IMG/VR virus record: IMGVR_UViG_3300033074_000977
Location: 1-64,000 of that record
From: a virus
Lineage: Duplodnaviria; Caudoviricetes
DNA: 64,000 nt
Strand: one strand, 5' to 3'
Both the position numbers and the translations under genes were made by a program. The notes beneath the pieces were generated by a model that saw only the letters and a program-made list of their open reading frames with translations, did no database searches and was not told where the DNA came from. Below are positions 1-64,000 of this stretch, piece after piece. The first letter of the stretch is position 1, and each line of letters starts with the position of its first letter.

Positions 1-383
1 ATTTGTACTATTGTTATAACAATATACCTAATCCATCGTAAGTGCCCTAGTGGTTATTAAGATACTACTTCATACTTGCACTTACACTAGCAGGCGCGCA
101 GCAACACCGATCTCAGGTGTAATGCGTCCGTGCCTCAGTGAGATCGCCCAGGTAGCGCCCGCGGCCAATGTAGAGTTGATTGTGAAACTAAGCACAAGCT
201 AGGTATACTAGCAACCCCAGGTCGGATAGGCCAGCACAGGTATATTGTAGTATATGCTATTATAATCTAGTATACATAGCTAAGTTGTTGATTCTAAAGG
301 TAGTTACAGTATACTATAGTTTAATCCCCACTTCCTTCAGAGGGTTCTAGCGCGATTTTATTTCACTATACTAGACTTTTTGA

Positions 384-412
384 TTGACAGCTTGCCCGCT
401 AATCCCTATAGT
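384..412 (+). promoter_or_regulatory. sigma70-type promoter P1
   Basis: TTGACA (384-389), 17-nt spacer, TATAGT (407-412); -35 overlaps palindromic operator-like site 385-401. Confidence 0.8.
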
Positions 413-513
413 GTGCCCAGTTCGCAGCGAGAAACAACGCAGTAAGCCGAACTACAGCGAAGCCGATACTTCGCAGGGTTGCTTGAGAGTCAACAATAAT
501 TCTCACTTCCCTA

Positions 514-542
514 TTGACGGACAGACCGTCATTTGCTAAGAT
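514..542 (+). promoter_or_regulatory. sigma70-type promoter P2
   Basis: TTGACG (514-519), 17-nt spacer, TAAGAT (537-542); contains palindrome TGACGG-N5-CCGTCA (515-531). Confidence 0.7.
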
Positions 543-547
543 GGCTT

Positions 548-1187
548 CGCGATTGGGACACAACCCAAGCGAGCAAGTTTACAATTCGCGCATAGGTTGC
601 AGTAGGCACGGGCGGCAGTAATGCTGTACTCCTATGAATGAAGTTGCGCGACTGTAGCTGGTTTGAGTTGGTTCCACTGTTCAGATAGTTAGTAAGCACG
701 CGCCGAATAGCACAACCCGACTGAGCATGAGCATACGCTAAAGTATGCCGCTCTATAGTCACACTGATGCTGGCGTAGGCTAAACCAGTAGTATGCGGCA
801 ACCGAAAGTTGCCAGTCAGTTAGCTAGTTCATTGACAATTTAATAACCGATCAATGGCCTACAACCGATGTTTGCTGTAACCCGCAAGCGCATAGGGCAT
901 TTTGCCTGCTAAAGCGGGGCTTGATCGGGCAATGCGATAACACGCAGGGGATTTAGACTAACCCTATTGTGTGCTGGTAGGAGTGACAGCCTACGGTGCA
1001 AGCGCGCGTGCTAACCCGAATGGGTTGGATGAGTATATGGGTGGGACGGGAGTGGATTGTTGCGATGCACAATCAATCGGTTATTACATAGGCTATGTAC
1101 ATAGAACCTATGGCTGGCTAGGGAGTGGAACAGCGCAAGGCTTGGTAACAAGTAACCGCGAAGAACCTAGTTAATTGATTGTGCATC
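548..1187 (+). ncRNA. candidate large structured ncRNA (~640 nt; ROOL/GOLLD-like size class, family unconfirmed)
   Basis: No convincing ORF. More than 12 helices read by eye, e.g. 586-592/645-651, 731-736/743-748, 797-802/808-813, 892-897/962-967, 1011-1017/1022-1028 and a perfect 14-bp 1064-1077/1174-1187; GNRA loops; starts at the expected +1 of P2. Confidence 0.6.
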
Positions 1188-1225
1188 GGAGCAATTACGC
1201 TTCCATAACAAAGGATGAACAGATT

Positions 1226-1417
1226 ATGAAACTTACAAAGGCCGAAGTACTAAATTTTGAGGCTTCAGCATATAACGACACTTTGACACTGCAAGATGCT
1301 ATTCGAAAAGCTTATGGTTGTGGTATTTCGCCAGAGACGGCTTTAAGAATAATAGCAGATTGGAAAGCTTTGCGCAGGGACGTTAGCGGAATTACGCAGG
1401 CAGCACCTATGTCGTAG
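1226..1417 (+). CDS. hypothetical protein (63 aa)
   Basis: ATG 1226 downstream of AAAGGA SD; same frame as ORF 1175..1417. Confidence 0.6.
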   Translation: MKLTKAEVLNFEASAYNDTLTLQDAIRKAYGCGISPETALRIIADWKALRRDVSGITQAAPMS

Positions 1418-1458
1418 GTGTTGCTTGGGCAATTTCGCCCTAAACAAAGGATGAAACA

Positions 1459-2382
1459 ATGGCACAAACACAAGTAGATAACATGCGTTCGCGCTTGCTT
1501 AATAGCAATGCGCCCGATCCACGCGGCAGGGTAGCAGCTACGGCTACACTCACCGCGAACCAATTGAATAAATCTGGTGGCAGACTCAAACGCCCACCAT
1601 CCGCTGCAACCGTAGCCCAGCAAGCTAACGGCACGGATATTAAGTTTGACGATGGCACGTTCTATGCTGAAACGTTGCTTGATGATAACAATGGTTTCGT
1701 GGCTAACAAAGCTAAGACACAGCATACCTACCACGCGGTCAAGAAGTTTGAACTAGGCGACGAAGCCGCACCAACCCGCGCGGATGGCAGTCAATTGATT
1801 CAGTCGAAGCATACATTAGTGTTCGCTACTCCTGAATACCTTGCAGCCAAATCAAAGGACGCTGAATTGAAGCGGTGGCGCAATTTAGCTACAGCCATCG
1901 GCAAAGGCTTGGCTGACAGCAGCAACAAAGGTGTGACCATTGACGATGTGTCGAATTGGATACTTGGTCAACGCACTGACCGTCGCTGGCTGTTCAAACG
2001 CTACGATGGCAATGGGGTTGTATTCTGCAAGGCTGACGATAAAGGCGCGGTTGAATGGGATGATGTGCCGGATGCACAGCAGAAAACCATTCACAAGCAT
2101 CTGGCCGCAGCGAAGAAACGTCAAGGCGTGGACGGTGAGACAGATACCAGCACCGATATTAACGCTAAAATCGCGCGGCTGACGGTGCTGCTTGAACAGT
2201 ATTCCCCTGAGAAAATGGCGGAAATTGTGGAACGGCACGGTGCAGATAGTATGGTGGTGGACGCTTTGAATAAGGCTAAGGCTGCTTATGAGAAGGAACT
2301 GAAGCAAGCCGTGAAGACCCGTGACAACCAAGTGGCGAAAGCGTTGGCGAAAGGTGCGGCGGGGAAAGGGGCGGGGAAGTAA
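1459..2382 (+). CDS. hypothetical protein (307 aa)
   Basis: Long ORF, AAAGGA SD, no motif recognised. Confidence 0.8.
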   Translation: MAQTQVDNMRSRLLNSNAPDPRGRVAATATLTANQLNKSGGRLKRPPSAATVAQQANGTDIKFDDGTFYAETLLDDNNGFVANKAKTQHTYHAVKKFELGDEAAPTRADGSQLIQSKHTLVFATPEYLAAKSKDAELKRWRNLATAIGKGLADSSNKGVTIDDVSNWILGQRTDRRWLFKRYDGNGVVFCKADDKGAVEWDDVPDAQQKTIHKHLAAAKKRQGVDGETDTSTDINAKIARLTVLLEQYSPEKMAEIVERHGADSMVVDALNKAKAAYEKELKQAVKTRDNQVAKALAKGAAGKGAGK

Positions 2383-2388
2383 CCAGCG

Positions 2389-2526
2389 ATGGCGTACCAA
2401 AAACCCTACCGTTATAAACCATGCCGTAGGCTAACTACGGCTGAACATTTGATAAGGCTGGCTCTAGGGCTGGCCTTTATTTTTGGCGCAGCTTGGCTGA
2501 TTGCTAATGTTGTGCCGATGAATTGA
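2389..2526 (+). CDS. small membrane peptide (45 aa)
   Basis: Hand-translated; hydrophobic stretch LIRLALGLAFIFGAAWLIANVV. Confidence 0.45.
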   Translation: MAYQKPYRYKPCRRLTTAEHLIRLALGLAFIFGAAWLIANVVPMN

Positions 2527-2538
2527 GGAGAAATACGG

Positions 2539-2835
2539 ATGCCGTTATATCTTGAGCTATTTCACGGGCGTGACTATCCAGACGAGCAATTAGATGACTG
2601 GGGTAAGCAGGGACCAGTCTTAGGACCATTTGACTATGTGCATATTACGTACCTTACACACATACAAGCACGGTATAGCAATTCGGATAAGGTATTGGAT
2701 ATGGACGAAATTCGCATTGTTAATGACCTGATTCTGTACGCAGGTGTTTATTACGGTGACTGTACAATTCATTCAGAAGAGACTGTAAAAAGCTCCGAAG
2801 TTTTACAGAAGCTGTTGGTTGAAGTCCAACCGTAG
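2539..2835 (+). CDS. hypothetical protein
   Basis: ORF with GAGGAG SD. Confidence 0.75.
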   Translation: MPLYLELFHGRDYPDEQLDDWGKQGPVLGPFDYVHITYLTHIQARYSNSDKVLDMDEIRIVNDLILYAGVYYGDCTIHSEETVKSSEVLQKLLVEVQP

Positions 2836-2916
2836 CTTGCCGCTCGCAGCTAGTATGGGGTAGGGATAGCGTGATTCTATGCCTATGCTGTGGTAGCTGC
2901 TTGCGGGCGGTTATTT
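2833..2916 (+). promoter_or_regulatory. intergenic RNA hairpin, TAGCTTGC...GGTTATTT family
   Basis: CCGCTCGC pairs with GCGGGCGG; long imperfect stem with G-U pairs; ends 5 nt before ATG 2922. Confidence 0.55.
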
Positions 2917-2921
2917 AGATT

Positions 2922-3125
2922 ATGATTACAAAAACTGATTACACTAACCGTATCTTGAAATTGTGCAGCGATAGCGATGCAGCTAAAGCTGAGATACTAA
3001 AAGCATACACAAGGCTGTACCATGAGCATCCAAAGCAGCCAAATGAATCCGACGAGGAGTTTATTACGCGCTGTGCGAAGCTCGACCACGCAGATGGGGA
3101 GGATAATTTGATGTTCGCAGTTTAG
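2922..3125 (+). CDS. hypothetical protein
   Basis: ORF in the early + strand run. Confidence 0.65.
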   Translation: MITKTDYTNRILKLCSDSDAAKAEILKAYTRLYHEHPKQPNESDEEFITRCAKLDHADGEDNLMFAV

Positions 3126-3139
3126 GGGGTTTAAGCTTT

Positions 3140-3391
3140 ATGAACAAACCAACCAACCCAACCAACCCGACAGTCATAATCCACATTGGCGGTGGCTGTC
3201 TACGTCAGGTAATTAGCAACATCGCCAATTTAGAGTATGTGCTAATTGACGAAGATAACCATAGTGAATCCTGCGACGAGGGGGAGTGTTATTGTGATCT
3301 TGGGGCAGAGCGTCAGGATTCAATGGAGTATTGGGAAACTACTGAGGCTGCGGTGGAACGCGGTCGTATGATCTTGCAAGGAGCTGACTGA
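3140..3391 (+). CDS. hypothetical protein
   Basis: ORF in the early + strand run. Confidence 0.7.
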   Translation: MNKPTNPTNPTVIIHIGGGCLRQVISNIANLEYVLIDEDNHSESCDEGECYCDLGAERQDSMEYWETTEAAVERGRMILQGAD

Positions 3392-3413
3392 TTTCTTGGG
3401 GGAGGATTAGTTG

Positions 3414-3462
3414 GAGTAACTTGCGGCCAGCCCATCAAAAGTGGGTTGGTCGGAGGTTATTT
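3414..3462 (+). promoter_or_regulatory. RNA hairpin sequestering SD (GGAGG) of next gene
   Basis: GAGTAACTTGCGGCCAGCCCAT-CAAAA-GTGGGTTGGTCGGAGGTTATTT; pairs nearly end to end with G-U wobbles. Confidence 0.65.
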
Positions 3463-3466
3463 AGAT

Positions 3467-3742
3467 ATGACTGAACAATTAAACGCTAATGATCTTGAAT
3501 ATGCTCGCAGCGTAGTCAAGGGCTACTTCAAAGAGGTGGCTGATTCACGCAGCAAGCGTGCAGCGGTTAATTTGTACGACATAGCCAACCAAGCTGCTTG
3601 GCGAGATATGCACGAAGCTGGTGTTATCAAGGATTTAGGTACTGGTAATTTTGAGTATCTAGGTGATGTGTTTAGATTGATGCCTGGGAATGGTGATTGT
3701 GAGGAATGGTTGGTTTGGGTTGGCAGATCGGAGGTTATTTAG
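3467..3742 (+). CDS. hypothetical protein
   Basis: ATG 3467 after GGAGG SD; in frame with ORF 3446..3742. Confidence 0.7.
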   Translation: MTEQLNANDLEYARSVVKGYFKEVADSRSKRAAVNLYDIANQAAWRDMHEAGVIKDLGTGNFEYLGDVFRLMPGNGDCEEWLVWVGRSEVI

Positions 3743-3744
3743 TT

Positions 3745-3942
3745 ATGGCAATGACTCATACATCTAAGCTACGAAGATACCGTGTATGGACGCGGAATTT
3801 CAGTGTGCGACAGCCGTATAGCTGTATGACTGATTGGCAAACACGCAGAGCTTGTGAGAAGTACTGCATCGGACGCTGGGGCCACATTCCAGGGTTTGTG
3901 ATTATCAGTGCTGCTCAAAGTCCTAAGCGATTCTTACAGTAA
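3745..3942 (+). CDS. hypothetical protein
   Basis: ATG 3745 after GGAGG SD; in frame with ORF 3706..3942. Confidence 0.6.
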   Translation: MAMTHTSKLRRYRVWTRNFSVRQPYSCMTDWQTRRACEKYCIGRWGHIPGFVIISAAQSPKRFLQ

Positions 3943-3959
3943 GAAGGGTTGGTGATCGA

Positions 3960-4121
3960 ATGACAATCCGCCAACTAATCGCAAACAATTATGCCTACCA
4001 AGATACCTACGCAGATCGCACAACCGCGTTATGTTACCGCGACGAATGGCGACGTAAGGGCTACGCCGCAGAGGTAGTGTACATGCCGTTGCGGGGGAAT
4101 TATCAATTATGGGTGAGGTAG
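3960..4121 (+). CDS. small hypothetical protein (53 aa)
   Basis: Hand-translated open frame filling the gap, AAGGG SD-like upstream. Confidence 0.45.
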   Translation: MTIRQLIANNYAYQDTYADRTTALCYRDEWRRKGYAAEVVYMPLRGNYQLWVR

Positions 4122-4160
4122 GAGAGGCGGGAAAGGTAGGAAAGGTAGGAGGGTAAATAT

Positions 4161-4328
4161 ATGGAAACACAGACATTAACGTTCGAGCTAGACCCCCTGT
4201 TAGTGATCGGTGGGTTTGTGTTAATCATCGGCGTCACTTTGGGGATTTTAATCGAGGGTGCAAGGATAGAACGGTCGTATCATAAACGGCAACGGTGGGT
4301 AAAGGAGAATCAGGAGACGAAGGGGTAG
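4161..4328 (+). CDS. small membrane protein (55 aa)
   Basis: GGAGGG SD; TM segment LLVIGGFVLIIGVTLGILI. Confidence 0.6.
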   Translation: METQTLTFELDPLLVIGGFVLIIGVTLGILIEGARIERSYHKRQRWVKENQETKG

Positions 4329-4378
4329 GTAATGTAGTATAGAGTTTCATTCAGCAAGCTAATTTATTCATCCTTTAG

Positions 4379-4438
4379 TAGCTTGCGGCTACCCTACGTC
4401 GAACTCACTGGGAGACGCGGGGTGGTCGGAGGTTATTC
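4379..4438 (+). promoter_or_regulatory. RNA hairpin sequestering SD, TAGCTTGC...GGAGGTTATTC family
   Basis: TAGCTTGCGGCTACCCT pairs with GGGGTGGTCGGAGGTTA; same base as 3414-3462. Confidence 0.6.
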
Positions 4439-4441
4439 AAA

Positions 4442-4636
4442 ATGAAATACGTAATCGCACAAGGAAACCCATTTGATTGGGAACAACCGGTTAGACTAAC
4501 CGGGACGTTTAATTCCATTCGGGAATGTGACGAGTATGCCCAGTTGTATAGTTTAACGAACTATTGGGCAGTGCCGGTGGATTCGCCAGGGAGTTTGTGG
4601 GTGGATGCCGATGCTGATGCTGCTGTCGAAGAATAG
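4442..4636 (+). CDS. hypothetical protein
   Basis: ORF with GGAGG SD. Confidence 0.7.
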   Translation: MKYVIAQGNPFDWEQPVRLTGTFNSIRECDEYAQLYSLTNYWAVPVDSPGSLWVDADADAAVEE

Positions 4637-4645
4637 GTTTACTAC

Positions 4646-4739
4646 GTGCGCGTGACGAAATTGGTAATAGTGGGCGGGCCTAACAAACTCGCCTGAGTTT
4701 TTAATTAAGCTCTTGCAGGTTCGAGTCCTGCCGCGCACA
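4646..4739 (+). tRNA. atypical class II tRNA-like element (Leu-type body, extended anticodon arm, loop CU-AAC-AA)
   Basis: Acceptor GTGCGCG/CGCGCAC plus A discriminator; D-loop AATTGGTAA; T-arm GCAGG-TTCGAGT-CCTGC; long variable arm GAGTTT/AAGCTC; 21-nt anticodon arm instead of 17; no encoded CCA. Confidence 0.7.
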
Positions 4740-4742
4740 TTG

Positions 4743-4830
4743 CAACGGGTCAACAGAGTTGAACGCTTCCCAACTTTACCAGTGAAGCAGGAGCTATAAA
4801 CTCAGTGCTGGTGTAGCTGTTGGCCTGTTG
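4743..4830 (+). other. structured RNA element downstream of the tRNA-like gene
   Basis: 14-bp closing helix 4743-4756/4817-4830 (two G-U); inner GCTTC/GAAGC; possible pseudoknot ACCAG/CTGGT. Confidence 0.5.
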
Positions 4831-4851
4831 CTCAAATGGAGGTTATTCAAA

Positions 4852-5103
4852 ATGAACAACGTAGAAACACAATATCGCTTCAATGAACTTCCAGACGAAC
4901 TGGAAAACTGGCTAGTACCACCAAAATTCCTAGGTATGATGTCTGGGGCTAAGTACGCTAAGCAGAATAAACTGGGTGTGATTACCCTAACCTACGAAGA
5001 TGACATGACTGAAAGTGTTAGCTCTGACAGGGATTTGTTAACAGAATTTGGAGGGTTCCTGGAAGTGGTAAGCTATGTGCAAAGTTTTAGAAGTGTCGTC
5101 TAG
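4852..5103 (+). CDS. hypothetical protein
   Basis: ATG 4852 after GGAGG SD; in frame with ORF 4828..5103. Confidence 0.7.
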   Translation: MNNVETQYRFNELPDELENWLVPPKFLGMMSGAKYAKQNKLGVITLTYEDDMTESVSSDRDLLTEFGGFLEVVSYVQSFRSVV

Positions 5104-5536
5104 CGTGCAATCCACCCCACCCAAACTCCCACCCCGCCGACTCCTCCGCTACACCTACCACCTCTGTGAACGCTGCGGCTCGGAGTTGGATCCACGCTCA
5201 CGCTACTTCTGCCCCAGCTGCCGTCTCAAAGCACGAGCCGCCAACCGCCGACATGTGCAGCAACTCATCGCTGAGGGCAAATGCCGCAGCTGTGCTACCA
5301 CTCGTGAGCAACTGGATAAAACCTTATGTAACAACTGTTTACAGGAGTTACGCGATAACCATAAACGACGTAAGCAGGCGCGGATTGACGCTGGGCTGTG
5401 TGTGTTATGTGGGAAGGTGAATGTACAGGTGGCCGGTGGGAGATACCTGCGGTGTTTGGGATGTCGGGATAAAGAAGCCGCACAACAGCGAGCGGGGAGG
5501 TTGCGGAAGCGTAGAAGTGCATCCACAAATCGCTAG
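5075..5536 (+). CDS. Cys-rich multi-zinc-finger protein
   Basis: Six CxxC pairs with basic helices; start uncertain (GTG 5105 possible). Confidence 0.7.
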   Translation: MCKVLEVSSSVQSTPPKLPPRRLLRYTYHLCERCGSELDPRSRYFCPSCRLKARAANRRHVQQLIAEGKCRSCATTREQLDKTLCNNCLQELRDNHKRRKQARIDAGLCVLCGKVNVQVAGGRYLRCLGCRDKEAAQQRAGRLRKRRSASTNR

Positions 5537-5586
5537 TAAGCAGTAAGTTTAATCAATCAACCAAACAGAAAGGATGAAGTAAAGTT

Positions 5587-7563
5587 ATGCCTGATGAAGT
5601 TATGCCTGTGCCCACACCAGATGAGCTAGAACCTGATGTCGGTAAGCTGGAGTTGGATCCCGAACCTGATACCGACGCTAACACCGAACCGTATCTCGAA
5701 TGTGACAACTGCCATGACATAATCCCAGCAGGCGCGGACACTTACGAAATGTCCGACCCGCCCAACCAAACTTGGTGCGTGGACTGCTACAACGACGAAG
5801 GTAGCCACTGTGAGGGCTGTGGCAACTATGTCGAAGTCAGCAGCTTAACTGAAGTCAGTTACCTTAACTGCGGTTTTACAGGGTGGAGCACTCGTGAGGT
5901 ATGTGAGAGCTGCTTAAACAGCGATTACCGCCAATGCGAACACTGTGACGATACTTGGTTCAATAGGGACCTCCGTAACTGGGCTGGGGATGAAGCCTGC
6001 CCAAGATGTCATAATAACGCAGCCTGTAGCTGCGACGACTGCGGTGCTGAATACTGGGATGGAGACAACCATTATGCATTCTGCGAAGGCTCACCCGATG
6101 ACGACAGTGACAGTTCAGCAATCCACGCGTGGGATTACGAGGTATTAAATACCTTAAACTTCCTCGGCCAACCCGCTGACAAACTATGGCTGGGTGTGGA
6201 ACTGGAAGTAGAGTGCAAGAGTGATAGTGGCTGGCATCGGGGCGAGCTGGCTGATGAAGTAGCCTATGCGATGCGCGACTTTGCGGTACTTAAATCCGAT
6301 GGCAGCCTCGATAACGGGTTCGAGATTGTCACCGCACCGGCCACTATAGAAATCCACCGTACTGAATGGACTAATCGCTTTTACGGCAAGTCCTTCATCA
6401 AGGGACTACGCAGCTGGGATGCGGGCACCTGCGGCTTGCACGTCCATATCTCGCGCAAACCGTTATCCAAGCTCACCCAAGCTAAGATCGTAGGGTTCTG
6501 TAACATCGAGGAAAACCGCACCTGGATGGAGAAACTAGCTGGGAGGACATCCAGTTACGCTGAGTTCAAGGATGTTGAGCAGCTGGGCAAGCAGTGGCGG
6601 CGGCAAAGTTCCCGCTATCGGGTAGTCAATGTCGAAAACGACGACACCCTGGAGTTCCGCATCTTCAAAGGCAGCCTCCGCCCGGAACGTCTCTGGCGTG
6701 CGCTGGAGTTCGTCCATAGTTTAGTAAAATTCTGTGAACAGACTTCCTTGGAAAAGTTACAGGCTAGCCAGTATTTGGAATGGCTGGGTAAGCATAAAAA
6801 GCTCTATCCCAGCTTGGCTGCGTTTTACTTTCCGAAAGCGGCAGCGGCTAAGCGCAACCCGAAGCAGCCAGGGTTATTTACGGTGGCGGCAGATAGTTGC
6901 CAGGGGGATGATAGTGGTAAGGGAGTTGTTACCTATGACGCTGAGCAGGAACTTGCAGCGCAACGTAAGATCGAGGAGCGTGTAGCTGAGCAGCGGCGGG
7001 CGCGGAAGGAGCGGGAACGGGAGTTGAAGCGACTGGAACGGGAACGGCTGGATGCTAGAGCAGCGGCTAGGGAGCCGGATTGGTATGGCAGTCGTGAACC
7101 TGTTGATGTGGTTGCGAGGGCGGCGGATGCCGAATTCCAAGCCTACGCTACTCCTGAGCGGATAGCTCAACGACGCGCATTTTACCAGCTGCAAATAGAT
7201 GAAGGTTCGCGGTCGGACTGGGAGGAAGTGCGTAGTTGTACACGGGGCTGTACCTGTCTAGACTGCCGTTTGATTGTGTATGTGGCTGAGTTGGTTATCC
7301 AGGAGCAGCGGGATGCAGAGGCTCAGACTGCGTATGACTACTCAGTGATGGAGGCGGTGCGGCACCTACGGCACGTAAGTGCTGCTTTTGTCAGTGTTTT
7401 ACCTGTTGAATCAACCGAACCTGCTAATCAAACCCTGACACCAACCTCAGACCTTACTGAAGCGGCTGCTGAACCTGAGCATCGGGAGGGTGGTGGAAGT
7501 GGTGTGGATAGAACCTTAACCTATGAAATGTTGGAGAACCTGTATCGGGATCTTCGATGGTAG
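5587..7563 (+). CDS. putative amidoligase (COOH-NH2 ligase, glutamine synthetase-like fold) with N-terminal Zn-ribbon repeats
   Basis: Motifs LGVELEVE, DGSL...FEIVTAP, TCGLHVHIS, RY..VN, TLEFRIFKGS; N-terminal CxxC repeats. Confidence 0.85.
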   Translation: MPDEVMPVPTPDELEPDVGKLELDPEPDTDANTEPYLECDNCHDIIPAGADTYEMSDPPNQTWCVDCYNDEGSHCEGCGNYVEVSSLTEVSYLNCGFTGWSTREVCESCLNSDYRQCEHCDDTWFNRDLRNWAGDEACPRCHNNAACSCDDCGAEYWDGDNHYAFCEGSPDDDSDSSAIHAWDYEVLNTLNFLGQPADKLWLGVELEVECKSDSGWHRGELADEVAYAMRDFAVLKSDGSLDNGFEIVTAPATIEIHRTEWTNRFYGKSFIKGLRSWDAGTCGLHVHISRKPLSKLTQAKIVGFCNIEENRTWMEKLAGRTSSYAEFKDVEQLGKQWRRQSSRYRVVNVENDDTLEFRIFKGSLRPERLWRALEFVHSLVKFCEQTSLEKLQASQYLEWLGKHKKLYPSLAAFYFPKAAAAKRNPKQPGLFTVAADSCQGDDSGKGVVTYDAEQELAAQRKIEERVAEQRRARKERERELKRLERERLDARAAAREPDWYGSREPVDVVARAADAEFQAYATPERIAQRRAFYQLQIDEGSRSDWEEVRSCTRGCTCLDCRLIVYVAELVIQEQRDAEAQTAYDYSVMEAVRHLRHVSAAFVSVLPVESTEPANQTLTPTSDLTEAAAEPEHREGGGSGVDRTLTYEMLENLYRDLRW

Positions 7564-7607
7564 TAAGTTACTCCCAACAAACAAGAAAGGATGAAACAAC
7601 AACAACC

Positions 7608-8576
7608 ATGTGTGTAATTATTCATAAACCAGCCGGGATCCAACTCGGCAAGAACAGTTCCGACCTCCTGCGCATCCTGCAAGATGCCGCTGCCATGAAC
7701 CGTGACGGGTTTGGCATCCAAGCCTGGGATAAGCGGGAAGGTAGCGGCAGGCTAGTCACCAACTGGAAACACGCTACTGACCAAGCGAAAATCTTAGAAG
7801 TAGCCTACACCAACCTTGACCGGATTGACTTAGAAGTAGTCGCGCACTGGCGTTTGGCTACGCACGGCGAGATCATCGAAGCTAACTGTCATCCGTTTCC
7901 GATTAACAGCAAGCTGAGCTTCTTCCATAATGGCGTGCTGAGTGGGTTTGGCAGCACGGTGAAAGGTGCGGAGAAATCCGATACCTTGGATTTCGTGGAG
8001 TCGGTATTACGTCCGCAGTTTGGTAGATGGCGCAGTAAGCCTAGTGAATGGCATAGCAAGCTGTTAGCTAAGTACGCGCAGGGGCAGCGGTTTGCCGTGA
8101 CAAATCATCGCGGTGAGGTGTGGCGGTTCGGGAGTTGGGTGGAGCAGGATGGTGTGTGGTATAGCAATGATTGGTTGCTGGGAGATACGTACAGCTATGT
8201 CAAAGGCTGGAGGCGACGGGATTGGCGGGATGAGCTGGATTACCTGGATGCTGCGGCAGCTGATTATGATGAGGATATGGAGGATGAGCTGGAATGGGAT
8301 AGTGAGCTGCATGAGTACGTGCCGGTAAAGTCCGTGCGTTGTGAGTGTTTTGGGGATATTTGTGGCGGGGAGCATGATTTGGTGTATGGCTGTCAGCGCC
8401 GCTCGAAGTATGAGGTTACGTTAACGGGCTGGAATGGGGATAAATATCGTAGCTACAGTTGTGCGGAATGCGCATGGCTGGGTGGGGTGGAAGGGGTGAG
8501 TGCGCCGACACAGCTATCGGGGCGCACAATTAAAGAGTCTGGTGAAGAAGTGGAGGTGATTTATGCCAGAAGTTGA
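7608..8576 (+). CDS. class II (Ntn) glutamine amidotransferase
   Basis: ATG 7608 gives N-terminal MC; motifs N.DGFG, HWRLATHG, NCHPF, HNG, SDT. Confidence 0.85.
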   Translation: MCVIIHKPAGIQLGKNSSDLLRILQDAAAMNRDGFGIQAWDKREGSGRLVTNWKHATDQAKILEVAYTNLDRIDLEVVAHWRLATHGEIIEANCHPFPINSKLSFFHNGVLSGFGSTVKGAEKSDTLDFVESVLRPQFGRWRSKPSEWHSKLLAKYAQGQRFAVTNHRGEVWRFGSWVEQDGVWYSNDWLLGDTYSYVKGWRRRDWRDELDYLDAAAADYDEDMEDELEWDSELHEYVPVKSVRCECFGDICGGEHDLVYGCQRRSKYEVTLTGWNGDKYRSYSCAECAWLGGVEGVSAPTQLSGRTIKESGEEVEVIYARS

Positions 8577-9258
8577 GCTTGAAGGTAAACTGATGACCTA
8601 CGAACAATACATCACCAAACATAACCTCCACCTGGATCTCACCTGGAAAGGCTTTGAGGTTGAACCTGCTACGGGCAAAGGTGCAGTAGGAAGTGAGTGG
8701 CCGTGTTTCAAATGGATCTATGAAGTACGCCGACAAACCCAGCATAGTAGCTCGTTGACTCTGCGCGGGGATTACACCCAAGGCATCGGACACGCACATA
8801 CAGATAAAGATTTGTACGCTAATGGAAAGCTGGATTATGACCCCAAAGTCGGGTTGTACTTCAGACTGCCACCCAGTCACCGTTGCTACTCAGTAGTATC
8901 TCAAGGGATGGAGTCACCTATCACAGAACAGCAAGCGTGCAGAGACGGTCGTTTGAAAGCTCGCACAGCTGAAGAATGCCGCCCGTGGTTTAAGTTTGAG
9001 GATCCAGATAGCCGGTTCCGAGGCCCGCAATACTTCGTTACCCGCCCTACCTTCCCCGATATATTAGATAGCTTACGCTCCGACGTCGAATGTGCTTACC
9101 CTACGTTCGAGGAGTTTGCTGCTGAGTTAGGTTATGCACCAGACAGCCGCTCCGCTGAAAAGATCTACCTAGCCTGCTGTGTCATAGAACGTAAGCTGCG
9201 TGGATTGGTAGGTGGGAAAGGGATGGTGGAGTTGTTGGAGGAGGTTGAGCGGCTATGA
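8563..9258 (+). CDS. hypothetical protein
   Basis: ORF overlapping upstream stop; C-terminal FEEFAAELGY..DSRSAEKIY segment typical of small phage proteins. Confidence 0.75.
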   Translation: MPEVELEGKLMTYEQYITKHNLHLDLTWKGFEVEPATGKGAVGSEWPCFKWIYEVRRQTQHSSSLTLRGDYTQGIGHAHTDKDLYANGKLDYDPKVGLYFRLPPSHRCYSVVSQGMESPITEQQACRDGRLKARTAEECRPWFKFEDPDSRFRGPQYFVTRPTFPDILDSLRSDVECAYPTFEEFAAELGYAPDSRSAEKIYLACCVIERKLRGLVGGKGMVELLEEVERL

Positions 9259-9461
9259 GCAAGGATCAACTACATAAGGAATACATAGTTACAGATGACG
9301 GTCGAATCGACTTGCGTTGCAGCAGTTGTTCAAAGTTCAAGGAAAGTGTGCGCTGGTATAGGCGCTTGGTCAGCCTGGTTCCAGTTAAGCTTGCGCACGA
9401 GAAATTTTGCAAGAAGTGTGTTGACCGGCTTAAAGCGGCTGGTGAAGATTGGAGGTTATAG
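9255..9461 (+). CDS. hypothetical protein with CxxC pairs
   Basis: ATGA overlap with upstream gene. Confidence 0.6.
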   Translation: MSKDQLHKEYIVTDDGRIDLRCSSCSKFKESVRWYRRLVSLVPVKLAHEKFCKKCVDRLKAAGEDWRL

Positions 9462-9486
9462 TAGAGCGGAAAGGAGCTAAAGAATT

Positions 9487-9795
9487 ATGCCAACCCATAA
9501 ATTCCAAGTCGGTGATTTGGTTAGGATCCGGGCGGATGTAACTGAAGAGGAGCTATGGCACTACAGCTTGAGCCAGTACGTCCCTCGTCAGGGCATCATA
9601 GAACTCGTCCGGGATTATGACGACTTAACTGAAGAAACTGGCTGGGGATACTTAAAACCTACGCCCTACGTAATAAACGGCTGGGTCTACCCTGAACACA
9701 TCTTGGAACATGCGTGCTTGAATTGGCAGCTGCATCGGGAGTTGCGGAGAGTGGCGGCTGGGTCAGCTACGACAATAACTGAGGAGGTATATTAA
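9487..9795 (+). CDS. hypothetical protein (SH3/KOW-like start KFQVGDLVRI)
   Basis: AAGGAG SD; N-terminal motif. Confidence 0.7.
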   Translation: MPTHKFQVGDLVRIRADVTEEELWHYSLSQYVPRQGIIELVRDYDDLTEETGWGYLKPTPYVINGWVYPEHILEHACLNWQLHRELRRVAAGSATTITEEVY

Positions 9796-9797
9796 CG

Positions 9798-10013
9798 ATG
9801 CCCAGACAAGCTAAACCAACCCCAAGCGCAACTACAACCACAGTCTACGTGTTGCGTAACAAATACATTGTAATGATCGAAGCTGTTACTACCGATAAAG
9901 TAGTAGCAGCCGCGTGGGAGCAGTCTGACGATTACCGATATAGCGTGCCATTGATAGTGGATGACCCTGCCGCGTTGAAAGCTGTTAAACAACTCATCAA
10001 GGAGGCTAAGTAG
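9798..10013 (+). CDS. hypothetical protein
   Basis: GAGGAGG SD; begins MPRQAK. Confidence 0.7.
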   Translation: MPRQAKPTPSATTTTVYVLRNKYIVMIEAVTTDKVVAAAWEQSDDYRYSVPLIVDDPAALKAVKQLIKEAK

Positions 10014-10015
10014 CT

Positions 10016-10426
10016 ATGCCCAGACAAGCTAAACAGTTCATCCCGTGGTCGCAGCGGCAGCTATTACCCAGCGAGGAAGATCTACGTGTACTCGCAGCTT
10101 CTTTGTTACAGGACTGTCCCAGATTACTGGCAATCCCCGTCCCTACTACAGCACGCGTGCAGTGGTATTATAACGGGCCGCTGCAACTGGAGGCACTTTC
10201 ACCGACCATTCACGCCCTACTATACGGTCGCCAACTTAAATCCGCCCCCCTGCACCCAGGTCGTACTGACACTTGGCACCGAGGTTTGCAGCTTGCTACC
10301 GACGTAGACTTCACGGATCCCGGTTGTGCTGTGTGGTGGGAGAGGGAGTTAGCCGCGTGTGCAAGGACAGTGGGTGTGGAGTTACGAGTTCGAGTTCAAA
10401 TCGTAAACTTAACTAAAGGAGAATAA
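10016..10426 (+). CDS. hypothetical protein
   Basis: AAGGAGG SD; also begins MPRQAK. Confidence 0.7.
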   Translation: MPRQAKQFIPWSQRQLLPSEEDLRVLAASLLQDCPRLLAIPVPTTARVQWYYNGPLQLEALSPTIHALLYGRQLKSAPLHPGRTDTWHRGLQLATDVDFTDPGCAVWWERELAACARTVGVELRVRVQIVNLTKGE

Positions 10427-10432
10427 CTATCT

Positions 10433-10594
10433 ATGCGCTACATCCCTAAAACCCTTCCCACCATGCCAGCCGGTCAATGGGCTGTTTGGGACACTAAATT
10501 TGAACGCTGGCTGGTCTACGGAGGTGAGCCACCTATTCCAACCAACACCTGGGAGGTAATTAACCAGCGGTGTCAGGAGTTAAATAAAGGATAA
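10433..10594 (+). CDS. small hypothetical protein (53 aa)
   Basis: Hand-translated; AAGGAG SD. Confidence 0.55.
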   Translation: MRYIPKTLPTMPAGQWAVWDTKFERWLVYGGEPPIPTNTWEVINQRCQELNKG

Positions 10595-10596
10595 CT

Positions 10597-11034
10597 ATGG
10601 ACTACAAAGATGCTTTAATTGCAGCCGGTGCCGAAGTACTGGCTTACGAAACTTTCGGCAGCTACCAGGGTGACTGGTGGGCGAAGGTTAACTACGAAGG
10701 CAAACAGTTCTGGGTTAGGGGATCATATGGTTCATGCTCAGGGTGTGATGCATTGCAACATGACTTTGGTTGGAGGCTATCAGCTGGCTGTGAAGATCAT
10801 GAATACACCTACGATGACAAAACCATTGCGGCGTGTTCAGCTTGTCAGGCAGTGTTAGCGGACAACGAGGGCAAGTTTGCAGCCTTTGGCAAGGGTTACT
10901 TAACCGACGAAATCTATGACCAAGCAGGCGCGGAGGCGAAGGCTGCTGAGAACCTGGATTGGGATCAAGATGCCCGCCAGATGTGGGACTTTTTGCGTAC
11001 AAATTCCATTGACAGCCTGCCCGTCATCAAGTAA
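10597..11034 (+). CDS. hypothetical protein
   Basis: SYQGDW and YGSCSGCD motifs seen in small phage proteins. Confidence 0.75.
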   Translation: MDYKDALIAAGAEVLAYETFGSYQGDWWAKVNYEGKQFWVRGSYGSCSGCDALQHDFGWRLSAGCEDHEYTYDDKTIAACSACQAVLADNEGKFAAFGKGYLTDEIYDQAGAEAKAAENLDWDQDARQMWDFLRTNSIDSLPVIK

Positions 11035-11037
11035 ACT
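11009..11037 (+). promoter_or_regulatory. sigma70-type promoter upstream of parB-like gene
   Basis: TTGACA, 17 nt, TAAACT; operator TGACAG-N5-CCGTCA at 11010-11026, inside the 3' end of the upstream CDS. Confidence 0.7.
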
Positions 11038-11114
11038 GCATCCCGTGAAATCAAACTAACTGGTTCAACCGTCTAGGTAAACCAATTCAACTTTAACAAC
11101 TTAAACGAGGTCAT

Positions 11115-12095
11115 ATGGAAACTGCAACTGCAACCGCGCCTGTGAAACAAACCTACATCCCAGGCCGCGAATACACCTACTCCGCCGACGATCTACTCAT
11201 CCCCGAGAAAGGGGATCCGCTGTTCATCGAAGGCCGTACCAACTCCAACGAGGGGGTAGATAAACTCGAAGCTTCAATGAAAGATCAAGGCTGGGGGAAT
11301 ATCCCACCGGTGTTGGTGATTGAAGTCCAGCCCGGTCAATTCAAAGTCGTGGCCGGGATCCGCCGCACGAAAGCCGCGCGCAAAACCAACACCCCCGCAC
11401 AGATTCGTGTGCTGGATCCGGGTATGCCGGTGACTGAGCAATTGTCGCTCAACATCGAGGAAAACGAAAATCGGACAGACACCAATGCCATTGCTAAGGC
11501 GCACAGCTTTCAAAGCTTTGTCACCGAATACGTCAAGCAGGTACTTACTGAGGAGTTCCCGGACGCTACCGAATACACCGCGAAGGCCATTGCGAAAGCC
11601 ACTGTCCAGGCCAAGAAAGTCTTAGGTCTGCGGCTGAAGCTCACCGCTCAAACCGTGGATGAATATCTCCAGTTGGTGAATCTTATCCCCGCCGCCCGTA
11701 AAGCTGTCGCAGAAGGTACACTAACCCGCACCGCAGTGATCGACCGTGGCGCGGGGTTGACCCGGATGCTCAAGGAGGATGGTACACCGGATGTGGAGAA
11801 GCAAACCGCTGCGTTGGAGAAGCTGATGAAGCATAGCGAGGCTGCGGGGGGTAAGACTGTGAGCCGTGCGGCTGCTAAGCAAGCTGCCACCACCGAAGCA
11901 GTTGGTTACAAACCATCCGCCTGGGAGATTCGTCAAATGACTGTCAACATGGAAGAAGCTGGTGAGTATGCTGAACAGCTGGCATTGATCAACTTCCTGC
12001 GTGGTGATCTGACGCTGCGCACTGCGAAGAAGCGGTTGCCCTGGTTGAAGGATGTGTTCGTGGCGAAGGCGGGGCCGGGGGCGGCGGAGGAGTAA
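11115..12095 (+). CDS. parB: ParB/Srx-like N-terminal domain protein
   Basis: LEASMKDQG...PPVLV...VVAGIRRTKAA...NIEENENR, then helical/HTH-like region. Confidence 0.75.
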   Translation: METATATAPVKQTYIPGREYTYSADDLLIPEKGDPLFIEGRTNSNEGVDKLEASMKDQGWGNIPPVLVIEVQPGQFKVVAGIRRTKAARKTNTPAQIRVLDPGMPVTEQLSLNIEENENRTDTNAIAKAHSFQSFVTEYVKQVLTEEFPDATEYTAKAIAKATVQAKKVLGLRLKLTAQTVDEYLQLVNLIPAARKAVAEGTLTRTAVIDRGAGLTRMLKEDGTPDVEKQTAALEKLMKHSEAAGGKTVSRAAAKQAATTEAVGYKPSAWEIRQMTVNMEEAGEYAEQLALINFLRGDLTLRTAKKRLPWLKDVFVAKAGPGAAEE

Positions 12096-12271
12096 CCGGT
12101 GGAAGATGCGGATATACTGTTAACAATCATAGCCTGTGTAGTGGTATTAGTAATCGGTAGCTGGCTGGTCAGAGTCACCTCCGATAAATCCACCCGGTTG
12201 CGTTGAGCTAAGTTAAGCTAAGTTGAGCTAAGCAGCTGCCGAAACCGTGCCCCTCCCAGCTGCTAACTGCC

Positions 12272-12335
12272 CGGGAGTCAGTACCTTACGCACCAGCTAG
12301 GCAACTGTGGTAAGGTCGTGTTAAACTGGCTCCCG
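12272..12335 (+). other. long bulged RNA hairpin
   Basis: 12272-12282/12325-12335 and 12283-12289/12310-12316 pair; one-sided 8-nt bulge. Confidence 0.55.
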
Positions 12336-12390
12336 TTGCAACGATGTGTGACTAACGAAGTTAATTAACTAACCAAGGAGATAAAACACA

Positions 12391-12570
12391 ATGCCCAAAT
12401 ACAACGTAAGTTTGACCAATGTGAAACCCGGTAAAGATGGCAAGTTGCCCGAGCCGGTAGTGATCGAAGCTCCCGACGCGCCTGCTGCTAAGGCTAAAGC
12501 GATTGCCCAGCTGAAGCCGGAAGTGAGTCAGGATGTGGAGGTGGTTGAAGTGGTCGAAGCTACGGCCTAG
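12391..12570 (+). CDS. small hypothetical protein (59 aa)
   Basis: AAGGAG SD; hand-translated. Confidence 0.65.
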   Translation: MPKYNVSLTNVKPGKDGKLPEPVVIEAPDAPAAKAKAIAQLKPEVSQDVEVVEVVEATA

Positions 12571-12585
12571 ACTTATCCACTGTGT

Positions 12586-12658
12586 AGGAGCGTCGGTTAA
12601 TTGGCTAAACCCCTGGATTCCAAACCCAGTACTCAGAGTTCGAGTCTCTGCGCTCCTG
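12586..12658 (+). tRNA. trnW: tRNA-Trp (CCA)
   Basis: Acceptor AGGAGCG/CGCTCCT; D-stem GGTT/AACC; loop TT-CCA-AA (anticodon 12620-12622); T-arm CAGAG-TTCGAGT-CTCTG; discriminator G; CCA tail not encoded. Confidence 0.9.
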
Positions 12659-12663
12659 TTGGT

Positions 12664-12793
12664 AGGGCAATGGCGGAACTGGTAGACGCGCAGGATAATA
12701 CAGGAAAGCGGGAAGCTGTCTAGTTAGTTAATAGCTAACTAGGCGGGCCAGATAAAACTCTTCCCATTGTGGGTTCAAATCCCACTTGCCCTG
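12664..12793 (+). tRNA. tRNA-like element (130 nt) with no canonical anticodon arm and a large internal insert
   Basis: Acceptor AGGGCAA/TTGCCCT; Leu-type D-arm TGGCGGAACTGGTAGACGC; T-arm GTGGG-TTCAAAT-CCCAC; between them 78 nt with GGGAAG/CTTCCC and CTAGTTAG/CTAACTAG helices. Confidence 0.7.
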
Positions 12794-12795
12794 TT

Positions 12796-13445
12796 AACCC
12801 CACCCAAGCTCTTTAACATAGTTATCCTTATCAACCCCATCCGGGGCAACCCATTGGGGGAGTGATAGCTTACTTAACGGGCGGGAAAACAACAACGTCA
12901 ACAACAATCATTCGCTGGAACTCTGACCAACCGATAAGCATCCTAGGGTGACAGCACACGAGTTTGATTGTGGGGTGGGGTTATTCGATTATGGCAGCTA
13001 TAACCTAGCTAGGTAGTGGTAGTCATGACACCGCTAAAGCTGCCACCAACATTAGCAGCACGTTCGCTATACTGCTAATCATAGACCCAGGGTAGCTAGT
13101 TAAACCTTGTTATACCCCGCGTATCTATGTAGCTCTTTGTCTTGTAGGATTTACACAGCAAGCTTTAAGGTACTTAACCAATCAGCGTAATCAACTTGAC
13201 TGATGCAGAAACCGTAGCGTCTGGTGAAATTGAATTGTCTTGAGGAAGTTGTTCAACGATAGCCAGCTGCCACAGTAGAATGCTGACGTGCAAGGGTCGT
13301 CAATTTGGAGTAGATAGAGGATTAGTATTGATTACATTGATTGGTGTGACGGTACTCGGACGCTTACTATAATTATCTTCAAGACGTTTGTGCGAACCCC
13401 TGGATCTAACTCCGGCTGATTGTTACTAAATCAGGTTTACTTTAC
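12796..13445 (+). ncRNA. candidate structured ncRNA region (one or two RNAs)
   Basis: No ORF over 60 aa; helices 12796-12804/12974-12982, 13051-13058/13072-13079, 13080-13085/13124-13129 and 17-bp 13178-13194/13328-13344; weak terminator-like stem 13416-13434. Confidence 0.55.
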
Positions 13446-13539
13446 CTGTCTTACTGGTTTAGCGAACAGCGGACATTGAAGTTGGCTCCGGGGGTTATTT
13501 ACCCGGCTACCTAACTTACCTAACTTACCGAACTTGCCA

Positions 13540-13785
13540 ATGGCAACACCTAACCATAACTCCAACGCAAAGTTAATCCAGCAGCTTCGTGCAGTAAAAC
13601 CTGTCCGTCCAGTCAAACCTTCCATTCCAGCTATCCACTGCCCAGAATGCGGTGAGCATATTGCGGGTAAGTTGGCCAAGCTGTATGTACCCGAGCTGAT
13701 TAAACTCGGTCGGATGCTGGTGCGGAAGGTTAACAAGGCCAACAAAACGGCGGCGGCGGCGGCGAATGGTGACGGGGGTGGGTAG
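13540..13785 (+). CDS. small hypothetical protein with CPEC zinc knuckle
   Basis: ATG 13540 in frame with ORF 13534..13785. Confidence 0.55.
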   Translation: MATPNHNSNAKLIQQLRAVKPVRPVKPSIPAIHCPECGEHIAGKLAKLYVPELIKLGRMLVRKVNKANKTAAAAANGDGGG

Positions 13786-13885
13786 CCTGATCACAGGATC
13801 CAGGGATCCGTTTATCTCCCCATACCCCTGGCAGCTTAGCTCAAAGCTTATACCCTAATCGTCTCACAAGATAAGGATATGAACA

Positions 13886-15517
13886 GTGGCGATGATAACT
13901 TTTGATGCACATGCACAGAACTCTTCCATAGTAACTCAGGAGGTTGAAGGAAATGACAGCAATGGCAGTAATAGCTATAGTGACAATCTTAATGGGGGTA
14001 TTGGCTGTACTAGCGCTTGTAGCAATGCAGCTACAATACTTGGCGAATATCCTAGCGAGCCGGATAGATCTAGTGAACATCAACCTGGATCTGATCCACA
14101 ACGCCCAGGAACGGCAGTTGTTGGAATTCAAGCAGTGGAACGAAACCCTGGAGGGGATCAACCAGGGCTATCCATCCTCTCCCCCGCCACCCTCGCAGCC
14201 CAACGCTTAATCGCCCAGATCCACCACCTCGCCGACCAGTACTGGGAAGAACCTGACCACGAAGCCTTAAACGTAGTACTAGCCTTCATCGCCAGCTACT
14301 TCCTGCACGAACGCAACCCCTTATGGTTACACATCGTAGGCGAATCCAGCAGCGGTAAAACCGAACTCGGTATGGCACCGGTCGCGCTGGACTATGCCGA
14401 ATTCCACCACCTTGATGATCTCACCTCCAACACCTTACTATCCGGCCTCACCAAAGGTAAAGATTCCGGTAAACGCAACAGCTTCCTGCACCGGGTAGGG
14501 ATCTTCGGCTTAGTCTACCAGGAGGACTTCACTACCTTCCTCGAAAAAGACGAGCGGATGGTCGGTGCAGTGGCAGGGCAGTTACGTAAAGTCTACGACG
14601 GTCAGCTTACCAAGGAAACCGGCGTGGAGACTCGTGACGGTAACGGTGGCTGGCAAGGTAGGATAAGTTGGATCACAGCTATGACCCCGGGCGCTGAACG
14701 GAAATGGGTGCGCCATAACCCAATGGGTGAGCGGTTCAGTATCGTGCGCTGGCGGGCCGCGCGGAATCACGAGGCCGTAAGTAAGAAGGTATTACTCCAG
14801 TCAGCGGTTGAAGCCAAGCTCACCTACCTAGACGCTGATAAACAAATGAACCAGCAGATCGCTGGCCCCAGGAAATGGATCGGTTGGCTGACGCAGATGC
14901 TGATAGAAGGTGAGCGATATGCTGGGCAGCTACCTGGGAATGGGATTAACGAGGGGTTATTACGAGAGCTGGTGAATCAACTGCAAGGGTTGGATTTAAC
15001 TCCGAAGCCGGATAGCCCTAGTGAACGGCTGGTGTATGACGGTGGATTGTACGCGCTGGCTGAGGTGGTAACGCAGCTGCGCACGATACCTAACCGTCCA
15101 GACGGCAGGAATATAGGTCAAGTGTTGGATAGGGAAAGCTCCGGTAGGTTGCAGCACCAGCTGATTAAGGTCGCCCGCGGGTGGGCCTACTTACACAGGC
15201 GCGAGGTAGAGGCTGCGGATATGCGGCTGGTGCAGCGAGTCGCTGAGGACAGCATACCGATCAGTAAGAAACCTATCGTGGATGCGCTGTATAAAGCGGG
15301 CCGGTCGGGTATGTGGATGGATGTGGATAGTTTGCGGCAGGAAGCTGGGTATCAGACTCAAGCGGCGCTGGTGTGGCAGTTGCAGGAATTGCTGGCGGTG
15401 GGGGTAGTGATGACCAGTGATGGGGATATACAGCGGAACTGGGAGAATCCTTACACGGAATGGAAATTAACTGAGCAGTTCGAGGAACTGTGGAGGAAAG
15501 GGGGATTGGGGAAGTAA
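13886..15517 (+). CDS. P-loop/AAA+ ATPase, probable replicative helicase (MCM/SF3-like)
   Basis: Walker A GESSSGKT; Walker B-like YQEDF; sensor/Arg-finger-like MGERF; low-complexity acidic N-terminus. Confidence 0.7.
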   Translation: MAMITFDAHAQNSSIVTQEVEGNDSNGSNSYSDNLNGGIGCTSACSNAATILGEYPSEPDRSSEHQPGSDPQRPGTAVVGIQAVERNPGGDQPGLSILSPATLAAQRLIAQIHHLADQYWEEPDHEALNVVLAFIASYFLHERNPLWLHIVGESSSGKTELGMAPVALDYAEFHHLDDLTSNTLLSGLTKGKDSGKRNSFLHRVGIFGLVYQEDFTTFLEKDERMVGAVAGQLRKVYDGQLTKETGVETRDGNGGWQGRISWITAMTPGAERKWVRHNPMGERFSIVRWRAARNHEAVSKKVLLQSAVEAKLTYLDADKQMNQQIAGPRKWIGWLTQMLIEGERYAGQLPGNGINEGLLRELVNQLQGLDLTPKPDSPSERLVYDGGLYALAEVVTQLRTIPNRPDGRNIGQVLDRESSGRLQHQLIKVARGWAYLHRREVEAADMRLVQRVAEDSIPISKKPIVDALYKAGRSGMWMDVDSLRQEAGYQTQAALVWQLQELLAVGVVMTSDGDIQRNWENPYTEWKLTEQFEELWRKGGLGK

Positions 15518-15729
15518 TGGATATTTATAAATTGTGTAAGTGTCTCTGGGCAGTGGCTACGTTTTTAGTAATCTATGGTATGTACGGTACCTTAGCACAG
15601 GGTTATCCGTTATCCACGAAGTTGATTGATCTGCCTGCGGATCTGGGGCTGGCTCTAGCGATTTCAATAGGGCTGAATACGATAGTCGTGATAACCTTGT
15701 CGCTGCATGGTATGGGAAGCGACGACTAA
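15517..15729 (+). CDS. small two-TM membrane protein
   Basis: ATG overlapping upstream stop; two hydrophobic segments. Confidence 0.6.
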   Translation: MDIYKLCKCLWAVATFLVIYGMYGTLAQGYPLSTKLIDLPADLGLALAISIGLNTIVVITLSLHGMGSDD

Positions 15730-15737
15730 TTTCTCAA

Positions 15738-15766
15738 TTGACAGCCTGTCCGTCAACTGATATACT
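15738..15766 (+). promoter_or_regulatory. sigma70-type promoter for the recombination/replication operon
   Basis: TTGACA, 17 nt, TATACT; operator TGACAG-N5-CCGTCA at 15739-15755. Confidence 0.8.
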
Positions 15767-15776
15767 TACAACCATT

Positions 15777-16091
15777 ATGAGCAATCAATCCGGCGCTAGG
15801 ACCGCCCTTACAACCATCCTTACTTCGTCAAGTGCTGCCGTGCCAACAACCACCGACCAACGCGTCCGGGTCTTTCGACTCCGCGTACTCAACTGCACTG
15901 ACTTCGACCATTACACCACACTCTACTGCCGCGCGGGTCGTAACCAATTCGAGCACGACATCTACTTCAACCCTGACACCGAGGAGAAGTTATTCGATGC
16001 GGTGCGGGCCGGGAAGGTGCCGTTGGATAAGGTATCGGTAGGGGAGGTGATTGGGTGGCTGATGGAGCGGGGGATTGAGAGTTTAGGTTAG
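15777..16091 (+). CDS. hypothetical protein (near-leaderless)
   Basis: ATG 15777 in frame with ORF 15738..16091, whose TTG start is the promoter -35. Confidence 0.65.
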   Translation: MSNQSGARTALTTILTSSSAAVPTTTDQRVRVFRLRVLNCTDFDHYTTLYCRAGRNQFEHDIYFNPDTEEKLFDAVRAGKVPLDKVSVGEVIGWLMERGIESLG

Positions 16092-16104
16092 GGAGTGTAG
16101 TGTT

Positions 16105-16311
16105 ATGACTCCGTATCAAAAGTTAAAAGCTAGACGCGAGCGTTTGAAAGCCGAAGGCCGCTGCATAGATTGCACAGAGGATCGGGGAGCTGATGGAACA
16201 TCAACCCGTTGCCGTAAATGTGCGGATAAGTGCAACCACGCAACGGGCATAAAACCCGCAGCGAATCTGTACGTATGTTTCGATGATGTAGATAGATTAG
16301 TTACCAAGTAA
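16105..16311 (+). CDS. small zinc-finger protein
   Basis: EGRCIDC...RCRKC; resembles the repeats of 5075..5536. Confidence 0.65.
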   Translation: MTPYQKLKARRERLKAEGRCIDCTEDRGADGTSTRCRKCADKCNHATGIKPAANLYVCFDDVDRLVTK

Positions 16312-16324
16312 GGAGATTCACCTG

Positions 16325-17749
16325 ATGTTAGCGATTAGAAAAGAACTACCTGTGATCTACACAGACCGTAGCCGGATTGAAACCGGCCAGCGCTGCCTAC
16401 GTAAGCGCTATTGGGAGTACCATTACCAACTGCCCACAATGCTACACGCTGGGCTACAACCCGCTAAGCCAGCGCTGGAGCTGACGGTTGGGTCGGCGGT
16501 GCATAAGGGGGTGGAGCTGTTACTTCAAGCAGCCATGACCTTGGATTACACACCCCCACTAAATAGTATAGATTTAGATACGGCTATCTTTGCGGGGTTG
16601 GCCGACTTCGATGCAGCTTGGCAACCCTGGCTGGAGCAATCCGATGCCTTCCAGGATAGCAGTGAAAGTAACCAGCTGCTATCCTACCAACTCACCGAAG
16701 CACGCGCGCTAATAGAAGCTTTAATCGCAGCGTTCTACTACGCACCGACAGGCTTACAACTACTCACAGAAAACTACGAGATCCTGGCAGTTGAACAGGA
16801 GATCGCGGTACCCCTTACCGACTGGCTGGTATTGAACTCTCGCCCGGATGCTATCCTGCGTCACCGTCGCACCGGGCAGTACTTCCCGTGGTCGTTGAAG
16901 ACCGCTAAGTCATGGGATGATCGTACCAACCAGCAGGCTGATGTAGATAACCAAGGGATCAGCGAGAGTGTTAGCACCGAATACTGGTTGAATCGCTATC
17001 CCGCTCCGCAACTCGAAGGTGCTGGTGGAGATTACACCGTCGCGGGGGTGCTGATGTGCTACCTCATCAAAGGCGAAAAACGCGCGGACGACTTCGGTAT
17101 CTACCGCACCAACTCTCCGTTGATCCGCCCCTACTTCAACACCGGTGCCTTCGACCCTACCGACCTAGCCCAGTACGCACCGTCCAATAAATGGACTTGC
17201 ACTGAGGAACACGAATGGAAAGGGGCGCGATTTGGCTACACAGTCAACGGCAAGAACGGTTGCCCGGGTGGTAAGAACCATATGCGCGGGGATAGCTGGC
17301 AGCAGGTGAATATCTGGGAACAGGGTGTGCGTGTGCAGGATTGGGTGAAGGAGCTATTCGAGCAGCAGCCTGAGCTGGGTGAGAAGTTCGTGCAGGTGCC
17401 TGCACCGTATCGGAGGGAGCGGGAGGAGCTGGAAAGCTGGATAGCCGAGCGAATCTTCCAGGAGCGTAGACTGGCGGATGGGACTGAAGTGATACATACT
17501 GGGTTATTATCAGATGTTACTACCATTCCTGGGTATGAAACTAGAAGTATCCTAGCTTCGCACTTTCCGATGTCACGCACGAGCTGCGTGTACCCTTGGA
17601 AGTGCAATGCACACTCTCTGTGCCATGCGGGAGGAGGTAGTAGATTGCTAGATCCAAACCTATTCTATGGCGAAAATTTGCTGGAATCTGAAAGTATCCC
17701 ACAGGAGTTAGGTTATGCTTCACGAGTCCCAAACCATCCCGAAACCTAA
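16325..17749 (+). CDS. Cas4/RecB-like PD-(D/E)xK exonuclease
   Basis: S.I.....C.RK.Y, GSAVH, AVEQE, RPD, SLKT; C-terminal C-x5-C-x5-C Fe-S-type cysteines. Confidence 0.75.
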   Translation: MLAIRKELPVIYTDRSRIETGQRCLRKRYWEYHYQLPTMLHAGLQPAKPALELTVGSAVHKGVELLLQAAMTLDYTPPLNSIDLDTAIFAGLADFDAAWQPWLEQSDAFQDSSESNQLLSYQLTEARALIEALIAAFYYAPTGLQLLTENYEILAVEQEIAVPLTDWLVLNSRPDAILRHRRTGQYFPWSLKTAKSWDDRTNQQADVDNQGISESVSTEYWLNRYPAPQLEGAGGDYTVAGVLMCYLIKGEKRADDFGIYRTNSPLIRPYFNTGAFDPTDLAQYAPSNKWTCTEEHEWKGARFGYTVNGKNGCPGGKNHMRGDSWQQVNIWEQGVRVQDWVKELFEQQPELGEKFVQVPAPYRREREELESWIAERIFQERRLADGTEVIHTGLLSDVTTIPGYETRSILASHFPMSRTSCVYPWKCNAHSLCHAGGGSRLLDPNLFYGENLLESESIPQELGYASRVPNHPET

Positions 17750-18464
17750 ATTTGAACTATTTGTTGGTGCGAAAATAGGTCGCCTCACCATTATTGGTGA
17801 ACGTGTTAGGTATAAAGAGACATTTAAGCACCCTTGTAGATGTATTTGCGGTAAAGAAGTGCTGATAATTCAGCAAAATCTTCGTACCGGGAAGGCCCAG
17901 TCATGTGGGTGCAGAGCAATTGAGGGTCGCACAAAACACGGACATCGAATATCCGGTAAGCGAGATCCAGAGTACTATACCTGGGTGTCAATGAAAGATC
18001 GTTGTTTGAATCCACGCAATAAACAATACGCTAACTATGGCGGGCGCGGAATATCTGTGTGCGAAGAATGGGTCGCTAGCTATGAAGAATTCTTAAATGC
18101 TGTGGGTAGACGGCCCTCTAATAAACACTCCTTAGATAGATACCCTAACAACGATGGTAACTACGAACCCGGGAATGTGCGTTGGGCCACTCAAACTGAA
18201 CAAGCCCGTAATAGGCGAAATAATGTACTAATCGCATTCAGGGATCAAGCAAAGTGTTTGATGGATTGGTGCAGGGAATTCAACTTGCCTTTTCCGGTCG
18301 TGCGTGTGCGGTTGAGTGAACTTGGCTGGACCATAGAAGCTGCACTTACGACTCCCATAGATGCGGTTAATAGATCAGACAGCTCAAGAAAGAGTTGGAT
18401 AACTAGAAAGGCTAACTTAGCCAAGTTAAAAGAGAGCGAGGTAACAACCGATGTCAACAGCTAA
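17715..18464 (+). CDS. HNH-type putative homing endonuclease
   Basis: Y..W.SMKDRC.NP....Y.NYGGRGI.VC..W...SLDR..NNDGNYEPGNVRWAT. Confidence 0.85.
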   Translation: MLHESQTIPKPKFELFVGAKIGRLTIIGERVRYKETFKHPCRCICGKEVLIIQQNLRTGKAQSCGCRAIEGRTKHGHRISGKRDPEYYTWVSMKDRCLNPRNKQYANYGGRGISVCEEWVASYEEFLNAVGRRPSNKHSLDRYPNNDGNYEPGNVRWATQTEQARNRRNNVLIAFRDQAKCLMDWCREFNLPFPVVRVRLSELGWTIEAALTTPIDAVNRSDSSRKSWITRKANLAKLKESEVTTDVNS

Positions 18465-18759
18465 GAACATAATGTCTATCACCTCCCTACGCCGCACCAT
18501 CCAGCGTATGGAGCAACTAACCGCACCCGTCGCCGGAACCAACTCCGAACGTCGCAAGCGTCATCGCCGCTGGCAGATGTTACTAGGTAAACTAGGCGAG
18601 GAAGCTAAGGCGCTCGCGCATCAACAGGTGTTAGACATCTTCTACAGCAGCGGCTCCATCGACGCACAAACTGCCTGTAATATGTACATCTACGGAAAGG
18701 AAGCAATCGAAAATGCCAAACCCATCGGAACTGAACCAACACATCCTGCAAGTAGCTGA
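18451..18759 (+). CDS. hypothetical protein
   Basis: ORF within the operon. Confidence 0.6.
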   Translation: MSTAKNIMSITSLRRTIQRMEQLTAPVAGTNSERRKRHRRWQMLLGKLGEEAKALAHQQVLDIFYSSGSIDAQTACNMYIYGKEAIENAKPIGTEPTHPASS

Positions 18760-19057
18760 CCAGCAGCACATCGACAACCCAGCTCACTTGCTGGTCGAAT
18801 CAATGGCCTCGCCGCAACTCGTGGCCAACTCAGAAGCTGGTCGGAATAACTTCGACGCGGAGGCTATTCGGAAACTCAAGGGCGCGGGCCATAACTACGA
18901 CGATACGTTAACCTTGGAGCAGAACTTAGCGAAGCTGCACCCCAGTAAATCTAAACCGGAAGACCTGGAGCGGTTGAACAGTCAGCTGGGGAACACTGTC
19001 GTCGTAGATGAACACATCTCAGGCGGCGGCGGGAACTTTTGGACTGCGCGCTGGTAG
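18713..19057 (+). CDS. hypothetical protein
   Basis: AAGGA SD; overlaps previous ORF by 47 nt. Confidence 0.6.
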   Translation: MPNPSELNQHILQVADQQHIDNPAHLLVESMASPQLVANSEAGRNNFDAEAIRKLKGAGHNYDDTLTLEQNLAKLHPSKSKPEDLERLNSQLGNTVVVDEHISGGGGNFWTARW

Positions 19058-19064
19058 TTTAGCT

Positions 19065-19172
19065 ATGCCAGCTACTATCTGTGAACTCAAAGGACACGCC
19101 TACCGATTACTCAAAGGATTCGGCAGGTACTACTGGAAGTGCGACCGTTGTGGGAAAGTACTAAATAACTAA
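19065..19172 (+). CDS. small zinc-ribbon peptide (35 aa)
   Basis: Hand-translated C...GH...W.C.RCG pattern. Confidence 0.5.
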   Translation: MPATICELKGHAYRLLKGFGRYYWKCDRCGKVLNN

Positions 19173-19186
19173 GGAGACTAACCCAA

Positions 19187-20200
19187 ATGCCCGAAGTAAC
19201 AGAACAACAAAAAATCAATAACTCCCTAATGATGTATAGTTATAGTGGCTGCGGCAAGACACGCGAATGCGGTGCTATCGCAGATTATTATTACTTCAAA
19301 ACAGGTGGCAAGCGCGTTCGCTACATCACTGCCGACACAGGCGGCTGGCAGCCGATTCAACCTTACATCGACGCCGGAATGATCGACGCTGTTAGTATCG
19401 CCGGACACCCGGACTTTCTCCATGTCCTACGCGGGTTATCAGAAGGCTACTGGCTAACCACTGAAGGTAAGTTGATCCCTGAGAAGGGCCGCCTAGCTGA
19501 TACTGGGTTAATCATCATCGAATCCCTCACCTCCATCTGCCAGGAGATCATGGGTTACTACCAGGATAACCGCTTGAAATTCGCGCAGGATCTGGTAGCG
19601 GTGCAGCAAGTGCGCTCCCACGACCCTGAGTTGGATAAGATTCTTGGGGCACAGACGATTTCAGCAGTAGCACAGGCGCATTATTCAGGGTTGCGGGATG
19701 AATTGTTTGGTAGGATCCGAGATTTCCAGCGACTAATTGCACAGGGCGTAGATGGATTGGTGTTCACCTCGCACGAGAGTTCAGGGCAGGAGTCAATCGC
19801 CGGGATCAAACGCACCCAGCTGGGTATTGGCGCATTGGGTCAAGCGATTAGCCCAGCCCTACCGCAGCGCTTCGGGGATCTGATCCACCTGGACACGATC
19901 ACGGTGAATAACAAGCTGGAGTATCGGGCGTACTTCCAACCACACCAGGATGCTGAGCTGCGCCGTGAATGGCCTGCTCGGTTGCGCACGGATGCCAGCT
20001 TGAACAAAGCGATACTTGAACATCCCGATTTCAAGCAGGGGTATTTGGTACTGACTGATGAGGCGGATCCCACTCAGCGGCAGGGGATTACCAAGCTGTT
20101 GAGATTCAGGGATCAGTTGCAGAGTAACGCGGCGGATAAGATTCGTGCACGGATGGCTGCGGCGAAGACAGCTACTGAAGGAGCTGTTACTAATGGCTAG
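19187..20200 (+). CDS. AAA_24/Sak4-like ATPase (putative recombinase)
   Basis: P-loop YSYSGCGKT; IIIESLT Walker B-like; FTSHE; beside the exonuclease and SSB-like genes. Confidence 0.7.
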   Translation: MPEVTEQQKINNSLMMYSYSGCGKTRECGAIADYYYFKTGGKRVRYITADTGGWQPIQPYIDAGMIDAVSIAGHPDFLHVLRGLSEGYWLTTEGKLIPEKGRLADTGLIIIESLTSICQEIMGYYQDNRLKFAQDLVAVQQVRSHDPELDKILGAQTISAVAQAHYSGLRDELFGRIRDFQRLIAQGVDGLVFTSHESSGQESIAGIKRTQLGIGALGQAISPALPQRFGDLIHLDTITVNNKLEYRAYFQPHQDAELRREWPARLRTDASLNKAILEHPDFKQGYLVLTDEADPTQRQGITKLLRFRDQLQSNAADKIRARMAAAKTATEGAVTNG

Positions 20201-20450
20201 TGTAGAGTTGTGGCTAGATGTCATCTACAAGCTAACTAATGACGAAGCCCGACTAATAGGCTTAGCATTAACACATACAGCTAATGATGAAGCTTATAAG
20301 CTGTCCAGAAGTCAGGACAAAGAGGCTATGGCTAGCTTAAACAACAGGCTACTGGAGCTGCGTAAATTGAAGTTACTGGAAGCGGTTAAAGTTACGGAAG
20401 CCGCGCAGCAGCGTATAGCGAAAGCTGCTGAAGGAGGTGATGCCAAGTGA
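20193..20450 (+). CDS. hypothetical protein
   Basis: ATG 20193 after AAGGAG SD. Confidence 0.65.
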   Translation: MASVELWLDVIYKLTNDEARLIGLALTHTANDEAYKLSRSQDKEAMASLNNRLLELRKLKLLEAVKVTEAAQQRIAKAAEGGDAK

Positions 20451-20585
20451 ATGAAATTAGCATAGTCCCAAAGACCATTGGGCTTTCCCGGGGGATACGC
20501 ATCCGGTAAAACACGCTAAACCGATACAACTCAACTCGATTAACTCGATAACAACCAACAACGATAACAAAGGACAACAACAACC

Positions 20586-21362
20586 ATGAACAACTTAGAT
20601 AACAACACAACCGATTCGTTCGACATCAACAACCCCAACCTCGCCGCCGAAGGCGAAGGCATCGAAGGCTTTGACCCGAACGCCGACTCCAACGCCCCGC
20701 CGAAACCTCCCAACGCCGGAGCCTACCTCCTCCAACTCGACTTCGCTGAAGCTGAAGTAGAGAAGCGGTTCAAACATGGCAGCAAGGATGACCCTACCAA
20801 GGATCAACTGATGACTTCCTTCACCGCCACCATCGTAGGCTGCGACAAGCAGGACTACGAGGAGAAGCATTGGCAGGGTCGGAAGATCGGCGGGAAGTCC
20901 GGGTTCATCGTGGGTAGCTGGACCGTCCGTGGCCAACGTGGTACCTCCGGCTACGGCGATCTGCTCAAGGCTTACGGGTTGAAACCCAAGCAACTGGCCG
21001 GGTTGGCAGGCGCGGGTGGACAGAAGCGCTGGGAGGATACCCCGGTCGAAGAGCTGATCACTGACTGCGTACTGTCCGGTCAACCAGTCCGAGCCTACTG
21101 CGACTGGGAGTGGGCTGGTTCCACCAAGGAACTGATCGACCCCAACACTGGTAAACCTTACTACATCCGCTTCGACTACAAGGACGATCAGCTGAAGAAC
21201 GTCCCGCAGGGGATGAAGGCGGCGAAGGATGATGGTAAGGGTGGGAAGCTGCACCAGCAGACTTTCCACTTCCAGTCACCGGATGGTGAGGGTAGTGAGG
21301 ATGTGCAGCTGTTTGCGAGTCTGCGGGTGGAGCGGTTTATGCCGCCGAAGGCTGGGCAGTAG
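20586..21362 (+). CDS. ssDNA-binding-like protein (DUF669-like)
   Basis: Acidic N-terminus, P..G.Y OB-fold-type start; position in the recombination module. Confidence 0.5.
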   Translation: MNNLDNNTTDSFDINNPNLAAEGEGIEGFDPNADSNAPPKPPNAGAYLLQLDFAEAEVEKRFKHGSKDDPTKDQLMTSFTATIVGCDKQDYEEKHWQGRKIGGKSGFIVGSWTVRGQRGTSGYGDLLKAYGLKPKQLAGLAGAGGQKRWEDTPVEELITDCVLSGQPVRAYCDWEWAGSTKELIDPNTGKPYYIRFDYKDDQLKNVPQGMKAAKDDGKGGKLHQQTFHFQSPDGEGSEDVQLFASLRVERFMPPKAGQ

Positions 21363-21425
21363 GGTAGCTGCCGGATTAACCGTCAACGACTTACCATCAC
21401 AGTTCCTTCTCTCGTCTAACTAAAA

Positions 21426-21480
21426 AGATCCCAGGTTAGGTTAGCTTCACAACCTACCCCAGCCTGGGATCTGATTTTTT
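21426..21480 (+). terminator. intrinsic terminator-like hairpin
   Basis: AGATCCCAGGTT/AGCCTGGGATCT, inner AGGTT/AACCT, followed by GATTTTTT and preceded by an A-run. Confidence 0.65.
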
Positions 21481-21502
21481 CCTACTCAGAGGTATCTCAC
21501 CT

Positions 21503-24052
21503 ATGGAAACCCAAGAAATCATCGACCATTTCGAGCGGCTCCGCTGCACTGCCAAGTACCCTGTCTTCTACTTAACTGGGCAGGCAGGCACCGGCAAAAC
21601 GTACACCATCAAACAAGCTATCGAGCAACAACCGAACTTCGCGCAGCTCGCAGCATCCACCGGTATCGCAGGCGTGAACCTGGGCACCACCACCATCAAC
21701 CAAGTGCTGAAATATTTCAACACTGACTCGCTGCTGGACTCCTACCAATCCGGGCAGCTGACTATGAACTTACGTAAAGTGCGCAAGTTCAACCGCTTTC
21801 TGGTGATCGACGAAGCATCAATGATCCCCTATCAACAGCTGGATATATTCCTCTGGGCGTTGGATGAGATCAATGCTGATGTGGAGGATGACGCGCGGTT
21901 AGGTTTAATCCTCATCGGAGATTTTTGCTTGGGTTACGGCACTAAAGTGATGATGGCCGATGGTAGCCTAAAAGTTGTTGAAGACATTAAAGCAGGCGAT
22001 CAAGTAATGGGACCGGATAGCAAGCCCCGCAATGTGCTCAGAACTACGACAGGATTGGATACTTTGTATCAAGTTAACCAGACTAACGGTGATTCTTATG
22101 TAGTTAATTCTAAACACCCAATTGTACTGCGGCGTAGTAAGGATGGTAAAGCTTCGTGCGATGGGCGTTGGCCCAGATACCCTGACTACGCTGATAACTT
22201 AACGTTAACTGCGCCGGAACTGCTGTTAAAATCCGATAAATTTCGTTCGTGTTTCTTTGGGTATAAAGCAGGCGTGGTTAAGTTTCCTGTGCGACAGGCA
22301 CCTACTTTAGATCCGTATTTTGTAGGCTTATGGCTAGGCGATGGCGACAAAGATGCGCCTCGAATAACTACGGCTGACCCGGAAATTGTAGATTACTTGG
22401 AATCCTTGTCGAATGTGTACGGATTGAATCTCACAATTAGTGGGTGGGATAGAACATCCGCAGTACGGATAGGAATTACACATGGGAAATCCAAGGGTAA
22501 TATTCCCAACCCTATACGAACCAAACTAAGCGCGTTAAGCTTGTTCAATAGCAAGCACATACCTGATGATTATTTGTATGCCATAGAAGCTGCTAGGTTG
22601 GATCTACTTGCAGGACTTATAGATTCTGACGGAAGCTTTACAGGTAATCGTTACACCATTGCTTGTGGGATAGAAAAGTTGGCTCACCAAATAAAACAAC
22701 TAGCTGATCAATTAGGTTTCAGGTCTACTATTCAACCAGTAAAAAGCGGGCCATACGCCAACAATCCAAATAAGTCTATGTGGAGGATTTCAATTGGGGG
22801 TGACACTTGGAGAATCCCCTGTAAGGTTGCCAGAAAAGTATCCAACCCTAGATCACTTGGACGCACGCGCATAGAGTCTAAGGTTTCAATTGAACGGTTA
22901 GGGCGCGGTTTGTATGCAGGATTTGAAACCGATGGTGATCATTTGTTTCTGCTGGCAGACGGTACTGTTACCCATAACTGCCAGCTCCCCCCAGTCCCGG
23001 GCAATCTCATCGTCGCGGGCAAACCAGTCCTAACCAAAGATGGTCAGCGCAACGTCAAGGAACCTACCCCCTGGGCGTTTAAGTCTGAGTTGTGGAGTAG
23101 GTTCGAGGAAGAAGGCCATATTATTAAGCTGGAAAAGATCTACCGACAATCCGATCCGACCTTCCTCAATGGTATTAACGCCATCCGCAAGGGACTGGGT
23201 AAATCAGGAGTGAGTTACCTCGCCGCCGCTGGGGTTGAGTTCACGCGCGAGCTGGATAACTACTTCGACGGCACCACCATCGTAGGCAAGAACGAGGAAG
23301 TAGATCGGATTAACAAGATCCGGTTGAACCAGCTGGAAGGTAAGACCCAGCAGCTACCTAGTACACGCTGGTGGGCAGGGGAAGTGTTGGGCTGGAAACA
23401 ACCCAGCGAATGGCAGTACATCCCCGAGCAGTTGGAGTTAAAGCTGGGTGCGTATGTGATGATATTGAGTAACTTGAAGGATCCGCTGACAGGGCGGATG
23501 GAAGCTGCGAATGGAGATTGTGGGTGGGTCAGGGAGATCACTCAGCTGCGTGTGCCTGTGTATGGTGCGCCAGATCCTGAGTCTGATGATCCCACAGCAC
23601 CTCCTACGATTATCTCAGAGGAGATCCAGTGGGTGGTGCGCGTAGAGTTAGTCCGCCGCCCTGATGAACTCGTCACCATCCCAGTAGTCAAACGCAACAT
23701 CGAATCTCGGCATGACGTTGACGACGTACTTAAAACACATCCTAAATTCAACCGCGACGAAGCTGGCAACCCTAAGAAGATCCGTAATTCAATGGGTCGG
23801 TCGGTCTGGTGTTTAGGCACGATTGAATACTTCCCATTGCGGTTGGCTTACGCTACTACTACACACAAGTCGCAAGGGTTGTCATTGGACAGGATCCAGA
23901 TTGATCCGCGCGGGCACTTTATGGGACAACCGGCTATGGCGTATGTAGCGTTGAGTCGCGGGCGCACGCCGGAAGGGATTAAGATCGTGGGGAATAGTAG
24001 TTTATTTGCGGAGCGGGTGCGGCTTGATGAGGCTGTGCGGCGCTTCGTTTAG
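21503..24052 (+). CDS. Pif1/RecD-like SF1B helicase interrupted by an intein
   Basis: TGQAGTGKT, ASTGIAG, IDEASM, GDF^CQLPPV, AYATTTHKSQG, YVALSRGR. Confidence 0.9.
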   Translation: METQEIIDHFERLRCTAKYPVFYLTGQAGTGKTYTIKQAIEQQPNFAQLAASTGIAGVNLGTTTINQVLKYFNTDSLLDSYQSGQLTMNLRKVRKFNRFLVIDEASMIPYQQLDIFLWALDEINADVEDDARLGLILIGDFCLGYGTKVMMADGSLKVVEDIKAGDQVMGPDSKPRNVLRTTTGLDTLYQVNQTNGDSYVVNSKHPIVLRRSKDGKASCDGRWPRYPDYADNLTLTAPELLLKSDKFRSCFFGYKAGVVKFPVRQAPTLDPYFVGLWLGDGDKDAPRITTADPEIVDYLESLSNVYGLNLTISGWDRTSAVRIGITHGKSKGNIPNPIRTKLSALSLFNSKHIPDDYLYAIEAARLDLLAGLIDSDGSFTGNRYTIACGIEKLAHQIKQLADQLGFRSTIQPVKSGPYANNPNKSMWRISIGGDTWRIPCKVARKVSNPRSLGRTRIESKVSIERLGRGLYAGFETDGDHLFLLADGTVTHNCQLPPVPGNLIVAGKPVLTKDGQRNVKEPTPWAFKSELWSRFEEEGHIIKLEKIYRQSDPTFLNGINAIRKGLGKSGVSYLAAAGVEFTRELDNYFDGTTIVGKNEEVDRINKIRLNQLEGKTQQLPSTRWWAGEVLGWKQPSEWQYIPEQLELKLGAYVMILSNLKDPLTGRMEAANGDCGWVREITQLRVPVYGAPDPESDDPTAPPTIISEEIQWVVRVELVRRPDELVTIPVVKRNIESRHDVDDVLKTHPKFNRDEAGNPKKIRNSMGRSVWCLGTIEYFPLRLAYATTTHKSQGLSLDRIQIDPRGHFMGQPAMAYVALSRGRTPEGIKIVGNSSLFAERVRLDEAVRRFV
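21926..22978 (+). mobile_element. intein with LAGLIDADG homing endonuclease (351 aa)
   Basis: Starts CLGYGTKVMMADG, ends VTHN before Cys+1; motifs VGLWLGDG and LAGLIDSDG; inserted in helicase motif III. Confidence 0.92.
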
Positions 24053-24066
24053 GGGGAGGCAATACA

Positions 24067-24504
24067 ATGAAACTATCAGAAATCGAACACCGTATTTTGG
24101 CGCTTGAACATGCGCTGAGTAACTTACAACAATGCCCAGCGGATCCGTGTCATGTGCATTACGCAGCAGCGGCGGAGGCTGAGGCTGAGGCTGAACCTAA
24201 GTACGATGTCACTCAGGAGAATTGGCGAGTAGGCTATGTAGGAGATTCCGGGGTACTAGTAACTAGTGTAGACCCCATCAAACCACTGCAAGTTTGCCAA
24301 GCCCCGGAATCCTGGATGCGCGGACGCAAGCATTGGCCCCAACGCAGGGCGCTGATCGCCCACGCACCGGAGATGTACCGACAGTTAGATAACCTCGAAC
24401 AACTCATTCGCTATGCCCCAATGACCTCCAAGCTAATGCAAGCTTACACAGGTTTACGACAGTTACTGGACACCATTCAAAAGGAGCTAAAAGAAAATGA
24501 ATAA
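24067..24504 (+). CDS. hypothetical protein
   Basis: GGAGG SD. Confidence 0.7.
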   Translation: MKLSEIEHRILALEHALSNLQQCPADPCHVHYAAAAEAEAEAEPKYDVTQENWRVGYVGDSGVLVTSVDPIKPLQVCQAPESWMRGRKHWPQRRALIAHAPEMYRQLDNLEQLIRYAPMTSKLMQAYTGLRQLLDTIQKELKENE

Positions 24505-24892
24505 CAACCAACCCGCACAACCATCGCAGTCACCTAACATCAACCCTGACTCTAACCCTAACCTACGCTTCATCCAACAAGCCCTATCCAACACCTTGGA
24601 ACCATCCGTCCCACCCATAGAACGCGTGGACATGCTGGCAGCTATCGCTTTGGTCCTGCTGGAAAAAGCAAAACTCTCCGGTGAGGCAGAATCAACCTTC
24701 CTTGAACATATTATGCTAGCGCAGTATGGAACGTCTGCGGAATGGGCGGAGCATCGGAATTGCATAGCCAAGTTGCACATGGCTACTGCCGAGATTGCGA
24801 TGCAAAGGCTTACTGCTATGGAACAGGCCGACAATTCTAACAACGACACCACTGATAACTTTGAATTTCCGGAGGAGCTTAATACATTATGA
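24497..24892 (+). CDS. hypothetical protein
   Basis: AAGGAG SD; overlaps upstream stop. Confidence 0.7.
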   Translation: MNNNQPAQPSQSPNINPDSNPNLRFIQQALSNTLEPSVPPIERVDMLAAIALVLLEKAKLSGEAESTFLEHIMLAQYGTSAEWAEHRNCIAKLHMATAEIAMQRLTAMEQADNSNNDTTDNFEFPEELNTL

Positions 24893-25149
24893 CTACCGAC
24901 CAATCCACCCAACTACCGCAACCACCCGCCCACTCCGCTGTCAACATAACCACCGAGCGCGTCATCCGCCTCGACGCACCGAATTTCCTCAAGGATCCAC
25001 TCGGGTACACGCGTGCTTTACCCAAGCAGATCCCGGTCGTGGTGCCAGCTGAACCCGTCCATTTTAAGGAATGGCTGGACGCAGAGATCGGGCAGCTGGT
25101 TAAATGTGAGGATTTCTTCGATTACCTGGATCGGTTTCTGGAGGAGTAA
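24889..25149 (+). CDS. hypothetical protein
   Basis: ATGA overlap; GGAGGAG SD. Confidence 0.7.
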   Translation: MTTDQSTQLPQPPAHSAVNITTERVIRLDAPNFLKDPLGYTRALPKQIPVVVPAEPVHFKEWLDAEIGQLVKCEDFFDYLDRFLEE

Positions 25150-25155
25150 CTATTT

Positions 25156-25329
25156 ATGTATATTCTTTACTTAATTATTGGTTCGGTCTGTTTGGCAGCA
25201 GCCAAGGCACATCATACCGAAACTCATAGCCACGACATCTATCTAATCATAGTAACGACGGCTTGCTACTTCATGGCAGGCTGTAACTTACTCGCCGATG
25301 CTGTAAACCAGCGAAAGGATAGGCAGTGA
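25156..25329 (+). CDS. small membrane protein (57 aa)
   Basis: Hand-translated; GGAGGAG SD; two hydrophobic stretches. Confidence 0.55.
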   Translation: MYILYLIIGSVCLAAAKAHHTETHSHDIYLIIVTTACYFMAGCNLLADAVNQRKDRQ

Positions 25330-25333
25330 ACCA

Positions 25334-25477
25334 ATGACACCTAATAACACCCAACTACCGATTCAAGTTAAACCACCCAACGACGGCTTAGGCTGTGCGT
25401 TGATTATCATCGCTGCCTGCGTAGGCACAGCGCTTTTGATATGGGCTAATCAGGGGTTTCCGGGGGTGGGGAGATGA
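25334..25477 (+). CDS. small membrane protein (47 aa)
   Basis: Hand-translated; one TM segment; ATGA overlap with next gene. Confidence 0.55.
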   Translation: MTPNNTQLPIQVKPPNDGLGCALIIIAACVGTALLIWANQGFPGVGR

Positions 25478-25710
25478 GTAACATCTACAGCACTAATGAG
25501 CGTAACCCAGAGGCCGACAACACTGAGGCATCTCAACTACTCAAGATCATCTACGATGAGTCTGAATGCGAGTTAGGTTATGACAGTGAGCTACTAACTA
25601 ACTGGGAGCGTGAGTTCCTGGAGTCGGTAGACAGCAACCTAGCTCGGGGTTGGAACGTAACCCAGAAACAACTTTTCAAACTCCGTGACATAAAGGATAA
25701 ACTTCTATGA
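25474..25710 (+). CDS. hypothetical protein
   Basis: LTNWEREFLES...TQKQ motif; ATGA overlaps at both ends. Confidence 0.7.
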   Translation: MSNIYSTNERNPEADNTEASQLLKIIYDESECELGYDSELLTNWEREFLESVDSNLARGWNVTQKQLFKLRDIKDKLL

Positions 25711-28478
25711 CACCAAAACCTCACACTTGCTCGTCGTGCCTTTTAGCTGACACCCCCGGCTGCACCGGCTTCATGCCAGCCCCCGAGGGTAAAGGTTTAA
25801 TCCCGCTTCTCGTAACGGCAGAGGCTTTAGGCGAGAATGAGGCACGCGATTCAAAACCGCTACGTCCCTATGCGGAATCTGGATCTCTATTTGAACGTGC
25901 GTTACGTTCAGTAGGAATCCAGCGCGAGCAAATAATCGTAACCAACATCATAAAATGTCGGCCTCCGGCTAACCGGCTCGCTGGCGAATACTACGAGCAG
26001 CCAGCTATTGAACACTGCCGACAATACTTCGACGCCGAAGTATCCCAATACAAACCCAAAGCTATCCTGGCAATGGGTGCGATACCATTCAAGTATCTAA
26101 CCGGGATGTCAGGTCACAAGCAAAACCTCGAATACGTGCGTGGCTACCCGGTAGAATCTATCTGGTATCCAGGGATCCCCGTGATCGGCACGTTCCATCC
26201 GTCGTATATCCGACGTGGCGCATCTGAGATGTTTCCGGTGTTGGTTCACGATCTGCATAAAGCGTTACAGATTGCCAAAGGAAAATTACCCTGGACAACT
26301 GCGCCTGAACAGGTAACTTACCAGCTAGGCGGAGTAGCTGAATTAAAGCAGATGTTGGATATACTTAGATCCCAACCTGACAGACTGCTGGCCTACGACA
26401 TCGAAACCCGTGAGTCAGCTAAAACCAACGAAGACGAATACGATTCGTTGTCGCCTAACGCTGAGATCGAATTAGTCCAATTATCCATCGCCCCAACCAC
26501 CGGGCTGGCTGTGTATTGGAACAGCGATACTATCCCCTTACTTAAAGAGATCTTCGCTACCGCTAACCCCAAATCAGCCTTCAATGGATGGTTATTTGAT
26601 AATAGAGTCCTTGAGGCTAAAGGTTTAACCCTCAACGGAGAACTCCGTGACGCAATGGCAGCATGGCATCATTTGCAACCAGACTTACCAGCTAACTTAC
26701 AATTCGTCTCATCGTTCTACGGTATGCCTCGTCCTTGGAAACACGAGATGGGTGCGGATTTAGTCACCTATGGGATCCGTGACGTGGATGCGGTGCAACG
26801 TATTGAGTCTAAGATTAACTCTGACCTAGCCCAAATGAAGATCCATGACGGCTATAAAAACTACGTAGTCGGTTTACGTCCTATCTTGAAAGCTATGGAG
26901 GAGCGTGGAATTGGCCGGGATCAACAAGCGATTGACGAATTAAAACTATGGATCGAACAGGAGAAGGTGAGGTTGAACGCTGAGATCCAGCAGTTAGCTC
27001 CAGCTGAGATTAAACCTGTTCAGAGATGGACTAGCTGGCCGCTAGACCTATCCGAAGCTCGCAAGACTTGGGCAGAAGCCAACCCCTACATCCCGATCTC
27101 CGTGAAAACTGGTAAGCCTTTGAAGGCTAGGATACCGGTGGTCAAGATCGAAGATCTGCGGTTGGCTGTAACCCAAGCAATGCATCCCGTAGGTGTGGGC
27201 GCACACGATATGTTAGCCACAGTTGAGAGATTAGGATATAAGTTCCATCCAACTAAACAAGAACTATGTAAAGAGCTACCGTTCCTTCCAGGATCCACGC
27301 AGCATCTAATGGCTTACCTACGTCACCAAGGTGTCGCAGTGCCTAAAGATCTGGACGGTAAAGATACCACCGGTCGTAGCGAGTTAGATAAATTAGTTAA
27401 AAAACTCAACCGCTCAACCAAACCCAACGAACAGGAAGCGGCCACGTTTATCAACAAGGTACTGGAATATCGCAAGCTGCATAAAGTTCTAGCTACCTAT
27501 ATCGAAGGCTGGAAGAACGGCCCGGACGGTCGGATCCATACTACGTTTACGTTCTTACCGGCTACAGGTCAGCTCTCCTCCCGCAACCCTAATGTTCAGA
27601 ACGTAGGCAAAGGTTCCGAATTAGCAAAGCGTTTTCGCAGAACTATCACACCAGCCCCGGGGCACGTGCTAGTCGAAGCTGATTACAAATCGTTCCACGC
27701 TTTGACATTAGGCTTCGAGGCGCAAGATCCAGACTATATGCGGTTAGCCCGACTGGATTGTCATAGTTTCGTGGCAGCGCATCTATTGAAACTACCCGAA
27801 GCTACATCGGGTAAACTGATTGAAATGTCCGACGCTGAAATGTTGGACTTCTTCAAATGGTTCAAATCAGATCCTGAACGCAAGCTGATCCGTGACAAAA
27901 AGGCGAAGCCTAGCATTCTCGGTATAGGTTTCGGCTTAGGCAAACACAAACTCTACACAATGAACGAAGATTCGTTCGCCAACGAAGCCGAAGCTGGCAA
28001 GGTCATCACGTTAATCCGTGGAATCTTTCCTAAAGTGTTTGAGTTCCAGGAAAACGTTAAACAACTAGCTTATCGTCAAGGTTGGTTACGGTCACGCTGG
28101 GGTTTTGTGCGTAGGTTTTCAGATGTGTATCGGTACAACTCCAGATCTCAAGGGTTGACTGCGGGAATGGATGCTGAAGCTTGTATCGCATTCCTACCAG
28201 CTAATTCAGCGTTCGGCAAAGTGCGTGAGGCAATGTTGGACTTCGAGCGCGAGGGGTTGAACGTTAGGTATAACTGCGTGTCCAGCGTTCACGATTCGAT
28301 TATATTTGACGTACCTGGAACGTTGATCGACGAAGCGTTGCCTAAGATCAAGGAGATAATGGAGCGGCCTGGAAGTATGTTGGTGGATCCGGTTGTGGCA
28401 CCGAATGGTTTACATTGTGAGGTTGAGTTGTCTATTTCGGACAGATCCTGGGCTGATCTACAGGAGGTGAAAGTATGA
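25707..28478 (+). CDS. polA: family A DNA polymerase with N-terminal UDG-family-4-like and 3'-5' exonuclease domains; divergent active site
   Basis: UDG-like: CxxC, AEALGENE, NIIKCRPP.NR, HPS. Exo: YDIET, N...FD, YGIRD. Pol: TGQLSS.NPNVQN, ADYKSFH, AK...LGIGFG, VHDS. Confidence 0.88.
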   Translation: MTPKPHTCSSCLLADTPGCTGFMPAPEGKGLIPLLVTAEALGENEARDSKPLRPYAESGSLFERALRSVGIQREQIIVTNIIKCRPPANRLAGEYYEQPAIEHCRQYFDAEVSQYKPKAILAMGAIPFKYLTGMSGHKQNLEYVRGYPVESIWYPGIPVIGTFHPSYIRRGASEMFPVLVHDLHKALQIAKGKLPWTTAPEQVTYQLGGVAELKQMLDILRSQPDRLLAYDIETRESAKTNEDEYDSLSPNAEIELVQLSIAPTTGLAVYWNSDTIPLLKEIFATANPKSAFNGWLFDNRVLEAKGLTLNGELRDAMAAWHHLQPDLPANLQFVSSFYGMPRPWKHEMGADLVTYGIRDVDAVQRIESKINSDLAQMKIHDGYKNYVVGLRPILKAMEERGIGRDQQAIDELKLWIEQEKVRLNAEIQQLAPAEIKPVQRWTSWPLDLSEARKTWAEANPYIPISVKTGKPLKARIPVVKIEDLRLAVTQAMHPVGVGAHDMLATVERLGYKFHPTKQELCKELPFLPGSTQHLMAYLRHQGVAVPKDLDGKDTTGRSELDKLVKKLNRSTKPNEQEAATFINKVLEYRKLHKVLATYIEGWKNGPDGRIHTTFTFLPATGQLSSRNPNVQNVGKGSELAKRFRRTITPAPGHVLVEADYKSFHALTLGFEAQDPDYMRLARLDCHSFVAAHLLKLPEATSGKLIEMSDAEMLDFFKWFKSDPERKLIRDKKAKPSILGIGFGLGKHKLYTMNEDSFANEAEAGKVITLIRGIFPKVFEFQENVKQLAYRQGWLRSRWGFVRRFSDVYRYNSRSQGLTAGMDAEACIAFLPANSAFGKVREAMLDFEREGLNVRYNCVSSVHDSIIFDVPGTLIDEALPKIKEIMERPGSMLVDPVVAPNGLHCEVELSISDRSWADLQEVKV

Positions 28479-28993
28479 CACGTGAAATATGGAAACCCAT
28501 TCCTTGTACTAAAGGTTGCTACGCCGCGTCTAATTTAGGGCGCGTGCGTAGTATTCTAGCTATCGGATCCAGACGTACTGGCAAGGTGCTAAAGACGCAA
28601 CAAGAATCTGACGGCAGGTATCGAGTGTCGTTACATTTGCCGTGGGTAGGTAAATGGGGATTGAAACGATTCTTGGTACATAAGCTGGTGATAGAAGCTT
28701 TCAAAGGAGAATGCCCAGTTGGTTATGAGGTTAACCATAAAGATGGCGTGCATACTAATAACCGATTGACTAACTTGGAATATATTCCTAAGCGAAAGAA
28801 CTACGATCACGCAGTCGAGCATAAGCTATATGCTCACAGCGAAAAACGTGGGCTGTCAAAGCTGACTACGAATACGGTTAAGGTGATTCGTAAGTCGGAG
28901 TTACCTGGAAAGGTTCTGGCAGAGATTCATGGAGTAAGCACCGCAGCTATCTCTGCTATTCGTAAACGTAAGATATGGAAGTATGTTGATTAA
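28475..28993 (+). CDS. NUMOD4-HNH putative homing endonuclease
   Basis: WKPI....Y..SNLGRVRS; VHKLV..AF; VNHKDG...NNRLTNLEY. Confidence 0.88.
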   Translation: MTREIWKPIPCTKGCYAASNLGRVRSILAIGSRRTGKVLKTQQESDGRYRVSLHLPWVGKWGLKRFLVHKLVIEAFKGECPVGYEVNHKDGVHTNNRLTNLEYIPKRKNYDHAVEHKLYAHSEKRGLSKLTTNTVKVIRKSELPGKVLAEIHGVSTAAISAIRKRKIWKYVD

Positions 28994-29050
28994 CAATGTA
29001 AATGGTCAGGTGGAAGCTTGGCCGGAAAGTGTAAGGGGGTTAATAAGCTG

Positions 29051-29533
29051 ATGAAGAAGGTAAAAGTTGCGGGTACGTGTCCCGTGTGTCAGAAAGAGTT
29101 TTATACCAATTATCGTAAAGCAGTCGCACGCCATATGCGCAATCATCCCGGGTATCTGTCGGCGGGGCGTAAATGGTTTCCGGGAGCTGCCATAGCAGAC
29201 TACGACTTTGAGTTACTCCGAAATTCTTTTAGATCGTTAACTGCCCGAGAACGAGCTGTTATGGAAGGCGTGGAGGTTGTAACGGCTGACCCGGATCCAG
29301 TCGACCCAACCGTTCAACACCCCATCCACTACGGCGGCGCAGACGACCCCTACGAAGCTATCAAAGTTATCCATGCCTGGGGATTAGGGTTCGACCTGGG
29401 TAATGTACTGAAGTATATCCGCCGTGCTGACCTCAAAGGCACACCTATCCAAGACTTGGAGAAAGCTAAGTTCTACCTGGAGGATGAGATTAAGCGGCGG
29501 AAGGAGGTGGCCAGCTTTGATGCTCAAACCTAA
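29051..29533 (+). CDS. DUF3310 domain protein
   Basis: V.HP.HY...EAI...F.LGNVLKYI.RA..KG...DLEKA.FYL; start 29051 or TTG 29018. Confidence 0.8.
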   Translation: MKKVKVAGTCPVCQKEFYTNYRKAVARHMRNHPGYLSAGRKWFPGAAIADYDFELLRNSFRSLTARERAVMEGVEVVTADPDPVDPTVQHPIHYGGADDPYEAIKVIHAWGLGFDLGNVLKYIRRADLKGTPIQDLEKAKFYLEDEIKRRKEVASFDAQT

Positions 29534-29699
29534 ACAACGGCACAAAACCAGAATTACCAATATAGAATTCGATCCCTACCGCCACCCATACCAGGATCCT
29601 GCGCTACGGCAGGCGCGGGCTGAGCTAGTGATCGACATCTTAGCGGCACTGGGAGTAGGTTGTATCGCAGCTGCCTTGGCAATGTTACTAGGCAGTTAA
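29520..29699 (+). CDS. small membrane-anchored protein
   Basis: ATG 29520 in frame with ORF 29424..29699; C-terminal TM. Confidence 0.5.
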   Translation: MLKPKQRHKTRITNIEFDPYRHPYQDPALRQARAELVIDILAALGVGCIAAALAMLLGS

Positions 29700-29716
29700 C
29701 TAACTTCCCGCTGCCT

Positions 29717-30430
29717 TTACTGTAATTTCCACCCCATCCCCATCATCGCCCCAATCGCCCAACCGGTGTGCTCACCCCTAGCCGGTCCATTCGGCTGAGT
29801 GTAGTTAGTCCGTTGCGTGAACACCTTCATGCGCACCAACCACTTACTGCGCTCAGCCAGGGGCAGATAAATATCCAATCCAAATCTATCACTGGCCACC
29901 TGATTCTGAGTTTGATTCTCTCGCAAGTAATGTTCCCAGGTGACTGCGTACTGATCGTTAAAGTTTATTCCCGCGCCTGCCACTCTGAACCACGCAGTTT
30001 TACTGTATCCACCTACCCCTGTGGTATGGTTATTAACTGCGGCCACACCGCCCAGCAGCAATGGACTTATCCTACGCTGCGGCAGCACTAACCATCTAAC
30101 CTGCCCCCAACCGCGCGTAGCAGTACCGTTCCCCAGGTAGCGTTTAGCGGCCAGCTCAAACTGCGCACCTCCCACCAACCGGATACTTTCAAACTCTTTA
30201 GGAACACGGACCACTCCCTCAAGGGTAATCCCTACGCCATCTGCATGCCCCGTACCGGGTGAGTGTGAATACGTAACCCCCGCCGTCACCGAGGGCTGCT
30301 GGGCACATACGTGACCAACAAGCGCAGTACCGCCGATACACACCCAACTAACCAGCAGGAGCAACGCAGCGATTCGGGAAGTAACTGCCGGTCGGACTCG
30401 CCTGCGGTTCTGTAGTTCGCTTGAGATCAC
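29717..30430 (-). CDS. putative outer-membrane beta-barrel protein
   Basis: Signal-like h-region (IAALLLLVSWVCIGG, VCA-QQ); alternating Gly/aromatic amphipathic strands; C-terminal GMGWKLQ. Confidence 0.6.
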   Translation of the reverse strand: MISSELQNRRRVRPAVTSRIAALLLLVSWVCIGGTALVGHVCAQQPSVTAGVTYSHSPGTGHADGVGITLEGVVRVPKEFESIRLVGGAQFELAAKRYLGNGTATRGWGQVRWLVLPQRRISPLLLGGVAAVNNHTTGVGGYSKTAWFRVAGAGINFNDQYAVTWEHYLRENQTQNQVASDRFGLDIYLPLAERSKWLVRMKVFTQRTNYTQPNGPARGEHTGWAIGAMMGMGWKLQ

Positions 30431-30446
30431 TGATCACCTTCCTTTG

Positions 30447-30716
30447 CTAAGCTTTGGGTTGACGTGCTTTAAGATTCTCATACGCAAGGTTAAGCAGAAT
30501 CGTGATCCACGTCCCGCGCAGCTCACCATACCGCTCCTTCGCCAGCGCAAACGCTTCATCGGCCCACATCTTAAACTCAGCGTTGTTATGCTTGGTCATT
30601 AGCTGCCCAACCAGCATAACCGCATCGTCAATATACTTCTCCAGAAACTGTTGCATCCCCGGGCGGGTGTACAGCTTCTTGAAGAAATTCCAGATTGCCT
30701 TAAATGGATTAGCCAT
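30447..30716 (-). CDS. hypothetical protein
   Basis: ATG 30716 (MANPFK) in frame with ORF 30447..30749. Confidence 0.65.
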   Translation of the reverse strand: MANPFKAIWNFFKKLYTRPGMQQFLEKYIDDAVMLVGQLMTKHNNAEFKMWADEAFALAKERYGELRGTWITILLNLAYENLKARQPKA

Positions 30717-30720
30717 AAGC

Positions 30721-31032
30721 TTACCTATTCTCCTTATCCAGCTGGTCAATCAGCTGATCGTTCTTTAGTTTAGATTTCAGATCCTCTGGTGAGGATCCTT
30801 CGGGTAGGTTGAGCGCGGTAAGCAGCTGGTTCAAATGCAGCTTACCCAGCGCGTACTTCTCCAGTACCGACCAAACCACCGCTGCCAGGAATACCGGCAG
30901 CAGCGTGGCAATCTGGCCAGCGGTGGATTCGTCTACGATTTGTTTGGTAAGTAACCATGTGCTAACGGTGAGTAAGAGGTTCCGCAGCACGCCGGTTACG
31001 ATGGACATCAGGATAGATTTTACTAGGCTCAT
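30721..31032 (-). CDS. putative holin
   Basis: Two TM segments; R..LLTV..WL...D......LL......WS..EK pattern as in Pam3 gp28-type holins; ATG 31032. Confidence 0.6.
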   Translation of the reverse strand: MSLVKSILMSIVTGVLRNLLLTVSTWLLTKQIVDESTAGQIATLLPVFLAAVVWSVLEKYALGKLHLNQLLTALNLPEGSSPEDLKSKLKNDQLIDQLDKENR

Positions 31033-31070
31033 TGGGGGAGTCACCTTTGTGTTTAGGTTGTCAAGTCTAT

Positions 31071-31817
31071 TCAATACGGTCTAAAGATCGACATAAGTAT
31101 AGCGGCGAGTTGTGCAAACTGCAATGGTTTCTGGAATCTGCGCGCCTGCTTGGTAATCGGTGGCAGTTCGGCAGTAGCAGCGTCTAAGTTAGCAGTTATC
31201 CCGGCAGCATGTTGAGTAGTGCTTAACGCCGCCGTTACCAAATCATCCAGCTTCGGATCCGCCAACCGCTGGTTCACCGTCTGCACCGTCACATCGCCCA
31301 TCGCTACTAAATGATTCAACGCACCGATCACCTGCTCCACCGATGCACCCGTGCCTTGCGCGATAACATTAACCCCATCCACCAGCTTCGTCACAGACTT
31401 CGTACCAGCCACAATCTCAGGCAACAGCTCCTGGTTAACTCGTGTGTTTGTATCTGCTACCAACCTACTTCCCTCACCAACCAACCCTTCCAACCGATCC
31501 GTTGCGGCGGTGCTAGACCTCAACTGCGCCAACACAGCTGGTATCACTTGTGTGTTAATCAACCTACCCGTTGCTTGATAAGTCGCGCCGACCGCCAGTG
31601 CCGCCTCAACAGCCTTTTGGTTCTTGGTCGATTCCAGTACCTGTCTCTGTGCCACCCAATAGTCATTAAACTCCTTTGAAGTGTTACGGAGGTTTTCCGT
31701 GGTGCCGCGTAGGTCACGCAGCAACCCGCGTAGGTTCCACCAGAGATTACCTATGACGATCAAGCTTAACAATAGCAACCCTACCTTCAGCCAATCTTTT
31801 ACCTTATTTATATCCAT
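31071..31817 (-). CDS. membrane-anchored helical/coiled-coil protein (possible lysis accessory)
   Basis: N-terminal TM, long helical body, hydrophobic C-terminus; adjacent to the holin. Confidence 0.6.
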   Translation of the reverse strand: MDINKVKDWLKVGLLLLSLIVIGNLWWNLRGLLRDLRGTTENLRNTSKEFNDYWVAQRQVLESTKNQKAVEAALAVGATYQATGRLINTQVIPAVLAQLRSSTAATDRLEGLVGEGSRLVADTNTRVNQELLPEIVAGTKSVTKLVDGVNVIAQGTGASVEQVIGALNHLVAMGDVTVQTVNQRLADPKLDDLVTAALSTTQHAAGITANLDAATAELPPITKQARRFQKPLQFAQLAAILMSIFRPY

Positions 31818-34800
31818 TACTTATTCACACTCCCTGCCGCTGCCTTCCGCTGCTGCATCAACTGCAACTGCTCCTCTGCCAACGTCGGCCTACCCGCACG
31901 CTTACGTTCCTTATCCTCCACCCGACGCTCCCAACGATTGAACTCCCCAGCATCCTCCAGCTTCCGCTCCACCTCGGGATACCGGCTCAACACTTCTTCG
32001 AATGCATCATCTGCCACCGCCCGCGCGACATCATACGTATCCACGATCTTCTGGTCGATGTCCATGTGCTGCTGAGTAGCTTCCAAATCAGCGGTACGTT
32101 CCTTCATCAGCCTACCTATAGTAGCTACGAGATCCCGGTCTACCTCTGTTACACCCGTGAACGGGATCCAGTCGGTGAGCTTGATCCCCGCGTGCTGGAA
32201 GATCCGTGCCGGGTAGGATTGCTCGGGTAGGACAGTAAACCCGGTGATAGCTTTAATAGCTGGTAAGTCAGTACGATGTACCGGCATCCCGGTGTACGGG
32301 TCGATCTTATCGGAGAGTTGCTCACGCGCAACTGGCACACGGTTAAGGATCGGCGCGAATAAACTCCCTGCACCCATGCCGTAGAGATCTTTCACGTCAC
32401 GCATTGAAGTGAAGTATTGTGCACCGATGTCGGTGTACATATTCAGCGGGGTTAGGTACCTACCGAACCAATCACTGAACGCGGTCGCCGCAGCTTCAGC
32501 AGCCTTGGTGCCCTTGTTCCCGGTTTGATCCTGCGCAGCGGTTATTAAATCATCCAGCCATTTGAACGTGCCCGTGATATTCCGCATATCCAACCCGGCC
32601 AGGATGTTGAAGAACTCCAGTGCTGAGTCAGCTTCCGGCGCGGCTAACCCCCGGCGTTGACGCGCGATGTAATCAGCCACATATAACGGAGCTACCAGCT
32701 GTGGGACGTTACGCACCGACACCCCGCCTACACTATGCCACGAACCAACCGGCTTGCCTGTGCGTTCAGCCTCGTCGTATTTATCTTCGATCATTGCTGC
32801 CACTGCCACGTATACTGCGGTACCCAGGGTAGCTTTGATCAGCTTCTGGTGGTTCTCGACGGTCGGGCCGGACTCACCCGCGCCTACCAGCGCAGCTTTG
32901 ATAATCGGTAACGGTGAGTAATCCAGTACCATCTTGGCGTAGTTGCCCATAAACCCGACAAATGGAAACACAGCTGAAGTTAACACCGCAGCCGGGTCAT
33001 TGGACTTGGCATACCAGTTATACGCTTGCGCAGTTAGTGACCCCGGTTCCGGTCGGGTTGCATATGTATCCTGCAACGCTTGGTTAACCGCACGCTCTAC
33101 CACCGCAGCCGGTAGTTTATGGATCTCATTCGCAGTATCCAGCTGCTCCAGATCCAACCCATACCTAGCTGCTTCGGTTTCTAAATTACTCACTAAACTA
33201 ATCGTCCGCACGAACCGCTCACCCATCCGCGCGAGGGTTAGGTATTTATGCAGTCCGCGTGAGGCTTCGTGCAGTACCTTCGGCAACCAGCGGTCAGATT
33301 TAGCTAACCTAGCCTCAGCTTCTTTAATCCGTGCCAGCCGCTGAAACTTATCTGCCCCTGCGGGCATATTCGTGACTTGGTTTTTCAGTAGAGTTAAAGC
33401 ATCCCGCTCAGCTTGCACGGCCTCAGCATGCGGTAACAGATGGATCTGGATCACATCATCGCTAAGCTGGCTATCGAACTTCCGCATTAACTCCGGCTGG
33501 AAGTTATGCAGCTCCTGCGCTATGCGAATAGACTTCTCAGCTGGACGGTCAGCGGGGTCGTTCAGCGTTCCATCTTTTAACTTGCCGTGCGCGAACCAGT
33601 ACGGATTATTAAGTATATCCTTGGTTACGTTGCTCGCTGCGAACACCGGTGCCAGCACCGTACTTAACGGCGGCACCGAATTCTGTTCAAACTTGCTTGG
33701 CTCCCCCGGCCCACCTGTTAGCTCGCGCTTGCTCCCAATCGCCCGCTCAATCACCTGATCAGCTAGGTTGATAATGCTTCTAACTCCGGTGGCGTTCACC
33801 AACCCAGTCACCACGTTAGGGGTTTGCGTAGCCAGTTGCGCAATCGTCGCCCCTATATTCAAGTTCACCAGCTGCCGCGCGATACTCGGCCCATTCGCAA
33901 TCGCGTCGATCTCCTGCATCGTCGGCGGGCGGGAGTTGATCCAATCGTCGAGTTCGGGCGACAACCCACGAAGTTTATTGATCTCACGCTGCTGGCGGGC
34001 GAAGATGTTAAGGTCGCGGCCAGCGGCGGAACCGAACTGCCGGAAGCGCTCGAACAGTTCAACCGTATCTTTTAACCCGTAACGCTTGGCTACTTCGTCC
34101 AGCTGGGGCACGGTGGTACGTCCGGTACGCATGGCGTTGATCAGCTGATCCGTAGTGGACATTTCGCTGCTGTCAAGTAGCGGCACATCCGAAGCTATCA
34201 ACATATCCTTAGCTACGTTGGCTAGGAAGTTCCCGTATTCGTTGGACATCCGCACTTGGTCTAGCGGCGCGTCAATCGGTGGAAGTTGATCACCGTTGGC
34301 CAACCTACCTTTAGCCGCCAGCTTCGCTTCAGCACGTTTCCGCGCGGTGTTATCCCCTAGTTGTCCGGCTAACTCACCCTTGAGTACGCTACCACGACTT
34401 CGCAGCTCACGGAACTTCTTCACTGCTGCAACGTGCTGTTGCTTTAACTCAGTACCTAGCTGTTGGATCTCAGCATCCAACTCAGGCTGCGGTAGTCCAG
34501 CATCCTGCTGCATTTTAGTCGCAGCGGCGGCGAGGTCGTTATTGCGGCGGATTCGCGCGCGCAGGTTAGCTATCTCACGGTAAGCTTTACGTTCAGCTTC
34601 GCGTTGGGTAGCTACCTGCTGCGAGATCTCTGACGATGCGTTGGTTTTACGGAGGTGAGTGATGTCTGGATCCAGCTCCAGCTTACCTGCTGCTTCGTCA
34701 GCGGCTTCCCCCGCTGGGTTGGCGGCGTCGTAATCAGGATCCGGTTGGATGTTCAATGGGATAGCTTGACCTTGGTAGAGGACGGCTTCGCGCATTGCGG

Positions 34801-37800
34801 GGGTGATGTCGAATGCGTATCCTTTCAAAGATACATCCTTGTTGACTGTAAACGACTCCGCAAATCCGTGCAGATCTGGATCTAACAAGGCAAAAATATC
34901 TTCAATGTCATCAGGGGTTGCAAGAGATTGCTCAGTTGTATCCGGCTTGTGGAACTCATCAACCTTCCCACCGAATTTCTTCAGAATATTATTCGTCGTA
35001 TTGATCAAATTCCGATCATAGAACCACCCCGACTTCCCACCCACCGACTTATCTGCATCCTCCCCACGTACCCATGCCACCCGATCATAACCATTCTCAG
35101 CAGCGTAGCGGATCATCCGCCGCATAGCTAACTCAGGCCAGGTCTTTTTGAAGGGGCCGTCCGGGACTTTTAGATCTGAATCACGCTTCATTCTGTTTAA
35201 CTTGGTAGTTAACACGGCTGCTTGTTTATTTAACTCTTCATAACGAGCGTATATTTCATCTGTAGGGTTACGCATGTATTCTACATAGGCTTTATCAGCT
35301 AACTCAATAGCCTTAGTTCGCTGATTATCCAGTTCGTCCAAAGCTTTATTATCACCTATGTATCCCTGCTTCGCCCCAGCCTGATGCCAGTCACTCTGCA
35401 CTTCCTCGATAAACAACACCTTCTCACCGTTGCTGCCAGTGCGGTCGGTCATGCGCACATGGGCTAGGATGTTCGGTTCATCGAAGTGGCTTGAGCGGTA
35501 GTTATCATCGGCTGCCGGAATTCTAGGATCATCCTCAGCAATCCAACGATCATCTACGCCGCCCTTCTCAGGTAATGTAAGTAACAACTCCCGGTAGTTC
35601 GAGGATTCACCGGGTTGGACATAGGTGGAATACTTAGTTGTATCTTTACTCAGCTTCTGTTCTAGGGCTTCCCGTTGACGATTAAGTTCAGCCAACTCCG
35701 CGTTTTCTTCGTCTGTCAGTAATCTGGCTAACCTTCCATCAGGATAAAACTCATTGTACCAACTATCAATTGCGGCATTTACTTTACGCAATTCAACGAA
35801 GTCTTGTTGATCCCTACCTTTCCAAACCTCCTTCACCTCAACCTGCCTCCGTGCCACCTCCGCCAACACCTCATCCCTAGTAACCTTCCTCCCGCCCTGC
35901 TCCTCCAACCAATCCTGCACCCCAGTCCATTCCAACTCCCCTGGGCGTAACCCTGCATTCTTTAACTGTGCTTGAAGTTGTTTCGCGGGCACCGGCCCAT
36001 TGACCTTACTCTTAATATACCGCTCCAGCCCGCTGTACCAAGTTGGCGCGAGGATATCTGCGTCATAGTTTGGATCTTGTTGCTTGCTAAGATGCGGCTG
36101 ACGGTTCACACCATACCCATTGTCAGGTAGCCGCTCCGGGAACTTCGGCGTTTCCACTCCCCGCCATTCCAACCCCAACCGCTTACCACTAACCGGATCC
36201 CGCGAATAACGCACTCGATTAGCTTCATATAGTCTCTTGAAAGCTACAGCGGCTACCTCCCGATCCATCCGCCCCACCCACACCTGCTCCATCACCCCCG
36301 GCCCGTGTTTATCCATCACCGCCGCAAAGTAATCCCCGACCAACACCCCGCGCTCCTGCTTACTCAACCCCAACCCAGGATCCGGCCCAGGCTGCGCGGC
36401 ATATGCAATCGCCTCATTCGTCCATTCCACCGGGTCGTACCCTTGCAGCGGCGACTTACTATCCCCTATCCCTAAAATAACCTTCGCGCCAATCGGATGA
36501 TCCGCCAGCCACCCAGGGCTGACCGTAGCCCGCGGGTCCACCCCCAGCTCCTTGGCGATTTTATCCGTCTGGACATGGATGCTCTCGTGCCCGGTTACGG
36601 TTTGATCGAACGCACGTGCTACTGGGTTAGCCGGATCCGCCGCTTTCTGCTTATTCAACACCCGTAACGCTGCGGATCGTTCACCGCCAGCTGTGGCAGC
36701 TTGTAGATGTTCAGCTAAACTCTCGAACACCACCGCGCCCGTGGCTAGGTCATTCAACTTCGGATCACCATTCGGTAGCTGCTTGATAGTTTCCTTGAAC
36801 TGTGCTGCCTTCTCTAGTAAATGCTCCGCTACCAGCCCGGCATCACGCGCGGGTAAACTCATCCCCTGCGCCACCCCGGACATTATCTTACTGCCGGGTA
36901 ATACTGCCTGACTTGCACGGTCAATCACTGCCGCCGCTTGTGGGTTAAGGTACAGCACGCCTTCCGGGTCGGCTGGATTATCCACCAGTTGCACGCGTGC
37001 TTTATTAAGTAATCCAACCGTGACCCGGTTATCCCAGGGCAGATCCTGCGGTTGCCAGAAGTCCTGTCGCAAGGCAGCTAAGTTATCTGGAGGTAGGTCT
37101 AAGTTGTAGCTACTCGGATCCAACTCACCGCTCATCCGTGTCGCAGCCTGGGTAGCCTTGCGTGACCTGCCACTCCCGCCCAATACCACCGGGTCCATAA
37201 TCACGTTCGCCACACCGCCGTGTAAGTAATCCAGCCAGTCCGGCGCAGGCTGACCTGGATGTAACATTCCATCCACTCCAGTCTGTGCTATCCCACCTAC
37301 CAGCTGCGCGCCTGCCTGTGCGGCTACGGGAGACTTCTTCAACAGATCCACCACCGGCCCCGTGCGCGGAGTCTTCCGTATCACATTCGCAGTCTTACCC
37401 AACGCTGACAGCAGCACCCCTTCCGCCGCCCCTTGCACGAATGCACCAGCTAAGGTGGCAGGATCCTGCTCACCAGCTGCGTGTAGCGACTCCGCTTTGT
37501 AAACCCCGAACCCAGCTGCTGGACCAAGTAGCTCCGTCGCCACTGCCATCTGTGGGAGTTGGATACCCAGCTGCGTCAGAAATCCCACCGTGCGATCCAA
37601 CGCTCCACGTTCTTTAATCGGTCGCGCAATGTCGTAATTCTCGAATGTCGGTGCAGATTCCTTGGCGATGTTACTAAGCGCCTTCCCCAGATCGCCCAGC
37701 ACGGTTGGCATGTCATCTGACCCGAACACGTCCTGTAGAACTTGACCAGTTAAGGCTAGGCTGTTGTTCAACCCTTGGTAGCCGTAGCGCATTATTGAAC

Positions 37801-38236
37801 TTAGCACCAACCCAGATCCAGGTTGAATTGCACCGGTAGCCGATAACGTAATATCCGGCACCGTAGTCAGCTCCTCGAACCGACGTGCCTCCGCCTCGCG
37901 CTCATCGCGTAGCCGATAATCCGCCAACTCAGCTGGAGTCATCCGGGCGTTCTCTATGAAGGCGTATACCCTGCGTGCACGCCAGTCGAATGGGTTAGCC
38001 GGATCCGCCGCCTGCATAGCCGGTTGATCAGCTAGCTTACGCGCTACCTTGCTTACCCGGGCACGCGGCTTAGCCACCGGACGCTTGCTCGCAGCTGCCA
38101 CCACCTTCTCAGCTGTAGTCTGTCCAGGGTTAAACGCGAGTTTCTTCAGCGGATCTACATAATCCTGCGGCTGGTCTAGGTCGCTGATGATCGCAGCTGG
38201 AATTACTTTGCGCTGCTTCTTGCTTTGTGGAGGCAT
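31817..38236 (-). CDS. large internal virion/ejection protein of polyvalent type (2139 aa)
   Basis: Position after two ejection-like genes; HESIH (36575-36589) plus NEAIA; SHF..PNILAHVR...LFIEEVQSDWHQ...YAAENGYD domain; helical C-terminal region with FPF motif. Confidence 0.7.
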   Translation of the reverse strand: MPPQSKKQRKVIPAAIISDLDQPQDYVDPLKKLAFNPGQTTAEKVVAAASKRPVAKPRARVSKVARKLADQPAMQAADPANPFDWRARRVYAFIENARMTPAELADYRLRDEREAEARRFEELTTVPDITLSATGAIQPGSGLVLSSIMRYGYQGLNNSLALTGQVLQDVFGSDDMPTVLGDLGKALSNIAKESAPTFENYDIARPIKERGALDRTVGFLTQLGIQLPQMAVATELLGPAAGFGVYKAESLHAAGEQDPATLAGAFVQGAAEGVLLSALGKTANVIRKTPRTGPVVDLLKKSPVAAQAGAQLVGGIAQTGVDGMLHPGQPAPDWLDYLHGGVANVIMDPVVLGGSGRSRKATQAATRMSGELDPSSYNLDLPPDNLAALRQDFWQPQDLPWDNRVTVGLLNKARVQLVDNPADPEGVLYLNPQAAAVIDRASQAVLPGSKIMSGVAQGMSLPARDAGLVAEHLLEKAAQFKETIKQLPNGDPKLNDLATGAVVFESLAEHLQAATAGGERSAALRVLNKQKAADPANPVARAFDQTVTGHESIHVQTDKIAKELGVDPRATVSPGWLADHPIGAKVILGIGDSKSPLQGYDPVEWTNEAIAYAAQPGPDPGLGLSKQERGVLVGDYFAAVMDKHGPGVMEQVWVGRMDREVAAVAFKRLYEANRVRYSRDPVSGKRLGLEWRGVETPKFPERLPDNGYGVNRQPHLSKQQDPNYDADILAPTWYSGLERYIKSKVNGPVPAKQLQAQLKNAGLRPGELEWTGVQDWLEEQGGRKVTRDEVLAEVARRQVEVKEVWKGRDQQDFVELRKVNAAIDSWYNEFYPDGRLARLLTDEENAELAELNRQREALEQKLSKDTTKYSTYVQPGESSNYRELLLTLPEKGGVDDRWIAEDDPRIPAADDNYRSSHFDEPNILAHVRMTDRTGSNGEKVLFIEEVQSDWHQAGAKQGYIGDNKALDELDNQRTKAIELADKAYVEYMRNPTDEIYARYEELNKQAAVLTTKLNRMKRDSDLKVPDGPFKKTWPELAMRRMIRYAAENGYDRVAWVRGEDADKSVGGKSGWFYDRNLINTTNNILKKFGGKVDEFHKPDTTEQSLATPDDIEDIFALLDPDLHGFAESFTVNKDVSLKGYAFDITPAMREAVLYQGQAIPLNIQPDPDYDAANPAGEAADEAAGKLELDPDITHLRKTNASSEISQQVATQREAERKAYREIANLRARIRRNNDLAAAATKMQQDAGLPQPELDAEIQQLGTELKQQHVAAVKKFRELRSRGSVLKGELAGQLGDNTARKRAEAKLAAKGRLANGDQLPPIDAPLDQVRMSNEYGNFLANVAKDMLIASDVPLLDSSEMSTTDQLINAMRTGRTTVPQLDEVAKRYGLKDTVELFERFRQFGSAAGRDLNIFARQQREINKLRGLSPELDDWINSRPPTMQEIDAIANGPSIARQLVNLNIGATIAQLATQTPNVVTGLVNATGVRSIINLADQVIERAIGSKRELTGGPGEPSKFEQNSVPPLSTVLAPVFAASNVTKDILNNPYWFAHGKLKDGTLNDPADRPAEKSIRIAQELHNFQPELMRKFDSQLSDDVIQIHLLPHAEAVQAERDALTLLKNQVTNMPAGADKFQRLARIKEAEARLAKSDRWLPKVLHEASRGLHKYLTLARMGERFVRTISLVSNLETEAARYGLDLEQLDTANEIHKLPAAVVERAVNQALQDTYATRPEPGSLTAQAYNWYAKSNDPAAVLTSAVFPFVGFMGNYAKMVLDYSPLPIIKAALVGAGESGPTVENHQKLIKATLGTAVYVAVAAMIEDKYDEAERTGKPVGSWHSVGGVSVRNVPQLVAPLYVADYIARQRRGLAAPEADSALEFFNILAGLDMRNITGTFKWLDDLITAAQDQTGNKGTKAAEAAATAFSDWFGRYLTPLNMYTDIGAQYFTSMRDVKDLYGMGAGSLFAPILNRVPVAREQLSDKIDPYTGMPVHRTDLPAIKAITGFTVLPEQSYPARIFQHAGIKLTDWIPFTGVTEVDRDLVATIGRLMKERTADLEATQQHMDIDQKIVDTYDVARAVADDAFEEVLSRYPEVERKLEDAGEFNRWERRVEDKERKRAGRPTLAEEQLQLMQQRKAAAGSVNK

Positions 38237-38241
38237 AGGGT

Positions 38242-39795
38242 TTATTTCTTCCGCACTAATAACTTGCTGCCGTCGCTACTCACCGACAACACCAGAAACA
38301 CACCGCGTTCCGTGGTGACAGTCTGACCTTTCGTCACAGCTCCAGGTTTAATCCCGAACCCTTGTGGATTCAGTAGGAAGATCTTAGGATCACCATACAC
38401 GCGCGCGAGCGAACGAATCGGCGCATCTGGGGGTGGAGTTGATTCGTCGTCGATGTAGTAGTCGTGTTGAGTGTATTGTGTGTCCGCTGTGGTGGTAGTT
38501 TGTTCCTGACGCAGCACACGGTCAAGGTCTAATTGCTGACCACCGGTACCTCCACTAACTCCTCTAGGGACTGATTTACTCACGGTACTCTTGGCTTGTT
38601 TCGCAGCCGCTAACTTAGTCTGCGCAGCAGTTAACGCAGCCGTTACCTTACGGTACTCCTCAACCTCGCCCTTCGTACTCTTGCGATTGAACATCTCAGC
38701 TTCGATACGTTCAGCCGGGGTATTGGGTAACTTACTCCGCCAGTTATTCCAGATGTTATCCTTGAGCTGTTGCAGTCGCTGCACTTCAGCCATAGCCTCA
38801 GCCTCATCCTGCTGCGCTTTAAGCACATCGGTACGATCCTGGCGTTGAATCGTAGCCGCCTGCCCACCCGTAACCCCACCCCGCCCAGCATTCGCCAACG
38901 CTTCAGCAGTCTTAGCCTGCTTATACGGCACCCCTAACTCCGCCGAACTAGCCTGCGACTCCTTGACCCGGGCAATCATCTGCCGTGCGCGCAAGGTATA
39001 CGCCTTCATAATCGGATCATCTTCACCGACCGCATCCAAATCCAACCCTTCGTTAGCTGCTAGCGCGCGAGCTATGGAAGCTTCCTGGCGGCGGGTAGGG
39101 TCGGAGGCAGTTGCCTTGCCGCTGCTACGAATCGTAGCGATGTTCTCTTTTTCAGTGCTACCTCGCCGAATCGGCTTCTCGTGAATCTCGCCAGTCTTCT
39201 GATCGTACAACTGCACGTACCGCTCACCAGTATCCGGGTCAGTGATAATCCCTAACGGTTGGTACTTGCCATCTGATGGGAATTGGAACTTCCCGGATGG
39301 TGGCACATACCCAGCCCCTTGTTCAGCCACTGACCGTACCCGACTAGCCGGTTCCTCACCTTGCTGCTGGGCTATCTCGGATTCATTCGGCAGCAATTCT
39401 GCGAACTTACCTAAGAACTGTGCCTGCGCAGTATGATCCGCCTGGGGGTTCCAAACTTCCTTCCAGCCTCTCTGGGTTTTCGGATGAAGGATGCTGGTTA
39501 GCAGCTGTAGCTTCTTGGGCGTGTTCTCAGGTGAATCCGGGATCGCATCCAGTATCGCCAAGCTTTGCTGAATCGCCGCGTCATCCTGTGACTTAGCTTC
39601 TTCCCGGCGACGATTATGCTCACCGATAACGCCCGCCATCAATCCCTGAAAAGGAGTCTGGGGTGCTGCGGCAGTAGCCTGCTGTGGTGCGTAGTTATCC
39701 CGCACCTGCCCAGCGCGCTGTGCAACCTGCTGCAACACCTGCATCAGCTGGGATAGTGACTGGGCACCGTATTTCGCGTTTGATACTGATGGCAT
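38242..39795 (-). CDS. internal virion (ejection) protein
   Basis: Gln/Ala-rich helical protein in the typical podovirus position. Confidence 0.6.
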   Translation of the reverse strand: MPSVSNAKYGAQSLSQLMQVLQQVAQRAGQVRDNYAPQQATAAAPQTPFQGLMAGVIGEHNRRREEAKSQDDAAIQQSLAILDAIPDSPENTPKKLQLLTSILHPKTQRGWKEVWNPQADHTAQAQFLGKFAELLPNESEIAQQQGEEPASRVRSVAEQGAGYVPPSGKFQFPSDGKYQPLGIITDPDTGERYVQLYDQKTGEIHEKPIRRGSTEKENIATIRSSGKATASDPTRRQEASIARALAANEGLDLDAVGEDDPIMKAYTLRARQMIARVKESQASSAELGVPYKQAKTAEALANAGRGGVTGGQAATIQRQDRTDVLKAQQDEAEAMAEVQRLQQLKDNIWNNWRSKLPNTPAERIEAEMFNRKSTKGEVEEYRKVTAALTAAQTKLAAAKQAKSTVSKSVPRGVSGGTGGQQLDLDRVLRQEQTTTTADTQYTQHDYYIDDESTPPPDAPIRSLARVYGDPKIFLLNPQGFGIKPGAVTKGQTVTTERGVFLVLSVSSDGSKLLVRKK

Positions 39796-39819
39796 GGTTT
39801 GAGTAAACTCCTTATCAAC

Positions 39820-40584
39820 TTAGGCCAACACAATCCCCGAATAATCCGGGCCTTTCAACCCAGCCGTACTTCCCCCGCCGCCGCCCTTGCCAGCTTTGAT
39901 CTGACCCATAATATCCGTCAGCAACGGCCCTAGCCCCTGCAACACCCCAGCCATCCCCTGATCCTTGCGAGCTTTATCCGACATCTGCCCAGTCAGCATT
40001 GAAGTGATCGCCTGCAATACCGCAGACGCTTGCTCGGTGGATAAATTTCCCCACTGGATAGCTTGGTTGCCGGTAGCTTGACCGGTCTGCAACGCCCCAG
40101 CAGCTGCTTGCGCGCGTGCTTGTGGGATGAGTTCCATCAGCGCACGGTTACGGTCAAACCCAGCATTAGCCAATCGTTGGTTCCGCCCGCCGCCCCTGGG
40201 TGCGAACATCCCGATCTGATTCAGCAACCCTTGGAATTGGTCGTTCACAGCGGTACGTTGCGGGCCTAGGACGCTGTTCAATGCGGTAGGGTTATCGTTA
40301 GATAGGATACCCTGGTAGTAGTTGGACGCAGCGGTCAGATTGGGTAGCGCGAGGTCATACATCGCGTTCTGTTTGTCGCGCGACTGCCCGGACCAGTTCA
40401 TTAAGTTGTTAAGGCTGGGGTCGATTTTATTCTCCAGCTGTTTCTGGAGCTTCGACTTCCCACCCGTGAACAACCCGGCAATCCCACCGATCCCTGCACC
40501 AATCGCCATCCCCACTGGACCGCCGATAGCACCGATCTGCGCGCCGGTTGCTGCACCGCCCAAAGCGCCTGACAAACTTGGCAA
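39820..40584 (-). CDS. DNA pilot/ejection protein
   Basis: TTG 40584 after AGGAGG SD; N-terminal glycine zipper GAATGAQIGAIGGPVGMAIGAGIGG; Gln/Ala-rich. Confidence 0.7.
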   Translation of the reverse strand: MPSLSGALGGAATGAQIGAIGGPVGMAIGAGIGGIAGLFTGGKSKLQKQLENKIDPSLNNLMNWSGQSRDKQNAMYDLALPNLTAASNYYQGILSNDNPTALNSVLGPQRTAVNDQFQGLLNQIGMFAPRGGGRNQRLANAGFDRNRALMELIPQARAQAAAGALQTGQATGNQAIQWGNLSTEQASAVLQAITSMLTGQMSDKARKDQGMAGVLQGLGPLLTDIMGQIKAGKGGGGGSTAGLKGPDYSGIVLA

Positions 40585-40595
40585 ATTACACCTCC

Positions 40596-40964
40596 TTAGA
40601 AAACCTGCACCCAAGTGGCAGTTTCGTTATCCGAATAAACACATTCATAAATAGCTGGGGTGTTGGGTAAGTACCATTTACTCCCAGCTGTGTAACCAGA
40701 TGATAAGTTATCAGCGGTAGTAGGGGCGGCGGTTGCATTTAGGTTCCGCACGCGCGCTATTTGAGTTAACCCTAAGTCAGTCAACACCTGATCAGGTAAG
40801 GGTTGCGGTTGGGGTTGTGGCGGTATGGGAATGAACTCAACCGGGGGCGTGGCGGCGGCACGGTTAGACAGCTCGCCAAGTTTACTTGCTACGTCACGCA
40901 GGTAACGTTGAAGTTGAGTTGGATCCTTTACTTCGTTTGGAGTTATTTCACGCATAGTTATCAA
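40596..40964 (-). CDS. small tail-associated protein (needle/knob-like)
   Basis: DP.QL.RYL N-terminus; APT..D..SGY..GS.W...Y.C...A.W fibre-type motif; follows the nozzle. Confidence 0.5.
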   Translation of the reverse strand: MITMREITPNEVKDPTQLQRYLRDVASKLGELSNRAAATPPVEFIPIPPQPQPQPLPDQVLTDLGLTQIARVRNLNATAAPTTADNLSSGYTAGSKWYLPNTPAIYECVYSDNETATWVQVF

Positions 40965-41173
40965 CTTCCCAGCTGCCTGAAGTATTCTCGCTTAAACTCT
41001 GTCAACGTAGTACATCTGCCTACCTCTATCTTGATCGGATGACACGGGCAACTAGCCAGATTACTATGCTCAACATCAACATCCCGATGCACCCAGACAT
41101 CCGTATCAGGTGAACTGGTGTAGTACAAATCCGCCAACGCATCTCCGAGTTCGGTGTAATGATTCTTTGGCAT
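40961..41173 (-). CDS. hypothetical protein
   Basis: ORF overlapping the neighbour by ATGA-type junction. Confidence 0.55.
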   Translation of the reverse strand: MPKNHYTELGDALADLYYTSSPDTDVWVHRDVDVEHSNLASCPCHPIKIEVGRCTTLTEFKREYFRQLGS

Positions 41174-41178
41174 AGCTG

Positions 41179-44100
41179 TTAAATCTCCGCTCCCGCTTCC
41201 ATCCCAGTCGGCCCACCAAACGGCGTCACCGTCCGATACGCCTGCTCGAAGCTCCTACCCCAATCCGCCACCTTCACACACGAGCTATTAAACACCCGCA
41301 CACCGTCTGTATTCGCTAATCTAAACTGGTAGATTTTACCCTTGGTAGGGTCTAACCTCAAGTAATATCTTGCCATTACGCCCCCGGTGCTGGGGATTGG
41401 ATACGTATATGCCACCCCGTCTATCGTTACGGTAAGCGTAGTCTCGGAGTCACTCTCCAGGTCAATGTAGCTCTCCGCCACATGCTTCCACCCACAACTC
41501 CCAAGATCAGTCGGCGCGGTTTCCCAGACAGTCGCGGACTCGGGATACGGCGTGACAATCCAGGTAACATTATAGATCCGCCAGGGATCCGCATCGGTAG
41601 GTACAATCCTTACCAACCTGCTCTTACCCGGTACCTCCAGCGAGAAGCTCCGGGGATCCCCCTGGCCATCCTGCTGGGTAGTAAAGCTCCCTAACGTGGC
41701 CTCACCATCCCCCTGCACTTCAAAAGTGCGACTTACGCCCAGTGTGTCTGCCTCCAGCACAAACCCCAACACACGCTTCGTGCCCGGTGTCCCACAGTCA
41801 TCCCAGTCAGTTACACGTAGGTTACTCAGCTCGGGCCGCAGTAGTAAACTAGGTTCCCAGGTATACCAAACAAACCCGCCCCCGAACGCTGACTCGAATG
41901 TAAACCGTGCCCCCAGGTTGATCGCAAATAAATCTTCTGGCAGATCAAACCTGGGCCGATTGCGGCCGATCTCCAAGGTTATGGTATCGGTCTGGATTAG
42001 GTTAGTGAATTCGTTAGAGTATATCGCAACTTCCAGCTGATCACCCACGTCAGTAGCATCTAAGTTGCACTCGTAATCACCCCAGTGTTTCTGCGCACGA
42101 AACTCCCCAGCGTTGTATGCCATCGTATCCCATTGACACTCGAAGGCATCGCCGTAGTCTTGCGTTAGCACACCAGTTAACGTCCCGACTTTGCTAGCGG
42201 TAGCGCACACCATTCGGTAGTCGGAGCTGTTCGCACCGATAGCTGGGTAGCGACAGCGCACGCCCTGATCAGCGTATTCATCGTACATCCAGGCACCACG
42301 TTGGATGGTGAGTACTAGCGTGGCCATGTCGATGACCAGCTCATTTGGGCGATCTTGAATGAGGTAGTCGAAGTATAACATTCCGGATAACGCGCTGAGC
42401 CGGAGATACATATCCTGCGTCATATCCGGGGCTGGGATCTGGTTAATATCCTTGCCCGGGATCCCGTCATGCGGGAATAGTTCGTATAACGCTTCAGTGG
42501 TGAGGGAGGTAGGCTGCCCACCTTCCGAGTAGTAGATGCCATCCTTACTTACAAAATAGATCAGCTTATCCACACACAACGCCCACGGAGCTACCAGCCC
42601 GCGTGAGTTGGCGATTTCCTGTGGGACATAGGTGAGCGCGCCGGTGAGGTCGCGGGAAGCTGTCACCTGCCACATACGCTCACTGCTAAACACAAACACC
42701 CTGCCGTCGTACACGCAGCCGTTGATCAGCGGTTCGTTGGGTGGAGTTACTTCGATGTAGTTAGCGTCGGTAGTGGTGTTGGGGTCGTTTTCGTTGGTCC
42801 AGTATAAATAGCCCGGGTTAACTGGATCACCGCAGGCGAAATAGACCAGTGCTTCAGCTCCGGTTCCATACGGGCCAAACACGCGCGACAGTGGTTTTCC
42901 CAGTCTAATTGGCGAAGGGAAGTAGAAAGATGTTGTTGTAGCAGCTCCAGCTGAGGCGGCAAGCTCGATGTGGGTAGTGTCAGCGGGTTGCTTGTAGAGT
43001 AAATGCGTTTTTCCATTGATCACAACCTCCGTCCCAGGTGCCCAGGTGGTATCGAAAGTATCCCCAGACAGCCAGATCATTTTATTGCCTACAATCCTGC
43101 ACGTCCCACGCGCGGGTCGGCCAGCCGTAGCGAACGGTGCGTATAAGTTAAACCGCAGCAGTTGATTATTCGCTATACTCTCATCAGGTAAGTTATCGGT
43201 GAAAGTCGTAGTCGCACCTGCTGGGTTATCCACCTGTCCAACATACAACCATTGCTTCAGCGTGCCACCATAGCGGTAGATATTAAGTTTCGTAACCTGC
43301 GGATCCGGGTGTTTTGCCAGTTGGATTTGGTTCTGCTGCCGCCGTGACAAGACACCAACTCGGGTGGCGGGACTCGGCAGGGATTCATCGCCAGTCGTAT
43401 CATTCCAACCAGTATAGCGATAGTAATAAGCATCAGAGAAAACTGTCGGAGAGCTGTAGCTATCCAACGCATATCCACCTCCAATCCACCAACTGCTAAT
43501 GGCACAGTCAACCGTAGCAGGCGTGGCCAGCTGCGTCAGCTGGAAGCTCGCCATAACCGCCGTGACATTCTTCAACGTCCGCGAACGATCCGTACCTACC
43601 CGCTGGAGATCCTTTACCTTGACGGTAAGTTGGTACCACTGCTCCTTACCAGACCCGATCTGAAACAACGGTTCGTTCTGATCGTTAACTGATACCCCAT
43701 ACCGATCCTGGAACTTCTTGAGGATTTCCCGTTTGTTCCCTGCGAATAGCCCTTTGGTCGTATCACCGAACCCAGACTTCAACGCACGAAAATCTGCTAA
43801 TGCCTGGTCATAGCTGATCAGCTTCCCGGTTTCGTTATCGCGGACTAAAGTGTTCGGTCCAGCGTTGAACTTATCGTAAATGGATTTCTGGATCCGCCCG
43901 GGAGTGGCACCGACCAACGAGGTGGCCAGCTGAAAGTCAGCGTAGGATTGTAAGTCAGCAGCGCGGGCTGCGTAGAAGTAGTAGTTACGGGAAAGGTCAG
44001 TACCCGCGTAGGTATTTAGTATAGTTCCCGGATCCACGTCGAACCACAACCTTACCTCAATCAGCCGGTTGATGTCCTGGATGTATAACCCAATACTGAT

Positions 44101-45243
44101 CTCATCATCCTCGGTGATGGTCTTGCCGCCGACCTGGGTGATGTCGCGCGGGGCGTTAAGGCGGATATTCCCGATCCCCGCGGGTGTGCCCACAGTTGGG
44201 TCAATAGTGGTCTGGATGGATTTGCAGACCAACGTATGCGCAGCTGCTAAGGTTGTAGTAGTGTAGCAGCGGAACGCCCCGAGTCCGACGACTGTGTGCC
44301 CAGCCGCAATGGTCGTAGTCGTACTAACCCGAATACAAGGTATGTTGTCAAGTCCGTCGATAACTTCGAGCACGCGTACTGGCTCAACGGCGTTGAGTAA
44401 CAGCATTGAGTTTGGTTGCAAGCCTGCGGTAGCTGCGGTAAGTTGTATCGTACAGAGTCCGGTCGTGCCGGTATCATACTCAATCGCCTCCACGGTAGTA
44501 TCTGAAATCGCAGGCAACACCTGTTCAACCAGTACATACTCAGCTGAATTAGCGAACAATCGCATGTTCGGCTGGATGTCTTTGCCCATCGCAGCTGGTT
44601 GGATTAGGCAGTACCCCGTAGTGCCCGAGTCGTAAAGTATTCGCGTGATGGTAGTGTTGGTTCGGTTAACCAACGACAGCGCGCCCGCTCCGACTGAATT
44701 ATTCCAAGTCGCACCATCCTGGGTTAAGTTGGTGCAGTCAGTAACACTTAACATCTTAGCTGGGTCAGGGTTGAGCAATGTCGGTCCCTGCATTGGCGGC
44801 GCAATACCCCAGTTACGCACAGAGCTATCACTCCCTACCGCGACCATCTTGTTCTCGTCACCTACAAATAACCAGGGATCCGGGGTACGTTCAGGTCTAC
44901 CCACCACTCCGGTTAACGGATGTCCTGAGAATCCGGTAGCGACTGGCGTAACCAGATCGTCACTGGTGAATAAGTTCGTGCCTGCGCCGTAGATAAACGG
45001 ATACTGTGAGTTGTAGTTATCTTGTAGCTGGAAGATCGAATGCACGCCCGCCAGCTCATGGAGTAACTCCAACCCCGGACGAGGCTGTAACCCGCCCCGG
45101 TTGTAGCTGCGGATGTTTTTCACATAGGGGTGCCGGTCGTCAGCGAGCTGGTCGATGGGGTTGGTTAGGTCTAACCCCTTGCCAGCTTTGACCGTCGCAC
45201 GTTGAAATGGTTGGCCGATCCCACGACCGAACTCTCTGCCCAT
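41179..45243 (-). CDS. tail nozzle/DNA stabilisation protein (P22 gp10/T7 gp12-like) with insertions
   Basis: Beta-propeller-like segments (YFVSKDGIY, RVFVFS, YWTN); size and position after the adaptor. Confidence 0.6.
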   Translation of the reverse strand: MGREFGRGIGQPFQRATVKAGKGLDLTNPIDQLADDRHPYVKNIRSYNRGGLQPRPGLELLHELAGVHSIFQLQDNYNSQYPFIYGAGTNLFTSDDLVTPVATGFSGHPLTGVVGRPERTPDPWLFVGDENKMVAVGSDSSVRNWGIAPPMQGPTLLNPDPAKMLSVTDCTNLTQDGATWNNSVGAGALSLVNRTNTTITRILYDSGTTGYCLIQPAAMGKDIQPNMRLFANSAEYVLVEQVLPAISDTTVEAIEYDTGTTGLCTIQLTAATAGLQPNSMLLLNAVEPVRVLEVIDGLDNIPCIRVSTTTTIAAGHTVVGLGAFRCYTTTTLAAAHTLVCKSIQTTIDPTVGTPAGIGNIRLNAPRDITQVGGKTITEDDEISIGLYIQDINRLIEVRLWFDVDPGTILNTYAGTDLSRNYYFYAARAADLQSYADFQLATSLVGATPGRIQKSIYDKFNAGPNTLVRDNETGKLISYDQALADFRALKSGFGDTTKGLFAGNKREILKKFQDRYGVSVNDQNEPLFQIGSGKEQWYQLTVKVKDLQRVGTDRSRTLKNVTAVMASFQLTQLATPATVDCAISSWWIGGGYALDSYSSPTVFSDAYYYRYTGWNDTTGDESLPSPATRVGVLSRRQQNQIQLAKHPDPQVTKLNIYRYGGTLKQWLYVGQVDNPAGATTTFTDNLPDESIANNQLLRFNLYAPFATAGRPARGTCRIVGNKMIWLSGDTFDTTWAPGTEVVINGKTHLLYKQPADTTHIELAASAGAATTTSFYFPSPIRLGKPLSRVFGPYGTGAEALVYFACGDPVNPGYLYWTNENDPNTTTDANYIEVTPPNEPLINGCVYDGRVFVFSSERMWQVTASRDLTGALTYVPQEIANSRGLVAPWALCVDKLIYFVSKDGIYYSEGGQPTSLTTEALYELFPHDGIPGKDINQIPAPDMTQDMYLRLSALSGMLYFDYLIQDRPNELVIDMATLVLTIQRGAWMYDEYADQGVRCRYPAIGANSSDYRMVCATASKVGTLTGVLTQDYGDAFECQWDTMAYNAGEFRAQKHWGDYECNLDATDVGDQLEVAIYSNEFTNLIQTDTITLEIGRNRPRFDLPEDLFAINLGARFTFESAFGGGFVWYTWEPSLLLRPELSNLRVTDWDDCGTPGTKRVLGFVLEADTLGVSRTFEVQGDGEATLGSFTTQQDGQGDPRSFSLEVPGKSRLVRIVPTDADPWRIYNVTWIVTPYPESATVWETAPTDLGSCGWKHVAESYIDLESDSETTLTVTIDGVAYTYPIPSTGGVMARYYLRLDPTKGKIYQFRLANTDGVRVFNSSCVKVADWGRSFEQAYRTVTPFGGPTGMEAGAEI

Positions 45244-46613
45244 TACTTCCTACCTCCCACACTAACCATCCCAGTTTCGTCCAGCTTACCTTCATCCTGC
45301 CACCGAGGTTTAGACTGTTGATCCGTAGTAGCACGTTTCTTGAATAACCATAGATCCGTCACGCGTGCTTGTAACCGTTGGTTGAACTCCATCGCGGCTT
45401 CGAGTAAATCCTTATAAGCACCAATAGTCATGGCGAACTCTGCACCGGAAGTTTTCAACAGCGCTAGGTGGTGCGCGAAGTCCACCAGCAGCTCATGGTA
45501 CTCCCTGGGCAGCTGCACTGTGTCTGCATCATCGACCAGCAACGGCGGCTGCGACTGCACTTCCACTGTCAACGTCAACGGTGTATTCGCCAACTGCGCA
45601 CTGGTTGGTTGCGGCACCACGATCAAATGATTCCAGCTAACCATCCCCACCACCGCAGGCAACCCCGGTGTGTTATGCCAGCGTGGCCGACGCGCCGCCA
45701 CATCTTTCACTCCACCTACCACAATTGGCCGACCATTCAACCAGCAGTTATACACCGATGGATAATTCCGTCCCAGCACTAAGCTATCTTCATACCTGCG
45801 CGCGCAGTATTCAGCCCGGTGTGGATCCCGACACTGCCCATCGAATTCAAACTGATCTTGCAGCATCGAATACTTCAATACCCAATCCAACGATGGTGGG
45901 ATAGGTAGCGGGTCCGCGTCTAGGTCATCCTGCGTAGGTAGCTGTAAGTTGAATATCGCTAGCTTGCCTATATCCTCTGGTGGGGGGTACAGACGCACCG
46001 AGTTAACCGGCTGCGTCAAACTCACATATCCACGTGGTTGACCGTTGGTAAAGTAGGTAGTGTAGTTAACCTGATCCGATTGCGTCTCACGTAGTTCAGT
46101 GTAGTAATGCGTCGCAGGGGTGGGCGTAGGTTCGGCTTTCCATTCCGCATGCCGTAGTTCCAGATTCCGCTCGGGCAACGCTACCACTTCCTGTCCAGCT
46201 AACTCCTGGTAGGTGGTGATCAACCCAGTATCACGTAGCCATTGTTCGTAGTTCGCGCGCAACGCGAACTTCATCCCATCTATCTGCGGGCTAGGGTATT
46301 GATCTAAGAACGTAGCCAGAGTAGCCGGTTCCAGCATTACCTGCTTGGCGCGTGCGATTAAGCTATCTGATAAGGCTGTATAAGCCAGCGGTGATGCAGT
46401 TAGGGTAGGTAGGTCGTAGATGGCTTGACCAGCTACTAACGGTATATCGTAACGTTCAGTCCAGTACCCACTGAACGCCTGCCATGTAGTCAACGATTCA
46501 TTAAGGTAGCCAGTTAGTTCATCCTCCACCCAAAACACCATTCCGGGATCGCCTAACTTTCCAGCTAAACGCTCCCGGAGGGTTTGTAGAGTTACTTCAG
46601 TATACACACTCAT
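45243..46613 (-). CDS. head-tail adaptor protein
   Basis: TLQTLRERL...D....W..DEL..YLNE N-terminal helices; P.EYHELLVDFA..LA C-terminal motif. Confidence 0.65.
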   Translation of the reverse strand: MSVYTEVTLQTLRERLAGKLGDPGMVFWVEDELTGYLNESLTTWQAFSGYWTERYDIPLVAGQAIYDLPTLTASPLAYTALSDSLIARAKQVMLEPATLATFLDQYPSPQIDGMKFALRANYEQWLRDTGLITTYQELAGQEVVALPERNLELRHAEWKAEPTPTPATHYYTELRETQSDQVNYTTYFTNGQPRGYVSLTQPVNSVRLYPPPEDIGKLAIFNLQLPTQDDLDADPLPIPPSLDWVLKYSMLQDQFEFDGQCRDPHRAEYCARRYEDSLVLGRNYPSVYNCWLNGRPIVVGGVKDVAARRPRWHNTPGLPAVVGMVSWNHLIVVPQPTSAQLANTPLTLTVEVQSQPPLLVDDADTVQLPREYHELLVDFAHHLALLKTSGAEFAMTIGAYKDLLEAAMEFNQRLQARVTDLWLFKKRATTDQQSKPRWQDEGKLDETGMVSVGGRK

Positions 46614-46614
46614 G

Positions 46615-46968
46615 TTAAGGCTTCGTCGGTCGATCCAACGCTCGCTGTACCAACCCAGTCAACGTTTGCATATTCTGTCCCAAGCTACCCAGCTTCAATT
46701 CCATAATTGTCTGCAAGCTCGCCACCTCCCGCGCCAGATCAGTCTTCGTCGCCGTATCAACTGCCTTAGCTTTCAGATCCACAATATCCCGCTCCAACTG
46801 GCTCACCTTATTATCCAACCCTTGTAACTTGGACTGTAAGTAAATACGTTGTGCCAACGCACCTACCGTACCCGCCAGTGACAACTTAACCACCTCTTCT
46901 ACACCGTCGCTCCAGGTCATAAGTAAGTGAGGTTCCTTATAATAAGTAAGCTGCGGTTGCCGTTGCAT
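46615..46968 (-). CDS. hypothetical coiled-coil protein (holin-like/lysis-associated?)
   Basis: AGGAGG SD; weakly hydrophobic segment followed by coiled coil. Confidence 0.55.
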   Translation of the reverse strand: MQRQPQLTYYKEPHLLMTWSDGVEEVVKLSLAGTVGALAQRIYLQSKLQGLDNKVSQLERDIVDLKAKAVDTATKTDLAREVASLQTIMELKLGSLGQNMQTLTGLVQRALDRPTKP

Positions 46969-47010
46969 ACTGATCGCCTCCTTCGTGGGGGAGAAGTTAG
47001 CGGGGGATTA

Positions 47011-47514
47011 TTACGTAGCTAAGTAGACTTGGACCGTACCACCGCCAGCAGTGATAGCGGTAATACGGATCCGTACCTTACCGTATCGGCCTGGGATGTT
47101 TACCTGCTGCCATTTGGGGGAAGCTACAGAACCGTCGTCGGTAAAGTCGATGGTGGTTACTTGCGCCCAGCTGGCACCGGAAACCGCGAAGGGTGCGGTT
47201 TCGACGGCGATGGTATAGGCGGATACACCGGTGGAGGAGTATACCGCTACGGTGAGGTTGGGCTGGTTGCTGGCGTCATAAATGTCCGAGGTAACGGTCG
47301 TGCCGAAGTCGGAGGTCGCGCCACTGTTGACCTTCTTCCAGCTTGACCAGATGAGGGGTGGGGTGGCGTTGGTTTGGGCGTGGGCTATGGAAGTAACGCG
47401 CGCGTCCAACTCAGCTATTTTCTTGGGTACCCACGCCTGAAATGCGGCTACTAAACTAATAACCAGCACGCAAATTGCCACAAACTTTGCTACTTTATAT
47501 TTCTCTGGCTGCAT
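47011..47514 (-). CDS. exported/membrane-anchored beta-sandwich protein
   Basis: h-region FVAICVLVISLVAAF; later AHA-QT; beta-rich body. Confidence 0.6.
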   Translation of the reverse strand: MQPEKYKVAKFVAICVLVISLVAAFQAWVPKKIAELDARVTSIAHAQTNATPPLIWSSWKKVNSGATSDFGTTVTSDIYDASNQPNLTVAVYSSTGVSAYTIAVETAPFAVSGASWAQVTTIDFTDDGSVASPKWQQVNIPGRYGKVRIRITAITAGGGTVQVYLAT

Positions 47515-48050
47515 TACTGCTTACCTCCTTGGAGTTCCGGTTCCGCAAACGACCACTTGCCATCCTTATCCTGACTCGCTTCGCAAGTAGCACACTTGAA
47601 CTCTTTGCGCTGTGCCAGGATCCATTCGTTGATCTGCTTCATCGACGTAGCGAATTGACTATACAGTTTGCTCTGCCGATCAAACACCGCTGCACGGATG
47701 GTTTCATCCTGTGACTCGTAGATCTTGGGATCCGAGATATAGTTGAGCAACGCACGCTCGGAGAGGTTACGCTGATCTACTAACTGGGAGATCTTGGTAG
47801 CCAGGGCTTCGGGGAGGGGGTAGGATTTGCGGGCCGGAGCCAACGCTGAAACCGTGGGAGTAGGTAATGGGATGGTGGACGACACACTGTTATTTGACGG
47901 GCCGCTAACTACTGGTTTGTTATCCTGGGTCGCTGCGCCCACCCCCACTGGCTCACCCTTCGCCCACACGAACGCAATCACAGCCATTACGATGATCCCC
48001 AGGATCAACATTCCAATTTCTCGACGGGTTTGTTTATTTGACGTAGACAT
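47514..48050 (-). CDS. membrane-anchored protein (possible spanin-like)
   Basis: N-terminal TM, Pro/Ser linker, helical domain; directly after the endolysin. Confidence 0.5.
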   Translation of the reverse strand: MSTSNKQTRREIGMLILGIIVMAVIAFVWAKGEPVGVGAATQDNKPVVSGPSNNSVSSTIPLPTPTVSALAPARKSYPLPEALATKISQLVDQRNLSERALLNYISDPKIYESQDETIRAAVFDRQSKLYSQFATSMKQINEWILAQRKEFKCATCEASQDKDGKWSFAEPELQGGKQ

Positions 48051-48066
48051 TTCTATTCGACCTTCC

Positions 48067-48669
48067 TTATGTACTTGTTGTTGCAGTTAGCGGCGTCAGG
48101 GTAGGCGTCTGCTGGATACCGCTATCCAATCCCAACGCCGCCTTAGCCTTCTTAGTTCGTTCAATTCTATCACCGAGGCCATTACTTCCGCCATTGATTT
48201 TACGCGTAAGCCCAACAATATCATCAGCATCGGCAAATTTATTACAGTTGTTATCCTGCCAGAACAACCCCGCAGCTCTAAATCCATGCTCTGGAGTACT
48301 TAGCAGTTCCGGGTGGGCTACGCAGTCGATCTGTAATGCCTTGGCTACACGGGTATAGTTAGCCCGACCGGTGGTTTGAATCGGCCCACGCCCCATATAC
48401 CGCTTGCCATCCCCAGCCACCACGTTCCCCAGATCCAACCTGCCTTCATAGCGTAGCTGTGCCTTGGTTGGCCCCCATAGCTCTACCCAGTATTTCAGAT
48501 CCATACTCTCGTGCGCGAGCTGCCCGAGAAAATGAGCCGCGCGGAGGGGTGTGTTAATCCCAAACTCCTCCAGCGCGGCGTTCAACGGATCCAGGTATTG
48601 CTTAGCACGGGGTCGATCCAACCCCCGCATTGAACGGTAAAGTTGTTCTTCGGTTAGTTGGAAGGACAT
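48067..48669 (-). CDS. glycoside hydrolase family 19 endolysin
   Basis: R.AHFLGQLAHES; Y.GRG.IQ.TGR.NY; A..FW; TRKINGG.NG..DR. Confidence 0.9.
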   Translation of the reverse strand: MSFQLTEEQLYRSMRGLDRPRAKQYLDPLNAALEEFGINTPLRAAHFLGQLAHESMDLKYWVELWGPTKAQLRYEGRLDLGNVVAGDGKRYMGRGPIQTTGRANYTRVAKALQIDCVAHPELLSTPEHGFRAAGLFWQDNNCNKFADADDIVGLTRKINGGSNGLGDRIERTKKAKAALGLDSGIQQTPTLTPLTATTST

Positions 48670-48796
48670 AGTTAGTTAAGCTCCTTTGATACGTTAATTA
48701 CGTCACCACAGTAATCGTCTGTGCTTCTTCAGCCAACGGCATACAGATCCATTTCGTGCCGTCACAAACGATATGCCAGATGTTACTATCTGTGTG

Positions 48797-49810
48797 CTAA
48801 TTCTGTGTGGCAAAACAGCGCCACACACCATTGAGCCGGACAGCAAGTGCCCCATTGCCACCTGACGTGCAGGTATTGTCTGCTCCGCTTGTTACCTGAC
48901 AATCGGTGCAGATCGCAAACGTGTTTGCGGCTGTGCCTAAATTGGCAAAGGCTACACCGTTGTCATTGCCTAGAACTCCGGTTGCCCTCACGCTAAACCG
49001 TATATCACCCGATGCTGTGCCGCCGCGCACAGACAGCAGCTTGCGATTTACGATTGAACTTAACGTTCCATTATTGGGGTCGCTTGCACTGTCTGTGCGA
49101 AACGCGGCAAGATCAAGCAGTCCGAAAGTTGATGAGTCGCTAGCGTCACTAGCGGCGCTTGTCATTGCACGAAATTGAAACCCTGACTTATCCGCATCCA
49201 CCTGATAACCAGCAGCCATCGCTACTAACGCGGCATCGGTGCTAGTGGCATTGCCTAAATACAGGGCGTTATTTCCTGCGTCGCTAACTGTGCCTTTGAG
49301 AATTTGCTCGCGTATGCCCGACCCGGAGCTAATTGTGACTAATACCGAGCCGGTGCCTTTTGGTGCAAGAATTAAATTTTCATTGCTCCCGCTGCTTGTG
49401 ACTCCAAGGGTTATACCACTCCCCGCCGCCGCCCCCGTCACCTTCACCCCAGTAGCTTCACTTGCTACCGAGCAATCCACGGCAAACGTTGGATTCGTGC
49501 TCCCATTCGGCCCCACCGCCATACAAGGGTTACTGGTACTCGTAACGATAACCGGTGTGCTGAATGAGCTGCTACCCGAGAACGTTACAGTCACCGTCTG
49601 CCCAGCCCTCGTCAAACTCCCATTCGGAAACACCAACGTCTGCGTCCCAGGCACATTTGGAGATCCATCTACCTCTTTAACACGCACGCCACTACCTGCT
49701 GGGTAGTTTCCTCCCCCTGATTGTTGGGCATAACTGGATAGCGGTAAAAGTACTGCAATCATAAATAGATTGAGTACTGCGGTAATTAAGTGTCTGTACA
49801 TAAAAATCAT
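48797..49810 (-). CDS. tail-fibre-like protein with N-terminal signal peptide
   Basis: ATG 49810 after GAGGAG; LITAVLNLFMIAVLLPLSSYA-QQ; Gly/Ser/Thr beta-rich fibre segments. Confidence 0.6.
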   Translation of the reverse strand: MIFMYRHLITAVLNLFMIAVLLPLSSYAQQSGGGNYPAGSGVRVKEVDGSPNVPGTQTLVFPNGSLTRAGQTVTVTFSGSSSFSTPVIVTSTSNPCMAVGPNGSTNPTFAVDCSVASEATGVKVTGAAAGSGITLGVTSSGSNENLILAPKGTGSVLVTISSGSGIREQILKGTVSDAGNNALYLGNATSTDAALVAMAAGYQVDADKSGFQFRAMTSAASDASDSSTFGLLDLAAFRTDSASDPNNGTLSSIVNRKLLSVRGGTASGDIRFSVRATGVLGNDNGVAFANLGTAANTFAICTDCQVTSGADNTCTSGGNGALAVRLNGVWRCFATQN

Positions 49811-49824
49811 GAGCTGACTCCTCA

Positions 49825-51828
49825 TTAGTTTTGAATTACAGTGGCTCGTACTGTCGCAGCCGCAGGATTTGAGCCATCAGCACTGATGACGCAACGCCGC
49901 ACGCTGACGGTATTTGGAGCCGAGCGCCATGCAGTGAAGGTGGCAGTCGAGTTATGGCTTTGCAGCGCATTGGGTACACCAAGTAAAATCGTGTCGCCAT
50001 CTGCCGCGCTAGTTACGGTGAGAGTAAGCGTTTCGCAAGTGTTTGCGCTTGCCTGGGCATAATCAAGCGAGCCTGTGCCAGACAGGATCGTTGATACATC
50101 CGCCCCCGATGACCCAAGCTTCAGCTTGCCACCTGAAAAGGTTACGCGGTTGTTGGCAAGGTCGGGAATAAACCCCACCTCTGCGTAGTTCGTGCCCGCT
50201 GCCCCACCGTTCCAAAGCAGTGTCTGACCACCAATCGCAAATGGCGAGGTGTATGTTCCCGGTGCCGGGCCACCGTTCTGAGTCGTTACAGCATATGCCC
50301 CTATGCCACCCCCACTGTTTGGTCCACCATTACGATAGTAAACGTTACCATTTATTGTGAGACGCGAATTGGCGACATTTATTCCAGCGCCTTTCAGCCA
50401 GTCTGCCCTAGTAAAGTAATTTCTCTGAAAGCTCTGACTAAATACCGTGCCAATTCCATTGTCTATCTCGACCCGTCCAAAACCGAATTGGTTTAGCCGG
50501 AAGTCGGCCATCCCCGACACGTATACTTCGTTGTAGTCATACTGCATCCACGTCACGGTGCCATCCGTAACGATGGCACCAATCCGGTAGGTCGCGCCTG
50601 AAACTGTTGTCCCTGCCGCTGCTCCCAATGTCCACTGGCTGTCGTTGGTGTAGGTCGCCATGGTAGTATAGAGGTTCGCCCCTGCCACCCCGGCCCCATT
50701 GACCACGATGCCGTAATTTAGATAACTGCTATACAAGCTCCCGCAACCCGCACAGGTAAAAGTAGTACCTGATGCGGTTATTGCACCGTTAGCCTCGTAA
50801 GCTACATTTGTAGCTGGCCACGACGGTTCACTAGCCGCCGAAGTACCCGAACCGATACAGATGTAGTATTTCCCATTGCCATTGCCCGAGGTTTTCCCTT
50901 TGACAAGTGTGCCTAGCGAATAGGCGGTTGATTGTGCCCACTCATTTATACCTCCAGCAATGATGTTGTTATTCACCACGTCTACCGTGTGGTAGGCCGA
51001 TACATACAGAAACGCTGCCGACTCGCTCCGACAATCTCGAATAGAAGAATGGTCGTTAGCCGACTCCTGAATCCGAATATCCCAGCCGCCCGCCTCTAAG
51101 GCAGCCCGCACGCCGCCATTGGCATTCTGGAACCCGACCGAGTAGACGTTCACCGAACCATAAGCGACATCTATCCCGTATTTACAGCTTTGGAAATTGC
51201 CTCCAACGAAGGTGTTTTGTAAGGCGTTGGCTCCGCCAGAATAGAAGCCTGCGGACAGTGCGGACTGAAAGTGACAGTTGATAAAGAGATTCTCCGACCC
51301 TTGTGCCTGTCCACCCCCCGTGCGCGTTACGGCAAAGGCATGTGTGGCCCTGCTTGCCGCATCAAAATAACAATCTCGAAACGTATTTCCCTGTGTGCCG
51401 ACATGATTGGAGCCGTCATAGTCTCCGTCTAATTCAACACATGCCCCGGTACGATTATCAAGCACCAGAAAATAAATGCCTTCAAAGGTGCAATACTGCG
51501 CGCCGTTGGTTTGTAGGGCAGGACTGCCGCCAAAGCCAGCCAATACCGAATTGTAGCGGCCCGACCCTTTCAGCTTCACTCCATAACCCAGCGTAAGAAC
51601 TGCATTGGCTTTGCAGGTGCGTGGCGGGAAAAGGACTTCCCCGCCACCCGCCGCGACTGCCGCTGCAATGGCTTTATTGACGGCTGTGGTGTCGTTCGTG
51701 GAGCCATCGCACTTGGCACCGTACTTAACAACATCATAGGTCTTGTAGGTGGACTGCGCGCCCGTGTCACCTGTATAGACGAGGGTCACTAGCAGCATGA
51801 TCCCGATTAAGATAATAAATTGCTTCAT
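49825..51828 (-). CDS. tailspike/depolymerase (pectate lyase 3-type beta-helix) with N-terminal signal peptide
   Basis: YDVVKYGAKCDG..NDT.A...AI.AA...GG..V.FP motif, beta-helix repeats; MKQFIILIGIMLLVTLVYTGDTGA-QS. Confidence 0.75.
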   Translation of the reverse strand: MKQFIILIGIMLLVTLVYTGDTGAQSTYKTYDVVKYGAKCDGSTNDTTAVNKAIAAAVAAGGGEVLFPPRTCKANAVLTLGYGVKLKGSGRYNSVLAGFGGSPALQTNGAQYCTFEGIYFLVLDNRTGACVELDGDYDGSNHVGTQGNTFRDCYFDAASRATHAFAVTRTGGGQAQGSENLFINCHFQSALSAGFYSGGANALQNTFVGGNFQSCKYGIDVAYGSVNVYSVGFQNANGGVRAALEAGGWDIRIQESANDHSSIRDCRSESAAFLYVSAYHTVDVVNNNIIAGGINEWAQSTAYSLGTLVKGKTSGNGNGKYYICIGSGTSAASEPSWPATNVAYEANGAITASGTTFTCAGCGSLYSSYLNYGIVVNGAGVAGANLYTTMATYTNDSQWTLGAAAGTTVSGATYRIGAIVTDGTVTWMQYDYNEVYVSGMADFRLNQFGFGRVEIDNGIGTVFSQSFQRNYFTRADWLKGAGINVANSRLTINGNVYYRNGGPNSGGGIGAYAVTTQNGGPAPGTYTSPFAIGGQTLLWNGGAAGTNYAEVGFIPDLANNRVTFSGGKLKLGSSGADVSTILSGTGSLDYAQASANTCETLTLTVTSAADGDTILLGVPNALQSHNSTATFTAWRSAPNTVSVRRCVISADGSNPAAATVRATVIQN

Positions 51829-51831
51829 AGA

Positions 51832-54800
51832 TTAGAACCGCGATATTACATACCAATTAGTCCCATTTGATTGGATAGCTACACCCTCATAAGCCGAGGA
51901 AAGGACAATGGTAAGATTACCATCTATTGTTTCCGTAGAATTACCGTCAATCGTAACTGTGTTGACTCCACCGTCTATCTTCTTCACTACCAGGATTCGG
52001 CCCGACATTGTAGAAGCGGCAGGCAGATTTACAGTCTGACTGGCGGAGGTCGGGTCGCAAAGAATTGTCGTATCAGTTGTTGTCGCTGTTACGGTGGCTG
52101 ACGTGGACGAGCGCAGCCCTACACCAAACCCCTGACTGACTGACAATGAGCCGGTGATAGCCACCCCGGTGGACGATGCAGCCAGGGTATCAACATTCGT
52201 TGAGCCTGACGTTTTAGTTCGTAAAATTACTGTTGCATTGTCGTTAGGGTAGATATTGGCTAAATAGGCTTTTGTATTGCCTGTAGCATCGTAGCTGAAT
52301 TCCAGGCCGTAGGAGCTAAGCACTCCGCCGATTTGCGTAGTGGACGAGATAAAGCCCGTGCCAACAACGTGCAGTTTTGTGGATGGCGATGTCGTACCAA
52401 TGCCCAATCCAGTGGCATTCAAAGTAGTCAGCGCTACGTTATTAACACCGTTAGTTATTTTTGCACCGGAGGTATTCGCATTGATGAAGATCCCGGCAGT
52501 TGCCAGAGATTCAGATTGGATGAACACCTGTTCAGCTACGGTTGGGCCTGATGTTGCAAATCCCGATGAGCGAATACCTACGCGTAGATAGTTGCCAGTG
52601 TCGTTGACAAAATCAAATTCTGATGTAGCCGCATTGCCGTTTGAAGAGTTTGTAAAACTGGGGCCAGTAGCTGCGTTGGAAGAAACCGTCGTGGCAGTTG
52701 CCAATAACGTACCGCTGGTTGGCAGTGTTACATTTGTGTTATTGGTAGTAGTTAAAGTTAATGAATACGCACCAGATGTAGCAAATGCGCCTGCGGTAGT
52801 AAACGCTCCAGCAGTAGTTAGCGCACCAGTGGTAACTAAATCTCCGCCTAGAGATAACCGCCGCGCGGCGTCTTGGACTTGGATGGTTAAGATACGATTG
52901 GCGGTTAGGGTTTCGTTAGCCAGAAAGCGAATCGAGAAAGCTCCAGTACCGGAGTTAAAGGTGGATAAATTAGTAACAGCTGTGATTGATCCACCCGTGA
53001 TAGTTGGAGATGTGCCAAAGACCAGCGCACCAGAGCCGGTTTCGTCAGATAAGGCACCTGAAATACCTGCTGATGTGGTTAGTCCTGTGAAGGCTGATGT
53101 ACCGTTGCCGAGCAAGATGCCCGTTAGAGTCGCTGCGCCAGATCCACCGCGACTAACTGCCAATGTACCCGCCCAGGTCAATACATGTGCCGAACCGCCA
53201 CTTACGATTGTAACGTTCGTGTCGTTGGTAAAAGTCTGCGGATCGGCTGTCAATCCATTTAGCGTGGTAATACCAGTGCCACCTGCACCTGTCTGATCCG
53301 TGCCACAAGAAAACGTCTGTGTTCCGTTATCGTATAAAAGCTTCGAGGTAGTCGCATTGGAACATGACGGTAAAGTCTTCAGTGCCCCGGTATTAACTCC
53401 AGTCCCTACCAGCACCTCGTTTGCTGCCCAAGTACCCTGACCCGTGCCGCCTCTAGTTAATCCTAACGTACCGGTAGTTAGTGCGGCAGTGCTGATTCCC
53501 CCAGTACCCACAGCTGTTACGACACCCGTGGTACTCATTCCGATTCCGTTAGATCCGTTTACGATTTGTAGCGGCGTAGTAGAGTCAGTTGATATCGTAA
53601 AGGTGGTTGAATTGAACCCTAGTTTACCATAGGTGGTGTTGGTATTGTCATTCCTTACATAGATAGATCCAGGCCCGACGTTAACTTCCGACCAACGGAG
53701 CGCCGAAGTCCCCAGCGCGTATAAGTTATCTGAAGTTGGGTTAATGGATGTGGTGGATAGCGTGGAAGTAAAAGTCTTAGCCCCGGCGTAGGATTGGGTG
53801 CCGTTGTTAACCAACCCTTGGGCGCAGGTTGTGCAGGCGTCGTTGAGGTTGAGCGTGATGGTACCCGAGCCGGTGATCGGGTTGGTACCGGATAAATTCG
53901 GCGCAGTGCCGGTAGTGCCCAAGGCCAGCCCAACCGACGTAACTGTTCCCCCGCCGCCTCCGCCCCCTCCGCAACCGAAGCTATTAACCACACCGTTAGC
54001 GTCGACACAGACTGTGCGGGTGCCCGTACCGATCCCATTTACCAACGTCAATACCGCGTTCGATTGCAGTGTCCCACCGCGTAACTCGGTGATCGGTTCG
54101 TCTTCATCATAGGTAGCTTTGGTGCCGTAGAGTAACCTGAAATTCGCCACCCTAAATACTGCCGCGTTTGCGCCCTGGCCGCATTCGATCTGGACTTTCA
54201 GGGTACGGCCGGTGCCCGCTCCGATTCGCGTGGTAATGGATCCACGTTCCCAACGCTCGATGATTCGACCCTGCGCAGCTGAAGGGTTGTAGCCAAATTG
54301 TCCGGTAGTACCTACGGATGGGATAAGTTTAACCCGCAGCTCGTTATAAGTAGCCCCAGAAGTAATCGCATCCGCGCCACGGCTTACAATGTAGAAATCA
54401 AACCCGAGTGTGACTGTCTGATGTTCAGCCACCCCATCCGGTACATTGATCGTCTGCGACATCTGTTCGGCATAGGCATTCCCGCCCCCAGTGGTGGGTG
54501 CGACTTCGATATAGCGCAAGCCCCGGTCTGTGCCAGCGTTAACGGCAGTCAACGCCCCTGGAGCAGTTTGTGTCCATGATGTCAGTCCACGCGCGAACGC
54601 ACCGTTAAGCAGCAACCCACGCCCGAATACAGTGCTATAGAGATCGGCAGTGTCGTAGGCTGGTCCGGAGTTGGTTCCTTCCAGGTAGCGCACGCCAAGG
54701 CCGATCTTCGGTGGATAGAAATCCGGCGTCGAGTCAATGGTGTTGCCATAAAGGATCGACTGCGGTGAGGTGAGGGTGGTGTTGTCTACGGTAACCCCAC

Positions 54801-56961
54801 GCGTGCCGTTTTCCAGATAGATGTCCGCTGCGGCGTCACCAGCTGTGCCGATATAGCTACCTTCGTCGATCTTAGCCCCCTGGACGTTGTTCAACCGCAA
54901 CCCGATAGTATAACCGGTAGGGGTACCGTTCGCGCCAACGTTCGAGTTTAGGAAGCTAAACCCACGCACTGAACTGGCCATCACTGCTGCGCCACCTGAA
55001 CCACCGTTCCCTTCCACCCAGATCGATCGATGTGTAATCTGGTCGGAGTTCTCGTACAGCGCTGCGTAAACCTCATCGCCAGTGGTGGAGTTCGTCCAGT
55101 TCCCTTGCCAAGTGCCACCGTCGATGGTGATGTTATTAGCGTTGTTGGTGTAAACCTGCGCGAACGCGCGTGGGTAGAGGGTAGCTGTGAGTCCGGTTGT
55201 GGCAATCCACGGGGGTTGCGATACCTCAAAGGATGTGCTGCTGATAATGCGTGTGATTAAGGCAGTGTGCTCGGTTTGGTTAACTGACGCACCAGTGATC
55301 TTGACCAGCCGGTAGAGGTCGGTTGAGCTGACTGAGCCGGATGTAACAGTGATGACATTGGACGCCGTACCAATGGTTACGCCGGAGGTGTTATGTGCGC
55401 CTGCTGTGGTGACTGTAATAGTACGACGCTGGTTTGACGGCAGCACTGTGGAGTACTGAAAAAACGTATCTCGGATTGTGTTGGCGTTAGGTTCGGTTTG
55501 TGATCCCAAGCCTCTTACATTGGACGTGGCTGGAAGAAAAATCCCGTTGTTACAGTAATAGCAGCTAAAATCCTTGATCGAACTAGACTGCATGTTATCC
55601 GAGATAATCCCATACTTGAACCCAATCCCGCGCACCTTGTCGAGCTTAACTGCGGTTGCGCCAGACTGCGGCACCCCCTCCGAGTTGTACTGATCCGATT
55701 GCAGATATAGCGCAGCACCGGTATCAGTGTAATCCGGAGTTTGCAACTGGTAGCGGTTCGCGTGAAACAGGCCGATATTGCGCAGGTTGAGATTAAGTAA
55801 GTTAGTTCCGGCTGCTTTAAGTAAATGGCCTGGACCCGTCATGATAAACGCAGACCGGTATTCAGCCGACCCTTCGATTATCCATTGTTCGTTGCGGGCT
55901 TCGGAGGGACTTGGGATGGCTAGCGCGTAAGGGTGCGCGGAGTCATAGTCGTAGAATGAACTAACTGGAATCCAGCCATCTGGTAATTGAAGCGTGCCGG
56001 AAGTATATGTATTGAAGAACACTCGCAGCGCTGCGGTGTCATCGTGCTGAATAAAGTCAATCGAATTTGCGTTACTAACTGCGGGCGTAAAGGTTAAGGT
56101 ATTCCCGCTGACCGCCGTAACCGTTGCAATTAGATCCACCCCATTGCTCACCCCATCCGGTATGCGGATCCCTTGACCCACTTTCCATGTGTTAAGTGAG
56201 TTGGCGTAGTAGCGTAAGGGGTAGTAGGATTGGGTGGAGGTATCTGCGGTCGGTCCAAGATTAACAGTCTCCGCAGTAATCCCGGTCATCGTGACTGAGG
56301 TAGCACCTACCGCAATCAACCCGGTCACTAGGTATAGCCGGGGATCTGCTGACACCCCCAGATCAGTGACCGCGTTATACACCCCGGTCGGAGTGCGCTT
56401 CGTCGACAAGCTACTTGCGGTACGGGCAGCATCATCCACCGCCGTCAGAAAAGGATTCGGCAGGTCGATCTTATTCCGCTGGGGATCCAGAGTAGTACCT
56501 AGATTGCTCAGCTGCAACGTCCCGGCACCCAATGCCAAATCTGTCCGCCAGAAGAATGGTGTAGTTATATTATTTGGTGCGGTACCGCCACTTAACTGCA
56601 CATCAAGTCGCTGCGCAACGGAGCTGTAGAACTCGAAGTAGCCATTTGCATCGGCTGTGAATGGATTGGACTTAGCTCCATACGAGCTATTACTATAGAT
56701 AGTTTGCAGCGTCGAAGTGCCTGTTCGGTAAACTGTAACAGTACAGCTCGGGTAGGATTTCTGCACCGTAGTCGTGCTGGTCTGACCTGCTGTAGTAACT
56801 TTCTGCCCGCCCCGTTCGCAGTAACCGGATACCTTTTCGACGGTAGTTTGGGCATGGGCAACCGTTGCAAGGGAGGATGATCCGAGGGGGATGTTACACG
56901 TGAAAGAGACGGTTAAAAGTAATACACAGGCTATGAGCAGCCAGCACAGACTACGGTACAT
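51832..56961 (-). CDS. long tail fibre/tailspike (1709 aa) with beta-helix domain and N-terminal signal peptide
   Basis: NPFTADANG..FY attachment-type segment; HDDTAAL..F beta-helix start; GGTG fibre repeats; C-terminal T..LPAA...G....K.......IDG...DG.NW domain; N-terminal h-region ending AHA-QT. Confidence 0.75.
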   Translation of the reverse strand: MYRSLCWLLIACVLLLTVSFTCNIPLGSSSLATVAHAQTTVEKVSGYCERGGQKVTTAGQTSTTTVQKSYPSCTVTVYRTGTSTLQTIYSNSSYGAKSNPFTADANGYFEFYSSVAQRLDVQLSGGTAPNNITTPFFWRTDLALGAGTLQLSNLGTTLDPQRNKIDLPNPFLTAVDDAARTASSLSTKRTPTGVYNAVTDLGVSADPRLYLVTGLIAVGATSVTMTGITAETVNLGPTADTSTQSYYPLRYYANSLNTWKVGQGIRIPDGVSNGVDLIATVTAVSGNTLTFTPAVSNANSIDFIQHDDTAALRVFFNTYTSGTLQLPDGWIPVSSFYDYDSAHPYALAIPSPSEARNEQWIIEGSAEYRSAFIMTGPGHLLKAAGTNLLNLNLRNIGLFHANRYQLQTPDYTDTGAALYLQSDQYNSEGVPQSGATAVKLDKVRGIGFKYGIISDNMQSSSIKDFSCYYCNNGIFLPATSNVRGLGSQTEPNANTIRDTFFQYSTVLPSNQRRTITVTTAGAHNTSGVTIGTASNVITVTSGSVSSTDLYRLVKITGASVNQTEHTALITRIISSTSFEVSQPPWIATTGLTATLYPRAFAQVYTNNANNITIDGGTWQGNWTNSTTGDEVYAALYENSDQITHRSIWVEGNGGSGGAAVMASSVRGFSFLNSNVGANGTPTGYTIGLRLNNVQGAKIDEGSYIGTAGDAAADIYLENGTRGVTVDNTTLTSPQSILYGNTIDSTPDFYPPKIGLGVRYLEGTNSGPAYDTADLYSTVFGRGLLLNGAFARGLTSWTQTAPGALTAVNAGTDRGLRYIEVAPTTGGGNAYAEQMSQTINVPDGVAEHQTVTLGFDFYIVSRGADAITSGATYNELRVKLIPSVGTTGQFGYNPSAAQGRIIERWERGSITTRIGAGTGRTLKVQIECGQGANAAVFRVANFRLLYGTKATYDEDEPITELRGGTLQSNAVLTLVNGIGTGTRTVCVDANGVVNSFGCGGGGGGGGTVTSVGLALGTTGTAPNLSGTNPITGSGTITLNLNDACTTCAQGLVNNGTQSYAGAKTFTSTLSTTSINPTSDNLYALGTSALRWSEVNVGPGSIYVRNDNTNTTYGKLGFNSTTFTISTDSTTPLQIVNGSNGIGMSTTGVVTAVGTGGISTAALTTGTLGLTRGGTGQGTWAANEVLVGTGVNTGALKTLPSCSNATTSKLLYDNGTQTFSCGTDQTGAGGTGITTLNGLTADPQTFTNDTNVTIVSGGSAHVLTWAGTLAVSRGGSGAATLTGILLGNGTSAFTGLTTSAGISGALSDETGSGALVFGTSPTITGGSITAVTNLSTFNSGTGAFSIRFLANETLTANRILTIQVQDAARRLSLGGDLVTTGALTTAGAFTTAGAFATSGAYSLTLTTTNNTNVTLPTSGTLLATATTVSSNAATGPSFTNSSNGNAATSEFDFVNDTGNYLRVGIRSSGFATSGPTVAEQVFIQSESLATAGIFINANTSGAKITNGVNNVALTTLNATGLGIGTTSPSTKLHVVGTGFISSTTQIGGVLSSYGLEFSYDATGNTKAYLANIYPNDNATVILRTKTSGSTNVDTLAASSTGVAITGSLSVSQGFGVGLRSSTSATVTATTTDTTILCDPTSASQTVNLPAASTMSGRILVVKKIDGGVNTVTIDGNSTETIDGNLTIVLSSAYEGVAIQSNGTNWYVISRF

Positions 56962-57028
56962 GGGGGATCTCCGTGAGGTAAGTCAGTGGAACGCTATGTG
57001 ATAGCTGGAATTTTACTGTCCGCAGCTA

Positions 57029-57358
57029 TCAGCGCCAATTAAACGATGTATGCTTCGGTGAATCAATCGGATCCGTCATACCGCGCTCGCTGTTGCCGAC
57101 CTTCTCGAACGCAGCACCGGGCATTGCCAGCGGTTCCACGTCGATGGAGTCAATCGCGGACATCGCAGCCTTACCACTGTAGGGTACCATTGTGACTACT
57201 TGGTTAGGGTCTTGCACCGGAATGGACAGCGGCGCGGCGGGCATCGACGGGAGGTTAGTAGCTCCCGGGACGCCATTCGTGTGGTTCGGCCAATCTTTAA
57301 CCGGGAACGGCATCTCGGTCATCTTGGAATCTTCCCAGCCGTATGGTTTCAGTGACAT
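57029..57358 (-). CDS. hypothetical Pro-rich protein
   Basis: AAGGAG SD. Confidence 0.6.
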   Translation of the reverse strand: MSLKPYGWEDSKMTEMPFPVKDWPNHTNGVPGATNLPSMPAAPLSIPVQDPNQVVTMVPYSGKAAMSAIDSIDVEPLAMPGAAFEKVGNSERGMTDPIDSPKHTSFNWR

Positions 57359-57380
57359 AGTAAGTAACTCCTTTGGTTGA

Positions 57381-57442
57381 AAAATGGGGTAGCAACACAG
57401 TGTTATGAAGCTAACTCTTTGGAACCCACCCGTTGCTACCCC
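57381..57442 (-). terminator. terminator-like hairpin (- strand)
   Basis: 11-bp arms GGGGTAGCAAC/GTTGCTACCCC (57386-57396, 57432-57442), 35-nt interior, followed by ATTTTT on the - strand. Confidence 0.55.
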
Positions 57443-57512
57443 TTATCAGGAGGTTCACCCGTGGAGAGAATTATCGTGCAAGGGACATGCTGGAGTCAAG
57501 GGGTTTACAAGG

Positions 57513-58673
57513 TCAGCCTGGGTAGCCACCGATAAACACCCGGTTGGGATCCAGCATAAAACTACCGTCACCGTACCCTTGCGAATTCGGGCGTGGTGGT
57601 TGCAGAGCTTCCATGCCGTATCTCCCCTGACCAGGATCCATATTGCTATCCTTCGACCATAACTCGTCATCCTGCATGATCGCTTGGTCGAGGAGTTTGG
57701 TGTAGCGCAGAGTGTCCACTTGGATATGTTTGAACCAGTCGGTAGATTTTAACTCCATCCGGGTGGCTTTGTTACGGTCGCACCATTGGGCAGCTTTTAC
57801 CCTGGCTAGCGAGAGAATTAGGTCGGTAGTAAAGGGCGCTGGTAAGGTGCCTTCGCGCGAGTTGTAAACCTCGCTCAGCTCGCCGCCGTTGGTCATGTAC
57901 TGGCATTCGTAAATTAGGTTCGCGCTGCCGTTATATGCTGGATAGATTTGGAACCTAGGCATACCCGCATAGAGCGGCCCGTCTACAGCTACACCCGGGA
58001 AGTCTGGCCCAACCGGGTCGAGTGGATGCAGGGATCGTGGGTAAGCCGTAGCTTGATAGCCAGGGGAATTTGGTGCGGCAGCTGGAATGTAGTATAGCTT
58101 ATCCTGCGCCGTGGTGGAACTGCTACTTACCTTACGGATAGTAATGAAATGCCGGAAGGTCCAATCCTCACGGATGCCGTAGGTGTCGCCTACTGCCGGT
58201 GGGGTAGCTTCATCGAATTCAGGAATGGAGTAGTACGGTGCGAGACAGTAAGCTTTTACGATGCTAAACGACGCGCTTGCGGCGGTATCACCGAAGTATG
58301 GTCTATCCAATACTACCTTCAAGTCAGCGCTGTACCACCTAGCAATATGGTAAGGTCTGCCATCCGGTGCAATGATCGTCATTCGGGCAGCTTGGAGTTG
58401 CGGTAACGCGTCTAAGTAAGTCTGCGTGGCAGCGTTTACTACCACTAACCGGGATCCGCTGGTGAAATTCGCCGACCCTGACGTAAACCCAGCTGGAAAA
58501 CTCAGCCAACCCACGCGCTTTAACCCATACCACGGACGCTCAGCACACAGCTCCCGATAAGCTTCTTGAACTAATGCAAGATCCAGTTCCGGGGGTAGGG
58601 AATTGGCAAAGTCCTGGCGTAACCGGCTACCAAGGTTAATCAGTGGACTGTTACGTGTAAGTTCTATTGCCAT
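57513..58673 (-). CDS. second head-tail adaptor-like protein with inserted beta domain
   Basis: Helical N-terminus (LVQEAYRELC..RPW); SGS..FTSGS..V insert; PAPF...L....A C-terminal motif. Confidence 0.5.
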   Translation of the reverse strand: MAIELTRNSPLINLGSRLRQDFANSLPPELDLALVQEAYRELCAERPWYGLKRVGWLSFPAGFTSGSANFTSGSRLVVVNAATQTYLDALPQLQAARMTIIAPDGRPYHIARWYSADLKVVLDRPYFGDTAASASFSIVKAYCLAPYYSIPEFDEATPPAVGDTYGIREDWTFRHFITIRKVSSSSTTAQDKLYYIPAAAPNSPGYQATAYPRSLHPLDPVGPDFPGVAVDGPLYAGMPRFQIYPAYNGSANLIYECQYMTNGGELSEVYNSREGTLPAPFTTDLILSLARVKAAQWCDRNKATRMELKSTDWFKHIQVDTLRYTKLLDQAIMQDDELWSKDSNMDPGQGRYGMEALQPPRPNSQGYGDGSFMLDPNRVFIGGYPG

Positions 58674-58708
58674 AATTCCGCCTTGAAGAACTGGATCCTT
58701 GCTTAGCT

Positions 58709-58812
58709 GTGCGCAAGGTTAAGGATTATATTTCTATCCGTGAATTCGCTCATCCCTGCAACGTAGACTCGCGCGTTCTCGGCCTCCCCAGGAATCCTTA
58801 ACCTATGCGCAC
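58709..58812. repeat. long inverted repeat (19-20-bp arms) between the capsid block and the adaptor gene
   Basis: GTGCGCAAGGTTAAGGATT (58709-58727) vs AATCCTTAACCTATGCGCAC (58793-58812), one bulged base. Confidence 0.8.
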
Positions 58813-58854
58813 GGGGATTGGTGATGGTTATACGAGGTAGTATAGCGGTTACGC

Positions 58855-59193
58855 TTACGCCCCGTGAACAACCATCTGAAACGTAATCGCGGACAGGTCG
58901 GTTGTGGCAGCAGCTTCCTCGCCGTCAGCCATATCGGTAACGATAACCTTACCGTCATCCTGACCTTCCCCGCGACCATTCGGCATATACAAATCAGCTT
59001 TCCACAATCCTTGACCGGATGCGTTATAGCCGATTGCTGTAGTGGCTCCCCAGAACCACACCAAGCCGAAGTTTCGCGCGTAGACCGTTTCCCCGTACTG
59101 TGTGTACGAGGCCGGTCCTTTGAACGAAACCAGAGCGTGTTGTGCCCCAGGGCTACCCTTGACCATTTTATGGATCTTGACATCAGTTAACAT
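58855..59193 (-). CDS. small structural protein
   Basis: GGAGG SD; GP..Y...GE motif; follows the decoration gene. Confidence 0.6.
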   Translation of the reverse strand: MLTDVKIHKMVKGSPGAQHALVSFKGPASYTQYGETVYARNFGLVWFWGATTAIGYNASGQGLWKADLYMPNGRGEGQDDGKVIVTDMADGEEAAATTDLSAITFQMVVHGA

Positions 59194-59210
59194 AGTGCTT
59201 CAGATCCTCC

Positions 59211-59885
59211 TTAGATCATGCGGAGTTTCGGTTGGATGTAGGTCCGCACCAAGCCGCCGTTGGAGAGCGTGGCGATAACCTTACCAACTTCGGTGCCCAG
59301 GATCAGGTTAGTGACTGCGGTGGCATCAGCCAAGCCATCAATCACACCCAAGCTGGAGTCGCTAACGGCGTAGACCGGTTTGCCTGCCGTGGATGCGTTC
59401 GTGACCGTAGCCTTGCAACGTGCTTCCACGTCACCCAGGTTGACGATCAGGCAGTAGTCGCCTTTGTTAGTCGGGGTCCAGAGATATACGCCGACAGCGT
59501 TGCCAACGTTAGTATCAGGGTCAGGTGTTACAACGAACCCGGTACGATCCGACATAAACGCCAGCTTACCCGCTGCCGGCGCACCGGTGGACGATGACAA
59601 CCCTTTGACGAGCTGGATCCGGCAACCGCCGAAGTTCAGCAAGGTAGCCTGTTCAGCAGCTGTCAGGGATTTGTAAATCTCAGCCCGCACCGCTGCGGCT
59701 GAGAACATCCCACCAGTTTGACTACCAACCTCGAATTCCTGCCCTAACGCACCGGGGATCCAATCACCGGATACGCGTGTCGCGGCACCCGTAGCATACG
59801 CGCCTTGCGGCAGGATACCGGTACCACCAATTGCACCCCAATTCCCCGGGGCCGGGAGTTTCAAACTACGAAGTGAAATCAACAT
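59211..59885 (-). CDS. capsid decoration/cement protein (putative)
   Basis: Directly after MCP; beta-rich, Ala/Gly-rich. Confidence 0.55.
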   Translation of the reverse strand: MLISLRSLKLPAPGNWGAIGGTGILPQGAYATGAATRVSGDWIPGALGQEFEVGSQTGGMFSAAAVRAEIYKSLTAAEQATLLNFGGCRIQLVKGLSSSTGAPAAGKLAFMSDRTGFVVTPDPDTNVGNAVGVYLWTPTNKGDYCLIVNLGDVEARCKATVTNASTAGKPVYAVSDSSLGVIDGLADATAVTNLILGTEVGKVIATLSNGGLVRTYIQPKLRMI

Positions 59886-59922
59886 ATAAACTAACTCCTT
59901 TACTCCAAGTTATTGTGGTTAA

Positions 59923-61110
59923 TTAGATCACCGGTTGTAGACCGTAACCTTGACGGTTCAGGCGTGGTTCGAGGCAACGCGCGTTACCCGCGAAGTGGAT
60001 GCGACCGATTACGCGAGTCGTTAACGGATGCGTCATCCAGCCCGAGAAACCCATCGAAAACAGCGGAGATGCAGAGATGTCGAACAACCAAGAATCGCTG
60101 TTCAAAGCCCACATCGTATCGCCTACGGTGAGGACGGTACTGGTAGCGGGTTTTTGGAACGCAAACTCAGCGCTGATGTTGTCATAAGCAGTACCCGCAC
60201 CTGGGAGGGTGACAGTTTTGTTCAGGGTGTTGAAGTTACCGTAACCGACATCCGCACCGCGCAGGCCCGGAGCGTACTCATCAGCTACGATCAAGGCTTG
60301 CTGGAACTTGGTGCCGCCGATCACACCCCAGTAAGGATCGCGCTCGGATTGGACCAGCTGCTTGCCTTCGAGGACTGACCGGATACCGGCTGTGACGCCT
60401 TTGGTGGTGACGATCAGATCGGGGGATTGAGAACCCACGGTCGGGCCGTTGTAGCCGCCAGTGTACAGAGCTTCCAGTTCCTCGTAAGTCAGACGCTTGG
60501 TGCCACCGTTCGTGTCGCCCATCCAGCGGGGGATGGAGTTGAGGGCACGACCGACTTCCGAGCGGGACTGACCGCCATAGCTGGTCCAGACATTCGCGTC
60601 GTAGCCAGGAGTAACACCGTCGTTCAAAGCTTCTGGCATACCGTTGATATGCAGGCTGCGGTCTTCGACAGTCGCACCAAAGCTACCTGCGGAAGTGACG
60701 TTCTGACCGTGGAGATACATCATCACGCCGAGACGGGCAGAGAGCGAACTGATCGCAGCGCCGACCTGGACATCCAAAGTATTAGCCACGTTCAGCGATG
60801 AATCGCCCTGGACAACTTCGAGATTTTCGAGAAGATCCAGCAGCAACGCCACGTAGAACTTCGGATAGAAGTTATTGCTGGCGATGATCTGACGGCGGAT
60901 GGGGGTAAATTCACTGCCCGCGCGGTAAGCATCGGTCTGCACCGCGTCGAACAGGAACTGTTGCTGGATCGTGGTACCGCCCTTGAAGGCGCGGATCATG
61001 CCCTTCGCGCGCATATACGCGAGCAGTGGGGAATTCCCCAAGAAGAAATTATCGCGGATCTTGTTCGGGAAGATCAGCCTGCGAGTTACAATACTAAGTT
61101 CATCTAACAT
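59923..61110 (-). CDS. major capsid protein (HK97 fold)
   Basis: ATG 61110 after AAGGAG; D.FF..SPLL.Y...GG..I; GM..ALNDG; YGG..R; PDLIVT; position after the scaffold. Confidence 0.8.
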   Translation of the reverse strand: MLDELSIVTRRLIFPNKIRDNFFLGNSPLLAYMRAKGMIRAFKGGTTIQQQFLFDAVQTDAYRAGSEFTPIRRQIIASNNFYPKFYVALLLDLLENLEVVQGDSSLNVANTLDVQVGAAISSLSARLGVMMYLHGQNVTSAGSFGATVEDRSLHINGMPEALNDGVTPGYDANVWTSYGGQSRSEVGRALNSIPRWMGDTNGGTKRLTYEELEALYTGGYNGPTVGSQSPDLIVTTKGVTAGIRSVLEGKQLVQSERDPYWGVIGGTKFQQALIVADEYAPGLRGADVGYGNFNTLNKTVTLPGAGTAYDNISAEFAFQKPATSTVLTVGDTMWALNSDSWLFDISASPLFSMGFSGWMTHPLTTRVIGRIHFAGNARCLEPRLNRQGYGLQPVI

Positions 61111-61185
61111 TAAACGGCTCCTTATGTTAAGGGGGAGAGCCACCTGGGGGATCAGGGGGAGTTGCGTTATTTTACAGCAGCTACC

Positions 61186-62469
61186 TTAAACCATCCCGGG
61201 CGCTCCCATTGGTCGGGTTGGGTCAAACCGTGAGTTAGCAAATCTGCCAGATGCTAACGCAGCTGCCGCGGCTTCCAGGCCGGTTGTGTCAGCAGGATTC
61301 GGCGGTGGTGTGGCCGGTTGTTGTTGGGGTACGGTTGTTGCAGCAGGAGCCGCTTGGGGAGTAAGCGGTTGTTGGGAAACATTACTACCTGGGGATGTAT
61401 AAGCTTGTCGCAGGCCGTTCGGACGTGCGGCGATGGCGTCGAAGAGAGGCGTACTGCCGGGGTTCGACGGAATGCCATTGCGGAGACTGCCAGCGGTGGT
61501 CATTTCAGCTAGGCGCTGCTGGAGTTTCTGCTCAGCCGCAGCGTCCACCGCAGATTGAAAATCAGTAGTACGTTTGGCCTCGCGCGCTTCCGAGAGCTTA
61601 AACCGGTCTTCCAGGAATTCATTAAACTGTTTGCCCGAGTTAACGAACTCTTGATTCAACTGGCGCGGGTCGATGTCTTCGCCTTTTAGGGCTTTCCACT
61701 CGGCTGCGAAACCTTGCATTTCCAATGCAGTTTGCGAGGATGCGCCGTAGACTTGGGCCAGCGCAGCGGGTAAGACTTCGCCTAATGCGGCCTGCACGCG
61801 CGCGTTGACCAGGGCTTCAAAGTCGGGAGCAGCTGCGGCAGCAGGTTGCGCTGGAGCTACTGCTGGTTGATATTGTGGTTGCGCGGCAGCCGGTGCCGTC
61901 ATGGGTAAATACCACTGACCATTCTGCCATACCGGCATCGGAGTACCAGCTGGCGGTTGTTGTCCATTTCCATTAGGTGTTGCAGGATCAGGCATTTGAT
62001 TATCCTCTGGGATGGTAGCCGAACTAGCTAGCTGGCTCAACCCCCTAAACTGTTGTACTTCGTCGCTGTCTAAAACTAACTCAGTCAGATCCATCTCGTC
62101 GAGTCGAGTCCGTAAGGTATCGACCCATTGTGCACGGTTGCGAATGTCAATCAGTTGTTGCTGGAGCTGATCGTATTCGCTACGGGCTACGGCGTTCGCT
62201 TGCAGGTGTTGCAGTTCCTGTTCGCGTTGAGCTAGGGCAGTAGCTTGCTGTTGCAGCTGGGTAGCCTCAGCTCGTTGCTCCGAGATAATCCGGCTGTAGT
62301 CTCGATGGAGAAGTACTCCGTTGTCAAGAAACTTTTGCGCTTCGGGTGGAGTATTTTGAATTAGCTCTCCGAAAGTCGCAGTGAATTGCTGCGCTAGGGC
62401 TGGATCAGGGATCTTAGCTGCCGCAGCAGTGATGAAATCGGTAAAAGTTGTTGCAGGTTGTTTCGGCAT
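61186..62469 (-). CDS. capsid scaffolding protein (putative)
   Basis: Coiled coil plus Pro/Gln/Ala low-complexity sequence, directly before MCP. Confidence 0.65.
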   Translation of the reverse strand: MPKQPATTFTDFITAAAAKIPDPALAQQFTATFGELIQNTPPEAQKFLDNGVLLHRDYSRIISEQRAEATQLQQQATALAQREQELQHLQANAVARSEYDQLQQQLIDIRNRAQWVDTLRTRLDEMDLTELVLDSDEVQQFRGLSQLASSATIPEDNQMPDPATPNGNGQQPPAGTPMPVWQNGQWYLPMTAPAAAQPQYQPAVAPAQPAAAAAPDFEALVNARVQAALGEVLPAALAQVYGASSQTALEMQGFAAEWKALKGEDIDPRQLNQEFVNSGKQFNEFLEDRFKLSEAREAKRTTDFQSAVDAAAEQKLQQRLAEMTTAGSLRNGIPSNPGSTPLFDAIAARPNGLRQAYTSPGSNVSQQPLTPQAAPAATTVPQQQPATPPPNPADTTGLEAAAAALASGRFANSRFDPTRPMGAPGMV

Positions 62470-62483
62470 TACGGGTTAATTCC

Positions 62484-62879
62484 TTAGACAATACTCCTTG
62501 GAATACCTCCTTCGGAGAACTTCGCAGCGATCTGCTGCATACAAGCCATCACTTGGCTACCCGCCGCCTTGAGCTGCTCATCCAGTTCCGGGTATTTCTG
62601 TGCGAGGCCAGCTAAACCTTGGAGTACTGGCATGAACTCCGCGCCGATGGACTGTTGCTGTTGCTGCACGCCTGCTGGATTAACTACAGACGGCGGTAGC
62701 ATCGGCGAGTTGGCCGGAGCCTGTGGTAAGTAGTTAGTCGGATTCCGGGGAGGCACCTGTTGCGGGGCGTATTGAGGTGGCCCAGGCTGCGCAAGGGCGG
62801 GGTCAGGTGCTGCTCCAGGGGTCATCACCGGTTGGCCGTTGGTGGTGAGGGAGTTGTAACGGTCTAGGTATTGTTGCAT
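62484..62879 (-). CDS. Pro/Gln-rich hypothetical protein
   Basis: ORF between portal and scaffold. Confidence 0.6.
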   Translation of the reverse strand: MQQYLDRYNSLTTNGQPVMTPGAAPDPALAQPGPPQYAPQQVPPRNPTNYLPQAPANSPMLPPSVVNPAGVQQQQQSIGAEFMPVLQGLAGLAQKYPELDEQLKAAGSQVMACMQQIAAKFSEGGIPRSIV

Positions 62880-63097
62880 TAGAACCTTCCTTCCAAAGCT
62901 ACTGCCGCATTTGCGGCCATTCTAGCTTCAGCTAGCTTGCGTATAGCTACGGTAGCACCGGGACCAGCAGGCATCACAGCGTCAATTTGCTTGGCACATT
63001 CCAGCATTGCATCATTGATAAGTTCGTATTTGATACGCTGAGCTTCTGTCGGCGCGTGGTAGCAAAAAATGTCTTCGAGTTGTTCGTGCGTCATCAT
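62879..63097 (-). CDS. Acb2/Tad1-like helical hairpin protein (putative nucleotide-signal sponge)
   Basis: F.YHAP...Q...Y..I....L.....I....P......A..KL.EA.M.ANAAVA pattern. Confidence 0.55.
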   Translation of the reverse strand: MMTHEQLEDIFCYHAPTEAQRIKYELINDAMLECAKQIDAVMPAGPGATVAIRKLAEARMAANAAVALEGRF

Positions 63098-63101
63098 AGT
63101 T

Positions 63102-64000
63102 TTAACTTCCTGATTCTGAAATTACCTGTCGGGTGGTACCGTCAGGATTGACTTTGTTGATCAGCTGCGGTGGTTCCGCACCAGAACTCGGTCGGCCCGG
63201 GCCTCTGCCACTTCCTGCTGCCATACCCAGCGCTGCTCCGCCACCTTCACCTCCACCCTGTTCCCCAGCCAGCTGCTGCGCTGCCATCATCAGCTGTTGT
63301 TCAGGCGTAATCGCACCTTCCCCCTGCAATTGCTGTGCAGCAATCCCTTGTGCTGCCTCACCTTGGACCATCGCCACCATTTGCGCGACGATCTGCTTCT
63401 GCATCGCTTGGATTTGCAGGTCAGTTGTGAACTGTGCAGTCATCCGCTGCTCCTCAACCCAACGTTCGATAATGGTATTACCTGGGAGTGTGCCGTAACC
63501 TTCAATGCCCATCACCTCAGCCAAAGTCTGGGAATCCATTTTGAAGTTCGGTTCGCGGAACAGCTGTAGCATTACCATCTTCCGCTTCCAGTCGGTTAGG
63601 TTGAAGATAGATTGCGGGGTAATGAAGAATCCTATCCGGCGCGCGATGTAACGTAAACGCCGGAAGAAGCTGCTGTTGTCGAGATCCGACGCACCCGGTA
63701 TCTCGGCTGGTACGATATTCCCTGGTTGCCAGTCAACTTCACTGTCGAGCATCCCGGTTGGGCCGTTAACACGTAAGCGGCGCGCGGTAGTATCGAACTG
63801 CATCCAAAGCCAGCTGCATTGGTAGCCAAGCTGGGTCATGGATTTCTCCAAGGAGGCGGCGTAATCACTCATCAACGGACCCATCGCCTGCATGAGTTTC
63901 TCGATACCGTCTGCGTCGGGGATCTGGTTGAGCTTGGCAAGGCTGGAGAAATCCTCCGCACCGATGTTGTGATTCATGAAGGTACGGATGTATTCAGCTA
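63102..64000 (-). CDS. portal protein, C-terminal part (truncated by the window edge)
   Basis: Frame stays open to 64000 (AEYIRTF before MNHN); Gln-rich crown and Gly-rich tail; upstream of scaffold and MCP. Confidence 0.7.
   Translation of the reverse strand, partial: AEYIRTFMNHNIGAEDFSSLAKLNQIPDADGIEKLMQAMGPLMSDYAASLEKSMTQLGYQCSWLWMQFDTTARRLRVNGPTGMLDSEVDWQPGNIVPAEIPGASDLDNSSFFRRLRYIARRIGFFITPQSIFNLTDWKRKMVMLQLFREPNFKMDSQTLAEVMGIEGYGTLPGNTIIERWVEEQRMTAQFTTDLQIQAMQKQIVAQMVAMVQGEAAQGIAAQQLQGEGAITPEQQLMMAAQQLAGEQGGGEGGGAALGMAAGSGRGPGRPSSGAEPPQLINKVNPDGTTRQVISESGS

Follow-up and report, generated by a model that had tools for sequence, protein, structure and literature searches.

Results

Three adjacent late genes encode proteins with signal-peptide anatomy

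The window, a stretch of 64,000 nucleotides, belongs to the 73.7-kb genome of a complete short-tailed phage. Scanning 88 greedy ORFs of this genome revealed three large proteins that open with the n/h/c layout of a signal peptide: a 1709-aa fibre, a 667-aa beta-helix protein and a 337/342-aa protein, all encoded by adjacent genes (Table 1). Among the same 88 ORFs, none of the head, adaptor, nozzle and internal virion proteins has a signal-like N-terminus.

Table 1. Features of the late block and of the barrel gene, in window positions.
Feature	Position	Strand	Basis
237-aa outer-membrane beta-barrel, signal residues 1–43	29717..30430	−	homologue PF13505, AF2, Foldseek
1354-aa nozzle-like virion protein, without signal	41179..45243	−	PHROG virion proteins
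456-aa adaptor-like structural protein, without signal	45243..46613	−	phrog_399; homologue Tunturi_1 gp30
167-aa protein, probable signal anchor and beta domain	47011..47514	−	spacing of AHA↓QT, L002 homologue
178-aa protein: N-terminal membrane/signal segment, helical body, C-terminal CxxC	47514..48050	−	ORF, N-terminal scan
GH19-type endolysin	48067..48669	−	PF00182, phrog_181, E = 2e-66
342-aa ORF, probable start Met6 (49810), giving 337 aa	48797..49825	−	GAGGAG Shine-Dalgarno before Met6
Predicted signal of 337-aa protein, residues 1–28	49727–49810	−	...SSYA↓QQ
667-aa right-handed beta-helix glycanase-like protein	49825..51828	−	PF12708, PHROG tailspike profiles, cellular relatives
Predicted signal of 667-aa protein, residues 1–24	51757–51828	−	24 residues ending TGA↓QS
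1709-aa tail fibre/tailspike precursor	51832..56961	−	ORF and start, N-domain family, L002 fibre match
Predicted head-binding (particle-docking) domain, residues 41–140, Cys48/Cys73	56542..56841	−	profile, Foldseek, VIA-align
Fibre signal peptide, residues 1–37, predicted AHA↓QT	56851..56961	−	n/h/c layout, AF2, relatives

Sec/SPase I signals were recognized by a positive n-region, an uncharged hydrophobic h-region of ~8–20 residues and small residues at −3 and −1; cleavage sites were placed by the −3/−1 rule and comparison with relatives, using rule-based scripts. All of these features are found in the 1709-, 667- and 337-aa proteins and in an outer-membrane barrel encoded elsewhere in the window, and not in the 167-aa protein. 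The net charge of the n-region is +1 in the three late proteins and +4 in the barrel, and the best 8-residue Kyte-Doolittle means are 3.3–3.7, with core values of 3.3–3.5. In each case the predicted site has a small-x-small motif before Gln: AHA↓Q (1709 aa), TGA↓Q (667 aa, with AQS↓T as an alternative), SYA↓Q (337 aa) and VCA↓Q (barrel). The ORFs and N-termini of these four proteins, including Gln at +1, are as the original prediction described them. The fibre itself begins with MYR and a 17-residue hydrophobic core, followed by an unusually long c-region (15 residues) ending VAHA↓QT; AF2 places a helix at residues 3–18, then a low-confidence linker, then the fold.

The gene calls are mechanical ORFs, and such N-termini could in principle reflect wrong start codons or chance hydrophobicity. 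However, usable downstream starts are absent: the next in-frame start of the 1709-aa gene is codon 66, within the folded domain, and the last start within the first 80 codons of the 667-aa gene is codon 14. Furthermore, relatives of the 1709-aa protein retain a signal although its sequence has drifted, and the feature recurs across thousands of clusters as well as in curated cultured-phage records. We consider an artefact of this kind very improbable.

Frequent paired cysteines had also been noted. Cys makes up 1.25% of the three signal-bearing proteins versus 0.50% of other late proteins (2.5-fold, Fisher p = 1.3e-4), mostly in close pairs; the 1354-aa nozzle-like protein, Cys-rich without a signal, is an exception.

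A predicted tailspike-type head-binding domain follows the fibre signal

Behind its signal peptide the 1709-aa protein is ordered as head-binding domain, beta-helix region, Gly run, fibre repeats and C-terminal knob. Residues 1006–1419 share 61–64% identity with the signal-bearing L002 fibre, and the C-terminal 76 aa share 45% identity with a Thermocrinis virus stretch annotated ‘T7 tail fiber protein’. A profile of 15 N-domain sequences gave coherent, weak matches in the PDB to 7EEQ, ‘Tailspike head-binding domain’ (E = 0.003), and 9VYG (E = 0.014–0.018). The top four Foldseek matches were to Pam1 and Pan3, with 7eeq and 9vyg among them. VIA-align Z scores were 9.0 for Pan3 (rmsd 2.1 Å over 79 residues), 8.0 for Pam1 and 7.1–7.3 for P22 gp9N and Sf6 gp14N, where Z 7–8 by itself can arise by chance and 7–9 is the range of chance matches; tailspike N-domains filled 9 of the 12 top rows. 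As modelled, the domain behind the signal is a tailspike head-binding domain of the P22/Sf6/Pam1/Pan3 type and has the same fold, so that the virion-attachment segment first suspected at this position can be both upheld and refined.

The N-domain recurs in 2574 protein clusters, and a signal-like extension precedes it in 130 of the 139 top representatives that could be classified. The predicted mature end of the signal-bearing forms mostly lies 5–9 residues before the first strand, and Met1 of the signal-less forms sits at the position of the predicted mature N-terminus. Of the signal-bearing forms, 112/130 have the Cys48/Cys73 pair, versus 3/9 signal-less forms (p = 9e-4); among signal-less viral loci the count is 0/14. 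The 15-sequence alignment was too diverse for pattern scanning; a scan with a 5-sequence version found the domain in none of 185,579 species genomes, which points, in our reading, to a viral and mostly lytic family.

The genomic setting is that of a tail component. In 18 IMG/VR loci of one podovirus lineage the fibre gene is flanked or adjoined by adaptor and nozzle homologues, the 456-aa adaptor-like gene neighbours it in relatives, and in several relatives the signal-bearing protein is the sole fibre candidate. A capsid-based IMG/VR search returned no close relatives. Position and synteny together suggest that the N-domain docks on the tail hub of the particle.

The 667-aa protein resembles a periplasmic polysaccharide hydrolase

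The 667-aa protein matches the pectate-lyase-like beta-helix family PF12708 (34.9 bits against a cut-off of 27) from residue 32, and its beta-helix begins ~8 residues past the predicted cleavage site. PHROG tailspike profiles align only from profile positions 116 and 181, and neither these nor Pfam revealed a particle-binding domain ahead of the helix. Searching 50,697 phage records by tblastn gave no match. The closest relatives are signal-bearing cellular proteins encoded in bacterial polysaccharide loci, among glycosyltransferase, sugar dehydrogenase and flippase-like genes; the phage copy differs from them in ~160 extra C-terminal residues and in its place within a virion/lysis operon. By description alone, it can be likened to the periplasmic glycanases of EPS operons, AlgL, PslG and BcsZ. 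Its assignment as a tailspike, part of the original prediction, is consequently doubtful, and the alternative offered there, an exported protein that strips capsule or EPS, appears a better fit to the sequence. We think it most likely a periplasmic polysaccharide hydrolase of host type that the phage has captured.

These observations bear on whether the signal-bearing proteins belong to the virion at all. They might instead be exported to act on the envelope of the infected cell, cutting capsule or EPS to free progeny, destroying or masking receptors to keep progeny from being lost on debris, or excluding superinfection, with the nozzle-like protein performing host recognition for the particle. 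Besides the 667-aa protein, the size of the nozzle homologues (1250–1400 aa, far longer than T7 gp12) favors this explanation, as do the mosaic adhesive trimer (MAT) fibres of Bdellovibrio, cell-surface organelles built of phage-fibre-like proteins that carry a signal and a conserved ~130-aa N-domain (PMC10769870). However, the fibre N-domain matches head-binding domains solved on tail hubs and also heads signal-less fibres of unrelated phages, its gene is embedded amid adaptor and nozzle genes, and the pairing of a conserved N-terminus with an exchanged C-terminus is the hallmark of docking parts. We consider a purely non-virion role unlikely, if still a serious contender.

Neighboring genes differ in their N-terminal segments

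Homologues of the 337-aa protein (282–547 aa) keep YA↓QQSGGGNYP... behind a different signal sequence; their mature N-terminal module is conserved, at 83–92% identity, and the C-terminus is variable. The N-terminus of the endolysin is not hydrophobic, with neither a signal nor a SAR segment. A membrane or signal segment does open the 178-aa protein, as first described, and this protein bears a weak likeness (E = 0.17) to a signal-bearing 138-aa protein adjoining L002 fibres; the small signal-bearing proteins that adjoin fibre genes gave no convincing alignment to each other.

The 167-aa protein had been listed among the cleaved precursors, an assignment that did not survive. Between its hydrophobic segment and AHA↓QT there is a spacer of 21 residues, some of which are charged, and the L002 homologue of its beta domain (115 aa, 27% identity, E = 6e-6) has no hydrophobic segment. 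Given the charged spacer, the segment is probably a membrane (signal) anchor. The AHAQT common to this protein and the fibre corresponds to 13/14 identical nucleotides, too short to interpret.

An outer-membrane barrel provides an internal control for the signals

The 237-aa protein begins ...HVCA↓QQ, with +1 Gln (Gln44) invariant in 7 sequences. Pfam gave no match for this protein at E ≤ 0.01, and PF13505 was found in a homologue; the AF2 model has 10 strands, and all top Foldseek matches are outer-membrane barrels, for example OmpW, NspA, Ail and OpcA. On its model the protein is an outer-membrane beta-barrel with a signal, and serves as an internal control for functional host-type signals.

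Gln is found at +1 at four sites in the phage and, by a crude rule, is the commonest +1 residue in the fibre family (31/130). We considered whether this reflects a Q-rule in the host. In crude counts +1 Gln occurred at 10/18 sites in an Acidobacteria MAG and 13/28 in a Chthoniobacterales MAG, versus 8/28 in E. coli (p = 0.12 and p = 0.27, respectively). The apparent enrichment (46–56% Gln) lost significance against the E. coli control, which reached 29% largely by way of AQA motifs, and no host Q-rule is claimed. Three candidate-host-like MAGs contained no type I glutaminyl cyclase (PF05096), a result that is uninformative.

Because the signals are functionally kept while their sequence diverges, relatives lacking the signal begin where the mature protein is predicted to, the signal co-occurs with a cysteine pair, and the phage's own barrel has the same signal design, the sequences support well the view that these are genuine Sec-type signals on proteins maturing outside the cytoplasm. 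This much of the original interpretation stands.

A different possibility is that nothing is exported: fibres would assemble in the cytoplasm, and the N-terminal segment would act as a transient tether, timing device or assembly aid, later retained or cut off by another protease. Classical tailed-phage assembly is wholly cytoplasmic, as is, to our knowledge, every assembly pathway described for these phages; Sec may be overloaded or shut down late in infection, and the 1709-aa protein has a signal with an atypically long c-region. Arguing against it are the canonical −3/−1 sites with a host-style +1 Gln shared by the barrel, which must be exported, the cysteine pair that tracks the signal, the very hydrophobic cores, which favor co-translational targeting, and the uncleaved helix that would sit on the docking domain. 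We judge this possibility improbable.

Discussion

The best explanation, in our view, is Sec/SPase I export of the three consecutive proteins, periplasmic folding and late docking of the 1709-aa fibre, although we hold it tentatively, at slightly less than an even chance. It builds on the signal anatomy, conservation, domain identity and synteny observed here. The three proteins would be made as precursors that the host Sec translocon carries across the inner membrane and that signal peptidase I cleaves at the small-x-small site, leaving Gln at the N-terminus. Folding, trimerisation and disulfide formation would take place in the periplasm, and oxidative folding of long-lived, exposed proteins is the likely benefit. 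Signal removal would put the P22-type head-binding domain at the new N-terminus of the 1709-aa protein, the presumed virion tailspike or fibre. Since heads, adaptor and nozzle lack signals and would be assembled in the cytoplasm, the fibre could dock on the tail hub only once holin breaches the inner membrane, in the interval before outer-membrane failure or immediately following it, so that exported fibres would join particles at or after lysis. The 667-aa enzyme may act on envelope or EPS as a free protein or carried by another fibre.

Several points weigh against export and docking. A 1709-aa trimer must fit the periplasm, and attachment after the breach risks dilution. The large nozzle could do host recognition, the exported proteins then being accessories. 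To these are added the 15-residue c-region, the Cys-rich nozzle without a signal, and a domain assignment with fold Z of 7–9 and profile E = 0.003.

The tailspikes P22 gp9, Sf6 gp14, Pam1 (7EEQ) and Pan3 (9VYG/9VYH) likewise have a beta-sandwich docking domain at their mature N-terminus, ahead of a beta-helix and distal modules, and their genes, too, lie among podovirus tail genes. They differ in having no signal peptide and in cytoplasmic assembly, whereas the present family has a 20–37-residue Sec-type signal ahead of the domain and a cysteine pair within it. In P22 assembly the tailspike comes last, and it can also be attached to particles in vitro. The MAT fibres, compared from their published description only, resemble the present fibre in layout, with a signal, a conserved beta-rich N-domain and variable phage-fibre-like trimeric modules, but are cellular organelles of a predatory bacterium, outside any phage structural operon (PMC10769870). 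Porphyromonas phages also encode proteins with SPase I signals exposing Gln (PMC10367356), which obey the Bacteroidetes Q-rule (PMC5837995); these belong to another host phylum and are unknown-function genes read as envelope modifiers, with no tail parts named (PMC10367356). Among the full-text search results examined, none described signal peptides on the tail fibres or tailspikes of tailed phages.

The closest parallel is with the cultured Tunturi phages, which infect soil Acidobacteria (Tunturiibacter, Acidobacteriota) and whose description mentions signal peptides nowhere (0 occurrences; PMC11924767). Tunturi_1 shares with our phage terminase, portal, capsid, adaptor-like and nozzle-like proteins at 25–28% identity (the 1354-aa protein and gp31, 28% over 873 aa), the same gene order and a block of signal-bearing, Cys-rich fibre/spike proteins, of which gp12 has the same N-domain; genomes and distal fibre parts of the Tunturi phages are unlike those of the present phage. 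In the records of Tunturi 1, 4 and 5 (PP887698, PP885687, PP885688), Tunturi_1 gp12, 13, 14, 16 and 17, Tunturi_4 gp113/114 and Tunturi_5 gp338-342 bear signals and are Cys-rich, whereas virion proteins without a signal are Cys-poor. The trait appears common to thousands of uncultured relatives and to the cultured Tunturi phages. New here are the head-binding domain behind a signal, its 2574-cluster family, the link to a Cys pair, the synteny, the Tunturi trait and the reassessment of the 667-aa protein.

It is quite possible, if short of probable, that a large group of phages of soil and wastewater diderms, Tunturi included, builds its virions across two compartments, with heads and hubs made in the cytoplasm and Sec-exported, SPase I-cut, disulfide-bonded and perhaps pyroglutamylated fibres that dock only as holin opens the inner membrane. 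If host-recognition proteins are indeed periplasmic in so widespread a group, this would change when and where infectivity is gained and how lysis timing is coupled to assembly. Expression of such fibres for structural work or engineering would need an oxidising compartment and removal of the signal, and metagenome annotation of receptor-binding proteins and of ‘secreted’ viral proteins would be affected. With Tunturi_1 and its culturable host, the question is directly testable.

Results

The 73,728-bp IMG/VR virus record from which the 64-kb window is taken is rated complete by CheckV, and on the minus strand of the window lies a late operon of podovirus type. It runs from terminase through portal, scaffold and capsid genes to those for a 386-aa and a 109-aa protein, and these are followed by the signal-bearing block. 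Next come tail and internal genes, namely for an adaptor-like protein of 456 aa, a nozzle-like protein of 1354 aa and internal virion proteins, the largest of 2139 aa; the genes for three small membrane proteins and for the 237-aa barrel close the operon.

The original prediction held that tail fibre and tailspike genes in this operon carry Sec-type signals followed by Gln, and all the N-termini that it quoted are present in the sequence. The genes for the 1709-, 667- and 337-aa proteins are consecutive. In each product the n-region is short and basic, the core is uncharged (8-residue hydropathy 3.3–3.5), and Gln follows a small-x-small site. The assigned starts also held against downstream alternatives: the 1709-aa ORF has a single start, preceded at ten bases by GGAG, and no other in-frame start before codon 66; in the 667-aa ORF the first 80 codons offer no start after codon 14; and GAGGAG lies ahead of Met6 in the 342-aa ORF, in agreement with the 337-aa form. 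Across 88 ORFs, no signal-like N-terminus was found on head, adaptor, nozzle or internal proteins. The observation of the signals is real; chance falls far short of explaining it.

Cysteines in the three signal-bearing proteins fall mostly in close pairs, as had been noted, at a density 2.5 times that of other late proteins (p=1.3e-4); the nozzle-like protein, which has no signal, is likewise cysteine-rich. The cleaved signal proposed for the 167-aa protein did not hold up: a spacer of 21 residues, some of them charged, separates the hydrophobic segment from the supposed cleavage site, and the homologue in L002, a related 69-kb viral contig, lacks the segment. This protein is read as a probable signal anchor. 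The 1709-aa fibre has the peptide AHAQT at its proposed cleavage site, as does the 167-aa protein, with 13 of 14 coding nucleotides identical; this stretch is too short to separate convergence from exchange.

The 237-aa protein serves as an internal control. A homologue carries PF13505, the model is ten-stranded and all top fold matches are outer-membrane barrels, which together identify it as a predicted outer-membrane barrel. Such proteins necessarily pass through Sec, and the barrel signal has the same design as the fibre signals, with +1 Gln invariant in seven relatives; so the host is diderm and the phage writes working host-type signals. The operon end also encodes a 248-aa protein, which combines a membrane segment at its N-terminus with a long helical body and a hydrophobic C-terminal end, a 117-aa multi-span holin-like protein and a 100-aa protein; the 248-aa, 100-aa and barrel proteins occur together again in L002. 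Because no lipoprotein spanin is evident, the barrel could conceivably be the outer partner of a membrane-spanning pair.

The +1 Gln is real in the window phage, and it occurs in 31 of 130 signal-bearing fibre-family forms (crude rule; best 150 of 2574 clusters). In a separate count, made by one rule for all three genomes, it stood at 56% in an Acidobacteria MAG, 46% in a Chthoniobacterales MAG and 29% in E. coli, differences that are not significant. A Q-rule, described in Bacteroidetes (PMC5837995), may apply in the host.

The virion-attachment segment predicted for the 1709-aa protein can be refined to a predicted docking domain behind the signal. Residues 38–150, searched with phmmer against 1.84 billion representatives (E<=0.001), matched 2574 clusters. 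The domain profile matched the PDB entry 7EEQ (E=0.003), which is the cyanophage Pam1 'Tailspike head-binding domain', as well as the Pan3 tailspike. An AlphaFold model (pLDDT 77) comprises a helix (3–18), a loose linker and a beta sandwich (41–140); its top Foldseek matches were Pam1 and Pan3, and VIA-align gave Z 9.0 for Pan3 (rmsd 2.1 Å, 79 residues), 8.0 for Pam1 and 7.1–7.3 for the head-binding domains of P22 and Sf6, solved on tail hubs. These scores are modest, yet sequence and fold agree and point to the tailspike head-binding class, making the 1709-aa protein a probable tailspike or fibre with a putative docking domain behind its signal.

Among the best 150 of the 2574 clusters, 139 were classifiable by a simple motif anchor, and 130 of these have a signal-like extension ahead of the domain. 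In this set the predicted mature end lies mostly 5–9 residues upstream of the first strand, and the few signal-less forms place Met five residues before it (MQKLQG...). Cys48 and Cys73 occur together in 112 of the 130 signal-bearing versus 3 of the 9 signal-less forms (odds ratio 12, p=9e-4). At 14 IMG/VR loci from unrelated phages, the domain begins directly at Met1 (MQKY...) and has no cysteines.

A search of 185,579 species genomes of bacteria and archaea did not find the N-domain, which is present at another 18 IMG/VR loci. Most of these loci encode counterparts of the portal, capsid, adaptor-like and nozzle-like proteins of the window phage at 25–34% identity, and there the adaptor and nozzle genes flank or adjoin the signal-bearing fibre gene, often with more signal-bearing fibre-like genes following. 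The L002 fibre, which has its own signal, is 61–64% identical to residues 1006–1419 of the 1709-aa protein, and this contig also encodes a second signal-bearing fibre and a barrel homologue. In several phages, small (100–180 aa) signal-bearing helical proteins adjoin signal-bearing fibre genes, and two end in a CxxC...DGK motif. Weakly similar to one another (E=0.17), they are candidate periplasmic chaperones or oxidoreductases of the fibres.

Relatives of the 337-aa protein differ in signal sequence, are 83–92% identical over the first 60 mature residues and vary at their C-termini, an apparent docking-type architecture as in the 1709-aa protein. The 667-aa protein, previously called a tailspike, is a PF12708 beta-helix that starts about 8 residues past the predicted cleavage site; it has no docking domain, since phage tailspike profiles align only from profile positions 116 and 181. 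Its nearest relatives (~40% identity over two thirds of its length) come from MAGs of Acidobacteria and Chthoniobacterales and carry signals, mostly followed by Gln; the products of neighbouring genes resemble, by eye from N-terminal sequences, glycosyltransferases, sugar-nucleotide dehydrogenases and flippases. These loci look like polysaccharide biosynthesis clusters, which hints at the origin of the gene and perhaps at host range. Lacking a docking domain and having such relatives, the 667-aa protein is therefore read as a putative captured periplasmic polysaccharide hydrolase, not an established tailspike. The main rival to virion assembly, an accessory, non-virion role for the exported proteins, is the better reading for this enzyme.

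Searching GenBank phages by tblastn, we matched the Tunturiibacter phage Tunturi_1, whose terminase, portal, capsid, gp30 and gp31 are 25–28% identical to those of the window phage in the same gene order. Its gp12, gp13, gp14 ('tail spike'), gp16 and gp17 ('virion structural protein') all begin with signals, four of the five with +1 Gln, and gp12 has the N-domain of the 1709-aa protein. Cysteines number 10–32 each in gp12, gp13, gp14 and gp17, 2 in the small gp16, none in gp36 and gp37, and 7 in the 1307 residues of gp31. The 1184-aa gp17 has the signal …LAGA/QT and 32 cysteines. Siphovirus Tunturi_4 (gp113, gp114) and jumbo myovirus Tunturi_5 (gp338–342, two annotated 'tail fiber') likewise have signal-bearing, cysteine-rich proteins. 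Tunturi_4 holds both kinds of fibre-type protein: gp111 ('tail fiber') has no signal, and a signal is present on the 'tail protein' and the 'virion structural protein' that come next. The paper describing these phages nowhere mentions signal peptides or proteomics (PMC11924767).

Coordinates of features in the window and in comparison genomes
Genome	Positions	Strand	Feature
Window	29717-31817	-	Operon end, 248-aa protein to barrel
Window	47011-47514	-	167-aa protein
Window	47514-48050	-	Small helical protein
Window	56851-56870	-	AHAQT site of 1709-aa fibre
Window	59923-61143	-	Capsid
L002	2966-6650		248-aa, 100-aa and barrel homologues
L002	13476-13892		Small helical protein
L019	14832-15269		Small helical protein
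L020	13743-14057		Small helical protein
L082	5138-5921		Small helical protein
Tunturi_1 (L018)	19474-23028		gp17
Tunturi_4 (L081)	10434-13172		gp111
L037	9683-11374		Cellular 667-aa homologue; signal
L039	9692-11140		Cellular 667-aa homologue; signal
L038	7130-9247		Cellular 667-aa homologue; signal

Discussion

Export is the best reading of the signals and is very probable. Working signals would place fibres in the periplasm, with heads and tail hubs in the cytoplasm, and the fibres would dock onto particles when the holin breaches the membrane. The endolysin of the window phage has no signal, and lysis therefore requires a hole-forming holin. Holes of such holins are wide enough for phage particles, the outer membrane bounds the cell until the final lysis step, and P22 tailspikes join the particle last and can also be attached in vitro; docking at the breach would thus be feasible, by deduction from these systems. 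The full two-compartment model is tentative, and we rate it slightly short of an even chance.

Among the literature-search results examined, none described signals on tail fibres. Closest come the MAT fibres of Bdellovibrio (PMC10769870) and, in Porphyromonas phages, Q-rule proteins of unknown function (PMC10367356).

Because the cysteine pair is linked with the signal, the selective advantage of export may lie in oxidative folding. Since podovirus-type, siphovirus and jumbo myovirus Tunturi phages all carry signals, the trait goes with the host group and not with a single phage lineage.
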